From a virus (taxonomy: Duplodnaviria; Caudoviricetes): a stretch of 55,342 nucleotides of DNA. Positions within the stretch are counted from its first letter, which is position 1, and each line of letters begins with the position of its first letter. Below the pieces are notes generated by a model that made no database searches, was not told the DNA's origin, and worked only from the letters and a program-made list of their open reading frames with translations. The position numbers were made by a program, and so were the translations under genes. The stretch is taken from positions 1 through 55,342 of the IMG/VR virus record IMGVR_UViG_3300009149_000039; one strand, written 5' to 3'. Shown here in pieces: positions 1 through 55,342 of the stretch.

Positions 1-1
1 A

Positions 2-3000
2 TGTACCACTTGTGCCAACTCCAGATGTTCCTGATGTACCACTTGTGCCAATTCCAGATGTACCGCTACTTCCAGAAGTACCACTTGTACCCGAACTACC
101 TGAAGTACCACTTGTACCCGAACTACCTGAAGTACCGCTACTTCCAGAAGTACCACTTGTACCAGATGAACCTGAATTACCACTAGAACCGGAAGTACCG
201 CTACTTCCAGAACTTCCATCTTCACCAGATGTTCCACTACTACCTGAACTTCCGCTACTACCAGAAGAACCTGAAGACCCAGAAGAACCGCTTGTTCCAC
301 TTGAACCGGAACTGCCAGATGTGCCACTTGTACCACTGCTTCCCGAAGACCCAGAACTTCCGCTACTTTCTGATGTACCTGAACTACCAGAAGAACCTGA
401 ACTACCAGAAGTTCCACTTGTCCCTGATGAACCAGATGTACCGCTCGTACCACTTGAACCGCTACTTCCACTTGAACCAGAACTACCGCTTGTGCCTGAA
501 CTTCCATCACTTCCGCTTGTACCACTACTACCCGAACTTCCACTACTTCCTGAACTACCACTTGAACCACTAGACCCTGATGTTCCACTACTACCATCTA
601 GTCCTGATGTACCACTACTTCCTGAAGACCCAGATGTTCCGCTTGTACCACTACTTCCAGAAGACCCGGAACTTCCAGATGTTCCACTTGAACCATCTAT
701 ACCGCTCGTTCCACTGCTACCTGAAGATCCACTTGTTCCTGAACTTCCACTTGAACCACTACTACCTGACGACCCGCTTGTACCACTCGTTCCTGATGTT
801 CCGCTTGTACCACTACTACCATCTTCTCCACTCGTTCCTGAAGAACCACTATTACCTGAAGACCCGCTTGTACCCGATGTTCCGCTACTTCCATCTATTC
901 CTGATGTACCGCTACTTCCTGATGTTCCACTTGTACCAGAACTTCCAGATGTTCCACTTGTACCCGAACTACCGCTAGAACCTGATGTTCCAGAACTTCC
1001 GCTAGAACCTGAAGAACCACTTGTGCCCGAACTACCACTACTACCCGAGGTTCCACTTGTACCAGAATTACCGCTTGAACCTGATGAACCTGAGCTTCCG
1101 CTTGTTCCACTACTTCCATCTTCTCCACTTGTTCCTGAAGAACCAGATGTTCCACTGCTACCCGAGGTTCCACTACTACCATCAATTCCACTCGTTCCGC
1201 TACTACCTGAAGACCCACCGCTTCCTGAACTTCCACTTGTACCAGATGATCCGCTACTACCGCTTGTCCCTGATGTGCCACTTGACCCATCTTCACCAGA
1301 TGAGCCACTTGTACCAGAACTTCCGCTAGAACCTGAAGAACCGCTTGTTCCTGATGTACCAGATGATCCGCTACTTCCATCTTCACCACTCGTTCCTGAA
1401 GAACCCGATGTGCCACTACTACCCGAAGACCCAGAATTTCCACTACTACCTGATGTACCACTACTACCTGATGTACCACTGCTACCTGATGTACCACTGC
1501 TACCAGAAGAACCAGATGTTCCACTCGTACCAGAAGAACCGCTACTTCCCGAACTACCACTAGTACCACTTGAACCATTACTTCCAGAAGAACCAGATGT
1601 TCCGCTTGTTCCAGAACTTCCTGATTCACCACTTGTCCCAGAGCTTCCGCTTGAGCCTGAACTACCACTACTTCCGCTTGTACCACTACTTCCAGAAGAA
1701 CCACTAGAACCCGATGTACCAGAAGAACCACTAGAACCCGATGTACCAGAAGAACCTGATATACCAGATGTTCCACTACTACCAGAACTACCACTTGAGC
1801 CTGAGCTTCCAGATGAACCGCTTGTGCCAGATGTTCCCGAAGAACCGGAACTTCCACTCGTTCCACTACTTCCATCTATACCAGATGTCCCACTTGTTCC
1901 TGAAGAACCTGCGTCACCTTGTTCACCGCTTGTCCCAGAACTACCATCACTTCCTGAACTTCCAGAAGAACCGCTCGTTCCTGAAGTACCACTACTTCCA
2001 TCTTCACCTGATGTTCCGCTACTACCATCATCACCACTTGTACCAGATGTTCCGCTACTACCATCTATCCCACTAGTTCCAGATGACCCTTCAATACCTT
2101 GTTCTCCACTTGAACCACTACTACCACTTGTTCCGCTTGTTCCTGATGTTCCCGAACTTCCATCTTCACCACTCGTTCCAGAACTACCACTACTACCTGA
2201 ACTTCCTGATGTACCGCTTGTTCCAGATGACCCTTCAATACCTTGTTCTCCACTTGTTCCAGAACTACCATTACTACCAGATGTACCGCTTGTACCAGAA
2301 CTACCATCTTCACCGGATGTACCAGAAGATCCGCTAGTTCCAGAAGAACCGCTTGTTCCACTTGACCCAGATGTCCCACCGCTTCCAGAAGAACCGCTTG
2401 TTCCACTTGACCCAGATGTCCCACCGCTTCCAGAAGAACCACTTGTTCCACTACTACCGTCACTTCCACTACTACCTGAGCTACCAGATGTACCGCTCGT
2501 TCCGCTACTTCCATCACTACCTGATGTTCCGCTTGTGCCTGATGAACCGTCTTCACCATCTATACCACTTGAGCCAGAAGACCCGCTTGTTCCAGAACTT
2601 CCATCTACACCACTTGTTCCAGAACTTCCATCTACACCACTTGTTCCACTACTACCATCATCACCTGACGTACCAGATGTACCGCTACTACCACTTGTTC
2701 CAGAACTTCCATCTACACCACTTGTTCCAGAACTACCATCTTCACCAGATGTACCGCTTGTGCCAGAACTACCATCTTCACCAGATGTACCGCTTGTGCC
2801 AGAACTACCATCTTCACCGGATGTACCGCTTGTGCCAGAACTACCATCTTCACCGGATGTACCGCTACTTCCATCACTTCCTGATGAACCCGAACTTCCC
2901 GATGTCCCACTTGTTCCAGATGACCCTTCAATACCTTGTTCTCCACTTGTACCTGAACTTCCTGATGTACCGCTATCGCCACTTGTACCACTACTTCCTG

Positions 3001-4282
3001 ATGATCCAGATGTTCCTGAAGTTCCGCTTGAGCCATCTTCACCAGATGTTCCACTTAAACCACTTGAACCACTTGTACCTGAAGAACCAACATCACCTGT
3101 TGCACCGCTTGTACCAGAACTTCCTGATGTTCCATCTTCACCACTTGTTCCGCTTGAACCTGAACTTCCACTATCACCTGTTGCTCCACTTGTACCCGAA
3201 CTTCCTGATGTACCGCTATCGCCACTTGTACCACTACTTCCTGATGTTCCATCTTCACCAGATGTTCCAGATGAACCACTATCACCTATTCCACCACTTG
3301 TACCACTACTTCCTGATGTTCCATCTTCACCGCTTGTACCTGAAGAACCTGCTTCACCAGTTGCTCCTGATGTTCCTGAACTACCATCTTCTCCTGAAGT
3401 ACCTGAAGAACCAGCATCACCACTTGTTCCAGAACTTCCACTATCACCACTTGTTCCAGAACTTCCACTATCACCACTTGTTCCAGAACTTCCACTATCA
3501 CCACTTGTTCCAGAACTTCCACTATCACCAGATGTTCCACTTGTTCCTGATGTACCTGAAGAACCTGCATCGCCTGATGTTCCACTTGTTCCAGATGATC
3601 CATTATTACCGCTTGACCCACTACTTCCAGATGTACCAGATGAACCTGTATCACCAGATGTTCCACTTGTTCCTGATGTTCCAACACCAGAACTACCACT
3701 AGAACCTGATGTTCCTGAAGACCCAGTATCACCAGATGTTCCTGAAGACCCATCAATACCAGATGTTCCTGAAGAACCAGCATCACCTGTTGCACCACTT
3801 GTACCACTACTACCTGATGTACCATTTTCACCAGATGTCCCAGAACTACCACTATCACCTGAACTTCCAGATGTTCCTGAACTACCCGATGTACCTGTAT
3901 CACCTGTTGCTCCGCTTGTACCACTACTTCCAGATGAACCACTTGTTCCACTACTACCTACATCACCATCAATACCACTTGAACCTGAACTTCCACTTGT
4001 ACCAGATGAACCTAATGTTCCATCTTCGCCACTTGTACCAGATGAACCTGATGTTCCTGATGTACCAGAACTACCTCTTAGACCAGATGTACCGCTAGTT
4101 CCCGCAGACCCACTAATTCCAGATGTCCCAGATGTCCCAGAAGACCCATCACCAATAAGTGTTTGAAGTGTTTCTAAAGATACCTGATAAGTAATCCCAC
4201 TAATTACAATAGTGGTTACACCACTTATACTAGGATTTGTATTTAACGGAAGATCGGTTATATTTTTTCCACATTTAGACAT
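2..4282 (-). CDS. Giant Gly-X-Y (GTS/GSS) Ser/Thr-rich repeat fibre protein, 3' end outside window (>1427 aa)
   Basis: ATG at 4282; reads MSKCGKNITDLPLNTNPSISGVTTIVISGITYQVSLETLQTLIGDGSSGTSGTSG..., then Gly at essentially every third residue to the window edge; absent from ORF track because no stop lies in the window. Confidence 0.9.
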   Translation of the reverse strand, partial: MSKCGKNITDLPLNTNPSISGVTTIVISGITYQVSLETLQTLIGDGSSGTSGTSGISGSAGTSGTSGLRGSSGTSGTSGSSGTSGEDGTLGSSGTSGSSGSSGIDGDVGSSGTSGSSGSSGTSGATGDTGTSGSSGTSGSSGDSGSSGTSGENGTSGSSGTSGATGDAGSSGTSGIDGSSGTSGDTGSSGTSGSSGSSGVGTSGTSGTSGDTGSSGTSGSSGSSGNNGSSGTSGTSGDAGSSGTSGTSGTSGDSGSSGTSGDSGSSGTSGDSGSSGTSGDSGSSGTSGDAGSSGTSGEDGSSGTSGATGEAGSSGTSGEDGTSGSSGTSGGIGDSGSSGTSGEDGTSGSSGTSGDSGTSGSSGTSGATGDSGSSGSSGTSGEDGTSGSSGTSGATGDVGSSGTSGSSGLSGTSGEDGSSGTSGTSGSSGSSGTSGDSGTSGSSGTSGEQGIEGSSGTSGTSGSSGSSGSDGSSGTSGEDGSSGTSGTSGEDGSSGTSGTSGEDGSSGTSGTSGEDGSSGTSGVDGSSGTSGSSGTSGTSGDDGSSGTSGVDGSSGTSGVDGSSGTSGSSGSSGIDGEDGSSGTSGTSGSDGSSGTSGTSGSSGSSGSDGSSGTSGSSGSGGTSGSSGTSGSSGSGGTSGSSGTSGSSGTSGSSGTSGEDGSSGTSGTSGSNGSSGTSGEQGIEGSSGTSGTSGSSGSSGSSGTSGEDGSSGTSGTSGTSGSSGSSGEQGIEGSSGTSGIDGSSGTSGTSGDDGSSGTSGEDGSSGTSGTSGSSGSSGSDGSSGTSGEQGDAGSSGTSGTSGIDGSSGTSGSSGSSGTSGTSGSSGSSGSSGSSGSSGTSGISGSSGTSGSSGSSGTSGSSGSSGSSGTSGSSGSSGSSGSSGTSGESGSSGTSGTSGSSGSNGSSGTSGSSGSSGSSGTSGTSGSSGSSGTSGSSGTSGSSGTSGSSGNSGSSGSSGTSGSSGTSGEDGSSGSSGTSGTSGSSGSSGSSGTSGSSGEDGSSGTSGTSGSSGSSGTSGSSGSGGSSGSSGTSGIDGSSGTSGSSGTSGSSGTSGEDGSSGTSGSSGSSGSSGNSGTSGTSGSSGSSGTSGSSGSSGSSGTSGSSGSSGTSGTSGSSGTSGTSGSSGTSGIDGSSGTSGTSGSSGNSGSSGTSGEDGSSGTSGTSGTSGTSGSSGSSGSSGSSGTSGSSGSSGTSGIDGSSGTSGSSGSSGSSGTSGTSGSSGSSGTSGLDGSSGTSGSSGSSGSSGSSGSSGSSGTSGSDGSSGTSGSSGSSGSSGSSGTSGTSGSSGTSGTSGSSGSSGSSGTSESSGSSGSSGSSGTSGTSGSSGSSGTSGSSGSSGSSGSSGSSGSSGTSGEDGSSGSSGTSGSSGNSGSSGTSGTSGSSGTSGSSGTSGTSGSSGTSGTSGSSGTSGIGTSGTSGTSGVGTSGT

Positions 4283-4318
4283 ATAAATAAATACTTTTAT
4301 ATGTAATTATCATACATT

Positions 4319-4816
4319 TTATTCGTAAGTTAGTTTAAATCCATCTTCAGTCATTATAATACAACCGTCCTCTGTTAGAATATATGTACAACAATAAGCG
4401 GTAACATCGTCAGGTTTAGAATTATACAACCCAGATCCTATAATATTCTCATCGATTGATAATGAAGAATCAATAACAAACTCAATTAAATTAAAATTAT
4501 CAATAATTAAATCAAATGGTGGTAGCTCTACCTCAAAATCAAAAAAACTATCTGATTTTAAAATAAAATCAATATATTGAATATCATCTAAAATAAAATC
4601 AGCATATTGAGTATTATCTAAGATAATTTTAATATTATCAAAATTATCGGACACGAAATCAACATACCCAAAACTATCTAATATAAAATCAAAAACATCA
4701 TTTTTTAATTCGATATCTAAATCATTTTCGGAAATTAAAATAAAATCAAAATTGTCAAAAAGTACAAAATCGACATTTCCTGAGTTATATAAAGTAATAA
4801 AATTAAAAGGATTCAT
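4319..4816 (-). CDS. Hypothetical virion-associated protein with ~10-aa DFIL repeats
   Basis: ORF; recurring xDFILD units; C-terminal ILTEDG/IMTEDG doublet; TATTTATA upstream. Confidence 0.65.
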   Translation of the reverse strand: MNPFNFITLYNSGNVDFVLFDNFDFILISENDLDIELKNDVFDFILDSFGYVDFVSDNFDNIKIILDNTQYADFILDDIQYIDFILKSDSFFDFEVELPPFDLIIDNFNLIEFVIDSSLSIDENIIGSGLYNSKPDDVTAYCCTYILTEDGCIIMTEDGFKLTYE

Positions 4817-4869
4817 ATTGTTTATAAATATCTTCTCAATTCTTTGATATTTATATAAAAATCGAAATA

Positions 4870-5658
4870 ATGAATGAATCTTTAAAACGAATTATTGAAG
4901 AAACTTTAGATCACAACAAATTGTTGAAAGAAAAATCAGTAAGTCAATCCCAGCGAGGTCTTATTTTTTCTAAAAGGAAACAATATGGTTCTAAAAAAAA
5001 TACCCCTAAAAAATGGAAATGGATTTGGAATAGTGATTGGGAAAATAAAGGAAAATTACCAAAAAGAAAAAAACCCGAAAAAACAGACGAGGAAGAAGTT
5101 GATGAAGTTGTTGATGCAGATGGAAACATTCAAACAGGGGATAAATCTAATGACTTTAATGTTAAAGGTGTAACATCACCAAAAACAAGTGATGAATATG
5201 CTCGTGCTGTTGGTGGTCAAATGGGTGGTGCAGGACTTGATGGTGGTGGAAATGCTGCTAGGTTAATGAGATATTTCGGGGAAGAAGATATGAGTAAAGT
5301 ATTGGGGGCAGAAACAATAGAAAAAGATTTACCATACGATGATGCAAAAGAACATTTTGAAGATGAATTAGAGATACCAGAAGATGAAATCGAAGATAGA
5401 CTAAAGGAATTAGGATATGAATCAGATTACGCAGAGGGTGTTTTAAGATTAGTCGAAAACCCTAAAGAATATGTTCGAGATTATTTAGAAAGTATTTTAT
5501 CAAAAAAAACAAATATAAATGATATGGTTGAAAAAGATGATGAAGAAAAAACTATTAACCCAATCATAAAAAAACAAATAGATGTTTTAAAACAAACATT
5601 AAAAGATAATGGAATTTCAACAAAACAATTTTTGTCATATATAAAAAACAATGAATAA
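4870..5658 (+). CDS. Hypothetical protein (acidic, possibly virion)
   Basis: 262-aa ORF, TATTTATA upstream, coupled to next gene. Confidence 0.75.
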   Translation: MNESLKRIIEETLDHNKLLKEKSVSQSQRGLIFSKRKQYGSKKNTPKKWKWIWNSDWENKGKLPKRKKPEKTDEEEVDEVVDADGNIQTGDKSNDFNVKGVTSPKTSDEYARAVGGQMGGAGLDGGGNAARLMRYFGEEDMSKVLGAETIEKDLPYDDAKEHFEDELEIPEDEIEDRLKELGYESDYAEGVLRLVENPKEYVRDYLESILSKKTNINDMVEKDDEEKTINPIIKKQIDVLKQTLKDNGISTKQFLSYIKNNE

Positions 5659-6127
5659 AGATTTAAAAGGTGACTTATATAAAATTGAACCATTAATTTT
5701 ATCCACCATTAAAAATGCGTTAATGTTGTATCCACATAGTGATGGAACAGAAAGAGCAAGAGAATTATTACAAGGTACGGTAAATTATAATCAATTAAAA
5801 AAAATACTACACGATATGAAAAGTTTCAAAAATAATAATGAAACTGAAAAGTATCAATTGTGTGGTGGTTCATCTTTTGAATCATGGGGTACAACTGTGT
5901 TAAATAATCGTAGAAAAAATGTTAAAGACAATAAAAAATCAAGCAAAAACGCGGATAGTATTGGTGGAACACAGGGAAGATCAAACCCATTTTTAAAAAA
6001 ACATACAAAAAATAAAAAACCAATGGCACCACCAAAAACAAATATGACACCAAATTCAAAATCGAATTTTGCGTCAACACTTAAATTGGGTAAATTGTTT
6101 GAAGAAATAATGAAATCAAATATTTAA
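5651..6127 (+). CDS. Hypothetical protein
   Basis: 158-aa ORF overlapping upstream stop. Confidence 0.7.
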   Translation: MNKDLKGDLYKIEPLILSTIKNALMLYPHSDGTERARELLQGTVNYNQLKKILHDMKSFKNNNETEKYQLCGGSSFESWGTTVLNNRRKNVKDNKKSSKNADSIGGTQGRSNPFLKKHTKNKKPMAPPKTNMTPNSKSNFASTLKLGKLFEEIMKSNI

Positions 6128-6131
6128 TATT

Positions 6132-7112
6132 ATGGACCCAGAAACATACGGTAAAAATACAGATTTAGAATTAATTGCGGAACAACAAAGAAAAGCACAT
6201 ATTGTTAAAAACACATATACAGATGATAACAGTTATGGGGTAACAAATGCAAATGCGATATCAGACGGTGATGAAAAAGGAAAAGGTGAAGGGAAAGACG
6301 GAGTAGTTGGTTCAAGTATCGATATACAAACAAGAATAGCAAACACAATAAAAAATTTATATAACGAAAATTTCGGGTATGGTGTTACCAACCCTAACGC
6401 CATATCAGATGGTGATGAAAAAGGTAAGGGAGAAGCAGGTGATAATGGTAGTGTAGGTTCAAAAACAGATATAAACGAAAGAATACAATTAGTTGCAAGA
6501 AATATTTATAATGAAAATTTCGGGTACGGAGTTACTAATCCAAATGCGATATCAGACGGTGATGAAAAAGGTAAGGGAGAAAATGATGGTAAGATAGGAT
6601 CGGTAACTGATATTAACGAAAGAACACAATTATTAGCAAGAAATACATATGATGAAAATTTCGAATATGATACAACAAACCCTAACGCGATATCAGACGG
6701 TGACGATAAAGGAAAAGGTGAAGGTGAAACAGGTAGTGTAGGGTCAAAAACAGACATAAATGAAAGAACACAATTAGTCGCAAGAAATATCTACGATGAT
6801 AATTTTGGGTATGATGTAACTAACCCTAACGCAATATCTGATGGTGACGAAAAAGGGAAAGGTGAAGGACCAAGTGGAACAATAGGTTCACAAACAGATA
6901 TTAATAGAAGAATAGATAGTGTAGCGAGGAATATATATAATGAATTTTTCGCATATGATGTTACTAATCCTAATGCAATATCAGATGGTGATGAAAAAGG
7001 AAAAGGTGAAGGTGAGGATGGTAGAATCGGGTCAAGAACCGATATTAACGAAAGAATTGTTTCAACAGCAAGAAATGATTATGGTGAACATAATAGATAC
7101 CCTGATTTTTAA
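6132..7112 (+). CDS. Tandem-repeat protein (six ~48-49-aa repeats)
   Basis: Repeat YGVTNPNAISDGDEKGKGE..GSKTDINER...ARNIY seen six times. Confidence 0.85.
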   Translation: MDPETYGKNTDLELIAEQQRKAHIVKNTYTDDNSYGVTNANAISDGDEKGKGEGKDGVVGSSIDIQTRIANTIKNLYNENFGYGVTNPNAISDGDEKGKGEAGDNGSVGSKTDINERIQLVARNIYNENFGYGVTNPNAISDGDEKGKGENDGKIGSVTDINERTQLLARNTYDENFEYDTTNPNAISDGDDKGKGEGETGSVGSKTDINERTQLVARNIYDDNFGYDVTNPNAISDGDEKGKGEGPSGTIGSQTDINRRIDSVARNIYNEFFAYDVTNPNAISDGDEKGKGEGEDGRIGSRTDINERIVSTARNDYGEHNRYPDF

Positions 7113-7963
7113 TGACTGAGTTATATACCATATCAAATATTTTATTATTGGAACAGGACAGTAAAATGATGGATTTAAGAAAAGCCATTATTGAACGAAA
7201 ACCAATTTCAATACAATATTCAGGACCACCTGAAGAAGTTTTATCTGGGCCAAGGTATGATATTGAACCAATTGTTATGGGGACAAATGCAAAAAGCGGT
7301 AATCTCGTTATTTGGGCATATGTTTTTAGAGGTGTATCAAAAAAAGGAATACCTGGGTGGAAAATGTTTAGAGTTGATAGAATTCAAAGTATAGATGCTG
7401 ATAGTTTTAATAAAGATTCATTTAAATTAGAAGATTTACCGGGATATCAACAAGGAAAAGCACCAAATGCGATGAAATCCCTAAGTCGTGTTGATATATA
7501 TTCACCATATTGGTTTGAAGGATATAAAAAGAATCAAAAGAAACCATATCAACCAGCACCGCCAGCTCCTGAACCAAAAGAAGTTCCGACAACAGAACCG
7601 ACAACAGCACCGACAGAAGTACCGACAAGTCCTGATTTATTTTCACATAAACTTGATATAATAGCTTTTAATAAATTAAAAGCAAAAGTACAAGATGTTG
7701 ATGGTCAAAAAACGGTAACTAATCAAGAATATCAAGACACATTGAATAATTTATATAAAGACAAAGAAGGTGAATGGAAAAGATATCAATCGATGGTATC
7801 AGGTAATGTAAGACCTGGGGAGGGAACAAGAAATCGATTTAAAACATATGGAAAAAAAGAAATCGATGATTTATTATCACAGAACGGTATTACTGTTTCA
7901 AATGAAGTAAACAATATGGTTGCTGAGATACAAAAAAGATTTAAAGACTTGATTTTTTCATAA
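7112..7963 (+). CDS. WYL-domain protein
   Basis: N-terminal ISIQYSG...RYDIEPIVMG...WKMFRVDRI matches WYL pattern; Pro/Thr linker. Confidence 0.7.
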   Translation: MTELYTISNILLLEQDSKMMDLRKAIIERKPISIQYSGPPEEVLSGPRYDIEPIVMGTNAKSGNLVIWAYVFRGVSKKGIPGWKMFRVDRIQSIDADSFNKDSFKLEDLPGYQQGKAPNAMKSLSRVDIYSPYWFEGYKKNQKKPYQPAPPAPEPKEVPTTEPTTAPTEVPTSPDLFSHKLDIIAFNKLKAKVQDVDGQKTVTNQEYQDTLNNLYKDKEGEWKRYQSMVSGNVRPGEGTRNRFKTYGKKEIDDLLSQNGITVSNEVNNMVAEIQKRFKDLIFS

Positions 7964-7983
7964 ACAAAAAATATATTTAACAT

Positions 7984-8613
7984 ATGACAATGAAACTAAA
8001 CAACGGACCAATATCTCAAGACGATTTAATGTTACGTCTAGCAAATGCTAAGAAAGTAATGGAAAAAGTAGATGATGGTAATTACCATAAAGGGAATATT
8101 AACGAAGCCCCTATTGTTAATGATGATGAAGCATATGCAATAGCTGACCAATTAAGAACAGATGATGAAACAGTACCACTAAAGGATGTAGGGACTGTTA
8201 ATATTAGTAAAATGCAAGAAGAAAAAATTAATCAATCAAATTTACCTGAACATATAAAACAAGCGATGATAAATAACCCTACACAATTATCGTTAAATGA
8301 TTCATTAGATATGAATTTTGTTGAAAGAACAAAAAAAATAATGGAGCAACAAGGTGTAAGTACAAAAAAAACGAATAACACACAACCAAGAACGAATAAT
8401 CCACCACAATCATTAAATAGTAATGATATAGTATCCCAACTAACACCGATAATTGAAAATATTGTATTAAAAACGATGAACGACATTTTCGATAAAAAAT
8501 TGGATTTAATTTTAAATGCTCAAAAAACATCAACAATTAATGAAAATTTAGTATTAAAGGTTGGTGAATCTATTTTTAGTGGTAAAATTACAGGTGTAAA
8601 AAAAAGTAAGTAA
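7984..8613 (+). CDS. Hypothetical protein
   Basis: 209-aa ORF. Confidence 0.7.
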   Translation: MTMKLNNGPISQDDLMLRLANAKKVMEKVDDGNYHKGNINEAPIVNDDEAYAIADQLRTDDETVPLKDVGTVNISKMQEEKINQSNLPEHIKQAMINNPTQLSLNDSLDMNFVERTKKIMEQQGVSTKKTNNTQPRTNNPPQSLNSNDIVSQLTPIIENIVLKTMNDIFDKKLDLILNAQKTSTINENLVLKVGESIFSGKITGVKKSK

Positions 8614-8669
8614 TTTACAATTCCCTTTTCTATTTTTTTTAATTATATTTTTGTCATAAATACTATAAT

Positions 8670-9902
8670 ATGTCAAAAATTAGAATATTAGCAATACCTC
8701 CCGATGGTTTTGGGGTTGGTAAATTTAGAATCATAAATCCATACTCACATTTACAAGAAAGTTACCCTGACGATTTTCATATAGATATAAAACCGAGTGT
8801 TCCTGATAATGATAGTGAGTTCGATAACTATGATATTATTGTTATGCATAGTTTTATTCACAATACTGTTTCATTTGAAAGAAACAGACAAAGAATAGAT
8901 TGGTTAAAAAGAAAAGGTAAAATCGTTATTATCGATATTGATGATTATTGGACACCAGATATGCGACACCCAATGTATCTTCACATTATGTCTAGTGAAG
9001 TTAATAAGAAAAAACTATCATTACTAAATACCGCGTCATATATTTCAACAACCACACCGGTTTTTAGGGATAGTATAATTAAAAAAATAGGAACGGATAA
9101 TGTTGTTGTTTTCCCTAATGCAATTGATGAAACGGAAGCACAATACATACCAAAACCAACACCATCAGATAAAATACGATTTGGGTGGTTAGGTGGGTCA
9201 TCACACTTACACGATATCCAACTAATGGAAATCGGTATGAGTAAATTACACGATAATATGAAAGATAAGATTCAATTCGTTCTTTGTGGATTTGATATAA
9301 GAGGTGATATAAAAGAAATAAACAAAGAAACTGGCGAGGTAAAATCAAGACCAATAAAACCGATAGAAACAGTTTGGTACAAATATGAACAAATGGCAAC
9401 CAAAAATTATTCAGTTTTAGATAATGATTATATTAATTTTTTAAAACAATTTAAAGAGGTCGATTATCCTGATTTAGATAAACCATATAGAAGACGATGG
9501 ACCAAAGAAGTTTCAAGATACGCAGAAAATTATAATCATTTCGATATATCATTAGCACCACTAGTCGATAATGTTTTTAATAATAATAAATCCCAACTTA
9601 AAGTAATTGAAGCAGGATTCCATAAAAAAGCAATCATTGCAAGTGAATCTAACCCATACCTAATAGATTTAGTAAACGCTATTGAATTTGGTGGAAAATC
9701 AAATGATAAAGGTAATGCCCTATTAGTATCACAAAATAAAAATCATAAACAATGGTTTCAACATATGAAAAGATTGGTTGATAACCCAAATATGATTGAG
9801 GACTTAGGGAATAAATTATATGAAACAGTAAAAGATAAGTATTCGTTAAGTAAAGTTAATAATGATAGAGCGGAATTTTTAAAATCAATCGTAAATAAGT
9901 AA
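8670..9902 (+). CDS. Glycosyltransferase (GT-B/GT4-like)
   Basis: IDIDDYW, FGWLGGSSH, DISLAPL..N.FN..KSQLKVIEAG motifs. Confidence 0.85.
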   Translation: MSKIRILAIPPDGFGVGKFRIINPYSHLQESYPDDFHIDIKPSVPDNDSEFDNYDIIVMHSFIHNTVSFERNRQRIDWLKRKGKIVIIDIDDYWTPDMRHPMYLHIMSSEVNKKKLSLLNTASYISTTTPVFRDSIIKKIGTDNVVVFPNAIDETEAQYIPKPTPSDKIRFGWLGGSSHLHDIQLMEIGMSKLHDNMKDKIQFVLCGFDIRGDIKEINKETGEVKSRPIKPIETVWYKYEQMATKNYSVLDNDYINFLKQFKEVDYPDLDKPYRRRWTKEVSRYAENYNHFDISLAPLVDNVFNNNKSQLKVIEAGFHKKAIIASESNPYLIDLVNAIEFGGKSNDKGNALLVSQNKNHKQWFQHMKRLVDNPNMIEDLGNKLYETVKDKYSLSKVNNDRAEFLKSIVNK

Positions 9903-9909
9903 CCACAAA

Positions 9910-9941
9910 TTTGGTATTCTTCTTTTTTTTTCGTATATTTG
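9910..9941 (+). promoter_or_regulatory. Bacteroidota-type primary-sigma promoter
   Basis: TTTG at 9910-9913 and TATATTTG at 9934-9941. Confidence 0.65.
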
Positions 9942-9972
9942 CATAAAATAAATTAAACTTAAAATTATTATT

Positions 9973-10218
9973 ATGTATTATACAGTAACAATTGCCTTCG
10001 AAAATGAAGAAGAAACAAGAGGAGGTGAACTCCGAATCAAAACCCAAAAAGTAAAATATATCTTTGAGGCTCTATCTGTTGAAGAAGCGTCAATCCTAGC
10101 GAACAAATATATCGCAGAAGATTCTAGGACAGCTGAGGTTAGATCCATTGTAGACGCAAATATTGAATGTGTTATTGACAACGCAAATACACCAAAATAC
10201 TATAAAAATGTGGAATAA
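9973..10218 (+). CDS. DUF4494-like small protein
   Basis: YTVTIAFE...KVKYIFEALSVEEA resembles Bacteroidota DUF4494. Confidence 0.5.
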   Translation: MYYTVTIAFENEEETRGGELRIKTQKVKYIFEALSVEEASILANKYIAEDSRTAEVRSIVDANIECVIDNANTPKYYKNVE

Positions 10219-10525
10219 GAAAAAAACACCAACGGTTATAGGTAAATCCGTTCAGCTAGTTAAAGAAGTATCAATTCGACAATCAAGAAATGAATATGGT
10301 ACTTCTGGTGTAACAGGTCCACCACAAGACGGTGAGTCACTATTCAAGATTAAACCAATCTACTATGTTGCAATTAAAAAGGATTATTCAGATGGTTCAA
10401 CATATACAGACTATCGTTATTGTTTTTTTAAAAATAAAAAAGAAGCTGAAACTATATTTGACTTCTTAGTTAAAAATAAGGGTAACAGTAGCATTAAAGA
10501 AATACAAAAAGAAACACAAATTTAA
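10208..10525 (+). CDS. Hypothetical protein
   Basis: ORF; probable start MWNKK overlapping upstream gene end. Confidence 0.6.
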   Translation: MWNKKKTPTVIGKSVQLVKEVSIRQSRNEYGTSGVTGPPQDGESLFKIKPIYYVAIKKDYSDGSTYTDYRYCFFKNKKEAETIFDFLVKNKGNSSIKEIQKETQI

Positions 10526-10530
10526 ATAAA

Positions 10531-11115
10531 TTGATTTCCGAAAAAAAGATTGATTCAAACAAAGAATATTTTTTAAAAATTAATAAAGAATATGAAGTCT
10601 TCACCGATGAATTATTAGAATTTCTTGGTGAAGATTTCTTTGTTGCTCCATTTTCACCATCATTAGATATGGCGGCGTGTTATCCGGGGGGGTTACTTGA
10701 TTTTCTAATGAAAATATGTAAATATGCCGTTAATGTTAGCGAAGTGTTCCCTGAAAATATTAGACCTGATAAAAAATCAATTGTTCGTACATCCTTTTTA
10801 TCACAAATAGGAAAAACATTCTTATTTGAATTCAACAAAGATAAATGGATGGCAGAAAAAAAAGGTAAAATATATCAATATCGTGATGATGAAATAGTTA
10901 TTATGGGGGTTTCAGAAAGGTCGGTATATTATGCACTAAGATACGGAGTAAAATTAAATGATGAAGAATATCAAACAATAATGAATTTAGATAAAGATTC
11001 ATCAGAAAAATTTATGAGGGGTTCTAAACCATTATATTACATAATAAAAGCAGGATTAGAAATAGCTTTACTAGAAGAAAAAAAGATAAGAGAAGATGAA
11101 AAAACAACAGGTTGA
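10531..11115 (+). CDS. HD-hydrolase-like protein with degenerate active site
   Basis: APFS...YPGGL and LSQIGK align with the APAS..H..YPGGL / LHDIGK pattern but the His/Asp residues are missing. Confidence 0.5.
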   Translation: MISEKKIDSNKEYFLKINKEYEVFTDELLEFLGEDFFVAPFSPSLDMAACYPGGLLDFLMKICKYAVNVSEVFPENIRPDKKSIVRTSFLSQIGKTFLFEFNKDKWMAEKKGKIYQYRDDEIVIMGVSERSVYYALRYGVKLNDEEYQTIMNLDKDSSEKFMRGSKPLYYIIKAGLEIALLEEKKIREDEKTTG

Positions 11116-11704
11116 AAATTATATAAAGAAATTAAAAGAATTAGATTCAAAAATTAACTTAGAAAACCCAGAGGGTGAAATGAGTGGTAATTTTATTAGT
11201 GAATTAGATTCTGTTTTAGGACAAATGACCACGGATCTTCAAGGTGAAATGGCCGCAAAAGTAAAAATAGTACCAGTTTTAAATGTTAATTTTAAAAAAC
11301 TTACCCCCCAAGCAGTTACTCCAACTTACGCAAAAGAAGGCGATGCTGGACTTGATTTAACCATCACATCGATTATATCTAACACTACTTTTCAAGTCAT
11401 ATATGGTACAGGTATTGCGATTGAAATACCTGAAGGACATGTTGGTTTAGTTTTTCCAAGAAGTTCAGTTCGTAATTATGATTTAATTTTAGCAAATTGT
11501 ATTGGTGTTATTGATAGTATATATAGAGGGGAAATAGAACTTACTTTTAATAAAAATACTGGTCTTGATTCTTATAAATACGATATCGGTGATCGTGGTG
11601 CTCAACTAATTATACTTCCTTATCCTAATATTAATTTAATTGAGAAAAAAGAATTAACAAAAACTGTAAGAAATACTGATGGTCATGGGTCCACAGGTAA
11701 TTAA
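11096..11704 (+). CDS. dut: dUTP diphosphatase (trimeric dUTPase) with N-terminal extension
   Basis: GDAGLDL, PRSS, GVIDSIYRGEI, RGAQL, R..GHGSTG motifs. Confidence 0.95.
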   Translation: MKKQQVENYIKKLKELDSKINLENPEGEMSGNFISELDSVLGQMTTDLQGEMAAKVKIVPVLNVNFKKLTPQAVTPTYAKEGDAGLDLTITSIISNTTFQVIYGTGIAIEIPEGHVGLVFPRSSVRNYDLILANCIGVIDSIYRGEIELTFNKNTGLDSYKYDIGDRGAQLIILPYPNINLIEKKELTKTVRNTDGHGSTGN

Positions 11705-11750
11705 CTTGATATTTATAGTAAGCCATAAACTATAAATAAAATATCAAATA

Positions 11751-12458
11751 TTGATAAGAACAAAACAAAAAAAAGAGGTAACACACACATCACCATCCAA
11801 AAAACGATTAAACGAAATCATTAAAAAACCCAAAACAAAATTTCTTACTAAATCCCAAAAAGAATATTATGATGTCTTAGAAGATAATCAAATAACATTA
11901 TGTTTTGGACCTGCTGGTGTTGGTAAATCATTTATCGCAATGAAAAAAGCGGTAGATTTATTAGTTGAAGAAGATAATAGGTTTGAAAAAATCATTATAG
12001 TTAGACCCGCAGTTGAAGCAGGAGAAAACTTAGGATCGTTGCCCGGTGACTTGGAGGAAAAACTTGACCCGTATATCTACCCGTCATATTATCTACTTAA
12101 TAAAATCATTGGGAAATCTAAAAGAGAAGCGTTAAAAGAAGAAGGGTTCATCGAAATAGCGGCACTTGCGTATATGAGAGGTTGGAATGTAGATAACACA
12201 ATTTTAATCTTTGAAGAAGCACAAAATGCGACACCATCTCAAATGAAACTTTTACTTACACGTATAGGGTTTAATTCAAAGTTTTTTATTTCAGGTGATT
12301 TAGAACAATCAGATAAGTTTAAAGATAAAACCAAATCAGGATTATTTGATGCTAAAGAAAAACTACAAAAAATAAAAGAAGTTGGTATCTATGAGTTTTA
12401 TAATAAAGACATTGTTAGAAACCCAATAATTTCAAAAATACTAGAAAAATACAATTAA
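11751..12458 (+). CDS. phoH: PhoH-family ATPase
   Basis: GPAGVGKS, RPAVEAGENLGSLPG, AYMRG, EEAQN, GDLEQSD, DIVRNP. Confidence 0.95.
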   Translation: MIRTKQKKEVTHTSPSKKRLNEIIKKPKTKFLTKSQKEYYDVLEDNQITLCFGPAGVGKSFIAMKKAVDLLVEEDNRFEKIIIVRPAVEAGENLGSLPGDLEEKLDPYIYPSYYLLNKIIGKSKREALKEEGFIEIAALAYMRGWNVDNTILIFEEAQNATPSQMKLLLTRIGFNSKFFISGDLEQSDKFKDKTKSGLFDAKEKLQKIKEVGIYEFYNKDIVRNPIISKILEKYN

Positions 12459-12495
12459 AGTTTACTTATAATATTAAAAATATTATATTTTAACT

Positions 12496-13200
12496 ATGAA
12501 TGTAAACATTAGTATTAATGGAGTCTTACGAAAAACAATAGAACGACTTGAATATCATTATATTGACTATTTTCTTGAGTCTGAAACAGAAGAAGACCTT
12601 GAAGATGATCATTTTGAATATGGGATAATAAATCGTCCAGTAAGAAGCGATAACATCTTAAATCATTTTATTTTTCAGTCAACAGAAGAATACGAACATT
12701 TTCTTTTTATTGAATTTCCCTTAGAAATTTTCGGTCACGCAAATGGAAGTTATTCGTCTGTTTTTAACGACTTACACAAATTAATTTACGATAATAAAAA
12801 TATAACATTTACTATCATTGGTTTAGACGAAAATGGTCGAGCAAAACCAGCAAGTCTTTTTTTCCTATCAAAAAATAATTTTTTAGGGAATAATATAAAA
12901 TTTATAACATCAAAAGAAATTCAAAAAGAATGGGATAATTGTGATCTTTGGATAACAGACAACGATAAGATAATAGAATCCTGCCCAAAGAATAAAAAGG
13001 TTATTAAATTTAATACAAATTATAATGAGCATATACCATGTGAAATTGAAATAAATAAACTATCAGAAATAGAAACAAAATGCAAGAAATGCTTGAAGTC
13101 CTCGGGAAAAAATATGTTATCGATCTTGACGAGATTGTTGAATCCTGCAAAACAGGGGATACAGTCGAAGATGATAATGGACATGAAACTTATGAAATAA
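12496..13200 (+). CDS. HAD-like 5'-nucleotidase-fold protein, degenerate
   Basis: N-terminal ISINGVLR (DxDGV-like), ending FNTNYNE...I. Confidence 0.5.
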   Translation: MNVNISINGVLRKTIERLEYHYIDYFLESETEEDLEDDHFEYGIINRPVRSDNILNHFIFQSTEEYEHFLFIEFPLEIFGHANGSYSSVFNDLHKLIYDNKNITFTIIGLDENGRAKPASLFFLSKNNFLGNNIKFITSKEIQKEWDNCDLWITDNDKIIESCPKNKKVIKFNTNYNEHIPCEIEINKLSEIETKCKKCLKSSGKNMLSILTRLLNPAKQGIQSKMIMDMKLMK

Positions 13201-13373
13201 ATATATTTAAATACGAATTGTTAAAAGTTTGTATTGAACGAGTGTTAAATGAATATGAACAACCTGATGAAAAATTAGGGGCATTAGCATCTGGTGATTT
13301 ATCCGTATCATTTAGAATAGCATTTAACACATTACTTAAACACGGAATAATAATTGACGAAGAAACATATTAA
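13080..13373 (+). CDS. Hypothetical protein
   Basis: 97-aa ORF with normal composition; overlaps 3' end of upstream ORF. Confidence 0.65.
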   Translation: MQEMLEVLGKKYVIDLDEIVESCKTGDTVEDDNGHETYEINIFKYELLKVCIERVLNEYEQPDEKLGALASGDLSVSFRIAFNTLLKHGIIIDEETY

Positions 13374-13381
13374 AATTAAAA

Positions 13382-14491
13382 ATGGATAACATTGAAACAT
13401 TAAAAATCTTAAAAGAAAAGATTGAAAACAAAGAAAGCTCAATTTATTTTTTGACCTACGACACAAAAAATAATGCAAGGGCAGCCGTAAAAAACATTTA
13501 TGACATGGCATTAGCGTTACACGAAAATGGTTATAAATCTAAAATATTAGTAGAAGAAAAAAAGACTTACACAGGTGTCGAATCTTGGTTAGGTGAAGTA
13601 TATAAAGATATACCTGTTTTTTGTGTAAAAGAAGATAAAGTTGAAATATTCGCAAATGACATTGTGGTTATTCCTGAGTATTACTCAAATGTTTTACCAC
13701 AACTAACAAATGTTAAAGGAATTAAGGTGATGTTAATACAACAAAAAGAATATATCTATGAAACATTATCTATTGGAAGTAAATGGAGGGATTTCGGAAT
13801 CGAAAAAGCGATTACAACAACAGAACCAACAAAAAAGTATATTAAGGAATATTTTCCCGAAACACTTATTTATTTAAACCCACCATATATTAGTGATAAC
13901 TTCCACCCAACTAAAAACCCACAAAAACCGATAATTGCTATTAGTTGTCGTGATAGAAACCAACAAAGAAAAGTGATATCTGAATTTTATCTAAAATATC
14001 CACAATTAAGATGGATTACATTTAAAGATATGGTTCAAATGAGTTATGATGACTTCGCGGAATCGTTAAAAGAATGTATGGTATCATTATGGATTGATGA
14101 TGAATCTACTCTTGGTACTTTCCCATTAGAATCTATGAAATGTGAAATACCCGTAATAGGTAAAATACCAAATAATATGCCTGATTGGATGGGTAAGAAC
14201 GGTATGTGGACAGATGACACTAATAAATTAGTGGAAATGTTAGCTACATTTGTTTTTTCATGGTTAGAAGGGGTTGAGGTAGTTGATGAAGTAAAAGAAA
14301 AAATGAGAGAAACAGTATTACCTTATACAAAAGAATTGCATACACAAAACACATTAGCAATATTTAATTCACTTTTTAATGGTAGAATTGAAGCAATAAA
14401 AAATTTAATAGAACTTAATGAAGCGAAAAAAGCATCAGATGAGGTTGAAGATATTAAAATTGAAGAAAAACCAAAAACAAAAGAAAAATAA
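13382..14491 (+). CDS. Glycosyltransferase (GT-B-like)
   Basis: DIVVIPE and ESTLGTFPLESMKCEIPVIG GT4-type motif. Confidence 0.75.
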   Translation: MDNIETLKILKEKIENKESSIYFLTYDTKNNARAAVKNIYDMALALHENGYKSKILVEEKKTYTGVESWLGEVYKDIPVFCVKEDKVEIFANDIVVIPEYYSNVLPQLTNVKGIKVMLIQQKEYIYETLSIGSKWRDFGIEKAITTTEPTKKYIKEYFPETLIYLNPPYISDNFHPTKNPQKPIIAISCRDRNQQRKVISEFYLKYPQLRWITFKDMVQMSYDDFAESLKECMVSLWIDDESTLGTFPLESMKCEIPVIGKIPNNMPDWMGKNGMWTDDTNKLVEMLATFVFSWLEGVEVVDEVKEKMRETVLPYTKELHTQNTLAIFNSLFNGRIEAIKNLIELNEAKKASDEVEDIKIEEKPKTKEK

Positions 14492-15276
14492 TGAAAAAAA
14501 TAACTATTTTATTACCAATTTATAAATTGGACGAAGATGAAACTAAAATGTTAGCAAATGCGTTAACATCGATAGAAGATTTTCACAATGACACTAAATT
14601 ATCAATTATTTGTCCTCCAGAAATTAAAACTCGTTTTGACGATTATGATTTTGGACAAAAACTTGAAGTGAAAATCTTAGAAAATACAGGTTCTACCGAT
14701 TTTGTTACACAAATCAACTTAGGTATCGATAATTGTGATACAGAATGGTTTTCAATAATGGAAATTGACGACACATACAAAAAAGTTTGGTTAAAATCTA
14801 TGAACGAGTATATTAACGAATTTAAAGACGTGGATGTCTTCTTACCTGTGGTGAGAGATATTAACGACCAAGGGGTATTCACTTCTTTTACAAATGAATC
14901 CGCCTGGGCGTACGGATTTACCGAAAAACAGGGATTTATTGACAACGAAGTGTTATTAGAATACCAAAACTACCAAACTAGCGGAGGATTGTATAAAACA
15001 GCTAAAGTTATTGAGGTTGGAAAACTAAAAGATAACATAGAATTAACATTTACTTATGAATTTCTATTACGATTAACCCATTTCGGGACTAAAATAATGA
15101 TTGTACCAAAAATTGGGTATGAACATGTTAATTTTAGGGAAAATTCACTATTTTGGTTATATAAAAACGGTGAAAAAACCAGTTTAACTGAAGATGATGT
15201 TAAATTTTGGTTAGAAACAGCAAAAACAGAACATTTTTTTAAAAATAAACGTGATATTACGTATGTAAAGGAATAA
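14491..15276 (+). CDS. Glycosyltransferase family 2
   Basis: ITILLPIY, NLGIDNCDTEWFSIMEIDD, YEFLLRL. Confidence 0.8.
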   Translation: MKKITILLPIYKLDEDETKMLANALTSIEDFHNDTKLSIICPPEIKTRFDDYDFGQKLEVKILENTGSTDFVTQINLGIDNCDTEWFSIMEIDDTYKKVWLKSMNEYINEFKDVDVFLPVVRDINDQGVFTSFTNESAWAYGFTEKQGFIDNEVLLEYQNYQTSGGLYKTAKVIEVGKLKDNIELTFTYEFLLRLTHFGTKIMIVPKIGYEHVNFRENSLFWLYKNGEKTSLTEDDVKFWLETAKTEHFFKNKRDITYVKE

Positions 15277-15978
15277 ATGCCGAGAAAGAGAACCCAAAAA
15301 CTATATTTTGGGGAAGCTCAAGAACAAGCGGTAATACGATTCTTAGAATCCGAATCCGAAACAGAAAGAAACAAGATATTCGAAGAATATTTAAAAGAGC
15401 CCCTGATTATAATGGTAGAATCGATAATTCGCCGTTATAAACTTTACCGAAAAGGATTTACATTTGATGATCAACACGCAGATACGATGTCTTTTTTACT
15501 AACAAAGACATCAAAATTTGATCCGTCTAAGAACACTAAAGCATATTCATATTTTGGGACGATATGCAAAAATTATTTAATGGGCTCAATACAGAAAGAC
15601 CAAAAAGAAACAAACAGGTCTGTATCATACGAAGACATATCGTCCCAATTAGAAAATGACCCAGAATTAACATATTTTATGGACGACCCAGCAGTCGATT
15701 ATAAAATTGTAATTGCTAAAATTTCCATTAAATTGGAAGATTTTATGTTAACTAACGAGTTAAATGATAATGAAATAAAATTAGGGTATGCTTTATTAGA
15801 AATTTTTGATAATTTCGAAGACATATTCCAAATTGGACAAGGAAACAAGTTTAATAAAAATTTAATTTTATTATCATTAAGAGAAATGACATCATTAAGT
15901 ACCAAAGAAATTAGATCTGCAATGAAAAAATACCTTAAAATCTATACCGACACCCTTTTTGATACCTTAAATACATAA
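15277..15978 (+). CDS. Phage sigma factor, T4 gp55-like late sigma
   Basis: KFDPSKNTKAYSYFGTICKNYL resembles sigma region 2 of gp55-type proteins. Confidence 0.65.
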   Translation: MPRKRTQKLYFGEAQEQAVIRFLESESETERNKIFEEYLKEPLIIMVESIIRRYKLYRKGFTFDDQHADTMSFLLTKTSKFDPSKNTKAYSYFGTICKNYLMGSIQKDQKETNRSVSYEDISSQLENDPELTYFMDDPAVDYKIVIAKISIKLEDFMLTNELNDNEIKLGYALLEIFDNFEDIFQIGQGNKFNKNLILLSLREMTSLSTKEIRSAMKKYLKIYTDTLFDTLNT

Positions 15979-15994
15979 TTTAGTATTTATAGTT

Positions 15995-16375
15995 ATGGGA
16001 AAAAGAAAAAACATAATATCATTAGATGTCGACTCAGCATTAGCGGTAATGCAAGAAATATATAACGACATTGTTGAACAAAAGAACATAGCGTCTACCA
16101 TAACAAGAAAAATGTTATCATTTATGAAGGAATCAGAAGACATGAGTGTCATCGGTCCTGTTATTAAAGACCAACAAAAAATCTTAAACGATTGTACTGA
16201 AAAAAAAATATCACTTGTTAAATTACAAAGTGTGTTATTAAAACAATCTACCGGAGGTGGAAAAGAAGGTTTCCAAAAAATCACATTAACAGATGAGGAT
16301 AAGGAAATATTAGCGAAACTTGTAGGTGAAACAAATAAAACTACACCAGATAAAGGAACATATTCAGTAGAGTAA
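15995..16375 (+). CDS. Hypothetical protein
   Basis: 126-aa ORF after TATTTATA motif. Confidence 0.7.
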   Translation: MGKRKNIISLDVDSALAVMQEIYNDIVEQKNIASTITRKMLSFMKESEDMSVIGPVIKDQQKILNDCTEKKISLVKLQSVLLKQSTGGGKEGFQKITLTDEDKEILAKLVGETNKTTPDKGTYSVE

Positions 16376-18261
16376 TGGGAAAATCAAAAGCCAAACAAAC
16401 GCAAAGTAAGGTAAAATCAAAAATAGAGGCTATCAAAAAGATAAATGATAGTCCAACTCAAACTATTGGCGATACTTTTGATATTTTTAAAACAAAAACA
16501 TCATTAGAAAATGGTGCTATTGCGAGAAAGGTTGATGATTATAAAGATAAGATAAAAGCGAAAAAAACTGAAGTAACCAATGTCCTATCAAGTCTTTTAG
16601 ATACTGTTGAAGGGTTCTTAGGAACTGATGAAAATAGTAATGATAGCCCACTTGTGCAAAAAAAACTTGTACGATATGCTAAAGATTCGGCAAGTGATAC
16701 ACTAAAATCAGCAAAACAAATTCTGATGGATGCTGTACAAAATAAATTATTTGCGGGGGATAATGTTTGTGGGGTAAATAATGAAATGCCAGAAGATTTA
16801 ATAGAAATATCACCAAAAGAATTTGATTTCTTTGATATGTTAAAAATCGCTCCTGATACAACAATGGGTTCAATTATGTATGAAACAGATGTTGATACTG
16901 GATTTATTAAAATGAATAAAGAATTTTATAATACTTTTGATAATGGAACATATTCTTTTACTAAAAATGATGGTGATGAACTTTTTAATCTATCTTGGGA
17001 TGATACTCTTCAAAAATATTATATTACTGGGTTAACTCAAACAACTGGGGTAACCGTAGCGAATTTTATTAGGGAATATTATAGTACAATTGAACAAGTA
17101 GATATTGATACTACATTAAAACAAGCAATGTCTATGACAATACAAGGTGATGGAACAGAATCCGAAACTTACATTATACGAATGGATTGGTTAAATCGAC
17201 TATTAGATAAGGTATTTTCAATTTGCGGTCAAAAACAAACGGATGAAAATTTAAACCAAAATGATGTTAACTTAATTGGTGAAGAAGAAATAGACCTTGA
17301 TTGGTATTTTAATTTTGATGATGTAGAAGGTATAGATATAGATGATGAAGATGCTAGAAGAAGGGGTGTGTTAAAATTTGAAAGTTGTGATAATTTCGAA
17401 ACACCTATTGATAAATCACATATTGAAGATTTTGTTTATTTCATAAATAAAGAAGCTGTGACTAATAGTGAAGATATGGTATCGTCAACACTTAATTCAA
17501 TCGCAACAGAAGCCGCGGATGATTCTGATGATAAATTTTCAGTTAACGATTTGGAAATATCATTAAATTTTAAATATATCTTAAATACCGCTAAGGCATT
17601 AGTTGCTGGTGTCATATCCCCGAAATTAATGTTTCCGATAGTTGTATCATATAAATCACTAAAGGGATTGGAATTATCTGCGGATGAAATATTAAAACAA
17701 CTTAAAAATCTGTTTTTTGAAGTAATAAAAAATATATTTTGGAAATTCTTACAGGGTATATGGGACTTTATAAAACGAGATTTACTTAAATTCTTACAAG
17801 ATACAGCAATTACAATATTAACGAATAAATTAAAAAGATATAAATCAATACTATCAGCATTAATATCATTATTAGAACAAGTATTAAATACTGATTTACA
17901 GAGTTGTGAGGAAATTTTTGAAGCGATTTTATCGGTTATTGAGGGTGCGTTGTCATCAAAAACGAATTTACCGATACCTTCGGTATTACTATCGTTTTCT
18001 GACCAATTAGCTGGATATAGCACAGATAGAGCATATATGAATGTTGTAGAAAAATTATCCGCTGCTGGGGTTGATATGGAGCCAATATATGGTGTTGAAA
18101 ATAAAACACATTCACTTGTTAAGAGTGTTATTGATGGTAATTCGGAAGAAATTGACGATAATTCATATGTGAAAATTGCGTTAAAACAAACAATTATACC
18201 ATCAGGACCAGGTGGGGCAGTAATTACCCCATTAGTATCTGGCGTAGGAAAATTATTTTAA
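16375..18261 (+). CDS. Hypothetical large protein (probable virion/baseplate)
   Basis: 628-aa ORF in late operon. Confidence 0.7.
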   Translation: MGKSKAKQTQSKVKSKIEAIKKINDSPTQTIGDTFDIFKTKTSLENGAIARKVDDYKDKIKAKKTEVTNVLSSLLDTVEGFLGTDENSNDSPLVQKKLVRYAKDSASDTLKSAKQILMDAVQNKLFAGDNVCGVNNEMPEDLIEISPKEFDFFDMLKIAPDTTMGSIMYETDVDTGFIKMNKEFYNTFDNGTYSFTKNDGDELFNLSWDDTLQKYYITGLTQTTGVTVANFIREYYSTIEQVDIDTTLKQAMSMTIQGDGTESETYIIRMDWLNRLLDKVFSICGQKQTDENLNQNDVNLIGEEEIDLDWYFNFDDVEGIDIDDEDARRRGVLKFESCDNFETPIDKSHIEDFVYFINKEAVTNSEDMVSSTLNSIATEAADDSDDKFSVNDLEISLNFKYILNTAKALVAGVISPKLMFPIVVSYKSLKGLELSADEILKQLKNLFFEVIKNIFWKFLQGIWDFIKRDLLKFLQDTAITILTNKLKRYKSILSALISLLEQVLNTDLQSCEEIFEAILSVIEGALSSKTNLPIPSVLLSFSDQLAGYSTDRAYMNVVEKLSAAGVDMEPIYGVENKTHSLVKSVIDGNSEEIDDNSYVKIALKQTIIPSGPGGAVITPLVSGVGKLF

Positions 18262-18262
18262 T

Positions 18263-18460
18263 ATGGACAAAGATAAAATTATAGAAATTGCAAAAGATGT
18301 GAAAAACAAATCAAATAAAGATTTACTTGAAGCACAAAAAACACTTTTAGATGAATTCAACCACACAAAAGACCTTGTTGTTAATTTAACAAGACATATA
18401 GAAGTGATAGAAGAATATTATAACATAATTAATAAAGAAATCGGAAATAGGGTAAAATAA
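18263..18460 (+). CDS. Hypothetical small coiled-coil protein
   Basis: 65-aa ORF coupled to both neighbours. Confidence 0.65.
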   Translation: MDKDKIIEIAKDVKNKSNKDLLEAQKTLLDEFNHTKDLVVNLTRHIEVIEEYYNIINKEIGNRVK

Positions 18461-19965
18461 TGAGAATAATTGATGTTGGTATATGTTTAAATAATAACGA
18501 CCCACAAGGTATCGGAAGAATTCGTTATAGACCATTTGGTGTGTTTAATAGTGCCTTAGAAAAATCGTTAGAATATCAGGATTGGGACGAGAATGACCAA
18601 TTTATAGCGACACCATTTTTACCATCACATATAAACATTATTCCACAATCAAGACAAGCGGTAAAGATAATTAAATACGATACCGATAAAGATACACAAA
18701 ATGTGGAATATATTGTCGGTCCATTTACCACACCACACGACTTTGGAAGTGAAACATTTACCACACAACATAAAAATACTACATATGGTGGTGTTATAAC
18801 TAAAAAATTACCCGCAGTTCGAGATAGCGTAACCGGTAATTATATCGATAAAAGGTCCAATGGTTCATTACCAAAATTAACAGATAATGGAATATCAGGA
18901 AATTATGGGGCGGATGTGATTTTTACCGAAAATGGGGTAATGATTAGGGGTGGTAAACTTATAAGTAAAGATAATCAAGTAATTAAAACAAGACAAAAGT
19001 TACAAGAAATACCATTACTTTCAGATAAAGTAGCAAAAATTAATTTAAAAAAATACCCTAAAAAACTAGAAGCGGTTATTGAAACAAGTGAAACCGAAGT
19101 AACTACTGTTGGTAAAATCAACTACATTATAGAATATGAATTAGATAGTTTATCAAACCCTACAATGGTAATATTCTATGTGTATAAAGTAATATCATCA
19201 TACGGACAAAAATTCGATACCGATACTTTTGATGAAACAACACCAATATATGAATCAGAAGTTAAACTAATAAATATCGATAACACAACAACAACACCTA
19301 CTATAACTATAACAGGAGCAACAATAAACGCTTTATATTCCGAAACAAGAGGATTTTTAACTACAATCCAAAAGGATACCTTATATAAAATTAACCCAAA
19401 ATATACAAAAGAAAATATACATCCACTATATTTTAGACCTACAAGTGAGTTTAGACTATTAAAACCCACAAATGATACTGAAAAAAATACTAAAGCAAAC
19501 TATTTTAACGAAGTTAAATTACATAAAGCAGGTCCACGTAAGGGGATATATTTTGAAATGAATAGTAAAGAACCACCTATAAAATTAAAACCAATAAGTG
19601 TGACGAAATTAAAGGTTGTAAATCAAAATGAAGAACAAACATTCGCAAGTACAACCGCAGATAAAATATATTTAATTTCTACCGACACAAATAAAGGAGA
19701 TAAGGCAAATATAGATTTCACGAAATTGGATAAATATGAATATACAAGAGAGGATTTTTTATCACTTATCGAACCACACACTTACGCACTTGTAAGGGGT
19801 GAGGCCCTAATAAAATTAATAAATTTAATGTATAAATTTTTAACAGAACATAAACATAATTTAAATGATATGCCCCTTCATAAACCTGAGGTAGTCGCAG
19901 AACTTGAAAATGTGATTAATACAATGGAAACATCATTAATTAATCAACAAATTCGAACTAACTAA
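18460..19965 (+). CDS. Baseplate hub/spike protein, gp5/VgrG OB-fold-like N-terminus
   Basis: N-terminal NNDPQGIGRIRYR...PFLP...IIPQ..V pattern; C-terminal H.H motif. Confidence 0.55.
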   Translation: MRIIDVGICLNNNDPQGIGRIRYRPFGVFNSALEKSLEYQDWDENDQFIATPFLPSHINIIPQSRQAVKIIKYDTDKDTQNVEYIVGPFTTPHDFGSETFTTQHKNTTYGGVITKKLPAVRDSVTGNYIDKRSNGSLPKLTDNGISGNYGADVIFTENGVMIRGGKLISKDNQVIKTRQKLQEIPLLSDKVAKINLKKYPKKLEAVIETSETEVTTVGKINYIIEYELDSLSNPTMVIFYVYKVISSYGQKFDTDTFDETTPIYESEVKLINIDNTTTTPTITITGATINALYSETRGFLTTIQKDTLYKINPKYTKENIHPLYFRPTSEFRLLKPTNDTEKNTKANYFNEVKLHKAGPRKGIYFEMNSKEPPIKLKPISVTKLKVVNQNEEQTFASTTADKIYLISTDTNKGDKANIDFTKLDKYEYTREDFLSLIEPHTYALVRGEALIKLINLMYKFLTEHKHNLNDMPLHKPEVVAELENVINTMETSLINQQIRTN

Positions 19966-19984
19966 TATTTATAAATAAAAAGAA

Positions 19985-21379
19985 ATGTCATACTATCGAT
20001 CATACTTCAGTAAAAATAATACTATCCTATCAACTGGTGATGAGGGGTTATTAACTAACACCGCAAAAAACCCAAATACGGAAATATATTATGGGTCAGG
20101 TAAATCTAGATATATATTCCATGTAGACTTGGATGATCTTAAATCTAAAATAGATAACGGGGATTATGTTCTTGATGAAAACACGGAACATACATTACAT
20201 ATCACAAACACCATTTTTGGTGATGAAATATTTTTAGGTGCAAATAATGGAAAAGGTCGTGATAGAGCAACATCATTTGATTTAATATTATTTAAAATTG
20301 ATGAGTATTGGGATGAAGGTGTTGGATTTGACTATGAATACACATATGACGCAACACTAGGTAATAAAACATATGATGAAAGACCTTCGAACTGGGTTTA
20401 TAGAACAACATTAGATGAGTGGTCACAACCTGGCACATATGTTATAACACCCGACACAACACTTGCAACTATACATTTTGATAATGGCGATGAAAACATA
20501 AGCGTATCAACAACAGGGTTAACAGAATATATTAATTCTATTATTACGGGTGAAACAACAAACTATGGATTAGGATTAGCGTTTGAACCCGGATATATAG
20601 ATATTGATAGTGTTGTTGATCAGTCCGTAGCTTTTTTTACAAAGTATACACAAACATTTTATGAACCATTTCTTGAAACAACATTTGATGATATTATCGA
20701 AGATGATAGACAAACATTTTATGCCGAACAAACCAACACATTATATTTGTATGTAACAAAAGGAACTAATTTTTATGACTTAGATAATTTACCAACAGTT
20801 GACATTTTAGATAGTTCTAATACAGAAATTACTGGATTAACGGGATTAACAACAACAAAAGTTAGAAAAGGAATCTATAAAGTAGATTTTGGAATTAGTG
20901 GCGAAATTTGTTATAACGAAAGATTTTTCTACGATAAGTGGAAAGATTTAATGATTGATGGGGTTGTAATAGATGATGTTACTCAAAAATTTGTTCCCGC
21001 AGATTATACAAAAGGAATCACAATAGGAGATAACCCAACAGAATTAGATAGATATTCAATACAATTTTTTGGTGTTCGTATGAATGAGCAAATAAAAAGA
21101 GGTAGTGTTAGAAAAATTATTGTTAATTTTAGATCGATAAATGGACTTGGAGCAATTTTATTTGATGAGGTTTATTATCGAGTATATGTAAGAGAAGGAA
21201 AAACACAAGTTAATGTTTTTGATTGGACAAAATTAGACAAGACTAACGAAAATTCATTTCTATTAGACACAAATTATTTAATACCTCGAGAATACTATAT
21301 AGAAATAAAAGCTAAAACACATACTGAAGAAATATTCTATAAAGAATCGATGAAATTTGAAATCGTTTCAGAAAGGTAA
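19985..21379 (+). CDS. Structural (baseplate/tail-associated) protein
   Basis: Beta-rich acidic 464-aa ORF with WDEGVG and FFTKYTQTFYEP.LE motifs; TATTTATA upstream. Confidence 0.55.
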   Translation: MSYYRSYFSKNNTILSTGDEGLLTNTAKNPNTEIYYGSGKSRYIFHVDLDDLKSKIDNGDYVLDENTEHTLHITNTIFGDEIFLGANNGKGRDRATSFDLILFKIDEYWDEGVGFDYEYTYDATLGNKTYDERPSNWVYRTTLDEWSQPGTYVITPDTTLATIHFDNGDENISVSTTGLTEYINSIITGETTNYGLGLAFEPGYIDIDSVVDQSVAFFTKYTQTFYEPFLETTFDDIIEDDRQTFYAEQTNTLYLYVTKGTNFYDLDNLPTVDILDSSNTEITGLTGLTTTKVRKGIYKVDFGISGEICYNERFFYDKWKDLMIDGVVIDDVTQKFVPADYTKGITIGDNPTELDRYSIQFFGVRMNEQIKRGSVRKIIVNFRSINGLGAILFDEVYYRVYVREGKTQVNVFDWTKLDKTNENSFLLDTNYLIPREYYIEIKAKTHTEEIFYKESMKFEIVSER

Positions 21380-21381
21380 TT

Positions 21382-21777
21382 ATGAAAAAAATAATATTAT
21401 TTTTAACTGTTATATTTTCCTTATTTTCTTGTCAAAAAGAACCTACGGAATTTAGGGATTTATATATCACATATGAATTAACCGACACATTAGGTAATCA
21501 AGTCGAGATTGATAGTTCCGCTGCGAGTATGAGCTATAACGTACATATTAACAAACTTACAGACGAACATATAGTAAACCCGATAGACGATAGTTTTCAT
21601 CATTTAACAGAAAACCCCAAAGAAATTTATTTAGGGTCATATGGGTATGGTGATAAGGTAAAGGTTTATTACACATTAAATGACACAAATTTAATTCTTA
21701 ATTTATATGTTAAATGGGGAACTGAAGATATTTATGTATTAAAAAGTAATCATTTTTTTGAATTTTTACTAAACTAA
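21382..21777 (+). CDS. Lipoprotein
   Basis: Signal peptide with lipobox MKKIILFLTVIFSLFS-C. Confidence 0.75.
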   Translation: MKKIILFLTVIFSLFSCQKEPTEFRDLYITYELTDTLGNQVEIDSSAASMSYNVHINKLTDEHIVNPIDDSFHHLTENPKEIYLGSYGYGDKVKVYYTLNDTNLILNLYVKWGTEDIYVLKSNHFFEFLLN

Positions 21778-21793
21778 TACAAAAATATAAATT

Positions 21794-22072
21794 ATGGCAT
21801 TTGAAAAAATTAAATTTGGATGGAAAGATATTATTTATATAGTAACGATTGTTGCTGGAATTGCTCTTTGGTATATAGATAGAGAAATTACAAAGAATAA
21901 CCACGAAAACGAACTAAGAAATCTTATAACAAATACGAATAATTCGTTAAATAACATCAATGATGAATTAGGAGAACTTACAGAATTTCAAGATATTTCA
22001 ACTCAAATCCTTGATGAAGTGACATATCACATGAAAGATAAAAATATACATAGAAACATGGGACATGAATAA
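21794..22072 (+). CDS. Membrane-anchored small protein
   Basis: N-terminal TM helix IIYIVTIVAGIALWY. Confidence 0.6.
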   Translation: MAFEKIKFGWKDIIYIVTIVAGIALWYIDREITKNNHENELRNLITNTNNSLNNINDELGELTEFQDISTQILDEVTYHMKDKNIHRNMGHE

Positions 22073-22304
22073 AATAATTAGTAATTTAATAAAATGGATA
22101 GTATTCTTATGTATAATAATTGGGTTATATGTAATAAGTGGTAGTAGTGCACAACCAATAGATAAAAATATCAAAATTGTACAAAATGTTCAAGATACTA
22201 ATACTTTTAAAAAAGAAAGTCAAAGTAGACAATTAGAACAAAGAGCTAATAATGAAGAACTAAAAAAACAACTTAAATCTATTAAAAAAGACACCATTAA
22301 TTAA
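22065..22304 (+). CDS. Membrane-anchored small protein
   Basis: N-terminal TM helix WIVFLCIIIGLYVI. Confidence 0.6.
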   Translation: MNKIISNLIKWIVFLCIIIGLYVISGSSAQPIDKNIKIVQNVQDTNTFKKESQSRQLEQRANNEELKKQLKSIKKDTIN

Positions 22305-23068
22305 TAAAGAATTAAATCAACACCACATTCATCAAACAACATTTTAGTTCTTTTTGCGTGTTCATCCCACTTTTCTTTATTTTTTGTCATATCTTCGGAT
22401 TTACAATATACTCTTTTTATCCCTACATTCACAATTGCCCTTGCACAATCCATACACGGAGTACTGCAACTTAAATACATAGTCGAACCTTTTAATGGTA
22501 TACCATTCATCGCGGCTGAATAAATAGCGTTACGCTCAGCGTGCTCAAACCAAAAATATTTCTCAGGTCTTTCTTGTCGTTCATCTAAATCATCATTTAA
22601 CCCGCGAGGGAAAGAATTATAACCCGTAGATAACACTTGGTGGTCATCATTAACTATTATAGCACCTATTTGTGTAGATTTGTCCTTAGATTTTAACTTT
22701 ATCTGTTCGGTAAGATTTATAAAATAATTATCCCATTCCATGGGAATATCTTTTATATCTTTTACGAAATATTCATCAAAATAGTTATTACCAGTTCCAG
22801 GCGACCCGCTTGTTCCATGAATACCATGATTTTCACATTCATCATTAAATACCTCTTTAGTCTTAAAATGAATATCTTTTATTCGGTAATACACATTATA
22901 TAGTAATCCCGTTTCGTGTGATGAAGTGGTTAAAACAACATTATCTATTTCGTATTTTTTCCCCTTTTCTAATATTAAATAATACGCATCATCGGTTTCA
23001 TTGATAACATAATCTTTTTTACAAACTACCTTTTCACCTTTAGTATATTTTGTTTTATATCTTTTCAT
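22301..23068 (-). CDS. dCMP deaminase with N-terminal extra domain
   Basis: SKDKSTQIGA, TGYN, HAERNAI, PCMDC; probable start MKRYK at 23068. Confidence 0.9.
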   Translation of the reverse strand: MKRYKTKYTKGEKVVCKKDYVINETDDAYYLILEKGKKYEIDNVVLTTSSHETGLLYNVYYRIKDIHFKTKEVFNDECENHGIHGTSGSPGTGNNYFDEYFVKDIKDIPMEWDNYFINLTEQIKLKSKDKSTQIGAIIVNDDHQVLSTGYNSFPRGLNDDLDERQERPEKYFWFEHAERNAIYSAAMNGIPLKGSTMYLSCSTPCMDCARAIVNVGIKRVYCKSEDMTKNKEKWDEHAKRTKMLFDECGVDLILY

Positions 23069-23069
23069 A

Positions 23070-23357
23070 TTATCCTTCCTTAATTTTAGTTGTATTAAGA
23101 GCAAGATCAGAAAAAGCATCTAATGAACCAAATTCACTTTCCAAATGTTTAACTACAGCCTTCATTAATTCATAATCCTTAACTTCCATGTCATAATATT
23201 CGGTTGTTTTAATTAATAATGATACTGCTGATGTAAGTATATAGGTTTGTATAGTGATAGGGATAGGTTCTTGGTCTGTTGGGTGATATATTTCCACGTA
23301 TGTTCTACCACCTTTAAAAGTTGTTTTAATAAATGTATCTAATACTTTTTCTTCCAT
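23070..23357 (-). CDS. Hypothetical protein
   Basis: 95-aa ORF in tight operon. Confidence 0.6.
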   Translation of the reverse strand: MEEKVLDTFIKTTFKGGRTYVEIYHPTDQEPIPITIQTYILTSAVSLLIKTTEYYDMEVKDYELMKAVVKHLESEFGSLDAFSDLALNTTKIKEG

Positions 23358-23358
23358 T

Positions 23359-23574
23359 TTACTTTTTTAAATGTTCTAATTGTCCTGTCATTATTTTTTT
23401 TATATTATGAGGTATTGTTATGTCAATTTCACCATTATCCATTTCAATAAGATATGATGTAGAATTACCATTATTTAATTTGTCTAAAACTTTTCCCATA
23501 TGAAAATGTTCAATCCAAACACCTTCTTTCATTTCAGTATGTACATACTTAATTTTTTTTCCTATTAAACTCAT
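23359..23574 (-). CDS. Hypothetical protein
   Basis: ORF, probable start MSLIGKK. Confidence 0.55.
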   Translation of the reverse strand: MSLIGKKIKYVHTEMKEGVWIEHFHMGKVLDKLNNGNSTSYLIEMDNGEIDITIPHNIKKIMTGQLEHLKK

Positions 23575-23575
23575 G

Positions 23576-23833
23576 TTATTTTCTCCTTTCTGGTAACCCA
23601 AATGCTTCACCACAAGCAACACCTAAAGCAATTACTTTTCTGATATATTCGCGAGGATCCTGTAATTTATAATGAGCATATTTAGCCGCAGTTAATTGAT
23701 TATCCATATAAAGCAGGAAATCCGCTACTGTTTTTTCATCATCATTTTGAGTTTCACCTTCATTTTCTTTTCTAATGGTGTTCTGATATTCTCTTTCACC
23801 ATCAATAATTTCATAAATTTTTTTTCGTTCCAT
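23576..23833 (-). CDS. Hypothetical protein
   Basis: ORF, probable start MERKK; IRKVIALGVACGE helical motif. Confidence 0.6.
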   Translation of the reverse strand: MERKKIYEIIDGEREYQNTIRKENEGETQNDDEKTVADFLLYMDNQLTAAKYAHYKLQDPREYIRKVIALGVACGEAFGLPERRK

Positions 23834-24071
23834 AATATTATTATTTATGTGTGTCAATTATTTTATATACATTTATTAATGAATGAGCAAATGTTACCCC
23901 ACTTAGTACACGAATATAAACCATACCTATATCACAATATACATTAATAACATCATAATATACAATAGGGTCTGTTTGGTTAATTAATTGTACTGATACG
24001 CTTTTTTCTCCCATAATTTTTTATTTTAAAATGTTTATTATGTCTAATATACGAAAAAAAAATGAAAGCAC

Positions 24072-24100
24072 AAAAAAAAGGGGTGAAAATCACCCCTTTT
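24072..24100 (-). terminator. Intrinsic terminator after major capsid gene
   Basis: aaaaggggtga-aaa-tcacccctttt hairpin with U-tract on - strand. Confidence 0.85.
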
Positions 24101-24122
24101 ATATAATACAAGATAAACAATC

Positions 24123-25844
24123 TTATCTTAATGTATCAAGATTGAAGATTTGAATACCTCTAATTGTGATAATTCCGAAGTACCGGTTGTTCACCATCTT
24201 TTTCGCGTAACGCGTCATGATACCTTTAATCGGTGTCATGTTGAATGGGTTGTACATAGTTGGTGTTAATTGTAATGGTACGTATGGTGCGTAGATATAA
24301 CCAGCATCCAATAGTGATTTACCTTTATGTCCAACTAAAACTTTCGTTGGTGGGAAATAAGGGTCACGATATACCTGATAACGACCAGATAATGTTCCAA
24401 CTCTTTCAATACCCATATTGTACTGATCTTGCTCAGGTGCCGCGTTTGAAACGTGGAAATATTCCAAGTCATCGAATACAGCTGAAACCTCAGAAGAAAC
24501 TACAATCCAGTTAGCTCCACCTCTTAAAGTTGTTTTATGAATTTGAGCTGATAACTGGTTAATTTTTGTAACCAATGTTTGGTTCCAGTCTTTTTGTGTG
24601 TAACCAGCAAAAGCTGAACCATTGTTACCATATCTCCATTCGTTATAATCCCATTTTGCACTCCAAGCTGCATCTTTACGAAGGTCACGAAGAATTTCAC
24701 GGTCTACCTCAGCAGCAATTTGCTCAGATAATAACGCTGTTAATTCGGCCTCAGCATCGATGTTATGGAACGCACTAACGTCTTGTGCTAATTCAGGTGA
24801 CCAGCTAGCTCTTAATTTTCTTTCAGTTACAGAAACAGTAACGGATTGAAGGTCGAATGATACTTCACCCATGTGATCTTCAAATTCGATGTCTTTGTAA
24901 ATTCTGAAAGTTAATGTAAAGTCAGTTGCTGGTGTTGTTGAAAAAGTTGCGTTAGCAAAACCTGATGTTGGTGTGTAAGAAGTAACATCTACATTAATAT
25001 AGATAGTACCTTCCTCGTCACAAATGTCAGGATATTTTCCACCAGGATATGCGGTTGATGTTTTACCACCATATTCGATAATACCTTTACCGAATTTTTG
25101 TGTTACGATATTAAAGTTTCTTGAACTACCACCATAATAAATTTCGGCTGATGCTAAGAATTCTTCAGTATCCATTACTGAACCATTAGGTCCAATAAGT
25201 TTTCCTTGACCATCTTTAGTGAAACCACTAAATGCAATGATAATACTTGCAGCTTCGCCAGTAGCGGTAGATGCGTTTGTGATTGTACCACTACTAAAAG
25301 TAACGATACTGTGACCACTTAAAGTAACGCCAGTGTATGATCCTTTTGAATAATCAAAAAGTCCTGTATCTGGTGAGTTACCATCATTGTCAGTTCCCAT
25401 TTCATAGAAACGGTCATATAAGTTTAGGCCGTCATAACCAACTTCTGCTTCATCCGTATTACCCGGAGTTTTGTATGGTTGATAATGAGTGTTGTCGACT
25501 GGATTTCTATCCTGTATTTTAGGAATGAAATAGAATAATTTACCAATTGGTAAATTCATAGCTTGAACCGATACGATATCGTTAGCTAAAAGTTTTGAGA
25601 ATACCCTACGAATTATAGGGAAAACCACGGTTTCAAATGAACCTGACGAGTCAGATACAGATGCTTCATTAATTAAATAAGAAGCTTGGTTTTCATATAA
25701 TTGAGCGATATTATCTTTCATATGACCATCAAGACCTTCTAAAAAGCCTAGGTCATTCCATTTTTGGATGGTATCCTCTTTAATAACACGTAAGTGCTTT
25801 AAGCCAATGTTTCCAACCATCCCTGATTCTAATAATGCTCCCAT
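24123..25844 (-). CDS. gp23: Major capsid protein, T4 gp23-like
   Basis: LLANDIVSVQAM, RKLRASWSPELAQD, DAEAEL, GYIYAPYVPL, GIMTRYA. Confidence 0.97.
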   Translation of the reverse strand: MGALLESGMVGNIGLKHLRVIKEDTIQKWNDLGFLEGLDGHMKDNIAQLYENQASYLINEASVSDSSGSFETVVFPIIRRVFSKLLANDIVSVQAMNLPIGKLFYFIPKIQDRNPVDNTHYQPYKTPGNTDEAEVGYDGLNLYDRFYEMGTDNDGNSPDTGLFDYSKGSYTGVTLSGHSIVTFSSGTITNASTATGEAASIIIAFSGFTKDGQGKLIGPNGSVMDTEEFLASAEIYYGGSSRNFNIVTQKFGKGIIEYGGKTSTAYPGGKYPDICDEEGTIYINVDVTSYTPTSGFANATFSTTPATDFTLTFRIYKDIEFEDHMGEVSFDLQSVTVSVTERKLRASWSPELAQDVSAFHNIDAEAELTALLSEQIAAEVDREILRDLRKDAAWSAKWDYNEWRYGNNGSAFAGYTQKDWNQTLVTKINQLSAQIHKTTLRGGANWIVVSSEVSAVFDDLEYFHVSNAAPEQDQYNMGIERVGTLSGRYQVYRDPYFPPTKVLVGHKGKSLLDAGYIYAPYVPLQLTPTMYNPFNMTPIKGIMTRYAKKMVNNRYFGIITIRGIQIFNLDTLR

Positions 25845-25876
25845 TTTAAAATTTGTTTTGTTTTTAAGTTTTATTA

Positions 25877-27298
25877 TTATTTATTAAGTCCCATTAAAGT
25901 CTTCATTCTGCTGAATTGCTCATTCTCATAAACTTTAGATTCAGATAACATTTCTCCAGAAGAAGATGTTTTAGTAGGTGAAGCGATTTTATCAGCAACA
26001 GCTTCCGTAATCGGTTTTGTATTGCTTAATTCTTCTTTAATTTGTCCATAAAGACCTTTCGATTCTGTTATGGTAGAAATTGAGTCAAATCGTTTCAAAA
26101 TACTCATTTTCTCTTTTTTGGTTGTTGTATGTTCAGTAAACAATCTTGTAGCGTAAGCTAAGTTTGCGTTGAACACAGCAACCTCATTTAATTTGTCTTT
26201 GAATAGAACTAATGCTTTTCTATATTCGGCATTTTGCTTCTTCAATTTAGTGACCTCTTCATTCATAAACGAAGTTGAACCTGCTTTAAACTTTTTAGAA
26301 CCACTACTATGGTCATCTTTTGTTCCAAGTCCAGATCTTTTTTGTGCTTCGTTCTTATTACCTTGTCTAGTTGACTTATTCCTTGCGGCTTCCGTCTGTT
26401 CACCTTTTTTACCTGTTAAACCTTTATCTGTTCTGGTCATTTTTAAATTATCACCTTTATCAGTTTCAAAAGGTGTACTAGTTTTACCACCTTTTGGTTC
26501 ACTACTTTTACCCATTGGGTTACTTGTAGATAAACCTTTTTCTTTACGGTTTTTCTTTAAATTTTCACCTTCAGCATTTGTGAATGGATCATCTTCTGGT
26601 CCACCACCGCTTTGTTTGTTTTCCGGTTTTGTTAATGGTAATTTTGGGCTTTTAACAGCTTCACCTTCACCTTTTGTGAATGGATCATTCTTGTCTTCGT
26701 CTAATTCACCTTCGAATCCTTCATCGTCCTCATCTAATTCGATTTCGTAGATGTTTTCTTCAGAAATATCATCATCATCAAAATAATCTTCTTGTTCATT
26801 TAGTTTAATGATATATTCGCCTGGTTCTTCAACATTAAGTTCAATTTTGTCATCGTCTTTTTTAACAATAATACCATCTTCTGGACTCATTGCTTTAAAG
26901 ATTTTAGCGACTTCATCAGATGATGCACCTGTCATATCAAGTACTTCGTCATCGTCTTCAAGGTCATCACCAAGGTCATCACCATCTAAATCTGCTTCAT
27001 CACCAAGTTCATCGCCAAATTCACCATCTAATGATGGTTCTTCGTCTGAATCTTCTGTTGATGTTTCATCTTCATCTGGTAATTCGTCTGTTATCGAAGT
27101 TGTTTCGTCACCGTCTTCTGGTACACCATTTTCTTCTTCGTCAGGAATGAAGTCATCATCCTCTTGTTCTTTAAGCAAATCATTTAGCTCTTGTTTCATT
27201 GTGGAAGCAAGTATACCTTTTGCGTTTTGCTTTACTGCATCTTCAATATTTTCAATTTGAAGCAATGCTTGTTCTACTATTGATTTCTTTTGAGTCAT
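25877..27298 (-). CDS. Prohead core/scaffold protein
   Basis: Very acidic with C-terminal coiled coil; lies between protease and capsid genes. Confidence 0.75.
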   Translation of the reverse strand: MTQKKSIVEQALLQIENIEDAVKQNAKGILASTMKQELNDLLKEQEDDDFIPDEEENGVPEDGDETTSITDELPDEDETSTEDSDEEPSLDGEFGDELGDEADLDGDDLGDDLEDDDEVLDMTGASSDEVAKIFKAMSPEDGIIVKKDDDKIELNVEEPGEYIIKLNEQEDYFDDDDISEENIYEIELDEDDEGFEGELDEDKNDPFTKGEGEAVKSPKLPLTKPENKQSGGGPEDDPFTNAEGENLKKNRKEKGLSTSNPMGKSSEPKGGKTSTPFETDKGDNLKMTRTDKGLTGKKGEQTEAARNKSTRQGNKNEAQKRSGLGTKDDHSSGSKKFKAGSTSFMNEEVTKLKKQNAEYRKALVLFKDKLNEVAVFNANLAYATRLFTEHTTTKKEKMSILKRFDSISTITESKGLYGQIKEELSNTKPITEAVADKIASPTKTSSSGEMLSESKVYENEQFSRMKTLMGLNK

Positions 27299-27377
27299 AA
27301 GTGTTATTGTTTTAAGTATAAATATTATGTTTTTATAAAAAGTCTTATTATTAGTATAAATAGTCCAATAAAAATGG

Positions 27378-28070
27378 TTATTTACCTAAAAATCCATTTA
27401 AACTATTCATTAATGATTTCATTCTATCGTTTTCAATTGGTTCTTGTTTCATTTCTTCTTCCTGATATTGGTCCCTATCAGCTAAATCGGCAAAAATGTA
27501 TGCTCCGGGTGTTGATGGGGATGATACAAGGTCAAAACAAACAATTTCAAAGTCATCTTGTACAATATTCTGTCCACTTACATTCTTTAATGACCCAACA
27601 CCACGAGAAGATATTCCCAAAGATGCACCATTCATTAATAAATTTGCCGCTTGGTCACCTTTACAACTAATAATACCCATTTTCTTCCATCCCGGTGATG
27701 TGAATATTTTAATTTTAGCCATTAAGATGTTATTTTCCCACCAAGTTTCAAGAATAGAATGTGAAACTCTATCTAAATCAATAAGTGAAGATGATGGGTG
27801 ATTTAATTCACTTAAAGCCCCACCTTTTTTAATAATTTCTTGATATTTTTCGTTTTCACGATATAGAATATCTTTTGGATATATCCTACCATTTTTATTT
27901 GGTACTCCATATTTTTGTAGCACAGCAAAAAGAACAAGGTCTTCTTTGAAGTCCAAATTTGCCATTGCTTCGGAAATAATTTTCTTATTGTTAGCATCAT
28001 CAGGGGAAATAAACCCATCATGTTCAATGAGAATTCCCTTACCAACTTCATTTGGTCCTAATACCTTCAT
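27378..28070 (-). CDS. gp21: Prohead protease, T4 gp21-like
   Basis: NKNGRIYP, ELNHP, VSH, GISSRGVGS, FDLVSSPSTPGA. Confidence 0.95.
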   Translation of the reverse strand: MKVLGPNEVGKGILIEHDGFISPDDANNKKIISEAMANLDFKEDLVLFAVLQKYGVPNKNGRIYPKDILYRENEKYQEIIKKGGALSELNHPSSSLIDLDRVSHSILETWWENNILMAKIKIFTSPGWKKMGIISCKGDQAANLLMNGASLGISSRGVGSLKNVSGQNIVQDDFEIVCFDLVSSPSTPGAYIFADLADRDQYQEEEMKQEPIENDRMKSLMNSLNGFLGK

Positions 28071-28105
28071 TTATAGTTTAACTATAAATACATTGATATT
28101 AGTAA

Positions 28106-28528
28106 TTATTTTTTATTGCGATGAAAATTAAAAAGGTTTTTATTAATAAGGTTATTGTTAATAATGTTTTCACACAAGTCTTGGATATACGATTTCACAT
28201 CATTTGATTTTAAATCAAACTGTTCCTTAGCAAAGAGGGTGATTTCAAGATTCATAAAGGATTTTTTTTCTAATTTAACACCTTTTGTTCGTACATCTAA
28301 ATCTACTATACTTTCTTTTTTGAATTTATCAGCATTTAAGTTATAGATATAATTTCTTATTTCATTTCTTGTTTTTGATATAACGGAATCATAATTTTCA
28401 TCTGATTCTGGAATAATCCAAGAATTTAATGTAATATATATTGTTTTTAAATTTTTATGGTCTATTGTTCCATATCCTATCTTTACGTTTTGATGGTATC
28501 CCATCGGTATAAATTTTCCAGTTTTCAT
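28106..28528 (-). CDS. Hypothetical protein
   Basis: 140-aa ORF in head module. Confidence 0.7.
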   Translation of the reverse strand: MKTGKFIPMGYHQNVKIGYGTIDHKNLKTIYITLNSWIIPESDENYDSVISKTRNEIRNYIYNLNADKFKKESIVDLDVRTKGVKLEKKSFMNLEITLFAKEQFDLKSNDVKSYIQDLCENIINNNLINKNLFNFHRNKK

Positions 28529-28630
28529 TTAATTTACTCATATTTACAATCTTTTATTGGTTATATGTAAAATATAAGAAAAAAATTTGGAAATAACAAA
28601 AAAATTTTGTATGGGCAAAAAAAAATGGTC

Positions 28631-29371
28631 TTAAAGACCATTTTCTAATTGTTGTAGTTTATATAGGTTATATTTTGTTGGTTTCATCTTCTCCACCTCT
28701 TTTTTAGTTTCTTCTAACTTAGTAGACACATCACCAGTACTTTCAACTAATAAGTCTGAAATCTTGTCGATTACATTTTCTTTTAATTCTTCAATATTCG
28801 TTATTAAATCTTCATCTGATATTGAAATGAATTTTTTTAATTCAGTTTTTTGTTCTTCATTTAATTCATTATCATATAAGTTATTAAAGTTATTAGATAG
28901 AATAGAGTAGAATAAACCTTCATTTGACACTACTGGGATGTCTTTTAAGACTACTTCACCTTTTTTAGTGGTCAAGTGTTCAACTAGTGTATTTTTAGCG
29001 GATATCTTCCTATCAATATTACTAATCTTTTTCTTTTCTAATAGAACATCCAAGTCATCATATAAAGAATCACATTCAACATCAATACCTTCAACTAAAT
29101 TATTTAATTTTGTGAAAAAATCTTTTGATTTTAAAAGATTATTGTAGTTTTCTTGTAAAAATGGAATAACTGACTCAAGATATAATGTCGCACTTTCCTT
29201 ACTATCAAAATTTTTATTTTCGAATTCATCATAAAACAAATATAATTCACGAAAATCTTTATTTTCTTTTAATAGTGAAATCATTTGTTTAATTTCTTTT
29301 TTATTACCTCTTGAATAGGATTCAGTTAGTTTACTTAATACCTGATTTTTTAAATTACCTATTTTTTTCAT
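28631..29371 (-). CDS. Hypothetical head-module protein
   Basis: 246-aa helical ORF coupled to portal. Confidence 0.7.
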   Translation of the reverse strand: MKKIGNLKNQVLSKLTESYSRGNKKEIKQMISLLKENKDFRELYLFYDEFENKNFDSKESATLYLESVIPFLQENYNNLLKSKDFFTKLNNLVEGIDVECDSLYDDLDVLLEKKKISNIDRKISAKNTLVEHLTTKKGEVVLKDIPVVSNEGLFYSILSNNFNNLYDNELNEEQKTELKKFISISDEDLITNIEELKENVIDKISDLLVESTGDVSTKLEETKKEVEKMKPTKYNLYKLQQLENGL

Positions 29372-31251
29372 AATTCATCTTCTTTTGTTAAATCGTTTAG
29401 TTTAGTTTCTATTTCATAAATATTTTGTTTTGCTTTATCGAAATCAAATAATTCATTAAAATTAGTAGTTTCTTCACCTAGCATCGACAAAATTTTATTC
29501 TTTTTTGTTTCTGTCTTGTATTCCTCACTTAAAGGTGCTTCACCACCAACAGGGGCTTCAGGTATTTCACCACCCATATCACCTCCAAAGTCACCACCCA
29601 CATCACCTCCAAAACCTCCGCCGCCACCAAAGTCAGCACCTAAGCCACCTTCAGTTCCTGGAGGAGCATTTTCAACCTTTTCTCGTTCATCTTCAGGAAT
29701 ACCATATTTTTTATCTACTTCATCAAATATACCTGTTCGTTTAATAATCATTGGTGATTGCATTAATTCCGCTCCAATTGCTCTTTCAAGTCTTTGTTGT
29801 TGTAGGTCAAGGATAACTTCATTATTACTCATACCAAGAATATTTTTCTTAGCGAATGTATGTGAAACAGGTAAGATATCAATTTGTGATTGGTCAGATG
29901 TAGCGTCTTTATATAATAATATCTTTTCTTTCCATTGTTCAATTTTTAATAAATCAGATTGAGCTGATGGATTTGTTAATGCTAATGAGAAATTATTTAA
30001 CTCATCTTCTAATCCTAATAAATAAAGGTGTATTAAAGCAATTTTATTTAACTCACGGATTAATGATTTTTGGATCCTGTTAATCGTTCTTGCAAAACGA
30101 ATGTCCATTAACGCTAAGTCTTTTCCATTACCAACAACTTCTTCAAATCCTAAAAATGCTTTAGGGATACGAAGTGCCGCCATAAGTTTCTTTTGGATAT
30201 ACTCAATATCTGCAATTTCACCTAAGTTTTGTGCTCCTGGCAATGTTTCAATAGGGCTTGATTGTGATGTATCACGTACAGGAATGAAATAATCTTGGTC
30301 AACCGCCATTTGATTATATCTCATATCAACATTACCGTTTCGTTGGTCAACTACTTGGTCACGTTTAAATTTATTAGCAACTCTTTGTACATAAGGTTCA
30401 ATATCCTTATCTTCCATATTACCAACAAATACTTTAAATACCCTTCTTTCAGGTGCTCTTGATATCCTATATATTAACATCGCATCTTCAGATAATAGAA
30501 GTTGTTTCCATATTCTTCTAATCTTATCTAACATTGATGTACCATAAGGTAATTTTCTATCATCACCTAAAAGTCTAAAGTGACCGATTTCCCATGATTG
30601 GAATTCCAAGTCTTTGTTTTTCCACGCGAATCTTAATTCCCTACTTGGTTTATCATCAGTATTAATAATATTTAAACTAATACTATTTGACGTAGCACCT
30701 TCAATTCTTTCTATTTCTATATTAGGTAATTGTTGACATCCAACAATACCTTTATCTGGATCAACTTTTAAATAAACAAAATCGTCACCATATTTACACA
30801 TTCCTCTACACCACATTTGTAAGTTAGTATCGATGTCTAAAACATTTTTAAATAAATCAACAAGAATTGCTTGGATTCTTTTAGATTCTGAATGTATTGT
30901 TAATATTTCACCCTTTTCTGACATTGTTGTTGATTCTTCAGAATAAATGTCTAATGCCGCGGATATTTCCGGGGTAAATTCCATACTCTCAAAATCATAG
31001 TATGCTGACAACCTATTTGGTTCATAATATACCGATTGGTTATATAATGATTGGTCAATTCTTTTCCACCTATCAGCAATGAATTGTGATTGCTGAGCTT
31101 TTAATAAAGCCTGTTCATATTCTTCTCTACTATCCGTTTTTAATAATTCATCTTTTGAAAAATTAAACGATGGTGGGTACTCCGCTGATTGCCCCATAAA
31201 ACCAAAGGTTCTGGTCAATCTTTGATATACTGTTAAGTTATTATCTGCCAT
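29368..31251 (-). CDS. gp20: Portal protein, T4 gp20-like
   Basis: EDAMLIYRISRAPERRVF, DYFIP, IETLPG, ALRIPK, RFARTINRIQ. Confidence 0.95.
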   Translation of the reverse strand: MADNNLTVYQRLTRTFGFMGQSAEYPPSFNFSKDELLKTDSREEYEQALLKAQQSQFIADRWKRIDQSLYNQSVYYEPNRLSAYYDFESMEFTPEISAALDIYSEESTTMSEKGEILTIHSESKRIQAILVDLFKNVLDIDTNLQMWCRGMCKYGDDFVYLKVDPDKGIVGCQQLPNIEIERIEGATSNSISLNIINTDDKPSRELRFAWKNKDLEFQSWEIGHFRLLGDDRKLPYGTSMLDKIRRIWKQLLLSEDAMLIYRISRAPERRVFKVFVGNMEDKDIEPYVQRVANKFKRDQVVDQRNGNVDMRYNQMAVDQDYFIPVRDTSQSSPIETLPGAQNLGEIADIEYIQKKLMAALRIPKAFLGFEEVVGNGKDLALMDIRFARTINRIQKSLIRELNKIALIHLYLLGLEDELNNFSLALTNPSAQSDLLKIEQWKEKILLYKDATSDQSQIDILPVSHTFAKKNILGMSNNEVILDLQQQRLERAIGAELMQSPMIIKRTGIFDEVDKKYGIPEDEREKVENAPPGTEGGLGADFGGGGGFGGDVGGDFGGDMGGEIPEAPVGGEAPLSEEYKTETKKNKILSMLGEETTNFNELFDFDKAKQNIYEIETKLNDLTKEDEL

Positions 31252-31306
31252 ATCTATAAATACAAGTTAATTAGTTAATACAATTTAAATATTTTTATCA
31301 TAAAAA

Positions 31307-33103
31307 TCAATGGTTAAGATTTAAATCTTTAGGTTTACCAAATAACCACGCATATTCCCTATACGATTCCCTACCAACATTCGATGGATTTTGTTCGTGA
31401 AATATTTGCTCGTGTGGTTGTGATGACATAGCTCCAATAGCATCAAGAGCAGCACCATAACTATAAAATGTTTTTTCCGTTTCGTATGACCTTTCCGTTA
31501 ATGCCCAAGAATCTAACATTGCTTTATTTTTAGCATCGTTCCTTTTCAATTGTGCAAAGGAAATTTCACCAGCATACATTGCCATCGCGATAGCCATAAT
31601 AGAATCATCATGTTTACCTTTCATATGGTCAGGTCTACCATTAATATAAACAAAAGTACCTAATTCGTTTATAAGACGAGATGAACGAATAATAAATCCA
31701 TGTCTTATTTGTTCTTCTAACGCGGCAACTATTTGTGTTCTTTTATTGTTAAAACTAACCCCAGGAATTTTATCATTTAGTTTTTTGTCATATTTCCATA
31801 TATCTTTTACATTGATACCATCAATAAATAAATCATTATAACCTAATTCCTGTAATTTTCTCGATGTTGCAACGCCCATTCCACCCGTAATATCAACAAT
31901 AATAAAGGCTTTATAGTATATTCCCCATTTATATGCGACCGCCGCCAAATCATCAGGAGGCATTTTTCCTACATATTCTAAAACCTGTTCTTGGGTATCA
32001 AAATCTATAATATTAATTGAAGAAAAGTCTTCACTATCCCCTCTACTCACATCAACCCCCATAATGTAACGATGACCCTCAACCGGTTCCACCCATTGCC
32101 ACATTAATCCGCTCATATACTTCTCAATTGGTGGTTTTACCGTGGTTTTAGATATTTTATCAAGTGTTTTACTTGGAATTACATTATCACCTGAACCAAG
32201 GAAGTCACATTCAAGTTCTTGAGCAATTTTACGCTTATCATACTTGAATTTTTTAGCCATTTTCTCAAACCAACTAGAAAATGGTTTATAACCATCTTCA
32301 ATCATTTTTGGATAATCTTCTTTCTTTACATCCTTTACTGTTATTTCTTCGTCCTTATAATCGCCCCTATTTAACATATAATGAACGACATCATCAACTT
32401 TAATCCACACTAAATCTTTTGTATATCTTGGGTCGTGATACCAATACAACTCAGTTATTTTAAAATCATTAAAACCATCAACAGCCTGACTATAAATTGC
32501 GTGATATATTGGGTCAAAACCATTTGGAGTGGAAATTAGAATAATTTTACCACCTGTTGATAATGAAGCCATACTTGCAGCCCAAAAATCTTCTCCCGCT
32601 TCAATATATGCGGCCTCATCAAATATAAGAATTGTTGGTGTATAACCACGAAGAGCATCTTTTGATGTTGCAACCGATTTTACCTCACTTCCATTGTTTA
32701 ATTTATATCTACTTTCAGAATTTTTATCTGGTGAGAACCCAACATTAAGCCAATCTGGCCATTGGGTAAGAAATCCCCTAATTTTATTTGCCATTTCAAT
32801 TGCGGTATCCCTTTTATTAGCACAAATCAATACTTTTTCTGGTTCACTTTCATCTGCTAATTGTAATTTTTTAGATATCCACCCTGCGGTAACCGTAGTA
32901 ACCCCTGCTTGTCGATATTTCTTAGTGATATTCTCATTATAATTTTCATAGTCCTCAATAAGTCTTACCTGATCTTCGAATAAATCAAATGGAACATATT
33001 TTTTTTGAGTATTATCATATGTTTGAAGATATGTACGTAACGCGTACGGTGTATCTTTCATAATTCGAGCAAGCTCGACTAACTGTTCAATTTTCTGACT
33101 CAT
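31307..33103 (-). CDS. gp17: Terminase large subunit, T4 gp17-like
   Basis: RQAGVTT Walker A variant, IFDEAA, ISTPNG, QELEC, GVDVSRG, HDD. Confidence 0.95.
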   Translation of the reverse strand: MSQKIEQLVELARIMKDTPYALRTYLQTYDNTQKKYVPFDLFEDQVRLIEDYENYNENITKKYRQAGVTTVTAGWISKKLQLADESEPEKVLICANKRDTAIEMANKIRGFLTQWPDWLNVGFSPDKNSESRYKLNNGSEVKSVATSKDALRGYTPTILIFDEAAYIEAGEDFWAASMASLSTGGKIILISTPNGFDPIYHAIYSQAVDGFNDFKITELYWYHDPRYTKDLVWIKVDDVVHYMLNRGDYKDEEITVKDVKKEDYPKMIEDGYKPFSSWFEKMAKKFKYDKRKIAQELECDFLGSGDNVIPSKTLDKISKTTVKPPIEKYMSGLMWQWVEPVEGHRYIMGVDVSRGDSEDFSSINIIDFDTQEQVLEYVGKMPPDDLAAVAYKWGIYYKAFIIVDITGGMGVATSRKLQELGYNDLFIDGINVKDIWKYDKKLNDKIPGVSFNNKRTQIVAALEEQIRHGFIIRSSRLINELGTFVYINGRPDHMKGKHDDSIMAIAMAMYAGEISFAQLKRNDAKNKAMLDSWALTERSYETEKTFYSYGAALDAIGAMSSQPHEQIFHEQNPSNVGRESYREYAWLFGKPKDLNLNH

Positions 33104-33171
33104 ACCTATAAATACAAAAAAAAGCGGTTATTTCTAACCACTTCCCTTATTATTGCTTATTATGGTTGTTT

Positions 33172-34473
33172 TTAACTTAAATCTATTCCAAGATCATTTA
33201 AAAATAATGATAAATCTTCGTCATTTGAACCTGCCATTAATTGGTCAAGTAATGTTCTAAATTCTGAATCTTCATTACCAACATCTTCATTAGCTAATTT
33301 TCTTGAAACATCATAATACATTGAATCGATAAGTTTTTTACCATCTTCTGTTTTAGCCATTACCTCTTTCATTAAAACTAAAAAGTCTTTAGTTGGTAGA
33401 TTAACGATATTAGTATAAATGTAATATTGAATTATCTTTTTATCTTCATCCTGAACAATAGCGTCTGGGAATAAACTTGTGAATCTTCTCCATATCGCAG
33501 GACCTAATTTAATATCCCATTCTTCGTGTTGTGGTTGGTCTTCCAACTCCATCGCTGCCTTAGATTTTTCTGGGTCTTCAGGGTTCTTTTCTTTACCTAA
33601 ATATTCCATAACACCTTTAACACCTTCGTGAATTAAAAATGGAAATATCATCGCCCCTGCGTTTACTGTTGGTGGGTTTGTTGTTGTATCAATTCCAGTT
33701 TTACCCGCGGCACTACCAGAATCTTCATCGTCATTATCCCCACCCATTGCTGCTTCTATCGCAGATGGTGGCATTTGCCAATAACCTAACATCATTGTTG
33801 CAACAAAAATAGAATATTTTTCTACTATATTATCAACACCCGTAATTTGTCTAAGTTCATTTCCGACTGATTGAAATAAATATGATTGGTCTACTGAGTG
33901 TCCCTGTGTCATTGCATTAACTAATCGTCTTTTCGCTCTTTCTGGTGTTAAATTATTAACATCATCCATCAACTGTTCTTCTTTTTGTTGAAGTTGTTGT
34001 TTAGATTGTTTATTGTTCAGTTTTGCTGCTTGTTTTATTAATGTTAAGTTAAACTGTAACGCATTTTCGGGAAGTTTAAAATAATCACGAAGTACTCTTT
34101 CAGCTAATTCTTCAAGTTCTTGTTCGTGTGTATTTTCAGCTTGCATTACTTCTTGTAAAATAGTCATTGCTTGGTTTGATAATTGACCATATGCACCATC
34201 TACACCAACCCCGATATTTCTTTGACCAGTATATTCAGCTAATTTATCTAATGCGTGTTTATATTCTTCTGAACCTAATAATTCTTCATATGTAGTATGA
34301 CCTTCAGGTACGTCTGGGAAATCAACAGATTTAAATGGAGTTTCCTTTGCCCCTAAACTTAGTTCATTACTTGGGTCAGGTCTACTATCGTCATCAAACT
34401 TCATTTGCTCTTTTGGTTCTATTTTTTGTTGACCTAAAAGTAAATCGTCATCTTTTTCTTTATTTTTTTCCAT
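33172..34473 (-). CDS. Hypothetical protein
   Basis: 433-aa ORF; contains LIHEGVKG. Confidence 0.75.
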   Translation of the reverse strand: MEKNKEKDDDLLLGQQKIEPKEQMKFDDDSRPDPSNELSLGAKETPFKSVDFPDVPEGHTTYEELLGSEEYKHALDKLAEYTGQRNIGVGVDGAYGQLSNQAMTILQEVMQAENTHEQELEELAERVLRDYFKLPENALQFNLTLIKQAAKLNNKQSKQQLQQKEEQLMDDVNNLTPERAKRRLVNAMTQGHSVDQSYLFQSVGNELRQITGVDNIVEKYSIFVATMMLGYWQMPPSAIEAAMGGDNDDEDSGSAAGKTGIDTTTNPPTVNAGAMIFPFLIHEGVKGVMEYLGKEKNPEDPEKSKAAMELEDQPQHEEWDIKLGPAIWRRFTSLFPDAIVQDEDKKIIQYYIYTNIVNLPTKDFLVLMKEVMAKTEDGKKLIDSMYYDVSRKLANEDVGNEDSEFRTLLDQLMAGSNDEDLSLFLNDLGIDLS

Positions 34474-34484
34474 TTTTTTAATTT

Positions 34485-36203
34485 TTAATATCCACTATTT
34501 CCTGCCGATCTTTCCATTTTATTATTATGAGAATCCCTCATATCAATATTCATTTCTTGCTCTCTTTCTTTTTGTGATTCATCTGCTGATAAAAATATTT
34601 TTTTAAACTTTAAGATATATTTTAACGCTTTTTCTTCATCATCAAACACTTGTTTATTATCTTCAACTCCATTTCCAATATCAACATGTATTCTACCTCT
34701 ATCGAACCAAACCATAAAATCTACATCACCCTTATTTCGAATAGAATATTCATCTTCTCCCTCTGGTTCTAATAATATATCATGTCCTTCTAGTTCATAT
34801 TCTAAATATGCTTTCGGACTATCATCAAAATGGTCAGGTTCTCTATCATCATATTCTGGTTCTGAAGGTTCTGAATAATCACGATATTGACTATGTGTCA
34901 TTAATGGTTCGCCATCTTTATTAAACGCTTGTTCTTGTATTTTTTTTAATATTTTAGATGTTGTATTTTCAACCACATTATTATTACCTACCGCTTGTAT
35001 AATAGCATCATATGTTAACCAATCTGGTAATTCATTTTTAAATTTTGGTGTTGGATCGGGTAATTTATTTGGTTCAGGTGGTTGCCAAGGATTTGGGTAT
35101 GGTGTCTTTTCAGGTGTTACTTCTCTATTAGGTCTTGTTTTAGGTTTTACTTTAGGTTCTTTAATCGCTGGTTCTTGTTCATATAGTTTGGTGTTATTAT
35201 TACGATAATCCCTATCAACAACCATATTTAGTTTTTCAACACTTTTTCTTCCTCTTGTTGTTATTTCACCGGGGTCACAAAAAGTATCACCTTCTTTACA
35301 AACATAAACTAATATATCATTATCTTCATAGTATTTTTTCTTATATTGGTTATACTTTTCATCCATCCAATTACCATCAACAGGTAAATTTGCATTATAT
35401 AAACGATTAAAAATAGTCTGAAGTTTTTTTGTCCAACGTAATTTTCCGGATTCCTTAGTTACTTCTTGTTCCGTTAATTTAAATTTCACCATTTCAAGTA
35501 TTTCATTTTTGGTTGTTGATTGGTGATATTTATTTTCTACTAATTTCTTAACCCATTCTTTTTGTTTACCCTTTGTATATGCTTCTAATAGTTTTGCAAC
35601 CTTACTTTCATTTCTATTTTTTCTTTTACCTTTTCCTTTTTTTCTTTTTTTTCTTTTTTTTTTTTCGTAGTGAGGTGTTTGACAATCTTTACCCGCATAA
35701 TCCACTTTTTTTGATAATAATCCGCGTCTTCCCATAGCAAATGTTCTTGATGCTTCTTTAGTTTCTACTTCTTCTTCTCCTATTTGTTCTTCTTCACTAT
35801 TAATTTCGTTAGATTTTATAGATTCTCTACCATTTTTAAATTCTTGTTCTTGTTCTGGTGTTAATTTTGTTCTTAGTTCCATAATACGGATATTAAGGTC
35901 ACGCTTTTCTTCATAAGATAAGGTATCCTTACCTTCATATAATTGTCTATATAAATCTAATGCTTCTTCAACAAGTGATTCTGACGAACCATCAACCGTT
36001 TCTTGTTCATATGTTTCGAATGTTTTCTTTTCTCTTCTAAGATTTTCGATATCTGCTGGATTAGAGTCTTTAGGTATGTTTATAATACCCTCACCCAATA
36101 TTCTTTTCGCTAGTACATTAAGTTGTTTATCTGGGAGGTTCATTAAGGTATTTTGGATAAACCCTTCACCAATCAATCTTTTTATAATTTCACTTCTTTT
36201 CAT
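34485..36203 (-). CDS. Hypothetical multidomain protein (possible internal head protein)
   Basis: 572-aa ORF, Lys/Arg and Pro patches, many L/I-x-E sites. Confidence 0.7.
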   Translation of the reverse strand: MKRSEIIKRLIGEGFIQNTLMNLPDKQLNVLAKRILGEGIINIPKDSNPADIENLRREKKTFETYEQETVDGSSESLVEEALDLYRQLYEGKDTLSYEEKRDLNIRIMELRTKLTPEQEQEFKNGRESIKSNEINSEEEQIGEEEVETKEASRTFAMGRRGLLSKKVDYAGKDCQTPHYEKKKRKKRKKGKGKRKNRNESKVAKLLEAYTKGKQKEWVKKLVENKYHQSTTKNEILEMVKFKLTEQEVTKESGKLRWTKKLQTIFNRLYNANLPVDGNWMDEKYNQYKKKYYEDNDILVYVCKEGDTFCDPGEITTRGRKSVEKLNMVVDRDYRNNNTKLYEQEPAIKEPKVKPKTRPNREVTPEKTPYPNPWQPPEPNKLPDPTPKFKNELPDWLTYDAIIQAVGNNNVVENTTSKILKKIQEQAFNKDGEPLMTHSQYRDYSEPSEPEYDDREPDHFDDSPKAYLEYELEGHDILLEPEGEDEYSIRNKGDVDFMVWFDRGRIHVDIGNGVEDNKQVFDDEEKALKYILKFKKIFLSADESQKEREQEMNIDMRDSHNNKMERSAGNSGY

Positions 36204-36640
36204 TTAATTTTGTATTTAAGTTCCTCCTTTATTAATCGGTATGCTCTTGTCGCTAATTTTTCGGTCACACTATCAACATCTTCACCAAAATGAAACGATA
36301 ATCTTTTATATGCCCACTCATCAGCTTCCTCATCAAACGGCTCCCATCCAAGAGCTATAATACCTTCAACAGCGTCAACTACACCAAAATAATCCGAACT
36401 TTGAACTAAATCTAATTTTAAATCGGAATTTTTAAGTAGTCCAACCATATCAATATCATCAATATTTGGGGGGGTTGATCTGTCTGATGATGGAACATGA
36501 AACCATTCTTCTCGTATAAAATCAACAATATATGGGTTTTCTACTTCTAATTTGTCAACAAGACTATTACTAAATATAAACTCATATTGATGTTGTTCTC
36601 TAAAATCTTTTCCTAACTCATTAATATATATCAGTTTCAT
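36200..36640 (-). CDS. Hypothetical protein
   Basis: ORF MKLIYINELG...; start uncertain. Confidence 0.65.
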   Translation of the reverse strand: MKLIYINELGKDFREQHQYEFIFSNSLVDKLEVENPYIVDFIREEWFHVPSSDRSTPPNIDDIDMVGLLKNSDLKLDLVQSSDYFGVVDAVEGIIALGWEPFDEEADEWAYKRLSFHFGEDVDSVTEKLATRAYRLIKEELKYKIK

Positions 36641-38009
36641 CATCTTCTTCAAAATATTTACTTAATGTTTCTTTTACAGCGTCATTCACCATATTCGTTA
36701 ATTCATCAAGTTCTATTTCTTTTGTTTCAGTATCATCCACATCATCCATACCTGGCTCAACATCTGACATATCTTCTAAACCTTGGTCGTCAGGTATATT
36801 ATCTACATCTGCGTGGTCATCTGCACCAAAAACATTTTCACCTGTATATTCTTCCCCAACTTCACTATCTTCAAACATTTCTTCATCATCATAATATCCA
36901 TCATCTGGCTTATTACCAAAAGCATCGACATCATCACCATAAAGGTCTTCCGCTGTAAATGTTGTTTTGTCTGATAATTCTAAATCATCATCACCACTAT
37001 CACCATATACCACACCCTCACCATTACAGTTCATACATATTTCACCATTTTTTTGACCTCTACCACGACAATCAGTACAAGTTACTCCTTCATCCTCTTC
37101 ATCATCAAATTCAGTAATATCTTGATATGGTTTATCTTCATCGTCATTAAAATCAAAAGATGTACTAATCAAATCTTCCAATTTATCTACCCCATCTGTT
37201 TCTTCTACTTCACTCATTTCTTCATCACCAGAAGGTAAATTAGGGTCAGTATCATAATCGGTCATTGTTTCATCACCACCAAGGTCTTCTTCGTCTTCTA
37301 ATTGACTAACAATATCTTCTTTGTCAGAATCTTCTAATTTATCTAAATTAACCGCTGAAATTACGGAATTAATAACATATTTAATATCGTCACTTTCAAT
37401 CTGTTCGTCATATTCTCTTAGTTTTTCACCAAGTTTACCTGTTAACTTTTGAATTGATTTTAAATAATCAGACTCATCTTCTACACCACCATCTTCACTA
37501 TCTAACCCTAAATTGTCAGGTGGAAGGTCACCACCAACATCGTCTGGAATATCTCCTGGTTGTGGTATTCCCGATTCTGCCCCTGCATCTGGCATTGAAG
37601 CCATCGGTGCGGGTGCTTCGGCTGGTGTTTCAGGAGGAGCTGCGGGTGTAGGTTTTTTTACTTTTAACACATATTTTGTGTCTTCGTTTAGTAATGTTAA
37701 TTCTTCTTGACCCTCGATTAATTTTAATCTTTTAAGTGCTTCAGCGAAAGATGAAAATCTATTTTTGTTTTTCATAAACATTCCGCCAATGTAATCAAGA
37801 TTTTCTTTAGTTAATCCTTTTTTTACATAGTAGTCGTTATTTTCTTTAACTATACCATATACCCCAATTTTAGATTCAGATATATACTCCGAATTAACTG
37901 GGCTTGATACTTTAGGCTTATCTGCGTTATAATAAGTTAATTCAAGGATTCGGTTTAATTTTTCGTCACCTTGTAATTTTTCACTTCCTAGTGGTTTAGT
38001 TTCTGCCAT
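36621..38009 (-). CDS. Hypothetical acidic protein with CxxCxG zinc-finger insert
   Basis: 462-aa ORF; CTDCRGRG...CMNCNGEG DnaJ-like Cys repeats. Confidence 0.7.
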   Translation of the reverse strand: MAETKPLGSEKLQGDEKLNRILELTYYNADKPKVSSPVNSEYISESKIGVYGIVKENNDYYVKKGLTKENLDYIGGMFMKNKNRFSSFAEALKRLKLIEGQEELTLLNEDTKYVLKVKKPTPAAPPETPAEAPAPMASMPDAGAESGIPQPGDIPDDVGGDLPPDNLGLDSEDGGVEDESDYLKSIQKLTGKLGEKLREYDEQIESDDIKYVINSVISAVNLDKLEDSDKEDIVSQLEDEEDLGGDETMTDYDTDPNLPSGDEEMSEVEETDGVDKLEDLISTSFDFNDDEDKPYQDITEFDDEEDEGVTCTDCRGRGQKNGEICMNCNGEGVVYGDSGDDDLELSDKTTFTAEDLYGDDVDAFGNKPDDGYYDDEEMFEDSEVGEEYTGENVFGADDHADVDNIPDDQGLEDMSDVEPGMDDVDDTETKEIELDELTNMVNDAVKETLSKYFEEDDETDIY

Positions 38010-38078
38010 TTTTTTTTATATTAAACAATGTTATTCTTAATCATAAATACAAAGAGAAGTTAAAAAATTTTCTGTTTC

Positions 38079-38888
38079 TTATTGAGTAACAGATAATTTT
38101 TTATCTATTATACTTCTTTTTAGTTGAATTAGTTTTCCGATGTACCCATTTCTTCTTAATAATTTGAACGTTAAGTTCTCATATGAAAATTCCCCACCAC
38201 TTTCTAATCCACTCTGCCTGAATTTCTTCAGCTTCACTCTGATGTCGTCTATTTCAGGTATAATGTCAATACCATCTTCATTTTTTTCAATTAAATCATC
38301 AATTGATGTTGCGAATTCTTCACCCTTAGTTAGTATTAATTTTTCATCAATACCCTTTTTACCATAAACAGGTTCAACAACCCACTTATTATTTAAAACG
38401 GAATACACACCAGAAGATAAATGTTGTTCTGTTTCATCTTGGATATATAACTCAACATCATAATTTTTGACCTTAATAGTGTGGGTACTATTCCAATTAT
38501 TCTTTTTCGATTTAAAAAATTCTTCTAATATCTTATTAAATTTTATTGGATTTGTATTATCACCAACAATTTCATCGAAATTCATTAGTATATGCAAATC
38601 AACATCAGAATACTCGGACCAATTATAATTTGCAAGTGAACCAGTTAAAATAACATCATAAATGAAAAAATCGACCCCAAGATAATCAATAAATGTACTC
38701 GATGCTTTTAATAATTTTTCTCTTACAGTATCAATCATTTTATATGATTTACCTACCGAATTAAAAACATCAGGTGATAACTCTTCCTTTAAATAAAAGG
38801 ATTTAATGATATCTTGGTCAACTTCTTTATACTCTATTAATTCGTCAACTAGTCCCTTTTTATCCATTAAATTTGATTTTTTATACAT
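38079..38888 (-). CDS. Nucleotidyltransferase-fold protein
   Basis: LTGSLANYNWSEYSDVDLH (GS..DxD) and later VELY. Confidence 0.7.
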   Translation of the reverse strand: MYKKSNLMDKKGLVDELIEYKEVDQDIIKSFYLKEELSPDVFNSVGKSYKMIDTVREKLLKASSTFIDYLGVDFFIYDVILTGSLANYNWSEYSDVDLHILMNFDEIVGDNTNPIKFNKILEEFFKSKKNNWNSTHTIKVKNYDVELYIQDETEQHLSSGVYSVLNNKWVVEPVYGKKGIDEKLILTKGEEFATSIDDLIEKNEDGIDIIPEIDDIRVKLKKFRQSGLESGGEFSYENLTFKLLRRNGYIGKLIQLKRSIIDKKLSVTQ

Positions 38889-38950
38889 ATAAATATTTCC
38901 AATCAGTTAATTAAATACAATATACAATCTTTTTCTTAATATTTATCGTT

Positions 38951-39376
38951 ATGAAAATAATATTAACGGAGCATCAGATACGAAAATATCTTAACGAAAA
39001 TATTGCACAAACAGATATAACCATCACTAAAGAACAACTTGAAGAACTATTAATATCATTAAAAAATGATGGGTTTCACCCACTACCAAATAATAATGAT
39101 ATTTTTAATTATATGGGTGGTTTACCTAAAGGTGATTATTTTATTACTGATGCTAGTGGATCAACAACACAAGATGTTGAACACGATTTATTAACAGCAT
39201 TAGATTCAACGAAATCATTAACACAATATGATGATATCCAACAATTTTTATTATTTAAACAAAATGAAGATAGGACATTCACTGGAAAAGGTATTATGTT
39301 AACACAACCGAATGTCGAACCAAGTAGAAAAGGTGATATGGAGTTAAGTCCACGAGGAGCTCATGGTGGTAAATAA
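38951..39376 (+). CDS. Hypothetical protein with KIILTE-Q N-terminal motif
   Basis: 141-aa ORF. Confidence 0.65.
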   Translation: MKIILTEHQIRKYLNENIAQTDITITKEQLEELLISLKNDGFHPLPNNNDIFNYMGGLPKGDYFITDASGSTTQDVEHDLLTALDSTKSLTQYDDIQQFLLFKQNEDRTFTGKGIMLTQPNVEPSRKGDMELSPRGAHGGK

Positions 39377-39384
39377 ATTTATAT

Positions 39385-39996
39385 ATGGTAAATTTTGATT
39401 TTTTGATAACTGGATGTGGAAGGTCAGGAACGGGTTATATGAGTAAATTACTCATAAAAAATGGGTTTAACTGTGGACATGAACATCATTATGGATTTGG
39501 TCAAAAAGCAACTTTTTCTTCTGAAAGTAGTTGGTTAGCAACACCACATATAAATAATCATTTAAATTCTAACATTATTAGACTTATTAGAAACCCAATT
39601 AATGTAATAAAATCATGGGTTGATTTAGGTGTTTTTAGAAAAAAAAATGAATATGTACAATATATAATCAATTATATTCCAGATATCGACACTAAAAATA
39701 AAAGTGAAATCATAAATAGCACGATTTATTATATCTATTGGAATCGAATATTTGATGAATTAATTAAAGATAATTATTATGAAATTGTCCATTTCGATGC
39801 TTTAATACAAAAGGAAAATGTTGAATTATTTGGTAAAAATTTAAGTATATTAAACGAAATTGTTAATGAGAAAAAACACGGAAAGAAAGATACCCCAAAA
39901 ACTACAATTACTGATATATTGGAAAATGAAGGATATTATGATAAAGTTTTTGACACATATAATAATATCCTAACACATAAATTTAGAAAAATATAA
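39385..39996 (+). CDS. Sulfotransferase-like protein
   Basis: ITGCGRSGT PAPS-binding loop; IRNPINVIKS 3'-PB motif. Confidence 0.75.
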   Translation: MVNFDFLITGCGRSGTGYMSKLLIKNGFNCGHEHHYGFGQKATFSSESSWLATPHINNHLNSNIIRLIRNPINVIKSWVDLGVFRKKNEYVQYIINYIPDIDTKNKSEIINSTIYYIYWNRIFDELIKDNYYEIVHFDALIQKENVELFGKNLSILNEIVNEKKHGKKDTPKTTITDILENEGYYDKVFDTYNNILTHKFRKI

Positions 39997-39997
39997 T

Positions 39998-40240
39998 TTA
40001 TACTTGTTTATATTTATATTTAGTTTTAATGTCAGTTGTAAAATATTTTCCTTGTGATGGTGCCGACCTAAATTTTGTAAATACTTTCCATGGTACATCA
40101 TAATATTCATACTTAGAACCATTATTAAATGTTAATGTTAATACTTCGGTTTCTGTATTATATGATGCAAATTGTGTGTTACTTGATTTTATAGTAACAT
40201 TAATAATTTTACCTTTAATTTCTTCTGATATAATTGACAT
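39998..40240 (-). CDS. KTSC domain protein
   Basis: SSN....Y......L.LTFNNGSKYEYYDVP...F..APSQGKYF...IK. Confidence 0.9.
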   Translation of the reverse strand: MSIISEEIKGKIINVTIKSSNTQFASYNTETEVLTLTFNNGSKYEYYDVPWKVFTKFRSAPSQGKYFTTDIKTKYKYKQV

Positions 40241-40246
40241 AATTTT

Positions 40247-40801
40247 TTAGTTTTTAATTACTACCAACCCATCATAGAATTGGTAATTATAATTTGATTT
40301 ATTAAAATAATTTTTAATTTCGTCTGGATATGCAAGGTCTTCGAGTACATAAACACCACCATCATTTAATTTAGGAAAAAAATTTTCGAATGTTTTTATT
40401 TGGTCCTCCCAATAATGACTACCATCATCTACAATGAAATCAAGTTTAATATCACTAAAATAATGATTAGTAATTGATTTATTTGTTGAATCAAATAAAA
40501 ATGTATTTATCCTATCTTCCTTAATCATACAGTCAATTTGGATATCAACACCATATATCATCCCATTTGGAAAATAATCTTTGAATGCTTTTAATGATGC
40601 TCCAGGCTCATATTTCGGATATTTATCTTTCCAAAATACCATATTTGAATTTGTGTGTTGTAATGTTCCTATCCCGATTTCTAATAAATTAATATTATCA
40701 TTTCTTCGCGGGCCAAAATATTCATCATAAACAGGACTATACCCATTTAAGTTCTTATCCGATAAATATTTTTTGAAATAATATCCAATTGTTTTTTCCA
40801 T
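40247..40801 (-). CDS. Class I SAM-dependent (sugar O-)methyltransferase
   Basis: LLEIGI, GASL, YGVDI, DFIVDDGSH, GGVYVLED. Confidence 0.8.
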   Translation of the reverse strand: MEKTIGYYFKKYLSDKNLNGYSPVYDEYFGPRRNDNINLLEIGIGTLQHTNSNMVFWKDKYPKYEPGASLKAFKDYFPNGMIYGVDIQIDCMIKEDRINTFLFDSTNKSITNHYFSDIKLDFIVDDGSHYWEDQIKTFENFFPKLNDGGVYVLEDLAYPDEIKNYFNKSNYNYQFYDGLVVIKN

Positions 40802-40847
40802 ATGATAAAATATATATAATTTTTATGAAAAAACAAATAGGTGATTA

Positions 40848-41411
40848 TTATAATTCTTCTACCGCCATTGCAACATTCTCGGCTTGATTTCTTTCAATAG
40901 CATTAACCATAGATTTTGTTAGTGAATTATACACTTCTTCACCATATCTTTCTAAAATGTTATTATCTTCAGGTCCTCTTAAATCTTCGAATATTGAGCC
41001 CGCGATAAATCCAAGGACATTTGGTAAGTTTATTTTTCTCCAACATCTTTTTGATGCCATTTCCGAATCACCTGTTTCCCTTAACGCTTTATTATATACA
41101 TTAAGGTCAACCACAGGTATTTGACTATGAGTCTCGCTCATAGCTAATTGTTTTTCTGTTTTTTCTTTTTCAGATGGGATATAAGATTTTAAATATTTTC
41201 TAAAACACATTGCTCTAACAGTACCATCAACTTTAACAAACGCAACCCCAACTATCTTATTATTATTAATTGCTTCACGCAATGATTGTAACCTTGGACT
41301 ATTTTGAAATTCGTTATATGTTAATTCTTCTAGTAAATTATAACTTTCTTTAATAAACGGTTTAATTATTTCTTGTAATTGTGATTCTGTTATTTTAATT
41401 TTTTTTGACAT
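40848..41411 (-). CDS. Hypothetical protein with KKIKITE-QL N-terminal motif
   Basis: Probable start MSKKIKITESQL at 41411; FVKVDGTVRAM segment. Confidence 0.7.
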   Translation of the reverse strand: MSKKIKITESQLQEIIKPFIKESYNLLEELTYNEFQNSPRLQSLREAINNNKIVGVAFVKVDGTVRAMCFRKYLKSYIPSEKEKTEKQLAMSETHSQIPVVDLNVYNKALRETGDSEMASKRCWRKINLPNVLGFIAGSIFEDLRGPEDNNILERYGEEVYNSLTKSMVNAIERNQAENVAMAVEEL

Positions 41412-41415
41412 TGTT

Positions 41416-41997
41416 TTATTTTTTTTGTTTAGCAGCAAAATCAAAATATATTGTATTATATATCCTACTAATATATGATGGATATGTTGAATATAGTTTT
41501 GGATGACCTTTATCAATTAACCCTAGTTTTTTTTGAATGGGAGCAAAATTAAGTTTAAATTCTTCATCTTGATTTGTTAATTTTAACATATTATTCATAT
41601 GTTTTTGATCTTCAACCATACTTCTACCAAGTATTTGCGGATTATACATATCTGATATAAATAATTTTCGTTTATAATGGTGTGGAGAGTGATGTAAAAC
41701 AGCTAAATATATAACACCTTCGGTTAACATATTCATATAATTCCTAGCGAATAATCTAGCCAAAAACATAGCGTCTTTTCGATTTAAATATTTATTATAA
41801 TAATCTAAGTGTTTTGCACAATCATTAAGTTTATCTATATTTGGTAAGTCATTCATAGAAATATCTTTTCCTCTTATTTTACTAACTTCATATTTTGGAT
41901 TTTTTGATGGTAAAATATCCGTTCCAGATTGTTCTTTAATAATTGGTTTAATTATTTCTTGTAATTGAGCTTCCGTTATTTTAATTTTCTTAGCCAT
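41416..41997 (-). CDS. Hypothetical protein with KKIKITE-QL N-terminal motif
   Basis: Probable start MAKKIKITEAQL at 41997. Confidence 0.65.
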   Translation of the reverse strand: MAKKIKITEAQLQEIIKPIIKEQSGTDILPSKNPKYEVSKIRGKDISMNDLPNIDKLNDCAKHLDYYNKYLNRKDAMFLARLFARNYMNMLTEGVIYLAVLHHSPHHYKRKLFISDMYNPQILGRSMVEDQKHMNNMLKLTNQDEEFKLNFAPIQKKLGLIDKGHPKLYSTYPSYISRIYNTIYFDFAAKQKK

Positions 41998-42032
41998 GAT
42001 ACATATTTTTATATAAATATAACATATATCCA

Positions 42033-42059
42033 AAAAAAAAAATCCCCTTTCGGGGATTT
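42033..42059 (-). terminator. Intrinsic terminator after Hsp20
   Basis: aaatcccc-tttc-ggggattt hairpin, U-tract on - strand. Confidence 0.8.
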
Positions 42060-42060
42060 G

Positions 42061-42429
42061 TTATTCTAATTCAATTAGTTTTTCATTCATTTTCTTTTTA
42101 TTTAATGGGACATCAATTTTAAGTAAACCATTTACTACCTTTCCTTTAATTTTATCAGAATTAATATTATCGGGTAACCTGTATGATTTCACAAAATTAG
42201 ACATAAAATATGAATTTTCATTTTTTTCTTCGTTTTCGTATGATATCGTTAGTATATCATCTTTAACTTTTATTTCTAAATCGTCACTTGTTAATCCTGG
42301 TACTGCCATTTGTAATGTGTACCCATCGTCATTTTTATCGATATTAGCATCTGGTAAGTTATCATAATGATACTTACTTAATACCCCTTCTAAGGGATTA
42401 AAAAATGGATCTTTAAATAATGTTAACAT
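42061..42429 (-). CDS. Small heat-shock protein (Hsp20/alpha-crystallin)
   Basis: AVPGL...L.I, F.KSYRLP, NGLLKI.VP, C-terminal IEL. Confidence 0.9.
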   Translation of the reverse strand: MLTLFKDPFFNPLEGVLSKYHYDNLPDANIDKNDDGYTLQMAVPGLTSDDLEIKVKDDILTISYENEEKNENSYFMSNFVKSYRLPDNINSDKIKGKVVNGLLKIDVPLNKKKMNEKLIELE

Positions 42430-42540
42430 AAGCTTTATTTTTTTTTAAGGTTTATTTATTATAATAATAAGATTACAAAAATATTACCACACAAAAAATA
42501 TTGACATTTTGTCATATTTTTTTTTTTAATAAAAAAGATG

Positions 42541-42548
42541 TATATTTG
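42541..42548 (+). promoter_or_regulatory. Bacteroidota-type -7 promoter element
   Basis: TATATTTG 24 nt upstream of the Clp ATG. Confidence 0.5.
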
Positions 42549-42571
42549 TACCATAAATAAAAATATAAAAT

Positions 42572-44578
42572 ATGAGCGGAGTAGAATTTTTTGATAGTCC
42601 AGAAAAACAAGGGCAGAAAGGTAAGAAGACAAATTCAAAAACACCTATATTAGACAACTTTTCACGAGATTTAACAAGATTAGCGAAAGAAGGGTTATTA
42701 GACCCCGTAATAGGTAGGGAAAAAGAAGTAACAAGAATATCACAAATATTATCACGAAAGAAAAAAAATAATGTGGTTATTGTTGGTGAGCCAGGAACAG
42801 GAAAAACAGCATTAGTCGAAAAATTAGCACAACAAATAGAGCAAGGAGATTGTCCAACACCATTATTAGATAAAAGGATTGTCGCACTTGATTTAACATC
42901 ATTAGTTGCAGGAACGAAATATCGTGGACAATTCGAAGAAAGAATTAAAGCAATTATAAATGAATTAACAGACACATCCGATGTGATAATTTTTATTGAT
43001 GAATTACATACAATGGTTGGAGCAGGAAACGCTACAGGCTCAATGGATGCTGCAAATATATTAAAGCCCGCATTAGCACGAGGTGAAATACAATGTATAG
43101 GTTCTACCACATTTGATGATTTTAAAAAACATATAGAAAAAGATGGTGCATTAGTAAGAAGATTCCAAAAGCTTATTTTAAAAGAACCAACAAAAGATGA
43201 AACAATTGAAATTTTAAATACCTTAAAATCAACATATGAAGATTATCATAAGGTGTATTATGAACCAAATGTAATAGAAACAATTGTTATGTTATCTGGT
43301 AGATATATTACGGATAGACAATTCCCTGATAAAGCAATTGATGTTTTAGATGAATTAGGTTCGGAGAAAAAAATATCAGGTAAAATCCCCGCTAATATAG
43401 AAGGTATTAAAGATAAAATAAATAAAATAAAACAAGATAAGACTAAAGTAGTTAAAAACCAAGATTACGAAAAAGCAGCAAAACTAAGGGACGAAGAACA
43501 AGATTTATTAAAAAAATTAGACAAAGAAAAAAAAGTATGGGAAAATAAGCAAAAGAATAACAAGATGCCTATATCAGTTGAAGATGTATATTCAATAGTA
43601 TCCGAATCAACAGGTGTCCCTATACATAAATTAGACACCAAGGAATCAAGTAATTTATTAAATTTAGAAGCTAGTTTATCAACAAAAATAATTGGTCAAG
43701 ATGAAGCCATATCAACGATATCTAAAGCCATTAGAAGAAACCGTGTTGGTATAAAAGATAGTAATAAACCTATTGGGTCATTTATGTTTTTAGGATCAAC
43801 CGGTGTCGGTAAAACTTATTTAGCGAAATGTCTTGCCGAAGAGTTGTTTGGTGACCCAGATAAAATTATCCGTATTGATATGAGTGAATATATGGAAAAA
43901 TTCGCAGTTTCAAGATTGGTAGGTGCACCCCCTGGATATGTTGGGTATGATGAAGGTGGTCAACTTACAGAATTAATTAAAAATAATCCATTCTCGGTCA
44001 TTCTTTTTGATGAAATAGAAAAGGCACATAAAGATATATTTAACATATTCTTACAAATTCTTGATGAAGGTAGGATAACGGATTCATTTGGTAGAACTGT
44101 TAACTTCACTAATACCTTGATTATTATGACATCCAACATCGGGTCTAAAAGAGTATCAGAATTTGGTGCTGGAATTGGTTATTCCGCAGGTAAAAACAAA
44201 GACAATAATAAAAAAGAAATTATCCAAAGGGAACTAAAAAAACATTTTACACCTGAATTTCTTAATAGGGTTGATGACACCATAATATTTAATGGATTAA
44301 CAGATGATGTATTTAAAAAAATTATAACCATCGAATTGTCAAAACTTAATAATAGAATAAAGGAAAAAAACTATAACCTAACTTTTGATACATCAGTATC
44401 AGATAGAATATTTGAACTTAATTCTGAAGAAGATTACGGAGCAAGACCAATAAAACGAATTATTCAGAATTTAGTTGAAGACTTTTTAAGTGAAGAAATA
44501 CTAAAAGGTAAATTAAAAGAAAATGTCCAACAAATAATGAGATATAAGAATAATAAACTAACAATAACCAAAAAATAG
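42572..44578 (+). CDS. clpC: ClpC-like AAA+ ATPase lacking N-terminal domain
   Basis: Two Walker A motifs (GEPGTGKT, GSTGVGKT), RGQFEER, UVR motif QDYEKAAKLRD, GAPPGYVG, IGY loop. Confidence 0.9.
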   Translation: MSGVEFFDSPEKQGQKGKKTNSKTPILDNFSRDLTRLAKEGLLDPVIGREKEVTRISQILSRKKKNNVVIVGEPGTGKTALVEKLAQQIEQGDCPTPLLDKRIVALDLTSLVAGTKYRGQFEERIKAIINELTDTSDVIIFIDELHTMVGAGNATGSMDAANILKPALARGEIQCIGSTTFDDFKKHIEKDGALVRRFQKLILKEPTKDETIEILNTLKSTYEDYHKVYYEPNVIETIVMLSGRYITDRQFPDKAIDVLDELGSEKKISGKIPANIEGIKDKINKIKQDKTKVVKNQDYEKAAKLRDEEQDLLKKLDKEKKVWENKQKNNKMPISVEDVYSIVSESTGVPIHKLDTKESSNLLNLEASLSTKIIGQDEAISTISKAIRRNRVGIKDSNKPIGSFMFLGSTGVGKTYLAKCLAEELFGDPDKIIRIDMSEYMEKFAVSRLVGAPPGYVGYDEGGQLTELIKNNPFSVILFDEIEKAHKDIFNIFLQILDEGRITDSFGRTVNFTNTLIIMTSNIGSKRVSEFGAGIGYSAGKNKDNNKKEIIQRELKKHFTPEFLNRVDDTIIFNGLTDDVFKKIITIELSKLNNRIKEKNYNLTFDTSVSDRIFELNSEEDYGARPIKRIIQNLVEDFLSEEILKGKLKENVQQIMRYKNNKLTITKK

Positions 44579-44679
44579 TTTAGATATTAATATCTTTTCC
44601 CTAAATATTTTATATTTATATACACTAACAAATTTTATTTTTTTCCTCTTTTATAGTAAAAATAAAATATAATATGGCT

Positions 44680-44709
44680 AAACCCGCAACATATGTTGTG
44701 GGTTTTTTT
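44680..44709 (+). terminator. Intrinsic terminator downstream of clp
   Basis: aaacccgcaac-atat-gttgtgggttttttt. Confidence 0.7.
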
Positions 44710-44754
44710 ATCGCTTATTTTGAATTGTCAATTATTTTTAATATATTTACTAAT

Positions 44755-45099
44755 ATGGGAACACAATCAAAGATAATAACAGATGTAGATGATGTCAAAA
44801 CATTTCTAACAATAGACGCGAATAAATCATATTCTGATTTCCAAACTTTTTATCAAGAAAATAAAGATACTATATATAAAGGTATAATATCATTATATGA
44901 ACAATTTGGTAGAACTAAAAATCAAAATTTGAAAATAGTTGTTAAATCTATAATTGTTGATTACAAATGGGACGCAAATTTAATATTTGAAAAAAGTGAC
45001 ACAAAAGCTCTTATGACATTCATATTACCATATTATGAAAATAATGAAGAATTTGAAACATGTGCTCATATTATGAAAATATACAAAAAATTACAATAG
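44755..45099 (+). CDS. Hypothetical protein
   Basis: Probable start MGTQSK (the longer track start lies in the terminator). Confidence 0.6.
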   Translation: MGTQSKIITDVDDVKTFLTIDANKSYSDFQTFYQENKDTIYKGIISLYEQFGRTKNQNLKIVVKSIIVDYKWDANLIFEKSDTKALMTFILPYYENNEEFETCAHIMKIYKKLQ

Positions 45100-45537
45100 T
45101 TCACTTGAACTATCCCCAATATTACTGTCAGTAGCACTTTCCTTAGCAGAATCACTTGAATTAAATTGATACCCTTCATACTCGGTTTCATAATACGATT
45201 CACCATAACCACCACCATAACCACCGCCACCATAACCACCACGATAACCACTACCCCTTGATGAGAATTTATCGACAGAATCAGCCCCCATACCAATGGC
45301 GGTTATAATCATTACCGCATCAACAAGAAAATCGGCTGGAATGAAATTAGGATAAAAACTATTTGCTAACATCGCACCACATAAAAATACTGAACCAACA
45401 AAAGCAATAACGGGTTTTATTGATGTTTCACCCCTTTCATCCTCAAATAAATTAATTATCCAGGTTTTAAATGTAACATTGTCGTTTTCCGTTCCACGCA
45501 CGACATATCTTTGTCTTTGTTTAACTGTGCTTTCCAT
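45091..45537 (-). CDS. Two-TM membrane protein with Gly-Tyr-rich tail (holin-like?)
   Basis: Two hydrophobic helices, GGYGGGGYGGGYG; TATTTATA upstream. Confidence 0.6.
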   Translation of the reverse strand: MESTVKQRQRYVVRGTENDNVTFKTWIINLFEDERGETSIKPVIAFVGSVFLCGAMLANSFYPNFIPADFLVDAVMIITAIGMGADSVDKFSSRGSGYRGGYGGGGYGGGYGESYYETEYEGYQFNSSDSAKESATDSNIGDSSSELL

Positions 45538-45711
45538 AAAATCACTTTTTATTATAAATATTTCGTTGTTAATTTACATATTTTTAATGAAATAGTGTAT
45601 AGATATGGGGAAAATTTTATAGTAACTTTCCCGTAAACCCACTTTTTTATTGTTAGGGATTACACAAGAAACGGTTATTAATAAAAAAAAACAAACTTTT
45701 TTTCGTTTTTT

Positions 45712-45743
45712 CTTGGCAGTTATAATATTTATACGTATATTTG
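45712..45743 (+). promoter_or_regulatory. Bacteroidota-type promoter of tRNA array 1
   Basis: CTTG 45712-45715, N20, TATATTTG 45736-45743. Confidence 0.7.
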
Positions 45744-45777
45744 CAAAAGTTATTTAAAAAAGATAAAATAAAATTCA

Positions 45778-45879
45778 ATGAGACCAACAGTACATATAGA
45801 AATTTCGATGGCGTGTTCAAAGTGGACAGATGAGCGTGATTTTGCCCTGTGCCGAGGTTTTGAAAAAGAATTTATATGA
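45778..45879 (+). CDS. Leader peptide 1 (putative attenuator uORF), MRPTVHIEISMACSKWTDERDFALCRGFEKEFI
   Basis: 33 codons between promoter and terminator; contains the antiterminator strand ccgaggttttga. Confidence 0.7.
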   Translation: MRPTVHIEISMACSKWTDERDFALCRGFEKEFI

Positions 45880-45904
45880 TAATATAAAAATTCGCATATT
45901 AGTC

Positions 45905-45938
45905 AAAACCTCGGAACAAAATTCCGGGGTTTTTTTTT
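45905..45938 (+). terminator. Attenuator terminator 1
   Basis: aaaacctcggaa-caaaa-ttccggggtttt plus U-run, located upstream of the first tRNA. Confidence 0.85.
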
Positions 45939-45953
45939 GTTCTTTAAAATAAT

Positions 45954-46027
45954 GGGACCATAGCTGAGCCCGGTTTTAGCACTGCTTTTGCAAGGCAGGG
46001 ACGGGGGTTCGAATCCCCCTGGCTCCA
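45954..46027 (+). tRNA. tRNA-Ala(TGC)
   Basis: ctgct-ttTGCaa-ggcag; G3:U70; GTTCGAATC. Confidence 0.85.
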
Positions 46028-46158
46028 CAAAATAGGTAAATAGATAATATCTACCAAAGAATTATCAGATTACCGTGAGTTGTTAGGTACTTTTGTAAAG
46101 TTAACTTAACAAAAATGTCCAACAACTTACAAAGCGATCTTTGACATCTTGGTCTTTT

Positions 46159-46236
46159 CGGTAAGTATCCCCCCTGCCTGATACGCAGGAGCGAGGTAAC
46201 TGGTTGAAAATGTGGGTTCGAATCCCACCTTACCGA
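46159..46236 (+). tRNA. Atypical tRNA-Ile(GAT)-like, no D arm, long variable region
   Basis: cggtaag/cttaccg acceptor, cctgc-ctGATac-gcagg, gtggg-ttcgaat-cccac. Confidence 0.55.
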
Positions 46237-46326
46237 CATATGGTGATGTAGCTCAGTAGACTGAAAAAAAATATTAGATTTCAGTTTTTATATGTTTTTT
46301 TAGTATTTATATATAAAATATATATT

Positions 46327-46752
46327 ATGAAAATATGTACAAAATGTAAGAATGAAAAAAACGAAAGTGAATTTTTTTTTAAGAATAAACAAAAAGGTAT
46401 TTTACATTCTAATTGTAAAGATTGTAAACGTGAAATAGATAGACGAAGTTATCACGAAAACAGAAATAATAGAAAAGATAAAATTAGAAAACGTTCTTAT
46501 GATGAAGTAAAAAGAGTTAGAGAATATTATATAGAATATAAGAAAAAACAAAAATGTAATAATTGTGGTGATGATAGATGGTATGTTTTAGATTTTCATC
46601 ATATTGAAAATAAGAAACACACAATAAGTTTTTTAGGAAAGAGGGGGAATATGAAAAAATTAAAAAAAGAACTTACTAAATGTGTACCTTTATGTGCGAA
46701 TTGTCATAGAGAATTACATTATTTAGAACATAACGGAGTGTTGGCAGATTAG
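46327..46752 (+). CDS. HNH homing endonuclease
   Basis: CTKC..CKDC zinc ribbon; LDFHH...KCVPLCANCHRELH. Confidence 0.85.
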   Translation: MKICTKCKNEKNESEFFFKNKQKGILHSNCKDCKREIDRRSYHENRNNRKDKIRKRSYDEVKRVREYYIEYKKKQKCNNCGDDRWYVLDFHHIENKKHTISFLGKRGNMKKLKKELTKCVPLCANCHRELHYLEHNGVLAD

Positions 46753-46807
46753 GTAATTGCGTTGGTCTGAAAAACCAAAGGAACTGGCTCGATACCAGTA
46801 CACTCCA
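46735..46807 (+). tRNA. tRNA-Phe(GAA)
   Basis: ttggt-ctGAAaa-accaa; ggagtgt/acactcc. Confidence 0.8.
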
Positions 46808-46812
46808 CAAAT

Positions 46813-46888
46813 AATTCCGTAGCTCAGTTGGTAGAGCATTAGATTTTTAATCTAAGGGTCGTGGGATCGTGCCCCACCGGGATTACCA
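46813..46888 (+). tRNA. tRNA-Lys(TTT)
   Basis: ttaga-ttTTTaa-tctaa; encoded ACCA. Confidence 0.85.
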
Positions 46889-46891
46889 AAT

Positions 46892-46973
46892 GCACCCGTG
46901 ACCGAGCGGAGCGAAAGCGTCAGGCACCACTCTTTTAAAGTGGGTTACATAGGTTCGAATCCTATCGGGTGCA
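46892..46973 (+). tRNA. tRNA-Lys(TTT) with D-loop insertion
   Basis: ccact-ctTTTaa-agtgg; gcacccg/cgggtgc. Confidence 0.75.
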
Positions 46974-47037
46974 CATTATAATCGGAAGGTTATAATCATA
47001 TATAAAGAGTAAGATGCATATGAAATTTATATATGTT

Positions 47038-47110
47038 AGCGGTAAGGTGTTGTGGGCGAGCATCCCCCCGTGCGAGGGGGTGGCTGTAGGTTCAAATCCT
47101 GCTACCGCTG
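47038..47110 (+). tRNA. tRNA-like, ambiguous anticodon (GCG or TGC)
   Basis: agcggta/taccgct acceptor, T arm gtagg-ttcaaat-cctgc; loop cgtgcga. Confidence 0.5.
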
Positions 47111-47240
47111 CAAAAATAGTTACTAGGTTAGCATATAATCGTATAATACCCGTTTATATGCTACTGGGGTAACATAAGATATTATAATCGGAAGGTTATA
47201 ATCAACATCAAATAATAATTGTACAATAAAATTGATGTTG

Positions 47241-47313
47241 TACGATGTGGGGGAGGGGTTACCTCGCCGCCAGCGAAAGGGCGGAGGCACAAGTTCGAAT
47301 CTTGTCATCGTAA
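47241..47313 (+). tRNA. tRNA-like with 8-nt non-canonical anticodon loop
   Basis: tacgatg/catcgta; ccgcc-agcgaaag-ggcgg; acaag-ttcgaat-cttgt. Confidence 0.5.
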
Positions 47314-47504
47314 CTATTCGAACACGAAGTGAAAACTGATATAAAAGTTTAATCTAAAGTGTACGGAAAATTTAATTATAACAATAGCAAAGGCGAAAAA
47401 AACCGTGAGCAGAGGAAGGGTCTGACAGGTAATTAAATTGGAACTACATAAGTAAATTAAATGAGTAATTGATGTTAGTAGTTAAGTTAGTAGACATATC
47501 GTTT

Positions 47505-47588
47505 GCACTTGTAGTTCAATGGGTAGAACATGGGAACGCATTTGCTATTCTTAATCCCAAGATATGAGTTCGAATCTCATCTGGTGAA
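47505..47588 (+). tRNA. tRNA-like with 19-nt anticodon loop
   Basis: Normal D and T arms; tggga-N19-tccca; weak acceptor stem. Confidence 0.45.
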
Positions 47589-47609
47589 TAACAAACGATA
47601 TGAATTTTC

Positions 47610-47681
47610 GTCTTCGTAGTGTAACCAGGTTAGCACGCAACCCTGTCACGGTTGTAGAGGGGTTCGAATCCCACGGGGACG
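47610..47681 (+). tRNA. tRNA-Asp(GTC)
   Basis: caacc-ctGTCac-ggttg. Confidence 0.8.
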
Positions 47682-47711
47682 GCTTTATTAAAAATAGAAT
47701 AATATAACATC

Positions 47712-47781
47712 CCTCCAGTAGTTCAATGGTAGAATATCTGATTGTGGTTCAGAAGATCAGGGTTCGAGTCCCGCTGGTTGA
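47712..47781 (+). tRNA. tRNA-His(GTG), weak acceptor stem
   Basis: tctga-ttGTGgt-tcaga. Confidence 0.6.
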
Positions 47782-47915
47782 CAAATGTGATTAGTGAGTC
47801 GGGGTATGAAGACACGCCCAGCAGAAACGCAAGCAAACGAAAGCAACTGATTAGTGTTTATCAGTATTTTTAAATTATACCTTTAAAAAAGAATAAAAAT
47901 TTAAACTTTAATAAA

Positions 47916-48170
47916 ATGGAATACATTAAAAAAGAAGACATTAAAGTCGGTTGGTATATCGGTTTTTGTCGCAACGCAAATTTAGCATTTTGGGATGGAA
48001 AAGAATTTATGCATATTAGAAATAAGTTCTTTTATAGATGGGATACCATAGAGCATTTCGATGATGTAAAAGAAAAAAAATTAGATGGTTTTGTCCCATT
48101 AAAAAAATTGGAATATGAAGAACCAGACTATAAAGTAATTGAAAAAGTAAAACAAGAAATAGGTTATTAA
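47916..48170 (+). CDS. Hypothetical protein
   Basis: 84-aa ORF within tRNA array. Confidence 0.65.
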   Translation: MEYIKKEDIKVGWYIGFCRNANLAFWDGKEFMHIRNKFFYRWDTIEHFDDVKEKKLDGFVPLKKLEYEEPDYKVIEKVKQEIGY

Positions 48171-48213
48171 GCTGACAAAAATTTAAAAAAGTAAACATAT
48201 AAGCTGACAAAAC

Positions 48214-48286
48214 GCTCCTGTCGTCTAATGGTTCAGGATAGAGGACCTTCAATCCCCAGATGCGAGTTCGATTCTCGTCAGGAGTA
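48214..48286 (+). tRNA. tRNA-Glu(TTC)
   Basis: Glu-type D arm tcgtctaatggttcaggat; loop ccTTCaa. Confidence 0.75.
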
Positions 48287-48304
48287 CAAAGAATTTTTTA
48301 TTAT

Positions 48305-48374
48305 TGCGGGGAGCTCTGGGTAAGCCACGACTCTCATAAGGTCGGAAAGAATAGTTCGATTCTATTCCCCGCAA
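48305..48374 (+). tRNA. tRNA-Met(CAT)
   Basis: cgact-ctCATaa-ggtcg; short D arm. Confidence 0.65.
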
Positions 48375-48383
48375 CATAATTTT

Positions 48384-48457
48384 GGGCCTGTAGCTCAGTT
48401 GGTCAGAGCAGCACACTCATAATGTGAAGGTCGTTGGTTCGAACCCATCCTGGCCCA
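48384..48457 (+). tRNA. tRNA-Ile2/Met(CAT)
   Basis: gggcctg acceptor, canonical D arm, caca-ctCATaa-tgtg. Confidence 0.8.
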
Positions 48458-48582
48458 CAATTTTTAAAATCCCCCGAGGGGGGGTCGGGGAAATAAAATT
48501 AGGAAACAGTTGTTTTTATTAATGTTTTATGTTATATTATGTCGTAAAAGTAGTAAACATTGTCGACAAAAAAGAAAAAAAT

Positions 48583-49017
48583 ATGAAAAAATTATTATGG
48601 TTAGACGATTTTAGGGACCCATTTGATGAAAAATCAAATTGGTTAGCATATAACTCAATACGAATAGAAAAACCATTCGAAATAATATGGGTTAAAAATT
48701 ATGATGAATTTATAGATTGGATAATTAAAAATGGATTACCATACCAAATAAGTTTTGACCACGATTTGGCGGATGAACATTATAGTCCTGATATGTATAA
48801 AACACCAGATGTATATAATAAACATTATGATGATTTTAGAGAAAAAACAGGTATGGATTGTGCAAAATGGTTAATAAGTTATTGTATAAACAATAATGTA
48901 AGTGTTCCTAAATTTACTGTACATAGTGCGAATCCCGTTGGTGGTGAAAATATTCGAGCACTACTTAGTAACTTTATCCGGCATCATCCGGTAATAAATA
49001 ATAAAAATTCTTGTTGA
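48583..49017 (+). CDS. Cyclic-phosphate-processing receiver-domain protein
   Basis: LWLDDFR, ISFDHDL, TGMDCAKWL, VHSANPVG; probable start MKKLLW. Confidence 0.75.
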   Translation: MKKLLWLDDFRDPFDEKSNWLAYNSIRIEKPFEIIWVKNYDEFIDWIIKNGLPYQISFDHDLADEHYSPDMYKTPDVYNKHYDDFREKTGMDCAKWLISYCINNNVSVPKFTVHSANPVGGENIRALLSNFIRHHPVINNKNSC

Positions 49018-49144
49018 TAATCAACCGATTATAAGTTTATCCGGTAATATCTGGCAAAAAGTGTCCATGCAAATGGTATTTTTTATCCATTTTAGGGTAG
49101 CTTGGACATAATGTCCAAGCAAATGTCCAAGCTAACAAAATATA

Positions 49145-49384
49145 TTGAAATTTCTATCGCTCCACGGAGAGGAAATTCGGGACATCATCGCTTAAGGTAG
49201 AAGATAATATCATTAAAAATGCACGATATCATTTATTATGATATTAAGCAAAAATTGTGATATTATCGTTTGTACTACCGAGGATGCAACACAAAACAGT
49301 TTAGAGGGTGAGCGACTCTATTATAACGAGGTAGTGGCAAGTAGATAAATGATAGAATAATACAGAATCCCGGTTATATTTCAA
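49145..49384 (+). ncRNA. rnpB: RNase P RNA, minimal (~240 nt)
   Basis: GAGGAAATTCGGGA and ACAGAATCCCGGTTA (P4 signature), AGATAAATGAT, P1 ttgaaat/atttcaa, P2 ttctatc/gatagaa. Confidence 0.85.
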
Positions 49385-49393
49385 TTTTAATAC

Positions 49394-49465
49394 AGGTGTA
49401 TAGTTCAACGGCTAGAATAATGGTCTCCAAAACCATAGATGGGGGTTCGAATCCCTCTACTCCTG
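49394..49465 (+). tRNA. tRNA-Trp(CCA)
   Basis: atggt-ctCCAaa-accat. Confidence 0.85.
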
Positions 49466-49477
49466 CAAAAAATAAAT

Positions 49478-49549
49478 GGCCTTATAGTTCAATGGATAGA
49501 ACACAACACTACGGATGTTAAGATGAGAGTTCGAGTCTTTCTAGGGTCA
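49478..49549 (+). tRNA. tRNA-Arg(ACG)
   Basis: aaca-ctACGga-tgtt. Confidence 0.85.
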
Positions 49550-49557
49550 CTATATAT

Positions 49558-49635
49558 TGGGATTTTGGGTAGGGACAGTATCATGAACTGTTTTGGGTAG
49601 CACCCCCCGTTGAAGTTCGATTCTTCTAATCCCAA
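49558..49635 (+). tRNA. Atypical tRNA-like (CAT), reduced D arm, long variable arm
   Basis: tgggatt/aatccca; cagt-atCATga-actg; gaag-ttcgatt-cttc. Confidence 0.4.
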
Positions 49636-49741
49636 CAGTTAATCGGAATAATTCCGATTATGTGGTTCTTATATCGCAACTTAGTAGTAAAGGTGATATT
49701 AAGATCAAAGATGGGGGAAAACTAATGAAACCCCCATACCA

Positions 49742-49813
49742 GGTCCTGTGTCCGATTGGCTAAGGTGGCGGACTGCAAATCCGTTTATATGAGTTCGAAT
49801 CTCATCGGGACCT
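49742..49813 (+). tRNA. tRNA-Cys(GCA)
   Basis: gcgga-ctGCAaa-tccgt; U73. Confidence 0.9.
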
Positions 49814-49819
49814 CAATAT

Positions 49820-49893
49820 GGTGATTGTAGCTGAATTGGTAAAGCACCTGACTGTGAATCAGAAGATTGTCGGTTCGACCCCGATCTTTCACC
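49820..49893 (+). tRNA. tRNA-His(GTG)
   Basis: G-1, C73, ctga-ctGTGaa-tcag. Confidence 0.85.
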
Positions 49894-49901
49894 CAAATAA
49901 T

Positions 49902-49989
49902 ACACTCGCTCATTTGGCGTGACCTGCGGGCTCCAACCCCGTTCTTTTGAGTAGCAATATAGGTGAGGGTTCGAATCCCTACGAGTGTG
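49902..49989 (+). tRNA. Atypical tRNA-Trp(CCA) with long variable region
   Basis: acactcg/cgagtgt; gcggg-ctCCAac-cccgt; aggg-ttcgaat-ccct. Confidence 0.5.
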
Positions 49990-50078
49990 CAACATAACAT
50001 AGGGTGTAAACTTGTGGAGAAGCAAGTCTTCGGAAAATACGTACCGTTGAAGCATTTGATTCTGATGCAGCCCTAAAT

Positions 50079-50150
50079 CCCGCCCTGGCTTAATGGTAGA
50101 GCGTCACTCTCATAAGGTGAAGTGTTCCAGTTCGAATCTGGAGGGCGGGA
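50079..50150 (+). tRNA. tRNA-Met(CAT)
   Basis: tcact-ctCATaa-ggtga; cccgccc/gggcggg. Confidence 0.8.
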
Positions 50151-50225
50151 CAAAAAAAATAAATAAAATGTCGAACATAATGATTTTTTGTTTATATTTG
50201 CATTTGAATTTTAAAGTATATTATA

Positions 50226-51095
50226 ATGTTAAAAATTGATGAAGGTTTTGATGAAATAATTAAATGTAATTATGAATTATATTCTGTAAAATTATTTGAA
50301 TTAAAAGAATTAGCAAAATCTTGGTATAAAGATATTAATTTTAATGATTTTGATAATAGATTTATTGGTGATAACGATTCGAATAAACTAATTCAAATGA
50401 AAAAAACCGGTATTTTATGTAATTACTTTTTTGCGTATAAAGAAGATAATATTTATCATCTTCTTGATGGGTTTAATCGGTTATTTACTGATTATGGTCA
50501 TATTAATGTTGACACAACTGTTTATTTGAAAGTTTTAGTAGGGGAGTTAAAAGATAATCACTTAATGTCTATTATGTTTATGCTTAATACTTGGAAATTA
50601 CAAACACAAGGAGTTCATTCATTTAGAATTACGAATTTTTTAGATAGGGGGTTTAGATTATTTTTATATAGTAAATTTGATATAAAACTATATGATTACA
50701 CTAACATTGATTATTACGATAGAATAAGAAACGATAAAGATATAGATGTTTTAGAAAAATATTTTATACGTGAAAGAGAATATAGTGATATGTTTAAATA
50801 TGAATTAGATGATTTAGCTATTCTTTTTTACAATAAAAACATAATAAATGATTTTAAAGAAATAATAAAATCAAATGATTATTTAACTGAACCTTTTAAC
50901 AATTATAATAAATTTCTTTATGGATTTATAATGTGGATATCACATAAAAGAATAAAAGGAGATAATTCTGAATATAAATTTCAAACATATTTAAATAAAT
51001 TATATCAGGATAAAAAATTCTTTAAAAAATTACAAGGAATGTCAGGAACAGACAGCACTAGAAAAAATATTTATAAATTCTTTCGTAATTTATAA
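50226..51095 (+). CDS. Hypothetical protein (ParB-like LLDGFNR motif)
   Basis: 289-aa ORF with its own TATATTTG promoter at 50193-50200. Confidence 0.65.
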   Translation: MLKIDEGFDEIIKCNYELYSVKLFELKELAKSWYKDINFNDFDNRFIGDNDSNKLIQMKKTGILCNYFFAYKEDNIYHLLDGFNRLFTDYGHINVDTTVYLKVLVGELKDNHLMSIMFMLNTWKLQTQGVHSFRITNFLDRGFRLFLYSKFDIKLYDYTNIDYYDRIRNDKDIDVLEKYFIREREYSDMFKYELDDLAILFYNKNIINDFKEIIKSNDYLTEPFNNYNKFLYGFIMWISHKRIKGDNSEYKFQTYLNKLYQDKKFFKKLQGMSGTDSTRKNIYKFFRNL

Positions 51096-51132
51096 AAATT
51101 ATGTATATTTGCAAAGTTCTTTAAAATAAAAA

Positions 51133-51201
51133 GCGGGAATAGCTCAGAGAAAGAGCTGGAGGTCACCTCTGTAAGCGAAGGTTCAAGTCCTTCTTCCCGC
51201 T
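51133..51201 (+). tRNA. tRNA-Gly-like body with aberrant anticodon arm centred on TCA
   Basis: gcgggaa/ttcccgc, U73; gagg-TCA-cctc; promoter TATATTTG at 51104-51111. Confidence 0.5.
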
Positions 51202-51206
51202 CACAT

Positions 51207-51297
51207 CGCGGGATGGAGCAGTCAGGTCAGCTCGCTAGGCTCATAACCTAGATTCGGTATCAATCCGCTTGCGAGGGTTCAAATCCCTCTCCCGCAA
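51207..51297 (+). tRNA. Initiator-like tRNA-fMet(CAT) with long variable arm
   Basis: C1:A72 mismatch, ggagcag..gctcg D arm, ctagg-ctCATaa-cctag. Confidence 0.75.
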
Positions 51298-51386
51298 CAA
51301 AATAAATTGGTATTATTTATATATATTTATATAAGTAATTGTAAAATTAAGGGGTATTTATACCATTATTTATATTTACTTATATT

Positions 51387-51578
51387 ATGTGGGAGTATTA
51401 CAAAACACTTATTTTATATGAAGACCATAAAGATTTAACTGACCAGTTAAATAAATTGGGTAGTGACAATTGGGAGATTATATATTATAAGGAGCTTCCA
51501 AAACAACAATTTGCATTACGTTCCCAAGTTGAAATTTTATTAAAAAGACCGAATATCATTGATTTAAGTGATAATTGA
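51387..51578 (+). CDS. DUF4177-like small protein
   Basis: MWEYYK...LNKLGSDNWEII...LLKRP. Confidence 0.6.
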   Translation: MWEYYKTLILYEDHKDLTDQLNKLGSDNWEIIYYKELPKQQFALRSQVEILLKRPNIIDLSDN

Positions 51579-51610
51579 AAATATCATTGATTTAAGTGAT
51601 ATTATAATAT

Positions 51611-51696
51611 GGAAGGCACCCGGCCGGATGAGGAGCTTGTCTTGAAAACAGGTAGCGGTTTAAAACCCGTTTGGGGTTCGAGTCCCTAGCCTTCCG
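51611..51696 (+). tRNA. tRNA-Ser(TGA)
   Basis: cttgt-ctTGAaa-acagg; long V arm; G73. Confidence 0.85.
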
Positions 51697-51736
51697 CAAG
51701 AAAAATGAAAATAAATGAAAAAAATATTAAAAAAAG

Positions 51737-51767
51737 TTTGGTAATTCAAAAAGTTTTTGTATATTTG
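51737..51767 (+). promoter_or_regulatory. Bacteroidota-type promoter of tRNA array 2
   Basis: TTTG 51737-51740, N19, TATATTTG 51760-51767. Confidence 0.8.
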
Positions 51768-51785
51768 CAATAATTATTAATAGAG

Positions 51786-51884
51786 ATGAAAAATTTATCG
51801 TACATACAGCCGAGTTCATATAGACCATATAATGGTACAGGAACAGTTACGCTTTTAAATGATGCGATAGGTTCGGATTCTTGA
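51786..51884 (+). CDS. Leader peptide 2 (putative attenuator uORF), MKNLSYIQPSSYRPYNGTGTVTLLNDAIGSDS
   Basis: 32 codons between promoter and terminator; same layout as leader 1. Confidence 0.7.
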   Translation: MKNLSYIQPSSYRPYNGTGTVTLLNDAIGSDS

Positions 51885-51910
51885 CAATAGAAATTATAGA
51901 AATTTTAATT

Positions 51911-51947
51911 AAAAGACCCGGACTTAAAAAAAAGTTCGGGTTTTTTT
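51911..51947 (+). terminator. Attenuator terminator 2
   Basis: aaaagacccggactt-aaaaaa-aagttcgggttttttt. Confidence 0.85.
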
Positions 51948-52138
51948 GTTTCTATTAGATAATAAAATAATAAGGCAACAACCTTATAATGATACACTAT
52001 AAGGCAACAACCTTATGATAAGGGTTCTTTGACATACTGTGAAAAAAAAAATAATAACACAATAGGTGGAATAATTTATGCCAAAATTTTATTTCACCAT
52101 ACGGTCCTGTGGCGGACGTTGGAATACGCAACAGACTT

Positions 52139-53095
52139 TAATAAAATACCGTAAAATTCTAATAATCGAACCAGAGGGGGTGTTTTTATGTGTTTTAAGT
52201 TATATTTATACTATATGAAACATAAATATAATAAAGAACAAGTACAAATAGCAGTAAAAAATAGTTTTTCTATTGCCCAAGTTTGTAGAGAATTAAAAAT
52301 ACGACCATCTGGAGGGAATTATGACACCGTAAAAAAATTGTTCAAAAAATGGGATATTAATATTGATCATTTTACTGGACAAGGATGGAATGTTGGTTTA
52401 AAATTTAAACCTTATAAAAAATACGAACTAAAAGATGTATTAATAAAAAACTCTCCATATAGGTCGACATATTCACTTAAAAAACGATTAATAAAGGAGG
52501 GGGTTAAAAAAAGAATGTGTGAAAACTGTTTTAGAGAAACGTGGATTAATAACCCAATCAATTTAGAACTTCATCACATAAATGGTGATAACACCGATCA
52601 TAGACTAGTAAATTTATTACTACTATGTCCAAATTGTCACTCATATACCCCAAATTTTAGAAAAGGTAAGAGTGCTCTTTCTGAAAAGAAAGAAGTAGAA
52701 TACCGTAAATTCAAGGAAACCTTAACACATAATGGTGATGGCAATCTTGAGCCAAGCTTTTTAACAAAAGAAGGTGCAGAGACTAGACACGGTAAATCTA
52801 AATCTAAAGATGAACATATTTGTTTAAATTGTAAAAAAATATTTTATAATAGAAATAAAGAAAGAAAATATTGTTCAACCAAATGTTATAGAGAACATAT
52901 AAAAATTAATATTCCTAAAGTACCTGAGTTAATAAAAAAATTTAAAGAATTAAAAACATTTACAAAGGTTGGGGAATTTTACTCTGTAAGTGATAACGCC
53001 GTAAAAAAATGGTGTAAATCATATGGAATTTTAGACATGATTAAGGAATAGTCCAGACCACAAACAATAATAGTAATGAAAATTATAGTGGTACG
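52139..53095 (+). ncRNA. Group I intron (tRNA-Leu-type core) with endonuclease ORF
   Basis: AAATTCAAGGAAACC, GGCAATCTTGAGCCAAG, GAAGGTGCAGAGACTAGA, AAGGAATAGTCC; terminal G. Confidence 0.9.
52188..53051 (+). CDS. Intron-encoded HNH homing endonuclease
   Basis: LELHHINGDNTDHRLVNLLLLCPNCHS; C-terminal CLNC..YCSTKC and HTH; start may be MKHKY at 52215. Confidence 0.85.
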   Translation: MCFKLYLYYMKHKYNKEQVQIAVKNSFSIAQVCRELKIRPSGGNYDTVKKLFKKWDINIDHFTGQGWNVGLKFKPYKKYELKDVLIKNSPYRSTYSLKKRLIKEGVKKRMCENCFRETWINNPINLELHHINGDNTDHRLVNLLLLCPNCHSYTPNFRKGKSALSEKKEVEYRKFKETLTHNGDGNLEPSFLTKEGAETRHGKSKSKDEHICLNCKKIFYNRNKERKYCSTKCYREHIKINIPKVPELIKKFKELKTFTKVGEFYSVSDNAVKKWCKSYGILDMIKE

Positions 53096-53150
53096 AAACC
53101 CTGTTTTTCGCTGGTTCGATTCCAGTCAGGATCACATTATTATAAAAGAA

Positions 53151-53234
53151 AAGTTGCCTTTGTGGTTACCACTACAATCCGCAGTAGTACGGTATTTAGG
53201 GTCATGACGTACCCACACAAAGGGCGGACAACTT
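53151..53234 (+). ncRNA. Unknown structured RNA (three-way junction, possible pseudoknot)
   Basis: cctttgtg/cacaaagg; tacc-actac/gtagt-ggta; gggt/accc. Confidence 0.45.
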
Positions 53235-53316
53235 AAAAAAATATTGAGTTAAACAATCTGAAACTTTATTAGGTGTATAATGGTGTATATAAAATGGATG
53301 ACTGTTTAACTTTTAT

Positions 53317-53389
53317 GGCCTCATAGCATAATGGATAGTGCGACAGGTTTCTACCCTGTTACGTGGGGGTTCGAGTCCCTCTGGGGTTA
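53317..53389 (+). tRNA. tRNA-Arg(TCT)
   Basis: acagg-ttTCTac-cctgt. Confidence 0.85.
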
Positions 53390-53401
53390 CTATTTTAATA
53401 A

Positions 53402-53478
53402 CTGGGTGTTCCACAGATGGCTATATGGCCTCGCCTTGGACGCGAGTGTTTTCGGGGGTTCGAATCCCTCCACCCAGA
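53402..53478 (+). tRNA. tRNA-Pro(TGG)
   Basis: ctcgc-ctTGGac-gcgag. Confidence 0.75.
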
Positions 53479-53490
53479 CAAAACAATAAT

Positions 53491-53563
53491 CGAGTAGTGG
53501 GAAAGTAGGTAATCCGCTACATTTGGGATGTAGAAAACGCAGGTTCGATCCCTGCCTACTCGA
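53491..53563 (+). tRNA. tRNA-Pro(TGG)
   Basis: ctaca-ttTGGga-tgtag. Confidence 0.85.
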
Positions 53564-53575
53564 CAAAATTAATAC

Positions 53576-53674
53576 GGAGGGATGCATTTTCGCGAAAAGT
53601 GTGTTGGAAAGCAATGTTAGCTGTACACTAACTGTCTTAATAGACTATTGTAGGTTCGACCCCTGCTCCCTCCA
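53576..53674 (+). tRNA. tRNA-Tyr(GTA) with D-arm hairpin insertion
   Basis: gttag-ctGTAca-ctaac; ggaggga/tccctcc; V arm. Confidence 0.7.
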
Positions 53675-53680
53675 CTAAAT

Positions 53681-53753
53681 GGTTCTCTGGCTGAATGGTT
53701 TAAGCACTTGACTGTTAATCAAGACTATGTGGGTTCGAATCCCACGGGGACCT
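53681..53753 (+). tRNA. tRNA-Asn(GTT)
   Basis: cttga-ctGTTaa-tcaag. Confidence 0.85.
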
Positions 53754-53758
53754 CAAAT

Positions 53759-53829
53759 TGACTGGTAGCTTAATGTAAAGGGTTCGGCTGTTAACCGAGA
53801 AGATGTGAGTTCGAGTCTCACCCAGTCAG
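53759..53829 (+). tRNA. tRNA-Asn(GTT)
   Basis: ttcgg-ctGTTaa-ccgag. Confidence 0.8.
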
Positions 53830-53944
53830 CAAAAAGTTATTAAAGATACGCGGGTAGACTTGGTTCGAGTCCAAGCACAGAAGGTACGAGCCATGGTAAT
53901 TGTACTGAAGTGAAGTGTAAGGGTTGTGCACACCGGCGGTAATA

Positions 53945-54019
53945 GCCCGTATGGCGGACGTTGGCCTACGCGATGGTCTTAGAAACCATTTTTCGAGAGT
54001 TCGATTCTCTCTATGGGCA
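53945..54019 (+). tRNA. tRNA-Leu(TAG) lacking long variable arm
   Basis: atggt-ctTAGaa-accat; variable loop ttttc. Confidence 0.8.
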
Positions 54020-54138
54020 CAAAGGTTAGTAGTTGGATTCTTAACCATTTGAAGGCGAAGTTTCCTTGGTGAAATTGAAAGGCCGTAGCCACCTGTGGTG
54101 GGTGGTGAACACCATGATAAAGTAGCCGAAAACAATCT

Positions 54139-54206
54139 GGGATAGCTCAGGACAGGGGCCGGGTCTGTAAAACCCTCGCCGGGGAGTTCGAGTCTCTCCT
54201 ATCCCA
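54139..54206 (+). tRNA. Atypical compact tRNA-Tyr(GTA)-like
   Basis: gggatag/ctatccc; gggt-ctGTAaa-accc; minimal D arm. Confidence 0.5.
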
Positions 54207-54232
54207 CAATTATTAACTTAAAATTAAAAAAA

Positions 54233-54406
54233 ATGAGACACAAATTTACACCACCTAATGAAAAGGTACAGGCATTTATTGATAATAATAAAATTATCAA
54301 AATGGAAACAAGTTTTCCGAAAGATCATAAAATCCCCAATATGAAAAGATGGAGATTCCAAACAGAAGACAAAGAATGGCATCAATTCGACCAAAGAATT
54401 GATTAA
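54233..54406 (+). CDS. Hypothetical 57-aa protein
   Basis: MRHKFTPPNEKVQAF...QRID; too short for the ORF track. Confidence 0.55.
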   Translation: MRHKFTPPNEKVQAFIDNNKIIKMETSFPKDHKIPNMKRWRFQTEDKEWHQFDQRID

Positions 54407-54492
54407 TGTTGCATTAAAATTATTGCGTTATACCCTATCGGGTAGAATATGAATGAATACTCACTCATTTATACCTGATAGGGTATAAAAAT

Positions 54493-54566
54493 GGTGGTGT
54501 AGCTTAGTCAGGTAGAGCAGGATTCTTATATGATCAAGGTCGGTGGTTCGAATCCACCCATCACTA
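54493..54566 (+). tRNA. tRNA-Ile(TAT)
   Basis: gatt-ctTATat-gatc; canonical D and T arms. Confidence 0.8.
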
Positions 54567-54627
54567 CGGCACTTTTCAAATTTTAGGTTATATTTATATA
54601 TATAACAATACACTAAAATTCGAAAAA

Positions 54628-55137
54628 ATGAAAAAATGTAAACAATGTGAAAAGGAATTAAAAAATCAAAAAAATATATTTTGTTCTAGTAGTTGTGCTG
54701 CAAAATATAATAATCCACGATATCACAAAAAAAAAGATAGATTTTGTTTACAATGTGAAGAAAAATTATTAAAAGAAAAAAAATACCATAACAAATTTTG
54801 TGACTCTAAATGTTCTAATCTTTATAAGTTTGAAAATGTCACATTAAAAAGATTTAATGACGGCAATGTATCAAAAAATACAACATTAAGAAAAATATTA
54901 ATAAACTTATATGGTAATTATTGTTTTGAGTGTAAACAACCTAATAACTGGAATGAAAAGGAATTAATATTAGAGGTTGACCACATAGATGGAAATTCAG
55001 ATAATAATCTACCAAAAAACCTTAGATTATTATGTCCTAATTGTCATTCACAAATGCCAACATCAAAATGTAAACATAAAAAAAAGAACACTAAACGAAA
55101 TAATTATTTACGAAAATTTAAACAGTATGAAACTTAA
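54628..55137 (+). CDS. HNH endonuclease with zinc-ribbon repeats
   Basis: CKQC..FCSSSC-type unit x2; LEVDHIDGNSDNNLPKNLRLLCPNCHS. Confidence 0.9.
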   Translation: MKKCKQCEKELKNQKNIFCSSSCAAKYNNPRYHKKKDRFCLQCEEKLLKEKKYHNKFCDSKCSNLYKFENVTLKRFNDGNVSKNTTLRKILINLYGNYCFECKQPNNWNEKELILEVDHIDGNSDNNLPKNLRLLCPNCHSQMPTSKCKHKKKNTKRNNYLRKFKQYET

Positions 55138-55139
55138 AC

Positions 55140-55225
55140 ACCCCTATGGTGTAATTGGATAAACATCTCACTCTTACAAAGTGAAGACGAGAAGTATAAT
55201 CTTGGTTCGAGTCCAAGTGGGGGTA
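55140..55225 (+). tRNA. tRNA-Val(TAC) with extended variable region
   Basis: tcact-ctTACaa-agtga; accccta/tgggggt. Confidence 0.75.
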
Positions 55226-55342
55226 CAACATTAAATTGGCTACGATTATTATTACTTCTAGGTTAATTCGCCCCTTAAAAACGGGCGATAATGGTTCAAA
55301 TCCACTATGTAATCAATTCCCAATTTATTTTTGCGAAAGTCG

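What the first reader, a model, noticed from the sequence alone, without database searches (positions are those of the whole stretch)
45712..55342. Candidate new system: codon-sampling leader-peptide attenuators that gate phage tRNA arrays, each leader matched to its own tRNA set
Seen: both long tRNA arrays begin with a promoter, a 32-33 codon uORF, an intrinsic terminator and then the tRNAs. Leader 1 encodes His, Trp, Cys x2, Phe x3, Glu x4, Asp x2, Lys x2, Ala x2, an internal Met and Arg CGT, and has no Asn, Tyr or Gln. Array 1 carries Ala, Ile, Phe, Lys, Asp, His, Glu, Met, Trp, Arg(ACG) and Cys. Leader 2 encodes Asn x3, Tyr x3, Pro x2, Leu x3 (two TTA), Ile ATA x2, Arg AGA and Val, and has no His, Trp, Cys, Phe or Glu. 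Array 2 carries Leu(TAA/TAG), Arg(TCT), Pro, Tyr, Asn, Ile(TAT) and Val. The match is imperfect: leader 1 also has Pro, Thr, Val and Ser, and leader 2 has Lys, Asp and Ala. Known: trp/his/pheST-type attenuation senses one or a few amino acids through codon runs. Inference: here a non-repetitive leader samples many codons, so stalling on any depleted or cleaved tRNA (starvation, host anticodon nucleases) would turn on the array that supplies the replacement. I am not aware of this being described for phage tRNA clusters.
Basis: partly seen in the sequence, partly recalled or inferred. Interest (0 to 1): 0.95.

Follow-up and report, generated by a model that had tools for sequence, protein, structure and literature searches.

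The report
Leader-peptide switches gating phage tRNA genes
In this giant phage of Bacteroidota each block of tRNA genes sits behind a tiny test gene, spelled in the codons those tRNAs read and wired to a switchable transcription stop, so the phage probably makes a tRNA set only when ribosomes decode those codons slowly.

Summary
Both units exist as described: promoter-like site, 33- and 32-codon ORFs (45778-45879, 51786-51884), the two strongest intrinsic terminators of the region, then tRNA genes.

- The 3' end of each ORF carries a strand complementary to the terminator's 5' arm, an antiterminator. It covaries with that arm.
- Both leaders are conserved, in-frame ORFs at the same sites in related IMG/VR phages.
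- In a set of 73 units chosen without regard to peptide content, leaders match their own tRNA arrays better than other arrays: 0 of 50000 permutations reached the observed match. The match also holds for codon boxes and within families.
- The conserved box after the terminator, GTTCTTTGACAT, sits where boxA lies in Bacteroidota rRNA operons.

No 1:2 pairing exists, so untranslated leaders should read through.

Nothing is shown by experiment, and no RNA run was listed. Nine literature searches found no description. This scan has noted the same design before on other DNA. I confirmed it in the cultured Caulobacter phage phiCbK.

The parts
45713..45743 (+). Promoter-like site 1: TTGGCA, 17 nt, TATATT(TG). 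The -7 box TATATTTG is at 45736-45743.
   Evidence: That this is the Bacteroidota consensus is recalled. The same TTTG..TAnnTTTG layout stands before leaders in relatives.
45778..45879 (+). Leader ORF 1, 33 codons plus TGA. The sensing part is about codons 2-21 (RPTVHIEISMACSKWTDERD).
   Evidence: It belongs to a family of 24 distinct leaders with the H..CSKW motif. All indels are in frame and codon position 3 is the most variable.
45851..45862 (+). Antiterminator strand (region 2) inside ORF 1. It pairs with 45903/45905-45914.
   Evidence: (folds)
45905..45938 (+). Intrinsic terminator 1: 12-bp stem, loop CAAAA, T-run.
   Evidence: 99.2% of cells are paired over 31 family members, and 3 pairs show compensatory changes.
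45954..46028 (+). tRNA-Ala(UGC), the first gene behind terminator 1.
   Evidence: It holds the same position in L007, L036 and L047.
46137..46152 (+). boxA-like box (ATCTTTGACATCTTGG, 1 mismatch to the 11-mer).
   Evidence: For the box's identity.
46159..50151 (+). tRNA genes behind unit 1: Ile(GAU, no D arm), Phe, Lys, Ala-like, Lys(ctt), Asp, His, Glu, Met x2, Trp, Arg(acg), Gln, Cys, His, Met. Interspersed are degenerate tRNA-like genes, small ORFs including an HNH-like one, and an RNase P-like RNA.
51104..51127 (+). Internal promoter-like TATATTTG plus boxA-like GTTCTTTAAAAT directly before tRNA-Val(cac) at 51133. This is an ungated entry into the last tRNAs of 'array 1' (Val, Met-like, Ser(tga)).
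51737..51767 (+). Promoter-like site 2 (TTTGGTA ... TATATTTG).
51786..51884 (+). Leader ORF 2, 32 codons plus TGA. The sensing part is about codons 2-24 (KNLSYIQPSSYRPYNGTGTVTLL).
   Evidence: Five distinct family members stand before tRNA-Leu(taa) in relatives.
51868..51882 (+). Antiterminator strand 2 (AGGTTCGGATTCTT). It mimics the terminator's 3' arm and abuts the stop codon.
   Evidence: fold of the truncated RNA. GTTCGGATT is kept in all family members.
51911..51950 (+). Intrinsic terminator 2: 15-bp stem, then a T-run.
52024..52040 (+). boxA-like box (GTTCTTTGACAT exact).
52103..53133 (+). Split tRNA gene. The 5' half starts at 52103 and the 3' half ends near 53133. An insertion of about 950 nt carries the HNH ORF 52188-53051. 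Leu(UAA) is likely by synteny, but the junction is not resolved.
   Evidence: (joined halves give a cloverleaf starting at 52103 for many junctions)
53317..55226 (+). tRNA genes behind unit 2: Arg(tct), Pro x2, Asn x2, Leu(tag), Tyr(gta), Ile(tat), Val(tac). The array is cut by the contig end.

Best explanation
Each unit is a ribosome-mediated transcription attenuator that controls a block of phage tRNA genes.

Proposed sequence of events.
1. A host-type promoter starts an RNA whose first ~100 nt are a 32-33-codon leader ORF.
2. The last part of the ORF (region 2) can pair with the 5' arm of the terminator that follows about 25 nt after the stop codon.
3. If the ribosome translates smoothly to the stop codon, it covers region 2. 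The terminator then forms and transcription ends before the tRNAs.
4. If the ribosome lags or stalls on any of the roughly 20 sampled codons, region 2 is free and pairs with the terminator arm. RNA polymerase then runs on.
5. The polymerase next transcribes a boxA-type box. That box probably recruits the host Nus (rRNA-type) antitermination factors for the long untranslated array.

Because the sampled codons are largely those read by the tRNAs behind the switch, each block would be under negative feedback from its own products. It would be induced when those tRNAs are scarce, for example through a mismatch between phage codon use and the host pool, host shut-off, or anticodon nucleases.

Shown: the anatomy, conservation, covariation and codon match. 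Inferred: translation of the leader, the switch in vivo, the Nus step and the physiological trigger.
For: Anatomy in the window.

Antiterminator.
- In 73 units the best partner of the terminator's 5' arm lies at the ORF's 3' end. It ends within -12..+20 nt of the stop codon in 69 of 73 (median 6).
- 36 of 73 units beat all but at most 2 of 200 shuffles.
- Own-arm duplex energy is -10.81 kcal/mol against -7.41 for arms of other families, reached by 0 of 50000 permutations. With the first 43 nt of the ORF as control the values are -3.33 and -2.95.
- In the window's family the terminator is 99.2% paired. The antiterminator is 68.4% paired against 23-56% for slid controls, with 16 doubly changed cells (0 of 500 shuffles).

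ORF.
- An ATG ORF of at least 22 codons is present in 73 of 73 units. The reverse complement has one in 26 of 73 and shuffles in 316 of 1460.
- All indels are in frame, and column entropy is 0.30, 0.60 and 0.74 bits for codon positions 1, 2 and 3.

Match between leader and array.
- Over 19 family representatives, sensing residues served by the own array are 231 of 394, against 2591 of 7092 for other arrays. The ORF tail scores 74 of 178.
- Array amino-acid types present in the own leader are 0.876, against 0.565 for other leaders. 0 of 50000 permutations reached this.
- Leu/Arg/Ser codon boxes match in 30 of 44 cases, against 19.6 expected.
- In the window's family (24 distinct leaders) 391 of 477 sensing residues are served and 267 of 280 array types are represented. 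Val in the leader tracks tRNA-Val (9/3/0/12).
- In the window, own arrays serve 30 of 43 residues and swapped arrays 14 of 43.

Independent leader types that match their arrays: D/E/V/L/A/W, H/Q/R/P, Q/N/H/W/C/S and L/P/F/K/V/Y.

The box. 41 of 81 genome hits lie just after the spacer tRNA-Ile and tRNA-Ala of rRNA operons, mostly in Bacteroidota. A second boxA set upstream of 23S is described in PMC10250234 (passages).

The same design is present in phiCbK.
Against: No experiment exists and no RNA run was listed, so translation and switching are unproven.

The match is imperfect.
- Leader 1 codons AGA, CCA, ACA x2 and GTA have no strict reader in array 1 (14 of 20 are read). Leader 2 has only 9 of 23 read by the tRNAs seen before the contig ends.
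- Array 1 holds Gln(ttg) but leader 1 has no Gln.
- Over all families only 59% of sensing residues are served by the first 10 tRNAs.

Not all tRNAs are gated.
- A promoter-like site with a boxA-like box stands directly before tRNA-Val at 51133.
- Of the 16 ClpB-anchored loci with tRNAs (out of 80), L020 and L037 show arrays without a short leader.

Weak or absent antiterminators. Three units have duplexes no better than shuffles (L120, L127 and L150, z between -0.4 and 0), and about half have z above -3.

Statistical limits.
- The permutation tests do not fully remove shared ancestry between families.
- The 73-unit set was selected by terminator tail plus box, so it says nothing about how common the design is.
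- The synonymous excess is modest: 13 synonymous against 20 nonsynonymous variants.

That the box binds NusB/S10 is inferred from its position in rRNA operons and from its recalled likeness to boxA.
Confidence: 0.75

Rival explanations
1. The switch is real, but it reports amino-acid supply (charging of tRNAs) or general translation capacity. On this reading it works like classical biosynthetic attenuators or a global 'translation is failing' alarm, not as a gauge of the amount of the particular tRNAs encoded downstream.
For: The anatomy is that of classical attenuators. With no 1:2 pairing (median z +0.3), any failure to translate, including failed initiation, should give read-through. The Anabaena trn array is induced by impaired translation in general (PMC8421152, abstract).
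Against: A general alarm needs no codon match, yet leaders match their own arrays at the amino-acid level (0 of 50000 permutations). They also match at codon-box level (30 of 44 against 19.6 expected), and they track gains and losses of single tRNAs within a family. More tRNA does not cure amino-acid starvation.
Confidence: 0.12
2. The small ORFs are ordinary small-protein genes with their own promoter and terminator, or simple insulators that stop upstream transcription. The tRNAs are transcribed from other promoters, and the likeness of composition is a by-product.
For: The H..CSKW and NL..IQ motifs are conserved as peptides. Promoter-like sites do occur inside the array. Some arrays lack leaders.
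Against: At least 19 unrelated peptide families share one architecture, and their composition follows the array behind them. The ORF's 3' end covaries with the terminator arm. The stop codon keeps a fixed distance to region 2 in 69 of 73 units. The box behind the terminator has no partner -7 element at promoter spacing (read by eye), and in bacteria it lies inside rRNA transcripts.
Confidence: 0.05
3. The leader RNA senses tRNAs directly, without translation, as a T-box-like or other riboswitch.
For: The logic (tRNA status decides between antiterminator and terminator) is that of T-boxes.
Against: No Rfam family other than tRNA reaches its threshold in the region, and the only hit on the leader is noise (L10_leader, E 0.92). 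The open frame, in-frame indels and third-position variation point to translation. Ten or more different tRNAs would have to be read by about 100 nt of RNA.
Confidence: 0.03

Closest known systems
Leader-peptide transcription attenuators of amino-acid operons (trpL, hisL, pheL, leuL; multivalent thr and ilvGMEDA leaders). Textbook knowledge, recalled; pheL is also listed in PMC3082878 (search listing).
   Same: A short translated ORF in the 5' leader, an intrinsic terminator before the regulated genes, and an alternative antiterminator. The ribosome's position decides which forms. The regulatory codons are cognate to what the operon supplies.
   Different: The regulated genes are tRNAs, not enzymes. 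The leader samples about 8-14 different amino acids once to three times each, not in runs. No region 1 (anti-antiterminator) is detectable, so an untranslated leader should read through and not super-attenuate. A boxA follows the terminator. Several such units, each with its own codon set, sit in one phage.
pheST (pheM leader) attenuator of E. coli phenylalanyl-tRNA synthetase (recalled)
   Same: Attenuation by a leader peptide controls a component of the translation apparatus in response to decoding of cognate codons.
   Different: It uses one amino acid, regulates a synthetase and not tRNA genes, and is a cellular system.
T-box riboswitches (Rfam RF00230; recalled)
   Same: tRNA status switches an antiterminator/terminator pair in front of genes that serve that tRNA.
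   Different: T-boxes bind uncharged tRNA directly and need no translation. No T-box hit was found here.
rrn antitermination system: boxA with NusB/NusE, NusA, NusG and SuhB (PMC4807359, passages; PMC10250234, passages)
   Same: The box GTTCTTTGACAT(n)TTGG behind each terminator is the sequence that lies after the spacer tRNA-Ile/Ala and before 23S in Bacteroidota rRNA operons (41 of 81 hits). It heads a long untranslated RNA operon.
   Different: Here it is on a phage, heads tRNA arrays, and is placed after a regulated terminator. Binding of Nus factors was not tested.
Inducible tRNA L-array (trn operon) of Anabaena PCC 7120 (PMC8421152, abstract; TrcR repressor paper PMC10272220, search listing only)
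   Same: A supernumerary, horizontally spread tRNA array stays silent and is induced when translation is impaired.
   Different: By the listing, control there is through a transcriptional repressor. No leader peptide or attenuator is reported in the abstract.

Membership tests
Leader-peptide (ribosome-mediated) transcription attenuator | Short ORF with a start codon in the 5' leader, downstream of a promoter | tested here: met
   The ORFs are 33 and 32 codons. Promoter-like TATATTTG lies 42 and 26 nt upstream. An ORF of at least 22 codons is present in 73 of 73 related units, against 316 of 1460 shuffles.
Leader-peptide (ribosome-mediated) transcription attenuator | Intrinsic terminator between the ORF and the regulated genes | tested here: met
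   These are the two strongest terminator-like sites of the region. 99.2% of cells are paired across 31 family members.
Leader-peptide (ribosome-mediated) transcription attenuator | Mutually exclusive antiterminator whose 5' strand lies within reach of the translating or terminating ribosome | tested here: met
   Folds. Position relative to the stop codon: 69 of 73. Covariation.
Leader-peptide (ribosome-mediated) transcription attenuator | Regulatory codons cognate to the product of the regulated genes | tested here: met
   Here the codons are many different ones, not runs.
Leader-peptide (ribosome-mediated) transcription attenuator | Region 1 that sequesters region 2 when the leader is not translated (the four-segment trp type) | tested here: not met
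   The median z of the best 1:2 duplex against shuffles is +0.3 in 19 families. The design is therefore three-segment and is not a member of the trp four-segment subtype.
Leader-peptide (ribosome-mediated) transcription attenuator | Read-through depends on translation of the leader and on tRNA supply | not testable with these tools
   No RNA run was listed. This needs reporters, Term-seq and Ribo-seq.
rrn-type boxA antitermination site | Conserved boxA sequence inside rRNA operon transcripts (leader and 16S-23S spacer) | tested here: met
   The pattern GTTCTTTGACATNTTGG gave 81 instances in the 80 genome loci held. 41 of them have tRNA-Ile and tRNA-Ala within 600 nt upstream, and 41 have the 16S 3' end within 1200 nt upstream (39 have both). 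10 more lack upstream sequence. Likeness to the E. coli and B. subtilis boxA is recalled.
rrn-type boxA antitermination site | Binds NusB-NusE and makes RNA polymerase termination-resistant | not testable with these tools
   Inference only.
T-box riboswitch | Match to the T-box covariance model (specifier loop, T-box bulge) | tested here: not met
   No RF00230 hit at E up to 1 in 44000-55342.

The most novel reading that the evidence does not exclude
Large phages run several independent decoding-speed gauges. Each cassette (promoter, codon-sampling leader, three-segment switch, boxA, tRNA block) would be a self-contained homeostat for one group of tRNAs. Its leader would be re-spelled whenever a tRNA is gained or lost. 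The cassettes would act as sensors and counter-measures against loss of host tRNAs (codon mismatch, host shut-off, anticodon nucleases), and they would hand the polymerase to the host's rRNA antitermination machinery once the decision is made. The design appears in phages of unrelated hosts (Bacteroidota jumbo phages and Caulobacter phiCbK), so it may be a general rule for how phage tRNA arrays are controlled.
Probability: 0.5. Interest if true: 0.92.

Novelty: new variant of a known kind. Interest (0 to 1): 0.88.

Why it matters
Why phages carry tRNA arrays, and when they use them, is an open question. Regulation of these arrays is essentially undescribed. A leader that samples the very codons its array reads would be the first known feedback control of tRNA genes by decoding speed. 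It would extend attenuation from single amino acids to a many-codon gauge.

It would also give a direct, testable link between phage tRNAs and host tRNA-targeting defences. Each unit makes sharp predictions: a start-codon knock-out should give constitutive read-through, and synonymous recoding should change induction. The design is present in a cultured phage of a model bacterium, phiCbK on Caulobacter, so it can be tested now.

Leader sequences could also be used to predict the tRNA content of incomplete phage contigs, and to read which codons a phage finds limiting in its host.

Tried and rejected
Close relatives among deposited phages. blastn of both units gave only tRNA or HNH fragments. 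tblastn with a family-1 leader gave no match. The nearest records by the ClpB-like protein are uncultured 630-640 kb phages at 53-56% identity.

The window's own genome. It is just this contig, so nothing lies beyond 55342.

The box as a promoter. I rejected this reading for three reasons. No -7 element sits at promoter spacing (read by eye). The box is almost confined to tRNA regions in the loci. In bacteria it lies inside rRNA operons.

First guess that the box precedes 16S. No 27F primer site was found within 1500 nt downstream in 0 of 81 instances. The box proved to lie in the 16S-23S spacer instead.

A trp-like region 1. Not found.

Expression. No RNA holder was listed, and read laying was not used.

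A TnaC-like arrest peptide, suggested by the conserved ..SKW.. motif. I did not pursue it. The resemblance is recalled only, and the motif residues are all among the array's amino acids.

Leader choice rule. My first rule, 'longest ORF', picked a wrong frame in L104 and L129. I replaced it with the composition-blind rule 'earliest ATG ORF of 18-50 codons' before any statistics.

Rows dropped.
- 8 of 81 motif instances had no tRNA or no ORF: L097, L098, L108, L113, L128, L132, L139, L161.
- Family representatives with fewer than 4 tRNAs were dropped, leaving 19 of 23 families at the 0.30 threshold.
- In one search, F1 units with fewer than 8 tRNAs and duplicate peptides were dropped.
- In one search, the split tRNA and the doubtful 64-nt 'Phe(aaa)' were left out.

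Antiterminator count. It uses a MAFFT alignment that is out of register for about 10 sequences (the GTCTCGGA subgroup), which lowers the paired share.

Supplements of papers were closed, so tables of the phiCbK paper that might annotate small ORFs were not seen.

Full report
WHAT IS THERE. The last 9.6 kb of the window is one long run of tRNA genes on the + strand. ARAGORN between 45954 and 55314. Rfam adds a D-armless tRNA-Ile(GAU) at 46159-46236 and some weak tRNA-like genes. Small ORFs, including HNH-like ones, lie between them.

All residue and codon counts in the finding are correct. Each ORF is preceded by TATATTTG (45736, 51760) with a TTGGCA/TTTGGTA element upstream. Each is followed about 25 nt later by one of the two strongest terminator-like hairpins of the region (45905-45933 and 51911-51946). 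The region has 12 such sites against 6.2 +/- 2.6 in shuffles.

Corrections to the finding:
- The window does hold a tRNA-Gln (49558).
- The arrays are not two clean units. Further promoter-like boxes lie at 50193 and 51104, and the latter sits directly before tRNA-Val(cac) together with a boxA-like GTTCTTTAAAAT.
- The contig is the whole 'genome' held, so nothing downstream can be read.

THE SWITCH. In leader 1, GCCGAGGTTTTG (45851-45862, codons 25-28) is complementary to the 5' arm of the terminator. The truncated RNA folds into this antiterminator. The full RNA has it as the minimum-energy fold and the terminator as the centroid fold. In leader 2, AGGTTCGGATTCTT (51868-51881) abuts the stop codon, copies the terminator's 3' arm, and pairs with the 5' arm in the truncated RNA.

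RELATIVES. The neighbouring ClpB-like gene (42572-44578) found 563 related IMG/VR stretches, of which 80 were kept. 16 of those 80 have tRNAs in the flank. Leader 1 recurs before the first tRNA (Ala) in L007, L036 and L047 with a conserved H..CSKW core. Leader 2 recurs before tRNA-Leu(taa) in L036 and L031-35.

Other arrays in these phages have other leaders, and each spells its own array:
- MKNLLDILLVA..LLWADED before Asp, Asp, Glu, Glu, Val, Leu, Leu, Ala, Trp.
- ..LLHQRPQGQPP.. before Pro, Arg(acg), His, Gln.
- MRVQLTHNHINRNWQRNCQISNGMSNW before Gln, Gln, Ser(gct), Trp, Asn, His, Cys.
- MNAICNILPLFKSPKVKPLFYLVPKV before Leu, Leu, Tyr, Leu, Val, Pro, Phe.

Two loci, L020 and L037, have arrays without a short leader.

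A SAMPLE CHOSEN BLIND TO PEPTIDE CONTENT. A box, GTTCTTTGACAT, follows the terminators. 73 instances have a short ORF and downstream tRNAs, and 8 have no tRNAs. The leader was taken by a composition-blind rule: the earliest ATG ORF of 18-50 codons ending within 110 nt of the terminator tail.

Results on this sample:
- An ORF of at least 22 codons is present in 73 of 73 units. The reverse complement has one in 26 of 73 and shuffles in 316 of 1460.
- The best partner of the terminator's 5' arm lies at the ORF's 3' end, ending within -12..+20 nt of the stop in 69 of 73 (median 6). The stop lies 19-51 nt (median 25) before the arm. A terminating ribosome would therefore cover region 2 but not the terminator.
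- This pairing covaries. Own arm scores -10.81 kcal/mol against -7.41 for arms of other families, reached by 0 of 50000 permutations. The ORF's first 43 nt give -3.33 and -2.95.
- There is no sign of a region 1 that would sequester region 2 (median z +0.3).

THE CODON MATCH. Peptides were clustered at 30% identity. That gives 19 family representatives with at least 4 tRNAs.
- Residues in the sensing part are those whose stall would leave region 2 free. They are served by the first 10 tRNAs of the own array in 231 of 394 cases, and by other arrays in 2591 of 7092.
- The ORF tail scores 74 of 178, close to background.
- 87.6% of the array's amino-acid types occur in the own leader, against 56.5% in other leaders.
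- 0 of 50000 permutations reach the observed match. Other array definitions and a 45% clustering threshold give 0 of 20000 each.
- Where an array holds only one codon box of Leu, Arg or Ser, leader codons fall in that box in 30 of 44 cases, against 19.6 expected from the phages' own codon use.

THE WINDOW'S OWN FAMILIES. A second scan recovered leader-1 relatives. There are 24 distinct leaders with at least 8 tRNAs.
- 391 of 477 sensing residues are served.
- 267 of 280 array amino-acid types are represented.
- Val in the leader goes with tRNA-Val in the array (9 / 3 / 0 / 12, Fisher 3e-4, not corrected for ancestry). Leaders that lack Asp and Glu go with arrays that lack those tRNAs.
- Over 31 distinct sequences the terminator is 99.2% paired, with 3 doubly changing pairs.
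- The antiterminator, in the window's register on an unfitted alignment, is 68.4% paired against 23-56% when slid. It has 16 doubly changed cells, reached by 0 of 500 shuffles.
- All indels in the conserved ORF part are in frame, and third positions vary most.

Leader 2 has five distinct relatives. In L326 the leader has Thr and Val, and its array continues Val(tac), Gly(gcc), Thr(tgt), Gly(tcc), Gln(ttg), Ser(gct).

In the window itself, own arrays serve 30 of 43 sensing residues and swapped arrays 14 of 43 (p 0.0011). By strict wobble the counts are 23 and 9 of 43.

THE BOX. Most titles name Bacteroidota. Of 81 instances, 41 have tRNA-Ile and tRNA-Ala within 600 nt upstream and 41 have the 16S 3' end within 1200 nt upstream (39 have both). 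That places them in the 16S-23S spacer before 23S. A second boxB-boxA-boxC set is described there for rrn operons (PMC10250234, passages). BoxA recruits NusB/NusE and prevents Rho-dependent termination of untranslated RNA (PMC4807359, passages).

I therefore read the box as the host-type boxA. The idea came from a first-stage note on this window. Its place after the regulated terminator makes sense. The decision is taken first, and the polymerase is then made processive for a multi-kb untranslated array. The box also argues that array transcripts come through the terminator and do not start behind it.

MECHANISM. Smooth translation to the stop codon masks region 2, the terminator forms, and the array stays off. 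A lagging or absent ribosome leaves region 2 free, the antiterminator forms, and the array is transcribed. Because the sampled codons are those the array reads, this is negative feedback on decoding speed. What lowers decoding speed in nature is inference. Candidates are a codon-usage mismatch with the host, host shut-off, or anticodon nucleases.

KNOWN AND NEW. Nine full-text searches found no account of leader-peptide attenuation of tRNA genes. The phiCbK genome paper has no occurrence of 'leader' or 'attenuat'. The closest in print is the translation-stress-inducible tRNA array of Anabaena (PMC8421152, abstract), which by the listing of PMC10272220 is run by a repressor.

This scan's own earlier notes, which are AI notes, report the same design on other genomes. 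I checked one of them. In phiCbK, gp083 is a 45-aa ORF rich in Ser, Leu, Pro and Lys. It is followed by an annotated terminator and then Pro, Pro, Lys, Lys, Leu x3, Ser x2. An ORF part reading MSKTYRQFVRQIQVVRNI.., with a terminator behind it, precedes Phe, Val, Ile, Ile, Val, Gln, Gln.

LIMITS. No expression data exist for this phage. The match is partial. Some tRNAs are not gated. The statistics do not fully remove common descent. The 73-unit set was selected by its terminator tail and box.

Noticed in passing
window 49141-49392 (+): A weak match to bacterial RNase P RNA class A lies inside the tRNA array (45.2 bits, E 1.5e-11, below the gathering score of 100). It spans model positions 1-367 in only about 250 nt. 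It may be a minimal phage-encoded RNase P RNA.
   Followed up: no
window 52103-53133 (+): A tRNA gene is split by an insertion of about 950 nt that carries the HNH ORF 52188-53051. Joined halves give a cloverleaf starting at 52103 for many trial junctions. Rfam gives no group I intron hit at E up to 1. Leu(UAA) is likely by synteny.
   Followed up: partly
window 46159-46236 (+): tRNA-Ile(GAU) has only 4 nt in place of the D arm and a 19-nt insertion in the variable region (Rfam, 38.1 bits). ARAGORN misses it.
   Followed up: partly
window 47241-47314 (+): ARAGORN calls a tRNA with a four-base anticodon (cgaa) and an 8-nt loop. Rfam gives no tRNA hit there at E up to 0.1. It may be a decayed gene or a frameshift-type tRNA.
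   Followed up: no
window 46892-46974, 47038-47111, 49901-49990, 51207-51298: Several tRNA-like genes score weakly or have odd lengths: 28-37 bits in Rfam, Sec-like hits, and a 92-nt 'Met'. The array mixes intact and degenerate or unusual tRNAs.
   Followed up: no
window 46327-46752, 52188-53051, 54628-55137 (+): Three ORFs with Cys-rich and HNH-like motifs are scattered through the tRNA array. They look like homing-endonuclease-like genes. No family search was run on them.
   Followed up: no
L081 7898-7939: In a 236-kb relative, a 13-codon Lys-rich mini-ORF (5 Lys) overlaps the stop of the upstream gene. It is followed by a hairpin without a T-run and stands directly before three tRNA-Lys genes. 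It may be a further, different kind of leader, or chance.
   Followed up: no
L411 (phiCbK, JX100813: 47000-53000): The cultured Caulobacter phage phiCbK shows the same arrangement of ORF, terminator and matching tRNA block at three places. One of the ORFs is annotated as hypothetical protein gp083.
   Followed up: partly
window 2-4282 (both strands): Very long open frames run on both strands of the first 4.3 kb: 1427 aa on the - strand and 1387 aa on the + strand. This suggests highly repetitive coding sequence. I did not examine it.
   Followed up: no

What the first reader, a model, noticed from the sequence alone, without database searches (positions are those of the whole stretch)
45778..45950. 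Attenuator 1: perfect 12-bp antiterminator inside the leader ORF
Seen: ccgaggttttga (45852-45863, around leader codons 25-29) is the exact reverse complement of tcaaaacctcgg (45903-45914), which is the 5' arm of the terminator (45905-45938). The two helices are mutually exclusive. The first ~26 codons are almost all different and include GC-ending codons unusual for this AT-rich genome (TCG, GCG, AAG, GAG, GCC, CTG, TGC). Inference: a ribosome stalled early leaves the antiterminator strand free, while translation through it lets the terminator form.
Basis: partly seen in the sequence, partly recalled or inferred. Interest (0 to 1): 0.88.

Follow-up and report, generated by a model that had tools for sequence, protein, structure and literature searches.

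The report
Leader-peptide switch gating phage tRNA genes
A giant phage puts a 33-codon test gene, written largely in the codons read by the tRNA genes behind it, inside a stop/go RNA switch, so it probably transcribes those tRNAs only when ribosomes decode slowly.

Summary
The 12-nt perfect complement (45852-45863 with 45903-45914; 16 nt at 94%) competes with an intrinsic terminator (45905-45933 plus T9). It lies inside a 33-codon ORF, behind a Bacteroidota-type promoter and 15 nt before tRNA-Ala, the first gene of a tRNA array.

The element is conserved in 26 distinct phage sequences. All 26 keep the terminator, which covaries. The antiterminator sits at a fixed place and covaries with the terminator arm (permutation 0/5000).

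The main new result is that the leader codons upstream of the antiterminator are those read by the tRNAs encoded downstream. A second attenuator (51760-51947) lists the tRNAs of the second block, and the match holds at codon-box level:
- Ile ATH against ATA.
- Arg CGN against AGR.
- Ser TCN against AGY.

Within single genomes p reaches 3e-10; for the window p = 0.009. Leaders change where tRNA genes have moved between blocks. A third, unrelated leader family in more distant phages follows the same rule.

Best reading (0.75): a trp-style ribosome-mediated attenuator that senses decoding of the operon's own tRNAs.

Caveats:
- There are no expression data.
- In relatives the switch must be kinetic.
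- The window's own match is the weakest.

Four literature searches found no published case. This scan has noted the same kind of element on other phage DNA.

The parts
45713..45743 (+). Promoter of Bacteroidota type: TTG at 45713-45715, 20-nt spacer, -7 element TATATTTG at 45736-45743. Predicted transcription start near 45748.
   Evidence: Sequence. The same GTATATTTGCAA core recurs at 51104 and 51760. A TAxxTTTG element lies upstream of the leader in all relatives printed. The consensus TTTG/TANNTTTG with G at -5 is from passages of PMC6847099. The start site is inferred.
45748..45777 (+). A-rich 5' untranslated leader of about 30 nt without a Shine-Dalgarno sequence.
   Evidence: Sequence. 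The region is A-rich in all 26 rows of alignment A1. Bacteroidetes mRNAs lack SD sequences and use upstream adenines (PMC6847099 abstract and passages).
45778..45879 (+). Leader ORF, 33 codons plus TGA: MRPTVHIEISMACSKWTDERDFALCRGFEKEFI.
   Evidence: An ORF with start, frame and stop is present in 26 of 26 distinct homologues. No Pfam or PHROG family matches.
45781..45837 (+). Sense window, codons 2-20. A ribosome pausing here leaves the antiterminator strand uncovered.
   Evidence: Peptide conservation is 0.49-0.51 up to W+4 and drops to 0.22 after it. The codons belong mostly to boxes read by the tRNAs of the block that follows.
45848..45863 (+). Antiterminator 5' strand (region 2), with a core of 12 perfect pairs at 45852-45863, inside leader codons 24-29.
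   Evidence: In 24 of 26 homologues the complementary segment starts 24-28 nt after the first base of the Trp codon.
45868..45893 (+). Small hairpin enclosing the stop codon, in the loop of the antiterminator helix.
   Evidence: I17, 10 nt, 90%. It is present in the MFE folds. Its conservation was not tested.
45903..45918 (+). Region 3. It pairs either with region 2 (antiterminator) or with region 4 (as the terminator 5' arm, 45905-45916).
45922..45938 (+). Region 4: terminator 3' arm 45922-45933 and T9 tract 45930-45938.
   Evidence: On 26 sequences 99.7% of cells are paired, 3 pairs show compensatory change, and 0 of 500 shuffles reach the observed values.
45938..45950 (+). boxA-like TGTTCTTTAAAAT between the terminator and the first tRNA.
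   Evidence: Sequence. GTTCTTTGACAT follows the terminators of attenuator 2 and of the third leader family in relatives. The function is not tested, and the boxA resemblance is recalled.
45954..46028 (+). tRNA-Ala(UGC), the first gene of the tRNA block controlled by the switch. The block runs to about 51697.
   Evidence: A tRNA follows the terminator directly in the 7 relatives printed; in at least 5 of them the printed start reads as tRNA-Ala.
51760..51947 (+). Second attenuator of the same build. It has a -7 element at 51760-51767 and leader ORF 51786-51884 (MKNLSYIQPSSYRPYNGTGTVTLLNDAIGSDS). Region 2 is 51868-51883 and the terminator is 51913-51944 plus a T tract.
   Evidence: It is conserved in 12 distinct leaders. 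Its codons match the second tRNA block.

Best explanation
This is a ribosome-mediated (leader-peptide) transcription attenuator that gates a phage tRNA operon.

The proposed mechanism runs as follows:
- Transcription starts at a Bacteroidota-type promoter about 30 nt before a 33-codon ORF.
- Codons 2-20 are a roll-call of codons read by the tRNAs encoded downstream.
- If any of them is decoded slowly, because its charged tRNA is scarce, the ribosome waits upstream of 45848. Region 2 (45848-45863) then pairs with region 3 (45903-45918), the terminator cannot form, and RNA polymerase runs on into tRNA-Ala and the array.
- If decoding is fast, the ribosome covers region 2 while regions 3 and 4 emerge. 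The terminator (45905-45933 plus T9) forms and transcription stops.
- An untranslated leader would read through.
- A second attenuator (51760-51947) does the same for the second tRNA block with the complementary codon set.

Shown here: the anatomy, its conservation, covariation of both helices, the match and co-variation of leader codons with downstream tRNA genes, and the predicted switch point.

Inferred: that the ORF is translated, that termination depends on ribosome position, and that the signal is tRNA supply.
For: Anatomy: promoter, ORF, antiterminator, terminator and tRNA all lie within 250 nt.

Homologues:
- nhmmer found the element in 6 distinct places among 98 loci fetched through neighbouring genes.
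- A pattern scan gave 62 stretches, of which 35 carry the whole element.
- Together with the window this makes 26 distinct elements.

Terminator:
- A hairpin plus T run is present in 26 of 26 elements.
- 99.7% of cells are paired, 3 pairs show compensatory change, and 0 of 500 shuffles reach the observed values. Slid controls reach at most 68.9%.

Antiterminator:
- The best complement to the terminator arm beats all but 5 or fewer of 200 shuffles in 22 of 26 elements.
- It starts 24-28 nt after the Trp codon in 24 of 26.
- Different sequence solutions occur: TCCCGAGG/CCTCGGGA, GTCTCGG/CTGAGAC, GTTCCGAG/CTCGGAAC and TCGGGGT/ACCCCGA.
- Cognate duplexes are 5.7 kcal/mol better than non-cognate ones, and 0 of 5000 permutations reach the observed mean.

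Switch point:
- In the window the MFE changes from antiterminator to terminator between P-site codons 20 and 22.
- In transcripts ending before region 4, the 2:3 helix holds while the ribosome is in the sense window in 21 of 25 (attenuator 1) and 10 of 11 (attenuator 2). It is open for at least 5 consecutive codons afterwards in 25 of 25 and 11 of 11.
- Peptide identity falls from about 0.5 to 0.22 exactly after that point.

Mirror of the tRNAs, as 2x2 tables of leader 1 or 2 against tRNA found only in block 1 or 2:

| Genome | Table | p |
|---|---|---|
| L113 | [[18,0],[1,20]] | 3e-10 |
| L129 | [[18,0],[1,18]] | 1e-9 |
| L138 | [[19,0],[3,17]] | 3e-8 |
| window | [[12,3],[4,10]] | 0.009 |
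| pooled over 12 genomes | [[195,14],[26,149]] | not given |

Codon-box level:
- Ile is ATH 37 : ATA 3 in 26 distinct copies of leader 1, against 0 : 20 in 12 distinct copies of leader 2.
- Arg after codon 3 is CGN 19 : AGR 0 in leader 1, against 0 : 12 in leader 2.
- The only AGY Ser codons in leader 1 are in L129, the one genome with tRNA-Ser(GCU) in block 1.

Co-variation:
- Permuting leaders among genomes reaches the observed agreement in 137 of 10000 trials for leader 1 and 84 of 10000 for leader 2.
- In leader 2, Asp, Glu, Gln and Thr follow the operon content in 6 of 6 genomes.

Third leader family: it occurs in phages found only through the ClpB-like gene. An example is MKKLLDTLHILLAADLLWADED followed by tRNAs Asp, Glu, Leu x4, Ala x2 and Trp. 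There, 16 of 21 sense residues fall in the operon's set against a background share of 0.29, p = 1e-5.
Against: - No expression data exist. No RNA run holds the stretch, so translation of the ORF and termination at T9 are unobserved.
- At equilibrium the full-length free RNA folds into the terminator in 24 of 26 homologues whatever the ribosome position. Only the window's long antiterminator wins (one row, L103, was mis-called). The switch in relatives therefore needs kinetic, co-transcriptional control.
- No conserved pause or 1:2 hairpin was found. RNAalifold predicts only the terminator.
- On the plain MAFFT alignment a single register pairs only 62.5% or 65.1% of antiterminator cells, because two registers exist.
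- Attenuator 2's terminator arm hardly varies, so it gives no covariation signal (771 of 5000 permutations).
- The mirror is imperfect. Codons 2-3 of leader 1 are often AGA and CAA, whose tRNAs lie in block 2. L118 and L139 keep three Thr codons although Thr(UGU) is seen only in block 2. ATA decoding is unresolved where only CAU tRNAs are present.
- The window's own leader is the weakest case. AGA, CCA and ATA belong to block 2, and no Thr tRNA was found in the window. Block 1 also holds further promoter-like sites (46088, 50193, 51104), so not all of it need depend on read-through.
- Counts over genomes are not phylogenetically independent.
- Five codons (codon 2 and Cys-Ser-Lys-Trp) were fixed by my search pattern in 19 of the 26 elements.
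Confidence: 0.75

Rival explanations
1. The switch works as an attenuator but senses translation speed in general, such as global stress, ribosome supply or amino-acid starvation. It does not sense the supply of the particular tRNAs encoded downstream. The match between leader and tRNA set would then be a by-product.
For: Each tRNA is represented by only one to three codons, whereas classical leaders use runs of the regulatory codon. The whiB7 uORF is a published general stalling sensor whose uORF composition sets what it senses (abstract of PMC10274678). The leaders also contain some codons whose tRNAs lie in the other block.
Against: A general sensor does not predict two leaders with complementary codon sets in one genome (p down to 3e-10). 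It does not predict the split at codon-box level for Ile, Arg and Ser, nor leaders that change when tRNA genes move between blocks. It also does not predict a third, unrelated leader made of Leu, Ala, Asp, Glu and Trp before exactly those tRNAs.
Confidence: 0.1
2. The ORF encodes a small protein with a function of its own, and the hairpin is simply its transcription terminator. The tRNAs would be made by read-through or from other promoters, and the internal complement would have no regulatory role.
For: The N-terminal 20 residues are conserved at the level of an ordinary protein (about 0.5 pairwise identity). Other promoter-like sites exist inside the array. At equilibrium the terminator forms in most relatives.
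Against: The C-terminal third varies as a peptide (identity 0.22) while its RNA complement to the terminator arm is kept and covaries. Choices between synonymous codon boxes follow the neighbouring tRNA genes, which a peptide function cannot explain. No protein family matches. The terminator ends 15 nt before the first tRNA with no room for a promoter.
Confidence: 0.06
3. The leader is a programmed arrest peptide of the erm, cat or TnaC type. Its nascent chain would stall the ribosome in response to a small molecule or factor, independently of tRNA supply.
For: The conserved part is N-terminal and ends where a stall would have to occur, as in drug-sensing leaders. The invariant Trp, and the Ser-Lys-Trp run, resemble TnaC; that resemblance is recalled only and was not tested. 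The motif W-A-D-E is shared by leader family 1 and family 3.
Against: Three leader families with unrelated sequences share only the rule that their residues are those of the downstream tRNAs. Residues are lost or gained together with tRNA genes, for example no Asp or Glu in the L129 leader 1 and no Thr or Val in the L113 leader 1. The codon-box specificity is irrelevant to a nascent chain.
Confidence: 0.05
4. The arrangement has no function: a chance ORF and a chance complement next to an ordinary terminator.
For: Short ORFs and A/T-rich complements are common in AT-rich DNA. In 44000-50000 the scan found 6 terminator-like sites against 3.8 expected from shuffles.
Against: 0 of 200 shuffles reach the duplex energy. 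The element is conserved in 26 distinct sequences with the ORF intact in all of them. Both helices covary.
Confidence: 0.02

Closest known systems
Leader-peptide transcription attenuators of enterobacterial amino-acid operons (trpL, hisL, pheL, leuL; multivalent thrL and ilvL). This is textbook knowledge, recalled; the general description is in the abstract of PMC1183508 (search listing).
   Same: A short translated leader ORF carries 'regulatory' codons. An intrinsic terminator and a mutually exclusive antiterminator follow, and the free or covered state of the antiterminator depends on where the ribosome is. Slow decoding gives read-through. The multivalent thr and ilv leaders sense more than one amino acid.
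   Different: The regulated genes here are tRNA genes, not biosynthetic enzymes. The leader lists one to three codons for each of about 10-14 different tRNAs instead of a run of one codon. The antiterminator strand lies inside the ORF. No conserved 1:2 pause or protector hairpin was found. The host is probably Bacteroidota, and the element belongs to a phage.
whiB7 (wblC) uORF attenuator of mycobacteria (PMC10274678, abstract read).
   Same: Stalling in an upstream ORF leads to antitermination. According to the abstract, depletion of amino-acid biosynthesis enzymes, tRNAs and tRNA synthetases activates it, and the uORF coding sequence determines which starvation is sensed.
   Different: whiB7 controls a transcription factor of a stress and resistance regulon, and its uORF is enriched for alanine. 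It is not a roll-call of the products of the genes it controls.
Cryptic long tRNA operon (trn) of Anabaena PCC 7120, induced under translational stress (PMC8421152, searched for terms; PMC10272220, abstract).
   Same: An accessory tRNA array is kept silent and switched on when translation is impaired.
   Different: The control there is by a protein repressor, TrcR of the RHH family (abstract of PMC10272220). The words 'attenuat', 'leader peptide' and 'terminator' occur 0 times in PMC8421152. That array is cellular, not phage.
T-box riboswitches (recalled).
   Same: They sense the tRNA state and decide between a terminator and an antiterminator in a 5' leader.
   Different: T-boxes bind uncharged tRNA directly, without translation, and control synthetase and amino-acid genes. 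No T-box or any other Rfam family except tRNA matched the window at gathering score.

Membership tests
Ribosome-mediated (leader-peptide) transcription attenuators | A short ORF in the 5' leader of the regulated transcript, with its own start. | tested here: met
   The ORF 45778-45879 lies about 30 nt after the predicted start site. An ORF is present in 26 of 26 homologues. Translation itself was not observed.
Ribosome-mediated (leader-peptide) transcription attenuators | An intrinsic terminator between the leader ORF and the regulated genes. | tested here: met
   Hairpin 45905-45933 plus T9. It is present in 26 of 26 homologues, with 99.7% of cells paired and 3 compensatory pairs.
Ribosome-mediated (leader-peptide) transcription attenuators | An antiterminator helix that excludes the terminator and whose 5' strand a translating ribosome can cover. 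| tested here: met
   (0 of 5000 permutations; switch at codons 20-22). Caveat: in relatives it is weaker than the terminator at equilibrium.
Ribosome-mediated (leader-peptide) transcription attenuators | Regulatory codons in the leader that are cognate to what the operon supplies. | tested here: met
   The leader codons are those read by the downstream tRNAs. They appear as single or few codons for many tRNAs, not as runs.
Ribosome-mediated (leader-peptide) transcription attenuators | A protector or pause hairpin (1:2) that synchronises the ribosome and the polymerase and gives termination when the leader is untranslated. | tested here: not met
   RNAalifold on 26 sequences predicts only the terminator. 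The window's own 45790-45853 hairpin is not conserved. This feature is not universal in the class.
Ribosome-mediated (leader-peptide) transcription attenuators | Termination efficiency depends on leader translation and on the supply of the cognate charged tRNA. | not testable with these tools
   This needs reporter fusions, single-round transcription with coupled translation, or Term-seq.
T-box riboswitch | Specifier loop, T-box sequence and stem I architecture that bind tRNA directly. | tested here: not met
   There is no Rfam match other than tRNA in the window at gathering score.
Arrest-peptide leaders (erm, cat, TnaC type) | Stalling is set by the nascent peptide sequence, independent of which synonymous codon is used and of the downstream gene content. 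| tested here: inconclusive
   The codon-box choice and the residue set follow the downstream tRNA genes, which argues against this type. Stalling itself cannot be measured here.

The most novel reading that the evidence does not exclude
The attenuators are on-demand damage sensors. When a host defence (an anticodon nuclease or another tRNA-depleting system) or the phage's own host shut-off removes a particular host tRNA, the ribosome stalls at that codon in the roll-call leader. The phage then switches on the block that holds the replacement tRNA. If so, tRNA arrays of giant phages are inducible counter-defence and homeostasis modules, with a built-in readout of every tRNA species they carry.
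Probability: 0.3. Interest if true: 0.9.

Novelty: new variant of a known kind. Interest (0 to 1): 0.85.

Why it matters
How phages regulate their tRNA genes is largely unknown, and tRNA operons are not known to be controlled by leader-peptide attenuation.

This design would be a direct negative feedback from decoding speed to tRNA transcription, with one short ORF sampling every tRNA species of the operon.

It gives a testable rule: leader codons equal downstream anticodons, at the level of codon boxes.

It offers a simple way to find such switches in metagenomes.

It links to current work on tRNA-targeting antiphage defences, which phage tRNAs are thought to counter (abstract of PMC12409363, search listing).

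It would also be a rare documented case of ribosome-coupled attenuation in a Bacteroidota-type system without Shine-Dalgarno sequences.

Tried and rejected
Similarity to deposited phage DNA: blastn of 45500-46300 against 50,697 phage records gave no match. tblastn with the neighbouring ClpB-like protein found only relatives below 60% identity, the best being uncultured phages of about 640 kb. No host could be named from this.

Expression: the look-up of sequencing runs listed no RNA holder. The only full holder is a DNA run that may be the source of the record.

Equilibrium folding of full-length leaders with ribosome masks failed as a model for the relatives, because the terminator is always the MFE. 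I replaced it with co-transcriptional snapshots.

A single-register antiterminator on the MAFFT alignment gave only 62.5% and 65.1% pairing, because two registers exist. I therefore used per-sequence duplexes and a cognate versus non-cognate permutation.

Attenuator 2 gives no covariation signal (771 of 5000 permutations).

I looked for a missed tRNA-Thr in block 1 of L118, L139 and L123 with Rfam and found none, so that mismatch stands.

Pfam and PHROGs have no family for either leader peptide (the best was DUF3663 at E = 0.25, far below its cut-off).

Literature: four searches found no paper describing leader-peptide attenuation of tRNA genes. Subscription journals are not covered.

The resemblance of Ser-Lys-Trp to TnaC is recalled only, and I dropped it as an explanation.

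aragorn was run at a relaxed threshold (-ps90) because it missed the tRNA-Ala after the terminator in some loci. This may add false tRNAs, such as the Leu(tag) in L095 and L146.

Rows dropped:
- L103 (attenuator 1) and L094 (attenuator 2) were left out because my script mis-called their helices.
- In one search the L095 leader 2 sense window was set too short.
- L146, L103 and L161 have block 2 cut by the locus end.
- Block 2 of the window is cut by the end of the record.
Full report
THE WINDOW. It is a complete IMG/VR virus record of 55,342 bases, estimated at 18% of a genome, so it is a fragment of a phage of roughly 300 kb. The finding lies in the 416-nt gap between a minus-strand gene (45091-45537) and the first tRNA of a plus-strand array of 28 aragorn calls. 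Rfam confirms 23 tRNAs and nothing else.

OBSERVATION.
- It extends to 16 nt at 94% (45848-45863 with 45903-45918).
- It shares 45905-45916 with the 5' arm of a terminator-like hairpin (45905-45933, 12 pairs), which is followed by T9.
- The duplex energy of -21.8 kcal/mol is reached by 0 of 200 dinucleotide shuffles of the leader segment.
- Free RNA 45840-45945 folds into the antiterminator (-28.1 kcal/mol, z = -3.5).
- The ORF 45778-45879 encodes 33 residues.
- Upstream lies TTG-N20-TATATTTG (45713-45743). It fits the Bacteroidetes -33/-7 consensus TTTG/TANNTTTG with G at -5 (passages of PMC6847099), which puts the start near 45748.
- The 5' leader is A-rich and lacks a Shine-Dalgarno sequence, as that paper describes for the phylum.
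- The same promoter core recurs at 51104 and 51760.

RELATIVES. Loci were fetched through two neighbouring genes (98 loci).
- Among these loci nhmmer with the window's 254-nt region found the element in 6 distinct places.
- Each has the same order: promoter, small ORF, terminator and then immediately a tRNA.
- A degenerate pattern taken from the ORF start and the Cys-Ser-Lys-Trp codons found 62 stretches in IMG/VR. Of these, 35 carry the whole element and 2 carry part of it; the rest are presumably chance matches.
- After removing duplicates there are 26 distinct elements including the window, with mean column identity of 58%.
- Their peptides read M[KR][QR]F[TK]H[TI]MSF[TI]ICSKWA[DE][EV][RA], followed by a variable tail.
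- The pattern fixed codon 2 and Cys-Ser-Lys-Trp in 19 of the 26 elements. Outside those positions, pairwise identity is 0.51 before the Trp, 0.49 for the four residues after it, and 0.22 beyond.

THE TWO HELICES.
- Terminator: a hairpin plus T run is present in 26 of 26 elements (-14.0 to -18.7 kcal/mol). On alignment A1 99.7% of cells pair, 3 pairs change on both sides (17 cells), and 0 of 500 shuffles reach the observed paired fraction or covariation score. Slid controls give at most 68.9%. RNAalifold finds this helix and no other.
- Antiterminator, per sequence: the best complement to the terminator arm starts 24-28 nt after the Trp codon in 24 of 26 elements. It beats all but 5 or fewer of 200 shuffles in 22 of 26; the exceptions are L139, L155, L106 and L123.
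- Antiterminator, covariation: the solutions differ (TCCCGAGG/CCTCGGGA, GTCTCGG/CTGAGAC, GTTCCGAG/CTCGGAAC, TCGGGGT/ACCCCGA). Because they use two registers, a single register on the MAFFT alignment pairs only 62.5% or 65.1% of cells. Pairing each leader with its own arm is 5.7 kcal/mol better than with arms of another type, and 0 of 5000 permutations reach the observed mean. There are only four arm types, so the number of independent switches is small.

WHERE THE SWITCH FLIPS.
- The window RNA was folded with a ribosome footprint of -12 to +15 around the P site. The antiterminator forms with the P site at codons 5, 10, 16, 18 and 20. The terminator forms at codons 22, 24, 27, 30 and at the stop.
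- Untranslated RNA takes the antiterminator.
- In the relatives the full-length RNA prefers the terminator at equilibrium in 24 of 26 cases, whatever the mask. There the antiterminator can act only during transcription.
- In transcripts that end before region 4, the 2:3 helix is the MFE for at least 75% of P-site positions in the sense window in 21 of 25 cases. It is open for at least 5 consecutive codons afterwards in 25 of 25. For attenuator 2 the figures are 10 of 11 and 11 of 11.
- The boundary coincides with the drop in peptide conservation.

WHAT THE LEADER SAYS. Mapping tRNAs in the relatives showed that the residues of the sense window are the amino acids of the tRNAs that follow.
- In L095, block 1 encodes Ala, Phe, Lys, Val, Trp, Arg(ACG), Cys, His, Ile(GAU), Met, Thr, Asp, Ser(UGA) and Glu. 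Leader 1 reads MKRTSHTMSITICSKWAEVADF.
- The window and its relatives have a second attenuator (51760-51947 in the window). Its leader (consensus MxNLVYIQQPSNNPLSGNGRGIYL) precedes Leu(UAA), Arg(UCU), Pro, Asn, Leu(UAG), Tyr, Ile(UAU) or CAU, Gly, Gln and Ser(GCU).

Sense-window codons were classed by decoding box and counted where the tRNA occurs in only one block:

| Genome | [leader 1: block 1, block 2], [leader 2: block 1, block 2] | p |
|---|---|---|
| L113 | [[18,0],[1,20]] | 3e-10 |
| L129 | [[18,0],[1,18]] | 1e-9 |
| L138 | [[19,0],[3,17]] | 3e-8 |
| L128 | [[15,1],[2,19]] | 2e-7 |
| L094 | [[15,0],[2,14]] | 5e-7 |
| L118 | [[13,5],[0,22]] | 7e-7 |
| L139 | [[14,3],[1,17]] | 4e-6 |
| window | [[12,3],[4,10]] | 0.009 |

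- L103, L146, L161 and L095 are uninformative or weak, because block 2 or my window was cut short.
- The pooled table over 12 genomes is [[195,14],[26,149]].

The same amino acid is written differently in the two leaders:
- Ile is ATH 37 : ATA 3 in leader 1 against 0 : 20 in leader 2. The background in the window's long ORFs is 336 : 217.
- Arg beyond codon 3 is CGN 19 : AGR 0 against 0 : 12, with a background of 68 : 194.
- Ser is TCN 53 : AGY 2 against 8 : 11.
- The two AGY codons of leader 1 are in L129, the only genome with tRNA-Ser(GCU) in block 1.

A peptide function cannot explain it.

CO-VARIATION.
- Where tRNA genes have moved, the leaders differ. In L113, Gln lies in block 1 and Thr and Val in block 2. 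Its leader 1 has Gln and no Thr or Val, and its leader 2 has Thr and Val and no Gln.
- In L129, Asp and Glu lie in block 2. Its leader 1 reads CSKWASQR without Asp or Glu, and its leader 2 has both.
- Permuting leaders among genomes reaches the observed agreement in 137 of 10000 trials (leader 1, 12 genomes) and 84 of 10000 (leader 2, 6 genomes).
- Exceptions: codons 2-3 (AGA, CAA) of many copies of leader 1; the Thr codons in L118 and L139, whose block 1 has no Thr tRNA even by Rfam; and ATA, where only CAU tRNAs are present.

A THIRD FAMILY. In more distant phages (ClpB-like protein 55-70% identical), which were not found by my pattern, another leader precedes another block.
- L042: MKKLLDTLHILLAADLLWADED is followed by Asp, Glu, Leu x4, Ala x2 and Trp. 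16 of 21 sense residues fall in the operon's set against a background of 0.29, p = 1e-5.
- L043: 15 of 21 residues, p = 3e-5.
- L048: 20 of 22 residues, p = 3e-5.
- L060: 15 of 22 residues, with the operon cut by the locus end.
- L049: 5 of 22 residues, with only 4 tRNAs visible; not significant.
- Val appears in the leader only where a Val tRNA is in the block.
- The antiterminator there is GTCGGGT against ACCCGAC.

MECHANISM AND ITS LIMITS. The best reading is a trp-type attenuator whose regulatory codons are a roll-call of the operon's own tRNAs. It gives negative feedback from decoding speed to tRNA transcription.
- Shown: anatomy, conservation, covariation, the switch point and the codon-anticodon match.
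- Inferred: translation, coupling, and the nature of the signal.
- Against: there are no RNA data, and no pause hairpin was found.
- Against: the antiterminators of the relatives are weak.
- Against: only one to three codons represent each tRNA.
- Against: the window's block 1 holds further promoter-like sites, so part of it may escape control.
- Against: the window's own leader is the most divergent and matches least well.

COMPARISON WITH WHAT IS KNOWN.
- The element works like the amino-acid operon attenuators and meets their structural criteria, except for a conserved protector hairpin. It differs in its target and in its multi-tRNA leader.
- The whiB7 uORF (PMC10274678, abstract) is the closest published general stalling sensor.
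- The Anabaena trn operon is the closest case of an inducible tRNA array, but it is repressed by the protein TrcR (PMC10272220, abstract; PMC8421152 has no mention of attenuation).
- Four searches found no published leader-peptide attenuator of tRNA genes.
- Notes of this scan describe the same kind of element on other phage genomes. They agree with, but are not independent support for, what I measured here.

VERDICT. I class the element as a new variant of a known kind, with interest 0.85 and confidence 0.75.

Noticed in passing
window 51760-51947: A second attenuator of the same build (leader MKNLSYIQPSSYRPYNGTGTVTLLNDAIGSDS). It is conserved in relatives, and its codons match the second tRNA block.
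   Followed up: yes
window 45938-45950 and 52023-52035; L095, L115, L039, L043, L048 after their terminators: A boxA-like motif (TGTTCTTTAAAAT / GGTTCTTTGACAT) sits between each terminator and the first tRNA. GTTCTTTGACAT is conserved after attenuator 2 and after the third leader family. The resemblance to rrn boxA is recalled, not tested.
   Followed up: partly
window 51090-51132: A third copy of the promoter core (GTATATTTGCAA) with a boxA-like AGTTCTTTAAAAT, but with no leader ORF and no terminator. It lies directly before three tRNAs (51133-51697), so these may escape attenuator 1.
   Followed up: partly
window 46327-46752: An HNH endonuclease ORF (phrog_2255, E = 1e-31) lies inside the tRNA array.
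   Followed up: no
window 46892-46974, 47241-47314, 47505-47588, 51133-51202: Irregular tRNA-like genes: two with 4-base anticodon loops as called by aragorn (ggca, cgaa), one with a 12-nt insertion in the anticodon loop, and one weak Val(cac) call. No tRNA-Thr was found in the window although leader 1 has two ACA codons in its sense window.
   Followed up: partly
L129 6171-6574 and 7779-8171: A relative carries a GOLLD RNA (338 bits) and a tmRNA (87 bits) just downstream of its tRNA block 1.
   Followed up: no
L048 19110 and 19338; L138 11559: aragorn calls tRNAs with a CUA anticodon (amber-suppressor type, labelled Pyl) inside the arrays of relatives. This is a possible hint of stop-codon reassignment.
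   Followed up: no
window 45823-45837; L042, L043, L048, L049 and L060 leaders: Leader families 1 and 3 both end their sense window with W-A-D-E-(R/D). This points to common descent of the two leaders or to a preferred ending.
   Followed up: no
window 45868-45893: A small hairpin encloses the leader stop codon, inside the loop of the antiterminator helix. It would be melted by a terminating ribosome (I17).
   Followed up: no
L128 about 3484-3528: In one relative the tRNA-Phe after tRNA-Ala is reduced to a 3' fragment (T arm only), although its leader keeps two Phe codons. Sister sequences with the same leader have the intact gene.
   Followed up: partly

Follow-up and report, generated by a model that had tools for sequence, protein, structure and literature searches.

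Introduction

As a ribozyme, RNase P RNA is universal among cells, and a two-domain design, in which one domain is responsible for catalysis and the other for recognition of the tRNA elbow, is regarded as a hallmark of bacterial RNase P. To our knowledge, there is one well-known natural exception to this design, which occurs in a few archaea. The minimal RNase P RNA of Pyrobaculum and the Thermoproteaceae, also named type T, was reportedly described by Lai et al. 2010. Reduced rnpB genes are also known from fungal mitochondria and plastids, where they are AT-rich, shortened, and located beside tRNA genes in small genomes; these organellar genes belong to another lineage, have other deletions, and are associated with organelle-specific proteins.

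Here, we analyzed a 55,342-base IMG/VR virus record (the whole stretch of DNA under study, referred to below as the window) that contains a gene for an RNase P-like RNA. When compared with bacterial type-A RNase P RNA (RF00010; Escherichia coli M1 class), the phage RNA shares the order of P1–P7 and P15–P17, a P4 helix with a bulged U, and a P6 helix that links J5/7 to L17, as well as the conserved blocks CR-I, CR-IV, and CR-V, the GCAA of J5/15, and the GGU of L15. In contrast to the type-A RNA, it is encoded inside a tRNA array, lacks P18 and the specificity (S) domain (P8–P14, CR-II, and CR-III), and has a P3 of only 2–3 bp. Its length is 242 nt, with a range of 185–303 nt in the family to which it belongs, whereas 340–420 nt are typical of type-A RNAs according to the accessible part of PMC4919922.

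The Pyrobaculum or Thermoproteaceae minimal RNA, called type P in the accessible text of PMC4919922, is in a similar size class and is described there as having a catalytic domain only and an S domain that is nearly absent. However, the Pyrobaculum RNA is archaeal and cellular, is the sole RNase P RNA of the organism, and functions with archaeal proteins, whereas the phage RNA carries bacterial type-A marks. The window RNA showed no sign of archaeal descent, and its best match was not to an archaeal or type-T model. Since the predicted phage RNA keeps P6, P16/P17, and the GGU of L15 and best matches the bacterial model, its reduction is independent of the Pyrobaculum-type reduction.

Engineered bacterial RNAs consisting of the catalytic (C) domain only have the same content as the phage RNA and cleave pre-tRNA (PMC4919922, accessible part). 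Such RNAs are laboratory truncations, whereas the phage RNAs are natural and under selection, with a conserved junction and a hairpin in the place of the S domain. GOLLD and similar large non-coding RNAs of phage or horizontally transferred tRNA clusters resemble the phage RNA in being structured RNA genes in mobile tRNA arrays with HNH endonucleases (PMC6582537, accessible part). GOLLD is not known to have a function and lacks an RNase P core, whereas the phage RNA is an RNase P homologue.

A literature search, with subscription journals and supplementary files outside its scope, found no earlier account of an RNase P RNA encoded by a phage. No such RNA is reported in the accessible parts of PMC11143913, PMC2996960, PMC4919922, PMC6582537, PMC7824862, and PMC13282480, and the term "RNase P" does not occur in the accessible text of a 224-genome jumbo-phage comparison or of a 2026 jumbo-phage review (PMC7824862, PMC13282480). 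The mini RNase P RNA family appears to be undescribed. It represents a bacterial-lineage, catalytic-domain-only version of the RNA in a virus, with at least 45 distinct covarying copies on large phage contigs, among tRNA genes.

The Source Contig and Its tRNA Array

The window, which is approximately 18% complete, has a G+C content of approximately 29% except for its first 4 kb, where G+C content is different. Genes for the major head protein, the portal protein, and the large terminase (TerL) are all present in it, indicating a tailed-phage contig. HNH genes were also observed. The terminase shares no more than 29% identity with any terminase in 50,697 phage records, and among its nearest relatives are those of two uncultured phages, one of 484 kb and one of 595 kb.

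ARAGORN predicted 28 tRNA genes between position 45,954 and the end of the window, all of them on the plus strand, and the Rfam tRNA model detected 23 tRNAs. Seven of the ARAGORN predictions had no Rfam tRNA match, and two of the Rfam tRNAs had no ARAGORN match. Some predictions in this array are odd, for example, a tRNA-Phe(aaa) of 64 nt, a tRNA-Gln of 79 nt, a candidate with a four-base anticodon, and a tRNA-Met of 71 nt.

The RNase P RNA gene is located in the array between an ORF with a cREC domain (48529–49017) and tRNA-Trp, a canonical tRNA (64.4 bits) that is its nearest downstream tRNA gene. Its upstream neighbor is thus not a tRNA gene but this ORF followed by a 126-nt spacer. A search with the neighboring 289-aa ORF found no related loci.

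The array had been described as attenuator-controlled in a first-pass annotation, which was made by a model from the sequence alone. Our analysis did not support this description. Although the spacer upstream of the RNA is strongly structured (z = −4.08) and contains an alternative-pairing repeat, no terminator-like site was found in it just upstream of the RNA, and on the plus strand the closest strong sites of this kind are located at 45905–45933 and 51911–51946. In addition, the number of promoter-like matches was near chance (59 found vs. 46.7 ± 7.6 by chance).

Homology to Bacterial Type-A RNase P RNA

At the gathering threshold, all 23 Rfam matches in the whole window were to tRNA, and no RNase P RNA was reported. 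When a permissive threshold was applied to the 501-nt segment 48950–49450, RF00010, the model of bacterial type-A RNase P RNA, was aligned to positions 49141–49392 (45.2 bits, E-value = 6.6e-13), and a whole-record search with the same model gave an E-value of 1.8e-14. The score is below the gathering score of 100 for RF00010, and the alignment spans model positions 1–367, from the first to the last. The bacterial type-A model outscored the other models of the RNase P clan on the window RNA; two overlapping matches of lower score from this clan were discarded. The first-pass annotation had placed an RNase P RNA at 49145–49384 and proposed an Infernal search against Rfam RNase P models as a check. 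Such a match now exists, albeit under the gathering threshold, and these coordinates were right to one base at each end.

The alignment matched the consensus blocks GAGGAAA.UC.GG (CR-I and the 5′ strand of P4), GCAA, and GGU and, in the 3′ half, UAGAU.AAUG (CR-IV) and ACAGAA.CC.G.UUA (CR-V and the 3′ strand of P4). Several type-A features were recognized: P4 with its bulged U, CR-I and CR-V, CR-IV in front of the 3′ strand of P2, and the J5/15 GCAA, together with the P15–P16–P17 arm, the L15 GGU, and the P6 pseudoknot to J5/7. The specificity domain, P7–P14 with CR-II and CR-III, was not found, nor did the score reach the gathering threshold. The alignment also deletes 14 positions of P3 and all of P18. 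Consistently, P18 is absent before the CR-IV-like block, where the gap from P15 to TAGAT is only 5 nt. The model comparison confirmed the predicted 242-nt RNA as a homologue of bacterial type-A RNase P RNA.

Features of the locus are listed in table 1. P1, P2, P4, P5, P7, and an AT-rich hairpin, which had been marked in the first-pass annotation, are all present at the places given there. In assigning P15, two outer G–C pairs were excluded, as they clash with P5. The minimum free energy (MFE) fold of the window RNA was only weakly better than those of shuffled sequences (z = −2.12; 6 of 200 shuffles were as good); a plain MFE fold cannot draw the two pseudoknots.

Table 1.— Predicted features of the RNase P RNA gene and the adjacent tRNA gene in the window.
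Feature	Position	Strand	Basis and remarks
Complete RNase P RNA gene, bounded by the two strands of P1	49144–49385	+	242 nt; ends set by the P1 helix
P1, 8 bp, ATTGAAAT/ATTTCAAT	49144–49151 / 49378–49385	+	Complement search
P2, 7 bp	49152–49158 / 49351–49357	+	Complement search; covariation of inner 5 pairs
Miniature P3, 2 bp (UC/GA), CACG loop	49161–49168	+	RF00010 alignment; 14 P3 model positions deleted
CR-I block GAGGAAATTCGGGAC, including P4 5′ strand	49169–49183	+	Match to model consensus
P4, 7 bp, U 49177 bulged	49174–49181 / 49369–49375	+	Consensus match; covariation
P5, CATC.../...GATG	49183–49189 / 49280–49286	+	99–100% paired
P6 pseudoknot, J5/7 GCTTA with L17 TGAGC	49190–49194 / 49309–49313	+	84–93% paired
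P7, GGTAG/CTACC	49196–49200 / 49275–49279	+	87–100% paired
AT-rich hairpin GATAATATCA/TGATATTATC, 65 nt	49203–49267	+	Inverted repeat I1; fold
Conserved junction GTTTGTA, 7 nt	49268–49274	+	Alignment A3 consensus CGnTTGnAC
J5/15 CAA	49287–49289	+	By hand, from bases after P5 3′ strand
P15	49290–49292 / 49334–49336	+	Compensatory changes
P16	49299–49301 / 49325–49327	+	Compensatory changes
P17	49303–49306 / 49316–49319	+	Compensatory changes
L15 GGU	49330–49332	+	Invariant in 18/18
CR-IV-like block AGTAGATAAATG, P2 3′ strand, CR-V block ACAGAATCCCGGTTA with P4 3′ strand	49340–49376	+	RF00010 alignment
tRNA-Trp(cca)	49394–49466	+	ARAGORN; Rfam tRNA, 64.4 bits; starts 8 nt past the RNase P RNA end

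Relatives in Viral Contigs and Genome Collections

A first scan of IMG/VR with a pattern composed of CR-IV and CR-V yielded 92 stretches. In many of these, the distance from CR-I to CR-V was 137–230 nt, whereas it was 260–300 nt in ordinary type-A copies of the same set. A core covariance model (R1; 156 positions, 22 nested pairs, no pseudoknots) was then run over the window and 93 loci, giving 57 matches, 27 of which scored at least 100 bits with spans of 152–244 nt. The RNA in the window had a score of 144 bits (core 49169–49376), compared with 30–58 bits for ordinary type-A copies, whose spans were approximately 275–313 nt. A second scan of IMG/VR, based on a 5′-half-only pattern, found 37 stretches (27 new), and a short-form pattern found five stretches in 185,579 species-representative genomes; together, these two sets contained 30 R1 matches, again with 27 at 100 bits or more.

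In total, 54 R1 matches of at least 100 bits were obtained, of which 50 originate from viral contigs (the window included) and four from genome-collection contigs; together, they represent 45 distinct cores. The family was fetched with patterns derived from conserved blocks, and the E-values of R1 are rough. Full-length members range from 185 to 303 nt (median 228.5; n = 32 members with a located P1 and a reliable assignment), and the G+C content of the 45 distinct cores varies from 0.34 to 0.59. Many of the contigs that carry the gene are larger than 100 kb, and about ten exceed 200 kb.

In blastn searches of the 50,697 phage records, no match was detected with the window RNA or with the RNA of another member, L014, and the RNA of a third, L072, had two weak matches, both of which were confirmed by R1. 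An exact 17-nt CR-I pattern gave two matches. One of them (L002) turned out to be a chance match in a coding region, and the second (L003) corresponds to another RNase P-like RNA; neither was accepted as a member of the mini form.

Covariation in the Core

To describe base pairing in the family, we used two alignments. Alignment A3 contains 18 cores with a hand-drawn structure that includes both pseudoknots, and alignment A5 contains 27 sequences outside the building of R1 plus the window. In A3, 91.0% of cells were paired, compared with 69.5 ± 1.1% after shuffling (0 of 500 shuffles reached the observed value), and 26 of 34 pairs changed on both sides; slid controls gave 31–44%. Similar values were observed in A5, in which 96.3% of cells were paired versus 75.8 ± 0.8% in shuffled alignments (0 of 500), and 26 of 34 pairs were compensatory, with the P4 and P6 pseudoknots counted; slid controls gave 29–45%.

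P4 was paired in 100% of cells in 18 sequences and in 99.5% in 28, with compensatory changes in five of its seven pairs. As P4 is not part of R1, this pairing is not a model fit. The P6 pseudoknot was 84.1% paired in A3 and 92.6% in A5, and P15, P16, and P17 each had compensatory changes in 3–4 of 3–4 pairs. P2 and P3 were analyzed in a MAFFT alignment of nine full-length sequences, where the inner five pairs of P2 were 90.9% paired (4 of 5 compensatory) and P3 was 94.4% paired (2 of 2 compensatory). P1 and P2 could also be located, with differing letters, in 34 of the 45 distinct relatives by a complement search, which weighs less than the alignment counts because it selects for complementarity and has no shuffled control.

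It should be mentioned that the invariance of the conserved blocks is partly due to ascertainment, since the loci were fetched by patterns from those blocks. However, GCAA and GGU were invariant in 18 of 18 sequences of A3 though they were in no search pattern, and close variants of the 3′ blocks, including CR-IV, were still present in loci fetched by the 5′ pattern alone. In these comparisons, relatives preserve each predicted helix through compensatory changes, and the putative type-A catalytic domain was shown to be under purifying selection for both its fold and its core nucleotides.

Absence of the Specificity Domain

The alignment of the window RNA to RF00010 skips 108 positions of the specificity domain and inserts 53 unaligned nucleotides instead. 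No S domain could be aligned, in agreement with the loss of this domain proposed in the first-pass annotation. The core of that proposal, a phage-borne RNase P RNA of approximately 240 nt without a specificity domain, is supported, and the contig that carries it belongs to a tailed phage.

In the window RNA, the element enclosed by P7 is 74 nt long according to a model-based alignment. Of the 27 first-set matches that reached 100 bits, 14 have a corresponding element of only 19–20 nt (a 3-bp stem, a tetraloop, and junctions) and others one of up to 107 nt, compared with 119–158 nt in the ordinary type-A rows of the same alignment. No sequence is shared among relatives at this hairpin; its flanks alone are conserved (GGAG...CGnUUGnAC). 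The CR-II and CR-III blocks contact the D and T loops of tRNA (PMC4919922, accessible part). With a variable hairpin inside P7 and conservation only in its flanks, nothing is left to carry these two blocks.

The AT-rich hairpin of the window RNA is composed of an outer stem of 10 bp, an A-rich internal loop, an inner stem of 8 bp, and a 5-nt loop. The closest relatives of the window RNA (L120, L110, L109, L116, L115, and L102) are 232–243 nt long. Three of them (L120, L110, and L109) have the same P3 and the same arrangement of outer stem, internal loop, and inner stem, with unrelated sequence. The top of the hairpin (49227–49236) also has a perfect 10-nt complement in the CR-IV/P2 region (49345–49354). 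We regarded it as a chance match, since the sequence is AT-rich and the complement is not kept in close relatives.

Gene Position, Copy Number, and RnpA

The fetched family loci contained 432 tRNAs on the same strand as the RNA and one on the opposite strand. A same-strand tRNA was located within 300 nt in 35 of the 45 distinct relatives. The gap to the neighboring tRNA is often very short: a tRNA starts at most 10 nt downstream of the 3′ end of the RNA in 17 of the 45 loci (8 nt in the window) and ends at most 10 nt upstream of its 5′ end in nine. At five of the 45 loci, no tRNA was detected in the fetched DNA.

Copy number was examined in five large records, three from IMG/VR (357–476 kb, 97–100% complete) and two from GenBank (LR756502.1, 642 kb; LR756511.1, 595 kb). 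R1 found exactly one copy in each of the five. In both GenBank records, no tRNA was detected within 3 kb of the gene. On the same five records, RF00010 detected the mini RNA in one and placed it over the cut-off in none, which explains why these RNAs are unannotated. The Rfam threshold misses them, and the standard model is blind to them at E ≤ 1 in four of the five large genomes, implying a blind spot in current annotation. The only other RF00010 matches at E ≤ 1 in the five records were two hits of 8–11 bits located elsewhere, and no second, full-size or S-domain-bearing RNase P RNA locus was found there with this model.

We also searched for RnpA (PF00825), the protein partner of the bacterial enzyme. 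It was found in none of five large phage records other than the window that carry the RNA, three of which are 97–100% complete. The same search detected RnpA in 10 of 14 control genomes, and those ten are bacteria.

Proposed Function and Alternative Explanations

From the features and comparisons above, it seems probable that positions 49144–49385 of the window encode a functional, catalytic-domain-only phage RNase P RNA for 5′ maturation of tRNAs, which likely works with host RnpA. The RNA would have descended from a bacterial type-A ribozyme and been cut down to P1–P5, the P4/P6 pseudoknots, P7, and P15–P17 with the GGU, with P3 shrunk to a tetraloop hairpin, P18 lost, and the specificity domain replaced by one variable hairpin. 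It may be produced as part of the phage tRNA-array transcript and released, at its 3′ end at least, when RNase P cuts the 5′ end of tRNA-Trp, which starts 8 nt downstream and is its likely first substrate. Such an RNA would provide additional capacity for removal of 5′ leaders from phage pre-tRNAs.

Because there is no domain to read the T/D elbow, the substrate would be held via its acceptor stem and cleavage site, via a contact between the L15 GGU and the 3′ CCA once the latter has been added, and via a protein cofactor. Prior addition of CCA would be needed for this contact, since CCA is encoded in only one of the 28 predicted tRNAs of the window. Our guess is that the cofactor is host RnpA, which is favored because no phage RnpA was found in the five large records. 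For bacterial RNase P, the isolated C domain is able to cleave pre-tRNA in the presence or absence of RnpA, at a lower rate and with lower affinity, and substrates are bound more weakly once the S domain is lost (PMC4919922, accessible part). Several observations speak against this reading, including an Rfam score of less than half the gathering score, a P3 of only 2–3 bp, the missing P18, the weaker substrate binding of bacterial enzymes that lack the S domain, the negative RnpA search in the five large records, the position of the window gene behind an ORF and a 126-nt spacer instead of a tRNA, and the loci at which no tRNA was detected nearby.

If the RNA is active, these phages would provide tRNAs together with the enzyme for their maturation. 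The family would then offer a set of small and diverse natural minimal bacterial RNase P ribozymes for studies of structure and mechanism, in which tRNA recognition without a specificity domain could be directly tested.

A more far-reaching version, which we consider possible but rather doubtful, is that the gene represents a self-contained tRNA-maturation module of the phage. Here, a C-domain ribozyme of 185–300 nt would be cotranscribed with the tRNAs, free itself by cleaving the tRNA adjoining its 3′ end, and act without elbow recognition and independently of the host, possibly without RnpA or with an unknown phage protein, to mature dense and partly non-canonical arrays. If this were true, it would be the smallest natural RNase P of bacterial lineage, and the specificity domain would have been lost independently and repeatedly.

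The first-pass annotation had also suggested that an RNase P with the catalytic domain only may suit neighboring tRNAs whose D arms are missing or enlarged. In this reading, the S domain would have been lost because an elbow-reading RNase P would reject such tRNAs, and the mini enzyme would exist to process them. The odd tRNA predictions in the window array are in line with this idea, and an enzyme without CR-II and CR-III cannot check the T/D elbow (PMC4919922, accessible part). However, nearly all tRNAs in the arrays of relatives (e.g., L072, L097, L099, and L124) have ordinary predicted lengths, so that atypical substrates are not needed as an explanation, and the nearest downstream tRNA in the window, the 64.4-bit tRNA-Trp, is canonical. 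We therefore consider such tuning to particular substrates unlikely.

Conservation of the junction GnTTGnA beside P7, next to a hairpin that is free to vary, raises the question of whether specificity is provided in trans, either through a second RNA or through a phage protein bound to the hairpin or to the 7-nt junction; the A-rich internal loop of the window hairpin would also fit such an arrangement. On the other hand, no second RF00010 locus was found in the five large records (the best other matches reached 8–11 bits), and the hairpin is reduced to 3 bp and a tetraloop in 14 of 27 members, leaving little to dock on. Moreover, no conserved neighboring ORF was seen, as most copies are flanked by tRNAs. 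A split or protein-substituted enzyme is quite improbable on these grounds.

It is also conceivable, though very unlikely, that the RNA is a non-catalytic decoy or regulator, which titrates host RnpA or pre-tRNAs and thereby shuts down host tRNA maturation or times the processing of the array. Such a role could be accommodated by an RNA that retains the domain responsible for RnpA binding in bacteria but no longer has the one for high-affinity substrate binding, in phages whose large records (0 of 5) lack an RnpA of their own. But the bulged-U P4, the J5/15 GCAA, the L15 GGU, and P6, all invariant or covarying, are needed for chemistry or docking rather than for protein binding, and placement in phage tRNA arrays beside the 5′ ends of tRNAs fits an enzyme.

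Finally, a functionless, decaying relic of a captured host rnpB, or cellular DNA mis-binned as viral, is hardly credible: the sub-threshold Rfam score, the large deletions, and the different G+C content in the first 4 kb of the window might point in this direction, but every helix shows compensatory changes among 45 distinct sequences, whose cores (G+C content 0.34–0.59) are not assembly duplicates, one copy is kept per large genome, the major head, portal, and TerL genes are located on the same contig, and the same form is found in unrelated large phage contigs.

Occurrence in the Genome Collection

The five stretches detected in the genome collection are located on four metagenome-bin contigs and in one isolate genome. 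One of the metagenome-bin contigs, of 425,361 bases, has the same length and core as an IMG/VR record. The bacterial isolate contains a mini RNA of 224 nt (82.7 bits to RF00010) inside a 32-tRNA array and, on another contig, a normal RNase P RNA of 405 nt (202.2 bits). Since this isolate has both forms and the short-form pattern occurs in only five stretches among 185,579 genomes, the short form represents an accessory gene belonging to mobile tRNA arrays rather than the enzyme of the cell itself. With a normal and a mini copy in the same organism, the isolate is a ready laboratory system.

RNase P RNAs of Normal and Reduced Form

The cultured bacterium G006 (loci L124 / L131 and L130) was found to contain two RNase P RNAs. 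The normal copy measures 405 nt and scores 202.2 bits; the mini copy, of 224 nt and 82.7 bits, is placed inside an array of 32 tRNAs within 8 kb. This bacterium, with both forms of the RNA, is a possible laboratory system.

Other forms were detected in phage contigs. At the end of IMG/VR contig L003 (positions 1–319), positions 32–367 of the bacterial type-A model RF00010 were matched over 319 nt (49.4 bits) by an RNA which is cut by the contig end and directly followed by 16 tightly packed tRNAs. The covariance model of the mini-RNA core (R1) gave no match to L003 at E <= 0.01. This RNA is a phage RNase P-like RNA of a different form from the mini RNA, and it seems to retain more of the specificity (S) region. 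A second reduced architecture is represented by RNAs of the phage loci L040 and L091 (table below), which are also located in tRNA arrays. In these RNAs P16/P17 is deleted (31 model positions vs. 1 nt), and the element within P7 measures 49–61 nt.

Coordinates of reduced RNase P RNAs, atypical tRNA predictions, and neighboring genes (in the window unless a locus is named)
Feature	Position	Strand	Support
Second reduced RNase P RNA architecture	L040 692-856		R1, 61-74 bits (range with L091)
Second reduced RNase P RNA architecture	L091 2873-3024		R1, 61-74 bits (range with L040)
Four-base anticodon tRNA candidate	47241-47314		Predicted
tRNA-Gln, 79 nt	49558-49636		Predicted, atypical
tRNA-Met, 92 nt	51207-51298		Predicted, atypical
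tRNA-Phe(aaa), 64 nt	55251-55314		Predicted, atypical
ClpB/Hsp104-like double AAA+ ATPase, 668 aa	42572-44578	+	AAA_2, E 6.6e-67; ClpB_D2-small, E 1.7e-20
cREC domain ORF	48529-49017	+	PF20274, E 6.6e-22
HNH endonuclease gene 1	52188-53051	+	PHROGs, E 3.4e-51
HNH endonuclease gene 2	54628-55137	+	PHROGs, E 2.3e-20

Genomic Context of the Mini RNA

In the window, an ORF with a cyclic-phosphate-processing receiver (cREC) domain lies directly upstream of the spacer that precedes the mini RNA. In a jumbo-phage study (PMC7824862), this domain is tied to RNA-end repair and adjoins RNA ligases; its presence here puts the themes of tRNA repair and tRNA processing side by side. The spacer itself (49010–49143) is strongly structured (minimum free energy −38.2 vs. 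−23.4 ± 3.6 for shuffled sequences, z −4.08). It carries two tandem copies of ATGTCCAAGC (49111–49120 and 49123–49132), either of which can pair with GCTTGGACAT (49100–49109), and this choice of partners results in a predicted layout of alternative structures that may correspond to the attenuator of the first-pass annotation.

Two HNH endonuclease genes lie inside the tRNA array, similar to other mobile tRNA regions, in which HNH genes are likewise interspersed among tRNAs. A 289-aa ORF (50226–51095) matched no Pfam or PHROG family, and the ClpB/Hsp104-like ATPase gene is located 4.5 kb upstream of the array.

tRNA and tmRNA Genes

Besides the atypical predictions in the array (45954–55314), the Rfam tRNA model added two tRNAs that ARAGORN did not call (46159–46236 and 47505–47588). 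Among the tRNA predictions of the array, only tRNA-Lys (46813–46888) has an encoded CCA 3' end.

Suppressor tRNAs were predicted on several other mini-RNA contigs, with anticodon cta (reading UAG) in L042, L012, L096, and L100 and tta (reading UAA) in L019; these predictions hint at stop-codon recoding in some mini-RNA phages. In addition, tmRNA genes were found within the arrays of three loci (L072, L074, and L101).

The start of the window (1–4282) is compositionally distinct, with a G+C content of 0.48–0.49 vs. approximately 0.29 elsewhere and a strong negative GC skew in the first 4 kb. Long open frames occupy both strands of this region (1427 aa on the minus and 1387 aa on the plus strand) and run off the contig end.

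What the first reader, a model, noticed from the sequence alone, without database searches (positions are those of the whole stretch)
51737..51947. Attenuator 2: same architecture, unrelated sequence
Seen: a consensus TTTG-N19-TATATTTG promoter, a 32-codon uORF ending in TGA, and a terminator 26 nt later (25 nt in attenuator 1). The leader 3' end ggttcggattctt (51870-51882) can pair with the terminator 5' arm aagacccggact, with G-U pairs, one mismatch and one bulge. Near-identical length and spacing without sequence similarity to leader 1 argues for a functional constraint.
Basis: partly seen in the sequence, partly recalled or inferred. Interest (0 to 1): 0.82.

Follow-up and report, generated by a model that had tools for sequence, protein, structure and literature searches.

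The report
Leader peptide gate for phage tRNAs
A short translated leader with a switchable terminator sits in front of a phage tRNA gene array, and its codons match the tRNAs encoded behind it, so the phage appears to sense and correct its own tRNA supply.

Summary
The region holds a Bacteroidota-type promoter (51737-51767), a 32-codon uORF (51786-51884), a strong terminator (51911-51946) and a helix between the uORF 3' end and the terminator 5' arm.

The attenuator reading is supported and extended. Homologues of this unit occur in 5 related huge-phage contigs. The same architecture, with unrelated sequences, precedes tRNA arrays in 48 non-redundant units, including GenBank LR756502.1.

In every family the last codons of the uORF pair with that unit's own terminator arm (-12.5 against -7.6 kcal/mol for foreign arms).

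The new point is that the leader's core codons are those read by the tRNAs just downstream:
- core match 0.65 against 0.41 background;
- 94% of array anticodons are represented in the leader, against 63% in random coding windows;
- 18 of 18 units favour their own array over the other array on the same contig.

An extreme case is MTTSFQQQQQQQINRTD in front of four tRNA-Gln genes.

The conserved box after the terminator is most likely the host-type rrn BoxA, not a promoter.

Best reading: a ribosome-mediated attenuator that opens the array when its cognate tRNAs run short. For this window's unit alone the codon test is weak, because the contig end cuts the array. No RNA data exist.

The parts
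51737..51767 (+). Bacteroidota sigma-A type promoter: -33 TTTG (51737-51740), 19 nt spacer, -7 TATATTTG (51760-51767)
   Evidence: Exact pattern match. The -7 box is kept in homologues L038 and L033. 29 of 48 units have TAnnTTTG within 60 nt upstream of the ATG, against 5.1% of random positions. No transcript start has been mapped.
51786..51884 (+). Leader uORF, 32 codons plus TGA: MKNLSYIQPSSYRPYNGTGTVTLLNDAIGSDS
   Evidence: Homologous uORFs of 33-35 codons occur in L038, L033, L191, L097 and L179. The 3 indels inside the coding part of alignment A3 are all multiples of 3.
51789..51857 (+). Proposed sensing core (codons 2-24). Its codons are read by the downstream tRNAs Leu-UAA (tta x2), Arg-UCU (aga), Pro-UGG (ccg, cca), Asn-GUU (aat x3), Ile-UAU (ata), Val-UAC (gtt) and Leu-UAG (ctt).
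   Evidence: 10 core codons are read only by its own (cut) array, against 4 read only by array 1. Across the class, enrichment lies in codons 9-27 before the stop.
51868..51883 (+). Region 2: the antiterminator strand, covering the last 5 codons and the first bases of the stop codon
   Evidence: RNAduplex -12.0 kcal/mol with 51911-51925. GTTCGGAT is invariant in 6 of 6 homologues, and column 111:175 covaries.
51911..51925 (+). Region 3: terminator 5' arm, shared by the antiterminator and the terminator
51932..51949 (+). Region 4: terminator 3' arm (51932-51946) and T run
   Evidence: 15 pairs, 5 G-C. Hairpin -15.8 kcal/mol. 95.5% of cells are paired in 6 homologues, and 2 pairs change on both sides.
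52024..52035 (+). GTTCTTTGACAT box: probable rrn-type BoxA (NusB/NusE loading site) placed after the gate
   Evidence: Kept in L038 and L033 at the same place. In phage loci 34 of 127 distinct copies lie 11-17 nt before a tRNA. In bacterial genomes 56 of 122 copies lie in the 16S-23S spacer. The likeness to the E. coli boxA is recalled, not tested.
52103..53140 (+). First gene of array 2: a split tRNA, most likely tRNA-Leu(UAA). It is interrupted by an insert of about 950 nt that holds a group I intron core and an HNH endonuclease ORF (52188-53051).
   Evidence: Rfam Intron_gpI scores 40.5 bits, E = 1.6e-8, below gathering (50), at 52699-52794. Trial joins always give a tRNA starting at 52103, and junctions obeying the U/G rule give Leu(taa). 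Leu(taa) is the first tRNA after the homologous leaders in L038, L033 and L191. The exact splice sites are not fixed.
53317..55314 (+). Rest of array 2 up to the contig end: Arg-UCU, Pro-UGG x2, Asn-GUU x2, Leu-UAG, Ile-UAU, Val-UAC and a doubtful 64-nt 'Phe-AAA'
   Evidence: ARAGORN. The record ends at 55342 and is about 18% complete.
45713..45933 (+). Sister unit ('attenuator 1'): -7 box 45736-45743, uORF 45778-45879 (MRPTVHIEISMACSKWTDERDFALCRGFEKEFI), region 2 45851-45864, terminator 45905-45933, then tRNA-Ala at 45954
   Evidence: The 2:3 duplex is -20.4 kcal/mol, reached by 0 of 300 shuffles. 14 core codons are read only by its own array, against 5 read only by array 2.
46136..46147 (+). 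Second BoxA-like box (GATCTTTGACAT) inside array 1, before a tRNA that Rfam finds at 46159-46236

Best explanation
The region 51737-51949 is a ribosome-mediated (leader-peptide) transcription attenuator that gates the phage's second tRNA array.

Proposed mechanism:
1. Host RNA polymerase starts at the sigma-A type promoter.
2. A ribosome translates the 32-codon leader.
3. If the ribosome runs through to the stop, it covers region 2 (51868-51883). The terminator (51911-51946) then forms and transcription ends at the T run.
4. If the ribosome stalls in the core (codons about 9-27 before the stop), region 2 stays free and pairs with the terminator's 5' arm. Polymerase reads through.
5. Polymerase then meets a BoxA-like site (52024-52035) and transcribes the untranslated array.

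The core codons are those decoded by the tRNAs of the array itself. The unit therefore works as a multi-input sensor of those tRNAs: shortage of any of them opens the gate, and sufficiency closes it. This is negative feedback on the phage's own tRNA supply.

The design has three regions. Without any translation the default is read-through.

Shown here: the elements, their conservation, the alternative pairing, and the codon-tRNA correspondence.
Inferred: transcription start, translation of the uORF, stalling, termination efficiency, Nus-factor loading, and the biological trigger (for example loss of host tRNAs during infection or through tRNA-cleaving defences).
For: Architecture recurs.
- 58 units were found by a composition-blind pipeline, 48 of them non-redundant. 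Median uORF length is 32 codons (range 18-50), the stop-to-stem gap is 27 nt (20-36), and the terminator is -14.8 kcal/mol.
- 30 of 48 leaders start with MK.

Antiterminator.
- In the first 15 units the best partner of the terminator 5' arm always lies in the uORF tail, with p between 0 and 0.097 each.
- Swap control: a unit's own tail pairs with its own arm at -12.45 kcal/mol, against -7.58 for dissimilar arms of other units. 41 of 48 are better than the cross mean, 35 of 48 fall in the best 10%, Wilcoxon p = 5.8e-10.
- Compensatory differences occur between homologues: family D gaatgggg:ccccattc against gaacggg:cccgttc, and family A ccgagg:cctcgg against tcgggg:ccccga. In family B, column 111:175 reads UA 3, AU 2, GU 1.

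Codon-tRNA match.
- Family representatives (n = 19): own array 0.591 against derangements 0.431 (sd 0.019). 0 of 7297 permutations reach the observed value.
- Core 0.649 against background 0.405. 39 of 42 units lie above background, p = 1.5e-11. The last 8 codons score 0.384, no different from background (p = 0.53).
- 94.4% of the arrays' non-Met anticodons have a cognate codon in the leader, against 62.8% in random coding windows. 42 of 42 units lie above background.
- Within contigs, 248 core codons are read only by the unit's own array and 40 only by the other array. 18 of 18 units favour their own array, including this one (10 against 4).
- Isoacceptor level: for Arg, Ser and Leu, 62 of 87 core codons fall in the codon box of the array's tRNA, against 40.9 expected, p = 3.8e-6.

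Striking cases.
- L041: RPQQHPQ precedes exactly Arg, Pro, His, Gln, Gln.
- LR756502.1: MTTSFQQQQQQQINRTD precedes 4 tRNA-Gln genes.
- Val occurs in the family C leader core only where the array has a tRNA-Val.

No rival promoter lies after the terminator, and the box found there is BoxA-like.
Against: For this window's unit alone the codon test is weak.
- Whole leader: 0.39 against 0.37 background, p = 0.50.
- Core: 0.43 against 0.35.
- The contig end cuts the array. The Tyr, Gly, Thr, Gln and Ser-AGU codons of the leader have no known tRNA partner in the window.

Its antiterminator is also modest.
- It scores -12.0 against -15.8 kcal/mol for the terminator.
- It ranks 0.25 in the swap control.
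- Within family B only one pair changes on both sides, and 21 of 500 shuffles reach the covariation score.

Exceptions in the class.
- 7 of 48 units have no better pairing with their own arm than with foreign arms.
- 3 of 42 units have a core match at or below background.

Other weaknesses.
- Units are related by descent, so p values computed on all units overstate independence. The 19-family permutation is the safer figure.
- 116 of the loci were retrieved through the BoxA-like motif. That biases towards arrays with that box, though not towards leader composition.
- Constraint on the peptide is weak: 27 synonymous against 58 non-synonymous codon differences.
- There is no RNA evidence of any kind. 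No listed run is RNA.
- Array 1 has internal -7 boxes (50193, 51104) with no leader, so not all tRNAs depend on a gate.
Confidence: 0.77

Rival explanations
1. This is the same attenuator hardware, but the signal is general translation capacity or amino-acid supply (charged tRNA), not the abundance of the array's tRNAs. The leader then reports starvation or host shut-off, and the match to the array is a by-product of which amino acids the phage cares about.
For: A ribosome stalls for lack of aminoacyl-tRNA whatever the cause. The three-region design also reads through when translation stops altogether. Classical leaders sense charged tRNA (established knowledge).
Against: The leaders follow array membership at isoacceptor level: 62 of 87 against 40.9 expected. 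Between the two arrays of one phage, 18 of 18 units favour their own array, 248 codons against 40. A general sensor would not need either property. Making more tRNA also does not relieve amino-acid starvation.
Confidence: 0.12
2. The uORF is an ordinary small protein gene, or the roughly 170-nt terminated transcript is a small RNA, with its own terminator. The array is expressed independently of it.
For: A promoter, a short ORF and a terminator also describe a small gene. Terminated leaders can act in trans in other bacteria (abstract of PMC6614838 seen in the listing). Array 1 has leaderless internal promoters.
Against: No -7 box lies between the terminator and the tRNAs of array 2. In families A, D and E only 10-26 nt separate the terminator from the first tRNA. 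The peptide sequence is poorly conserved while its codon content tracks the array. The last codons are constrained by pairing with the terminator arm. There is no Pfam or Rfam family.
Confidence: 0.06
3. The GTTCTTTGACAT box is a promoter, for instance for a phage-modified polymerase, that drives array 2 constitutively. The terminator then only insulates the array from upstream transcription.
For: The box is conserved between the terminator and the first tRNA in families B and C. In two loci it lies 15-23 nt before an ATG.
Against: In bacteria 56 of 122 copies sit inside rrn operons between tRNA-Ala and the 23S gene, which is a BoxA position, not a promoter position. The window has only two copies in 55 kb. 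A copy 11-17 nt from a mature tRNA 5' end leaves little room for a start site. This reading does not explain the codon-tRNA match.
Confidence: 0.05

Closest known systems
Leader-peptide attenuators of amino-acid biosynthesis operons (trp, his, leu, thr, pheA, ilvGMEDA of Proteobacteria)
   Same: Both have a promoter-proximal short ORF, an intrinsic terminator, an antiterminator that shares a strand with the terminator, and regulatory codons placed upstream of the antiterminator so that a stalled ribosome leaves it free. The ilv leader is also multivalent. The poly-Gln leader of LR756502.1 looks like a his-type run.
   Different: The regulated genes are tRNAs, not enzymes. Up to about 12 different tRNA species are sampled with one to a few codons each. 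There are three regions rather than four, so the default without translation is read-through. The unit is encoded by huge phages with Bacteroidota-type promoters and is followed by a BoxA-like site. No Rfam leader family reaches its threshold; the best is Thr_leader at 22.5 bits against 55, matching on the terminator only.
pheST (pheM leader) attenuator
   Same: A leader-peptide attenuator that controls a gene of the translation apparatus in response to decoding of cognate codons (recalled knowledge, not tested here).
   Different: It controls a synthetase, senses one amino acid, and is chromosomal.
T-box riboswitches
   Same: Both use tRNA status to decide between a terminator and an antiterminator.
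   Different: A T-box binds uncharged tRNA directly through a specifier codon and the T-box sequence, with no ribosome and no ORF. No T-box match was found in the window.
rrn antitermination (BoxA, NusB/NusE, SuhB)
   Same: The box after the terminator has the sequence found in the 16S-23S spacer of Bacteroidota rrn operons. BoxA protects long untranslated transcripts from Rho (passages of PMC4807359).
   Different: Here it sits in a phage tRNA array, placed behind a translational gate. Binding of Nus factors is not tested.

Membership tests
Ribosome-mediated (leader-peptide) transcription attenuator | Short ORF directly downstream of a promoter and upstream of the regulated genes | tested here: met
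   uORF 51786-51884, 18 nt after the -7 box. Recurs in 48 non-redundant units.
Ribosome-mediated (leader-peptide) transcription attenuator | Intrinsic terminator between the leader ORF and the regulated genes | tested here: met
   51911-51946 plus T run, -15.8 kcal/mol. Kept in 6 of 6 homologues.
Ribosome-mediated (leader-peptide) transcription attenuator | Mutually exclusive antiterminator that uses the terminator 5' arm and a segment a ribosome can mask | tested here: met
   51868-51883 pairs with 51911-51925 at -12.0 kcal/mol. Class-wide swap control: -12.45 against -7.58 kcal/mol, p = 5.8e-10. Region 2 lies at a median of -20 to -9 nt from the stop.
Ribosome-mediated (leader-peptide) transcription attenuator | Regulatory codons in the leader that relate to the product of the regulated genes | tested here: met
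   Class. This unit: own array 10 against other array 4, but the whole-leader test is not significant, p = 0.50, because the array is cut by the contig end.
Ribosome-mediated (leader-peptide) transcription attenuator | Upstream 1:2 (pause or anti-antiterminator) hairpin | tested here: inconclusive
   A hairpin at 51792-51805: 51859-51873 overlaps region 2 by 4 nt in the full-length fold but not in the truncated fold. It was not examined across the units.
Ribosome-mediated (leader-peptide) transcription attenuator | Read-through depends on translation and stalling in vivo or in vitro | not testable with these tools
   No RNA run holds the window. No cultured relative exists; the nearest GenBank records are uncultured huge phages.
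T-box riboswitch | Specifier loop and conserved T-box sequence (Rfam T-box model) | tested here: not met
   No T-box hit at gathering in the window, nor at E <= 1 in 51700-52110.
rrn BoxA antitermination site | The same sequence lies in rrn operons downstream of the spacer tRNAs | tested here: met
   56 of 122 bacterial copies lie within 900 nt after the 16S 3' landmark, mostly 60-270 nt after tRNA-Ala.
rrn BoxA antitermination site | Binding of NusB/NusE and a termination-resistant polymerase | not testable with these tools
   Inference only.

The most novel reading that the evidence does not exclude
Huge phages of Bacteroidota run each tRNA array under closed-loop control. A leader peptide that lists the array's tRNAs, codon by codon and down to isoacceptors, acts as an OR-gate sensor, and a BoxA site behind the gate locks polymerase into processive mode. 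If so, these phages detect loss of specific tRNAs (host shut-off, codon mismatch, or anticodon-nuclease defences) and answer with exactly the matching tRNA set. The leaders would also be a readable index that predicts array content from about 30 codons. From that index, this window's array 2 should continue beyond the contig end with tRNAs for Tyr, Gly, Thr, Gln and Ser-AGY.
Probability: 0.6. Interest if true: 0.95.

Novelty: new variant of a known kind. Interest (0 to 1): 0.9.

Why it matters
How phages regulate their tRNA genes is essentially unknown. tRNA arrays are usually discussed only in terms of codon usage or escape from tRNA-cleaving defences.

Here a classical mechanism, leader-peptide attenuation, is turned onto tRNA genes themselves, and the leader composition co-varies with array content across dozens of phage lineages. 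This has three consequences:
- a directly testable model of tRNA homeostasis during infection;
- a sequence rule that predicts which tRNAs belong to one transcription unit;
- a natural multi-input tRNA sensor that could be reused as a reporter of tRNA availability.

I found no description of it in four full-text searches. The main text of the paper that published the related 642-kb genome has 0 hits for 'attenuat', 'leader peptide' or 'terminator' (PMC7162821). Its supplements could not be seen.

Tried and rejected
- RNA evidence: the look-up of sequencing runs listed 5 DNA holders and no RNA holder.
- The search for related loci with the 289-aa neighbour (50226-51095) found no relative.
- An exact scan for the terminator sequence in viral contigs found nothing.
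- megablast of 44600-55342 against GenBank phages gave only a 50-nt tRNA-like match.
- An Rfam scan of 8 bacterial loci failed internally. I located the box relative to 16S landmarks and tRNAs with a script instead.
- Box as a sigma-70 or sigma-A promoter: rejected. No conserved -10 or -7 partner lies at the right spacing (my reading), and the box sits in the rrn spacer in bacteria.
- Chance: rejected.
- Peptide function: no Pfam hit for either leader, and coding constraint is weak.
- A conserved peptide family across units: nhmmer with the family B profile gives only weak hits to other leader families (E = 1e-7 to 8.5e-4). A common origin is possible but not shown.

Full report
**Context.** The window is a whole IMG/VR virus record of 55,342 bp, estimated at 18% complete. 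That points to a phage of roughly 300 kb. From 45954 to the contig end it carries 28 ARAGORN tRNAs and 23 Rfam tRNA hits, interspersed with small ORFs and two HNH endonuclease genes. Its ClpB-like ATPase (42572-44578) has 563 relatives in IMG/VR. The nearest GenBank records are uncultured huge phages of 642 and 635 kb, at 53-56% protein identity.

**Observation.**
- TTTG-N19-TATATTTG lies at 51737-51767.
- A 32-codon ORF runs from 51786 to 51884 and ends in TGA.
- The strongest terminator-like hairpin of the region lies at 51911-51946, 26 nt after the stop.
- The stretch 51870-51882 pairs with the terminator 5' arm. RNAduplex gives -12.0 kcal/mol, against a shuffle mean of -7.3 (p = 0.03). The helix forms in the minimum-energy fold of the transcript cut after the 5' arm.
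- The promoter motif by itself is not rarer than chance in this AT-rich window: 7 found, 3.86 expected.
- Unit 1 (uORF 45778-45879, terminator 45905-45933) has the same layout. It has an 11-nt perfect antiterminator, which the full-length minimum-energy fold adopts.

**Homologues of the unit.**
- blastn found a full-length homologue in L038: 67.6% over 259 nt, E = 4e-12.
- A profile search added L033 (identical in L034, L036 and L037), L191, L097 and L179.
- In the six-sequence alignment A3 the uORF is kept at 32-35 codons. All three coding indels are multiples of three.
- GTTCGGAT in the uORF tail and ACCCG(G/A)AC ... GTTCGGG in the terminator are invariant.
- The antiterminator keeps 7 contiguous pairs in 6 of 6 sequences. 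One pair changes on both sides (UA 3, AU 2, GU 1). 21 of 500 column shuffles reach the covariation score.
- The terminator is 95.5% paired, with two pairs changing on both sides.
- Within the family this support is modest but consistent.

**The architecture is a class.** A scan that used only tRNAs, hairpin energy, T runs and ORF geometry was run over the 80 ClpB-anchored loci, 116 loci retrieved with a conserved 17-nt box, and the window.
- It gave 58 units, of which 48 remain after removing leaders at least 80% alike.
- I added the window's unit 2 by hand. Its first tRNA is intron-split, so ARAGORN's first tRNA lies beyond the 200-nt limit.
- I trimmed unit 1's array by hand to its 19 tRNAs.
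- Median uORF length is 32 codons (18-50). The median gap from stop to stem is 27 nt (20-36). The median hairpin is -14.8 kcal/mol.
- 29 of 48 units have a TAnnTTTG box within 60 nt of the ATG, against 5.1% of random positions. 30 of 48 leaders start with MK.
- The terminator stems differ between families, and the uORF tail differs with them. A unit's own tail pairs with its own arm at -12.45 kcal/mol, against -7.58 for dissimilar arms of other units. 41 of 48 are better than the cross mean, 35 of 48 fall in the best 10%, p = 5.8e-10.
- Homologues show compensatory differences. Family D has gaatgggg:ccccattc against gaacggg:cccgttc. Family A has ccgagg:cctcgg against tcgggg:ccccga.
- Region 2 lies at a median of 20 to 9 nt before the stop.

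**The new finding: leader codons mirror the array.**

Illustrative cases:
- In L041, MKNLLNNGRPQQHPQVDEWGYYV precedes exactly Arg-ACG, Pro-UGG, His-GUG, Gln-CUG and Gln-UUG.
- The LLVAxxAEVLLWADED leaders precede arrays of Asp, Glu, Val, Leu, Ala and Trp. Val is absent from the leader core where the array has no tRNA-Val.
- L089 has MRTTGTTYQPKQYTQGGKP before Pro, Pro, Gln, Tyr, Thr, Gly, Gly, Lys, Lys, Lys.
- In GenBank LR756502.1, MTTSFQQQQQQQINRTD precedes four tRNA-Gln genes.

Quantitatively, on the 42 units with at least 4 tRNAs (6 of 48 dropped):
- One representative of each of 19 leader families matches its own array at 0.591. Derangements give 0.431 (sd 0.019). 0 of 7297 permutations reach the observed value.
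- The match is positional. It is 0.31-0.50 in the last 8 codons, 0.61-0.86 in codons 9-24 before the stop, and falls again at the N terminus.
- Core 0.649 against background 0.405; 39 of 42 units lie above, p = 1.5e-11. The tail scores 0.384, no different from background (p = 0.53).
- Conversely, 94.4% of the arrays' non-Met anticodons have a cognate codon in the leader, against 62.8% in random coding windows of equal length. 42 of 42 units lie above.
- On the 9 contigs with two units, 248 core codons are read only by the unit's own array and 40 only by the other. 18 of 18 units favour their own array.
- For Arg, Ser and Leu, the leader uses the codon box of the array's isoacceptor in 62 of 87 cases, against 40.9 expected, p = 3.8e-6.

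Units are related by descent, so the per-unit p values overstate independence.

**This window's unit.**
- Its core contains codons for every credible tRNA known in array 2: Leu-UAA, Arg-UCU, Pro-UGG, Asn-GUU, Leu-UAG, Ile-UAU and Val-UAC.
- It favours its own array over array 1 by 10 to 4, although array 1 is twice as large.
- The precision tests are not significant. The whole leader scores 0.39 against 0.37, p = 0.50. The core scores 0.43 against 0.35.
- The record ends 2 kb into the array. The unmatched codons (Tyr, Gly, Thr, Gln, Ser-AGU) are the ones whose tRNAs follow in the homologous arrays of L038 and L191. That is a prediction, not a result.

**What lies after the terminator.**
- No TAnnTTTG box occurs on the + strand between 51768 and 53517.
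- The first gene is a split tRNA starting at 52103. The acceptor, D and T arms flank an insert of about 950 nt.
- That insert contains a group I intron core (Rfam 40.5 bits, E = 1.6e-8, below the gathering score of 50) and the HNH ORF 52188-53051.
- Trial joins give tRNA-Leu(UAA) for junctions that obey the U/G rule. Leu(UAA) is the first tRNA in the homologous arrays. The splice sites are not fixed.
- Between the terminator and this tRNA lies GTTCTTTGACAT (52024-52035), conserved in L038 and L033.
- In phage loci 34 of 127 distinct copies lie 11-17 nt before a tRNA.
- In bacterial genomes, mostly Bacteroidota, 56 of 122 copies lie in the 16S-23S spacer, typically 60-270 nt after tRNA-Ala.
- That is the position of the spacer BoxA of rrn operons. 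The sequence also resembles the E. coli boxA as I recall it, a likeness that was not tested.
- BoxA recruits NusB/NusE/SuhB and protects long untranslated RNA from Rho (passages of PMC4807359).
- I therefore read the box as BoxA, not as a promoter. The order gate-then-BoxA makes sense, because only polymerases that pass the attenuator are converted to the processive form.

**Mechanism.** The mechanism is as given under Best explanation. Two details add to it.
- No translation at all also allows read-through.
- The positional profile fits the geometry. The enrichment peaks 12-14 codons before the stop, so the leading edge of a stalled ribosome ends just short of region 2.

Translation, stalling, termination and Nus loading are all inferred.

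**Comparison and novelty.**
- The hardware is that of classical leader-peptide attenuators. Three of the four sequence-level defining features are met for this unit, and the fourth (regulatory codons) is met for the class. The functional feature cannot be tested here.
- It is not a T-box, and no Rfam or Pfam family covers it.
- What is new: the target is tRNA arrays, the leader gives a multi-tRNA and isoacceptor-level listing, the design has three regions, a BoxA lies behind the gate, and it occurs in huge phages.
- Four full-text searches found nothing on it. The main text of the huge-phage paper does not mention attenuators, leader peptides or terminators. Supplements were not available.
- I rate it a new variant of a known kind, of high interest.

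Noticed in passing
window 52103-53140: The first tRNA of array 2 is split by an insert of about 950 nt. The insert holds a group I intron core (Rfam 40.5 bits, below gathering) and an HNH endonuclease ORF (52188-53051). It is most likely tRNA-Leu(UAA) interrupted in the anticodon loop, the classical intron site of cyanobacteria and plastids.
   Followed up: partly
L201 (LR756502.1 420673-462556) 2265-2376: The published 642-kb huge phage has a leader MTTSFQQQQQQQINRTD (seven Gln codons, cag and caa mixed) plus a terminator directly before four tRNA-Gln genes (UUG x3, CUG). A second unit (1286-1447) lies before Pro, Pro, Asp, Asp, Asp.
   Followed up: yes
window 47241-47314: ARAGORN calls a tRNA with an 8-nt anticodon loop and a four-base anticodon (cgaa). 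This could be a frameshift-type or defective tRNA.
   Followed up: no
window 47504-47589 and 46159-46236: Two tRNAs were missed by plain ARAGORN. One is a tRNA-Lys(CUU) with a 12-nt insert in the anticodon region (aragorn -i). The other is an Rfam tRNA hit whose anticodon loop I read as Ile(GAU), with an extra insert.
   Followed up: partly
window 48529-49017: A gene inside the tRNA region has a cREC_REC 'cyclic-phosphate processing receiver' domain (PF20274, E = 6.6e-22). This hints that RNA or tRNA damage and repair matter to this phage.
   Followed up: no
window 50193-50200 and 51104-51111: Perfect TATATTTG -7 boxes inside array 1 have no leader ORF. One lies before the 289-aa ORF 50226-51095, the other 22 nt before tRNA-Val 51133. 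Part of array 1 may therefore have ungated promoters.
   Followed up: partly
window 51980-52030: A direct repeat of about 20 nt (taaggcaacaaccttat..atga, two copies) lies between the terminator and the BoxA-like box. It is absent from the L038 and L033 homologues.
   Followed up: no
window 1-4282: Both strands are open over about 4.2 kb: 1387 aa on the + strand and 1427 aa on the - strand. Long antiparallel open frames like this are unusual.
   Followed up: no
window 54628-55137: A second HNH endonuclease ORF (PF01844, E = 4.1e-5) lies inside array 2, between tRNA-Ile(UAU) and tRNA-Val(UAC).
   Followed up: no
L169, L199, L145, L192 leaders: Closely related leaders differ by local reordering of residues (KTN or KNT, CNKPNNQ or SKQPSNQ), with 27 synonymous against 58 non-synonymous codon differences. 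It is as if composition rather than peptide sequence were under selection.
   Followed up: partly
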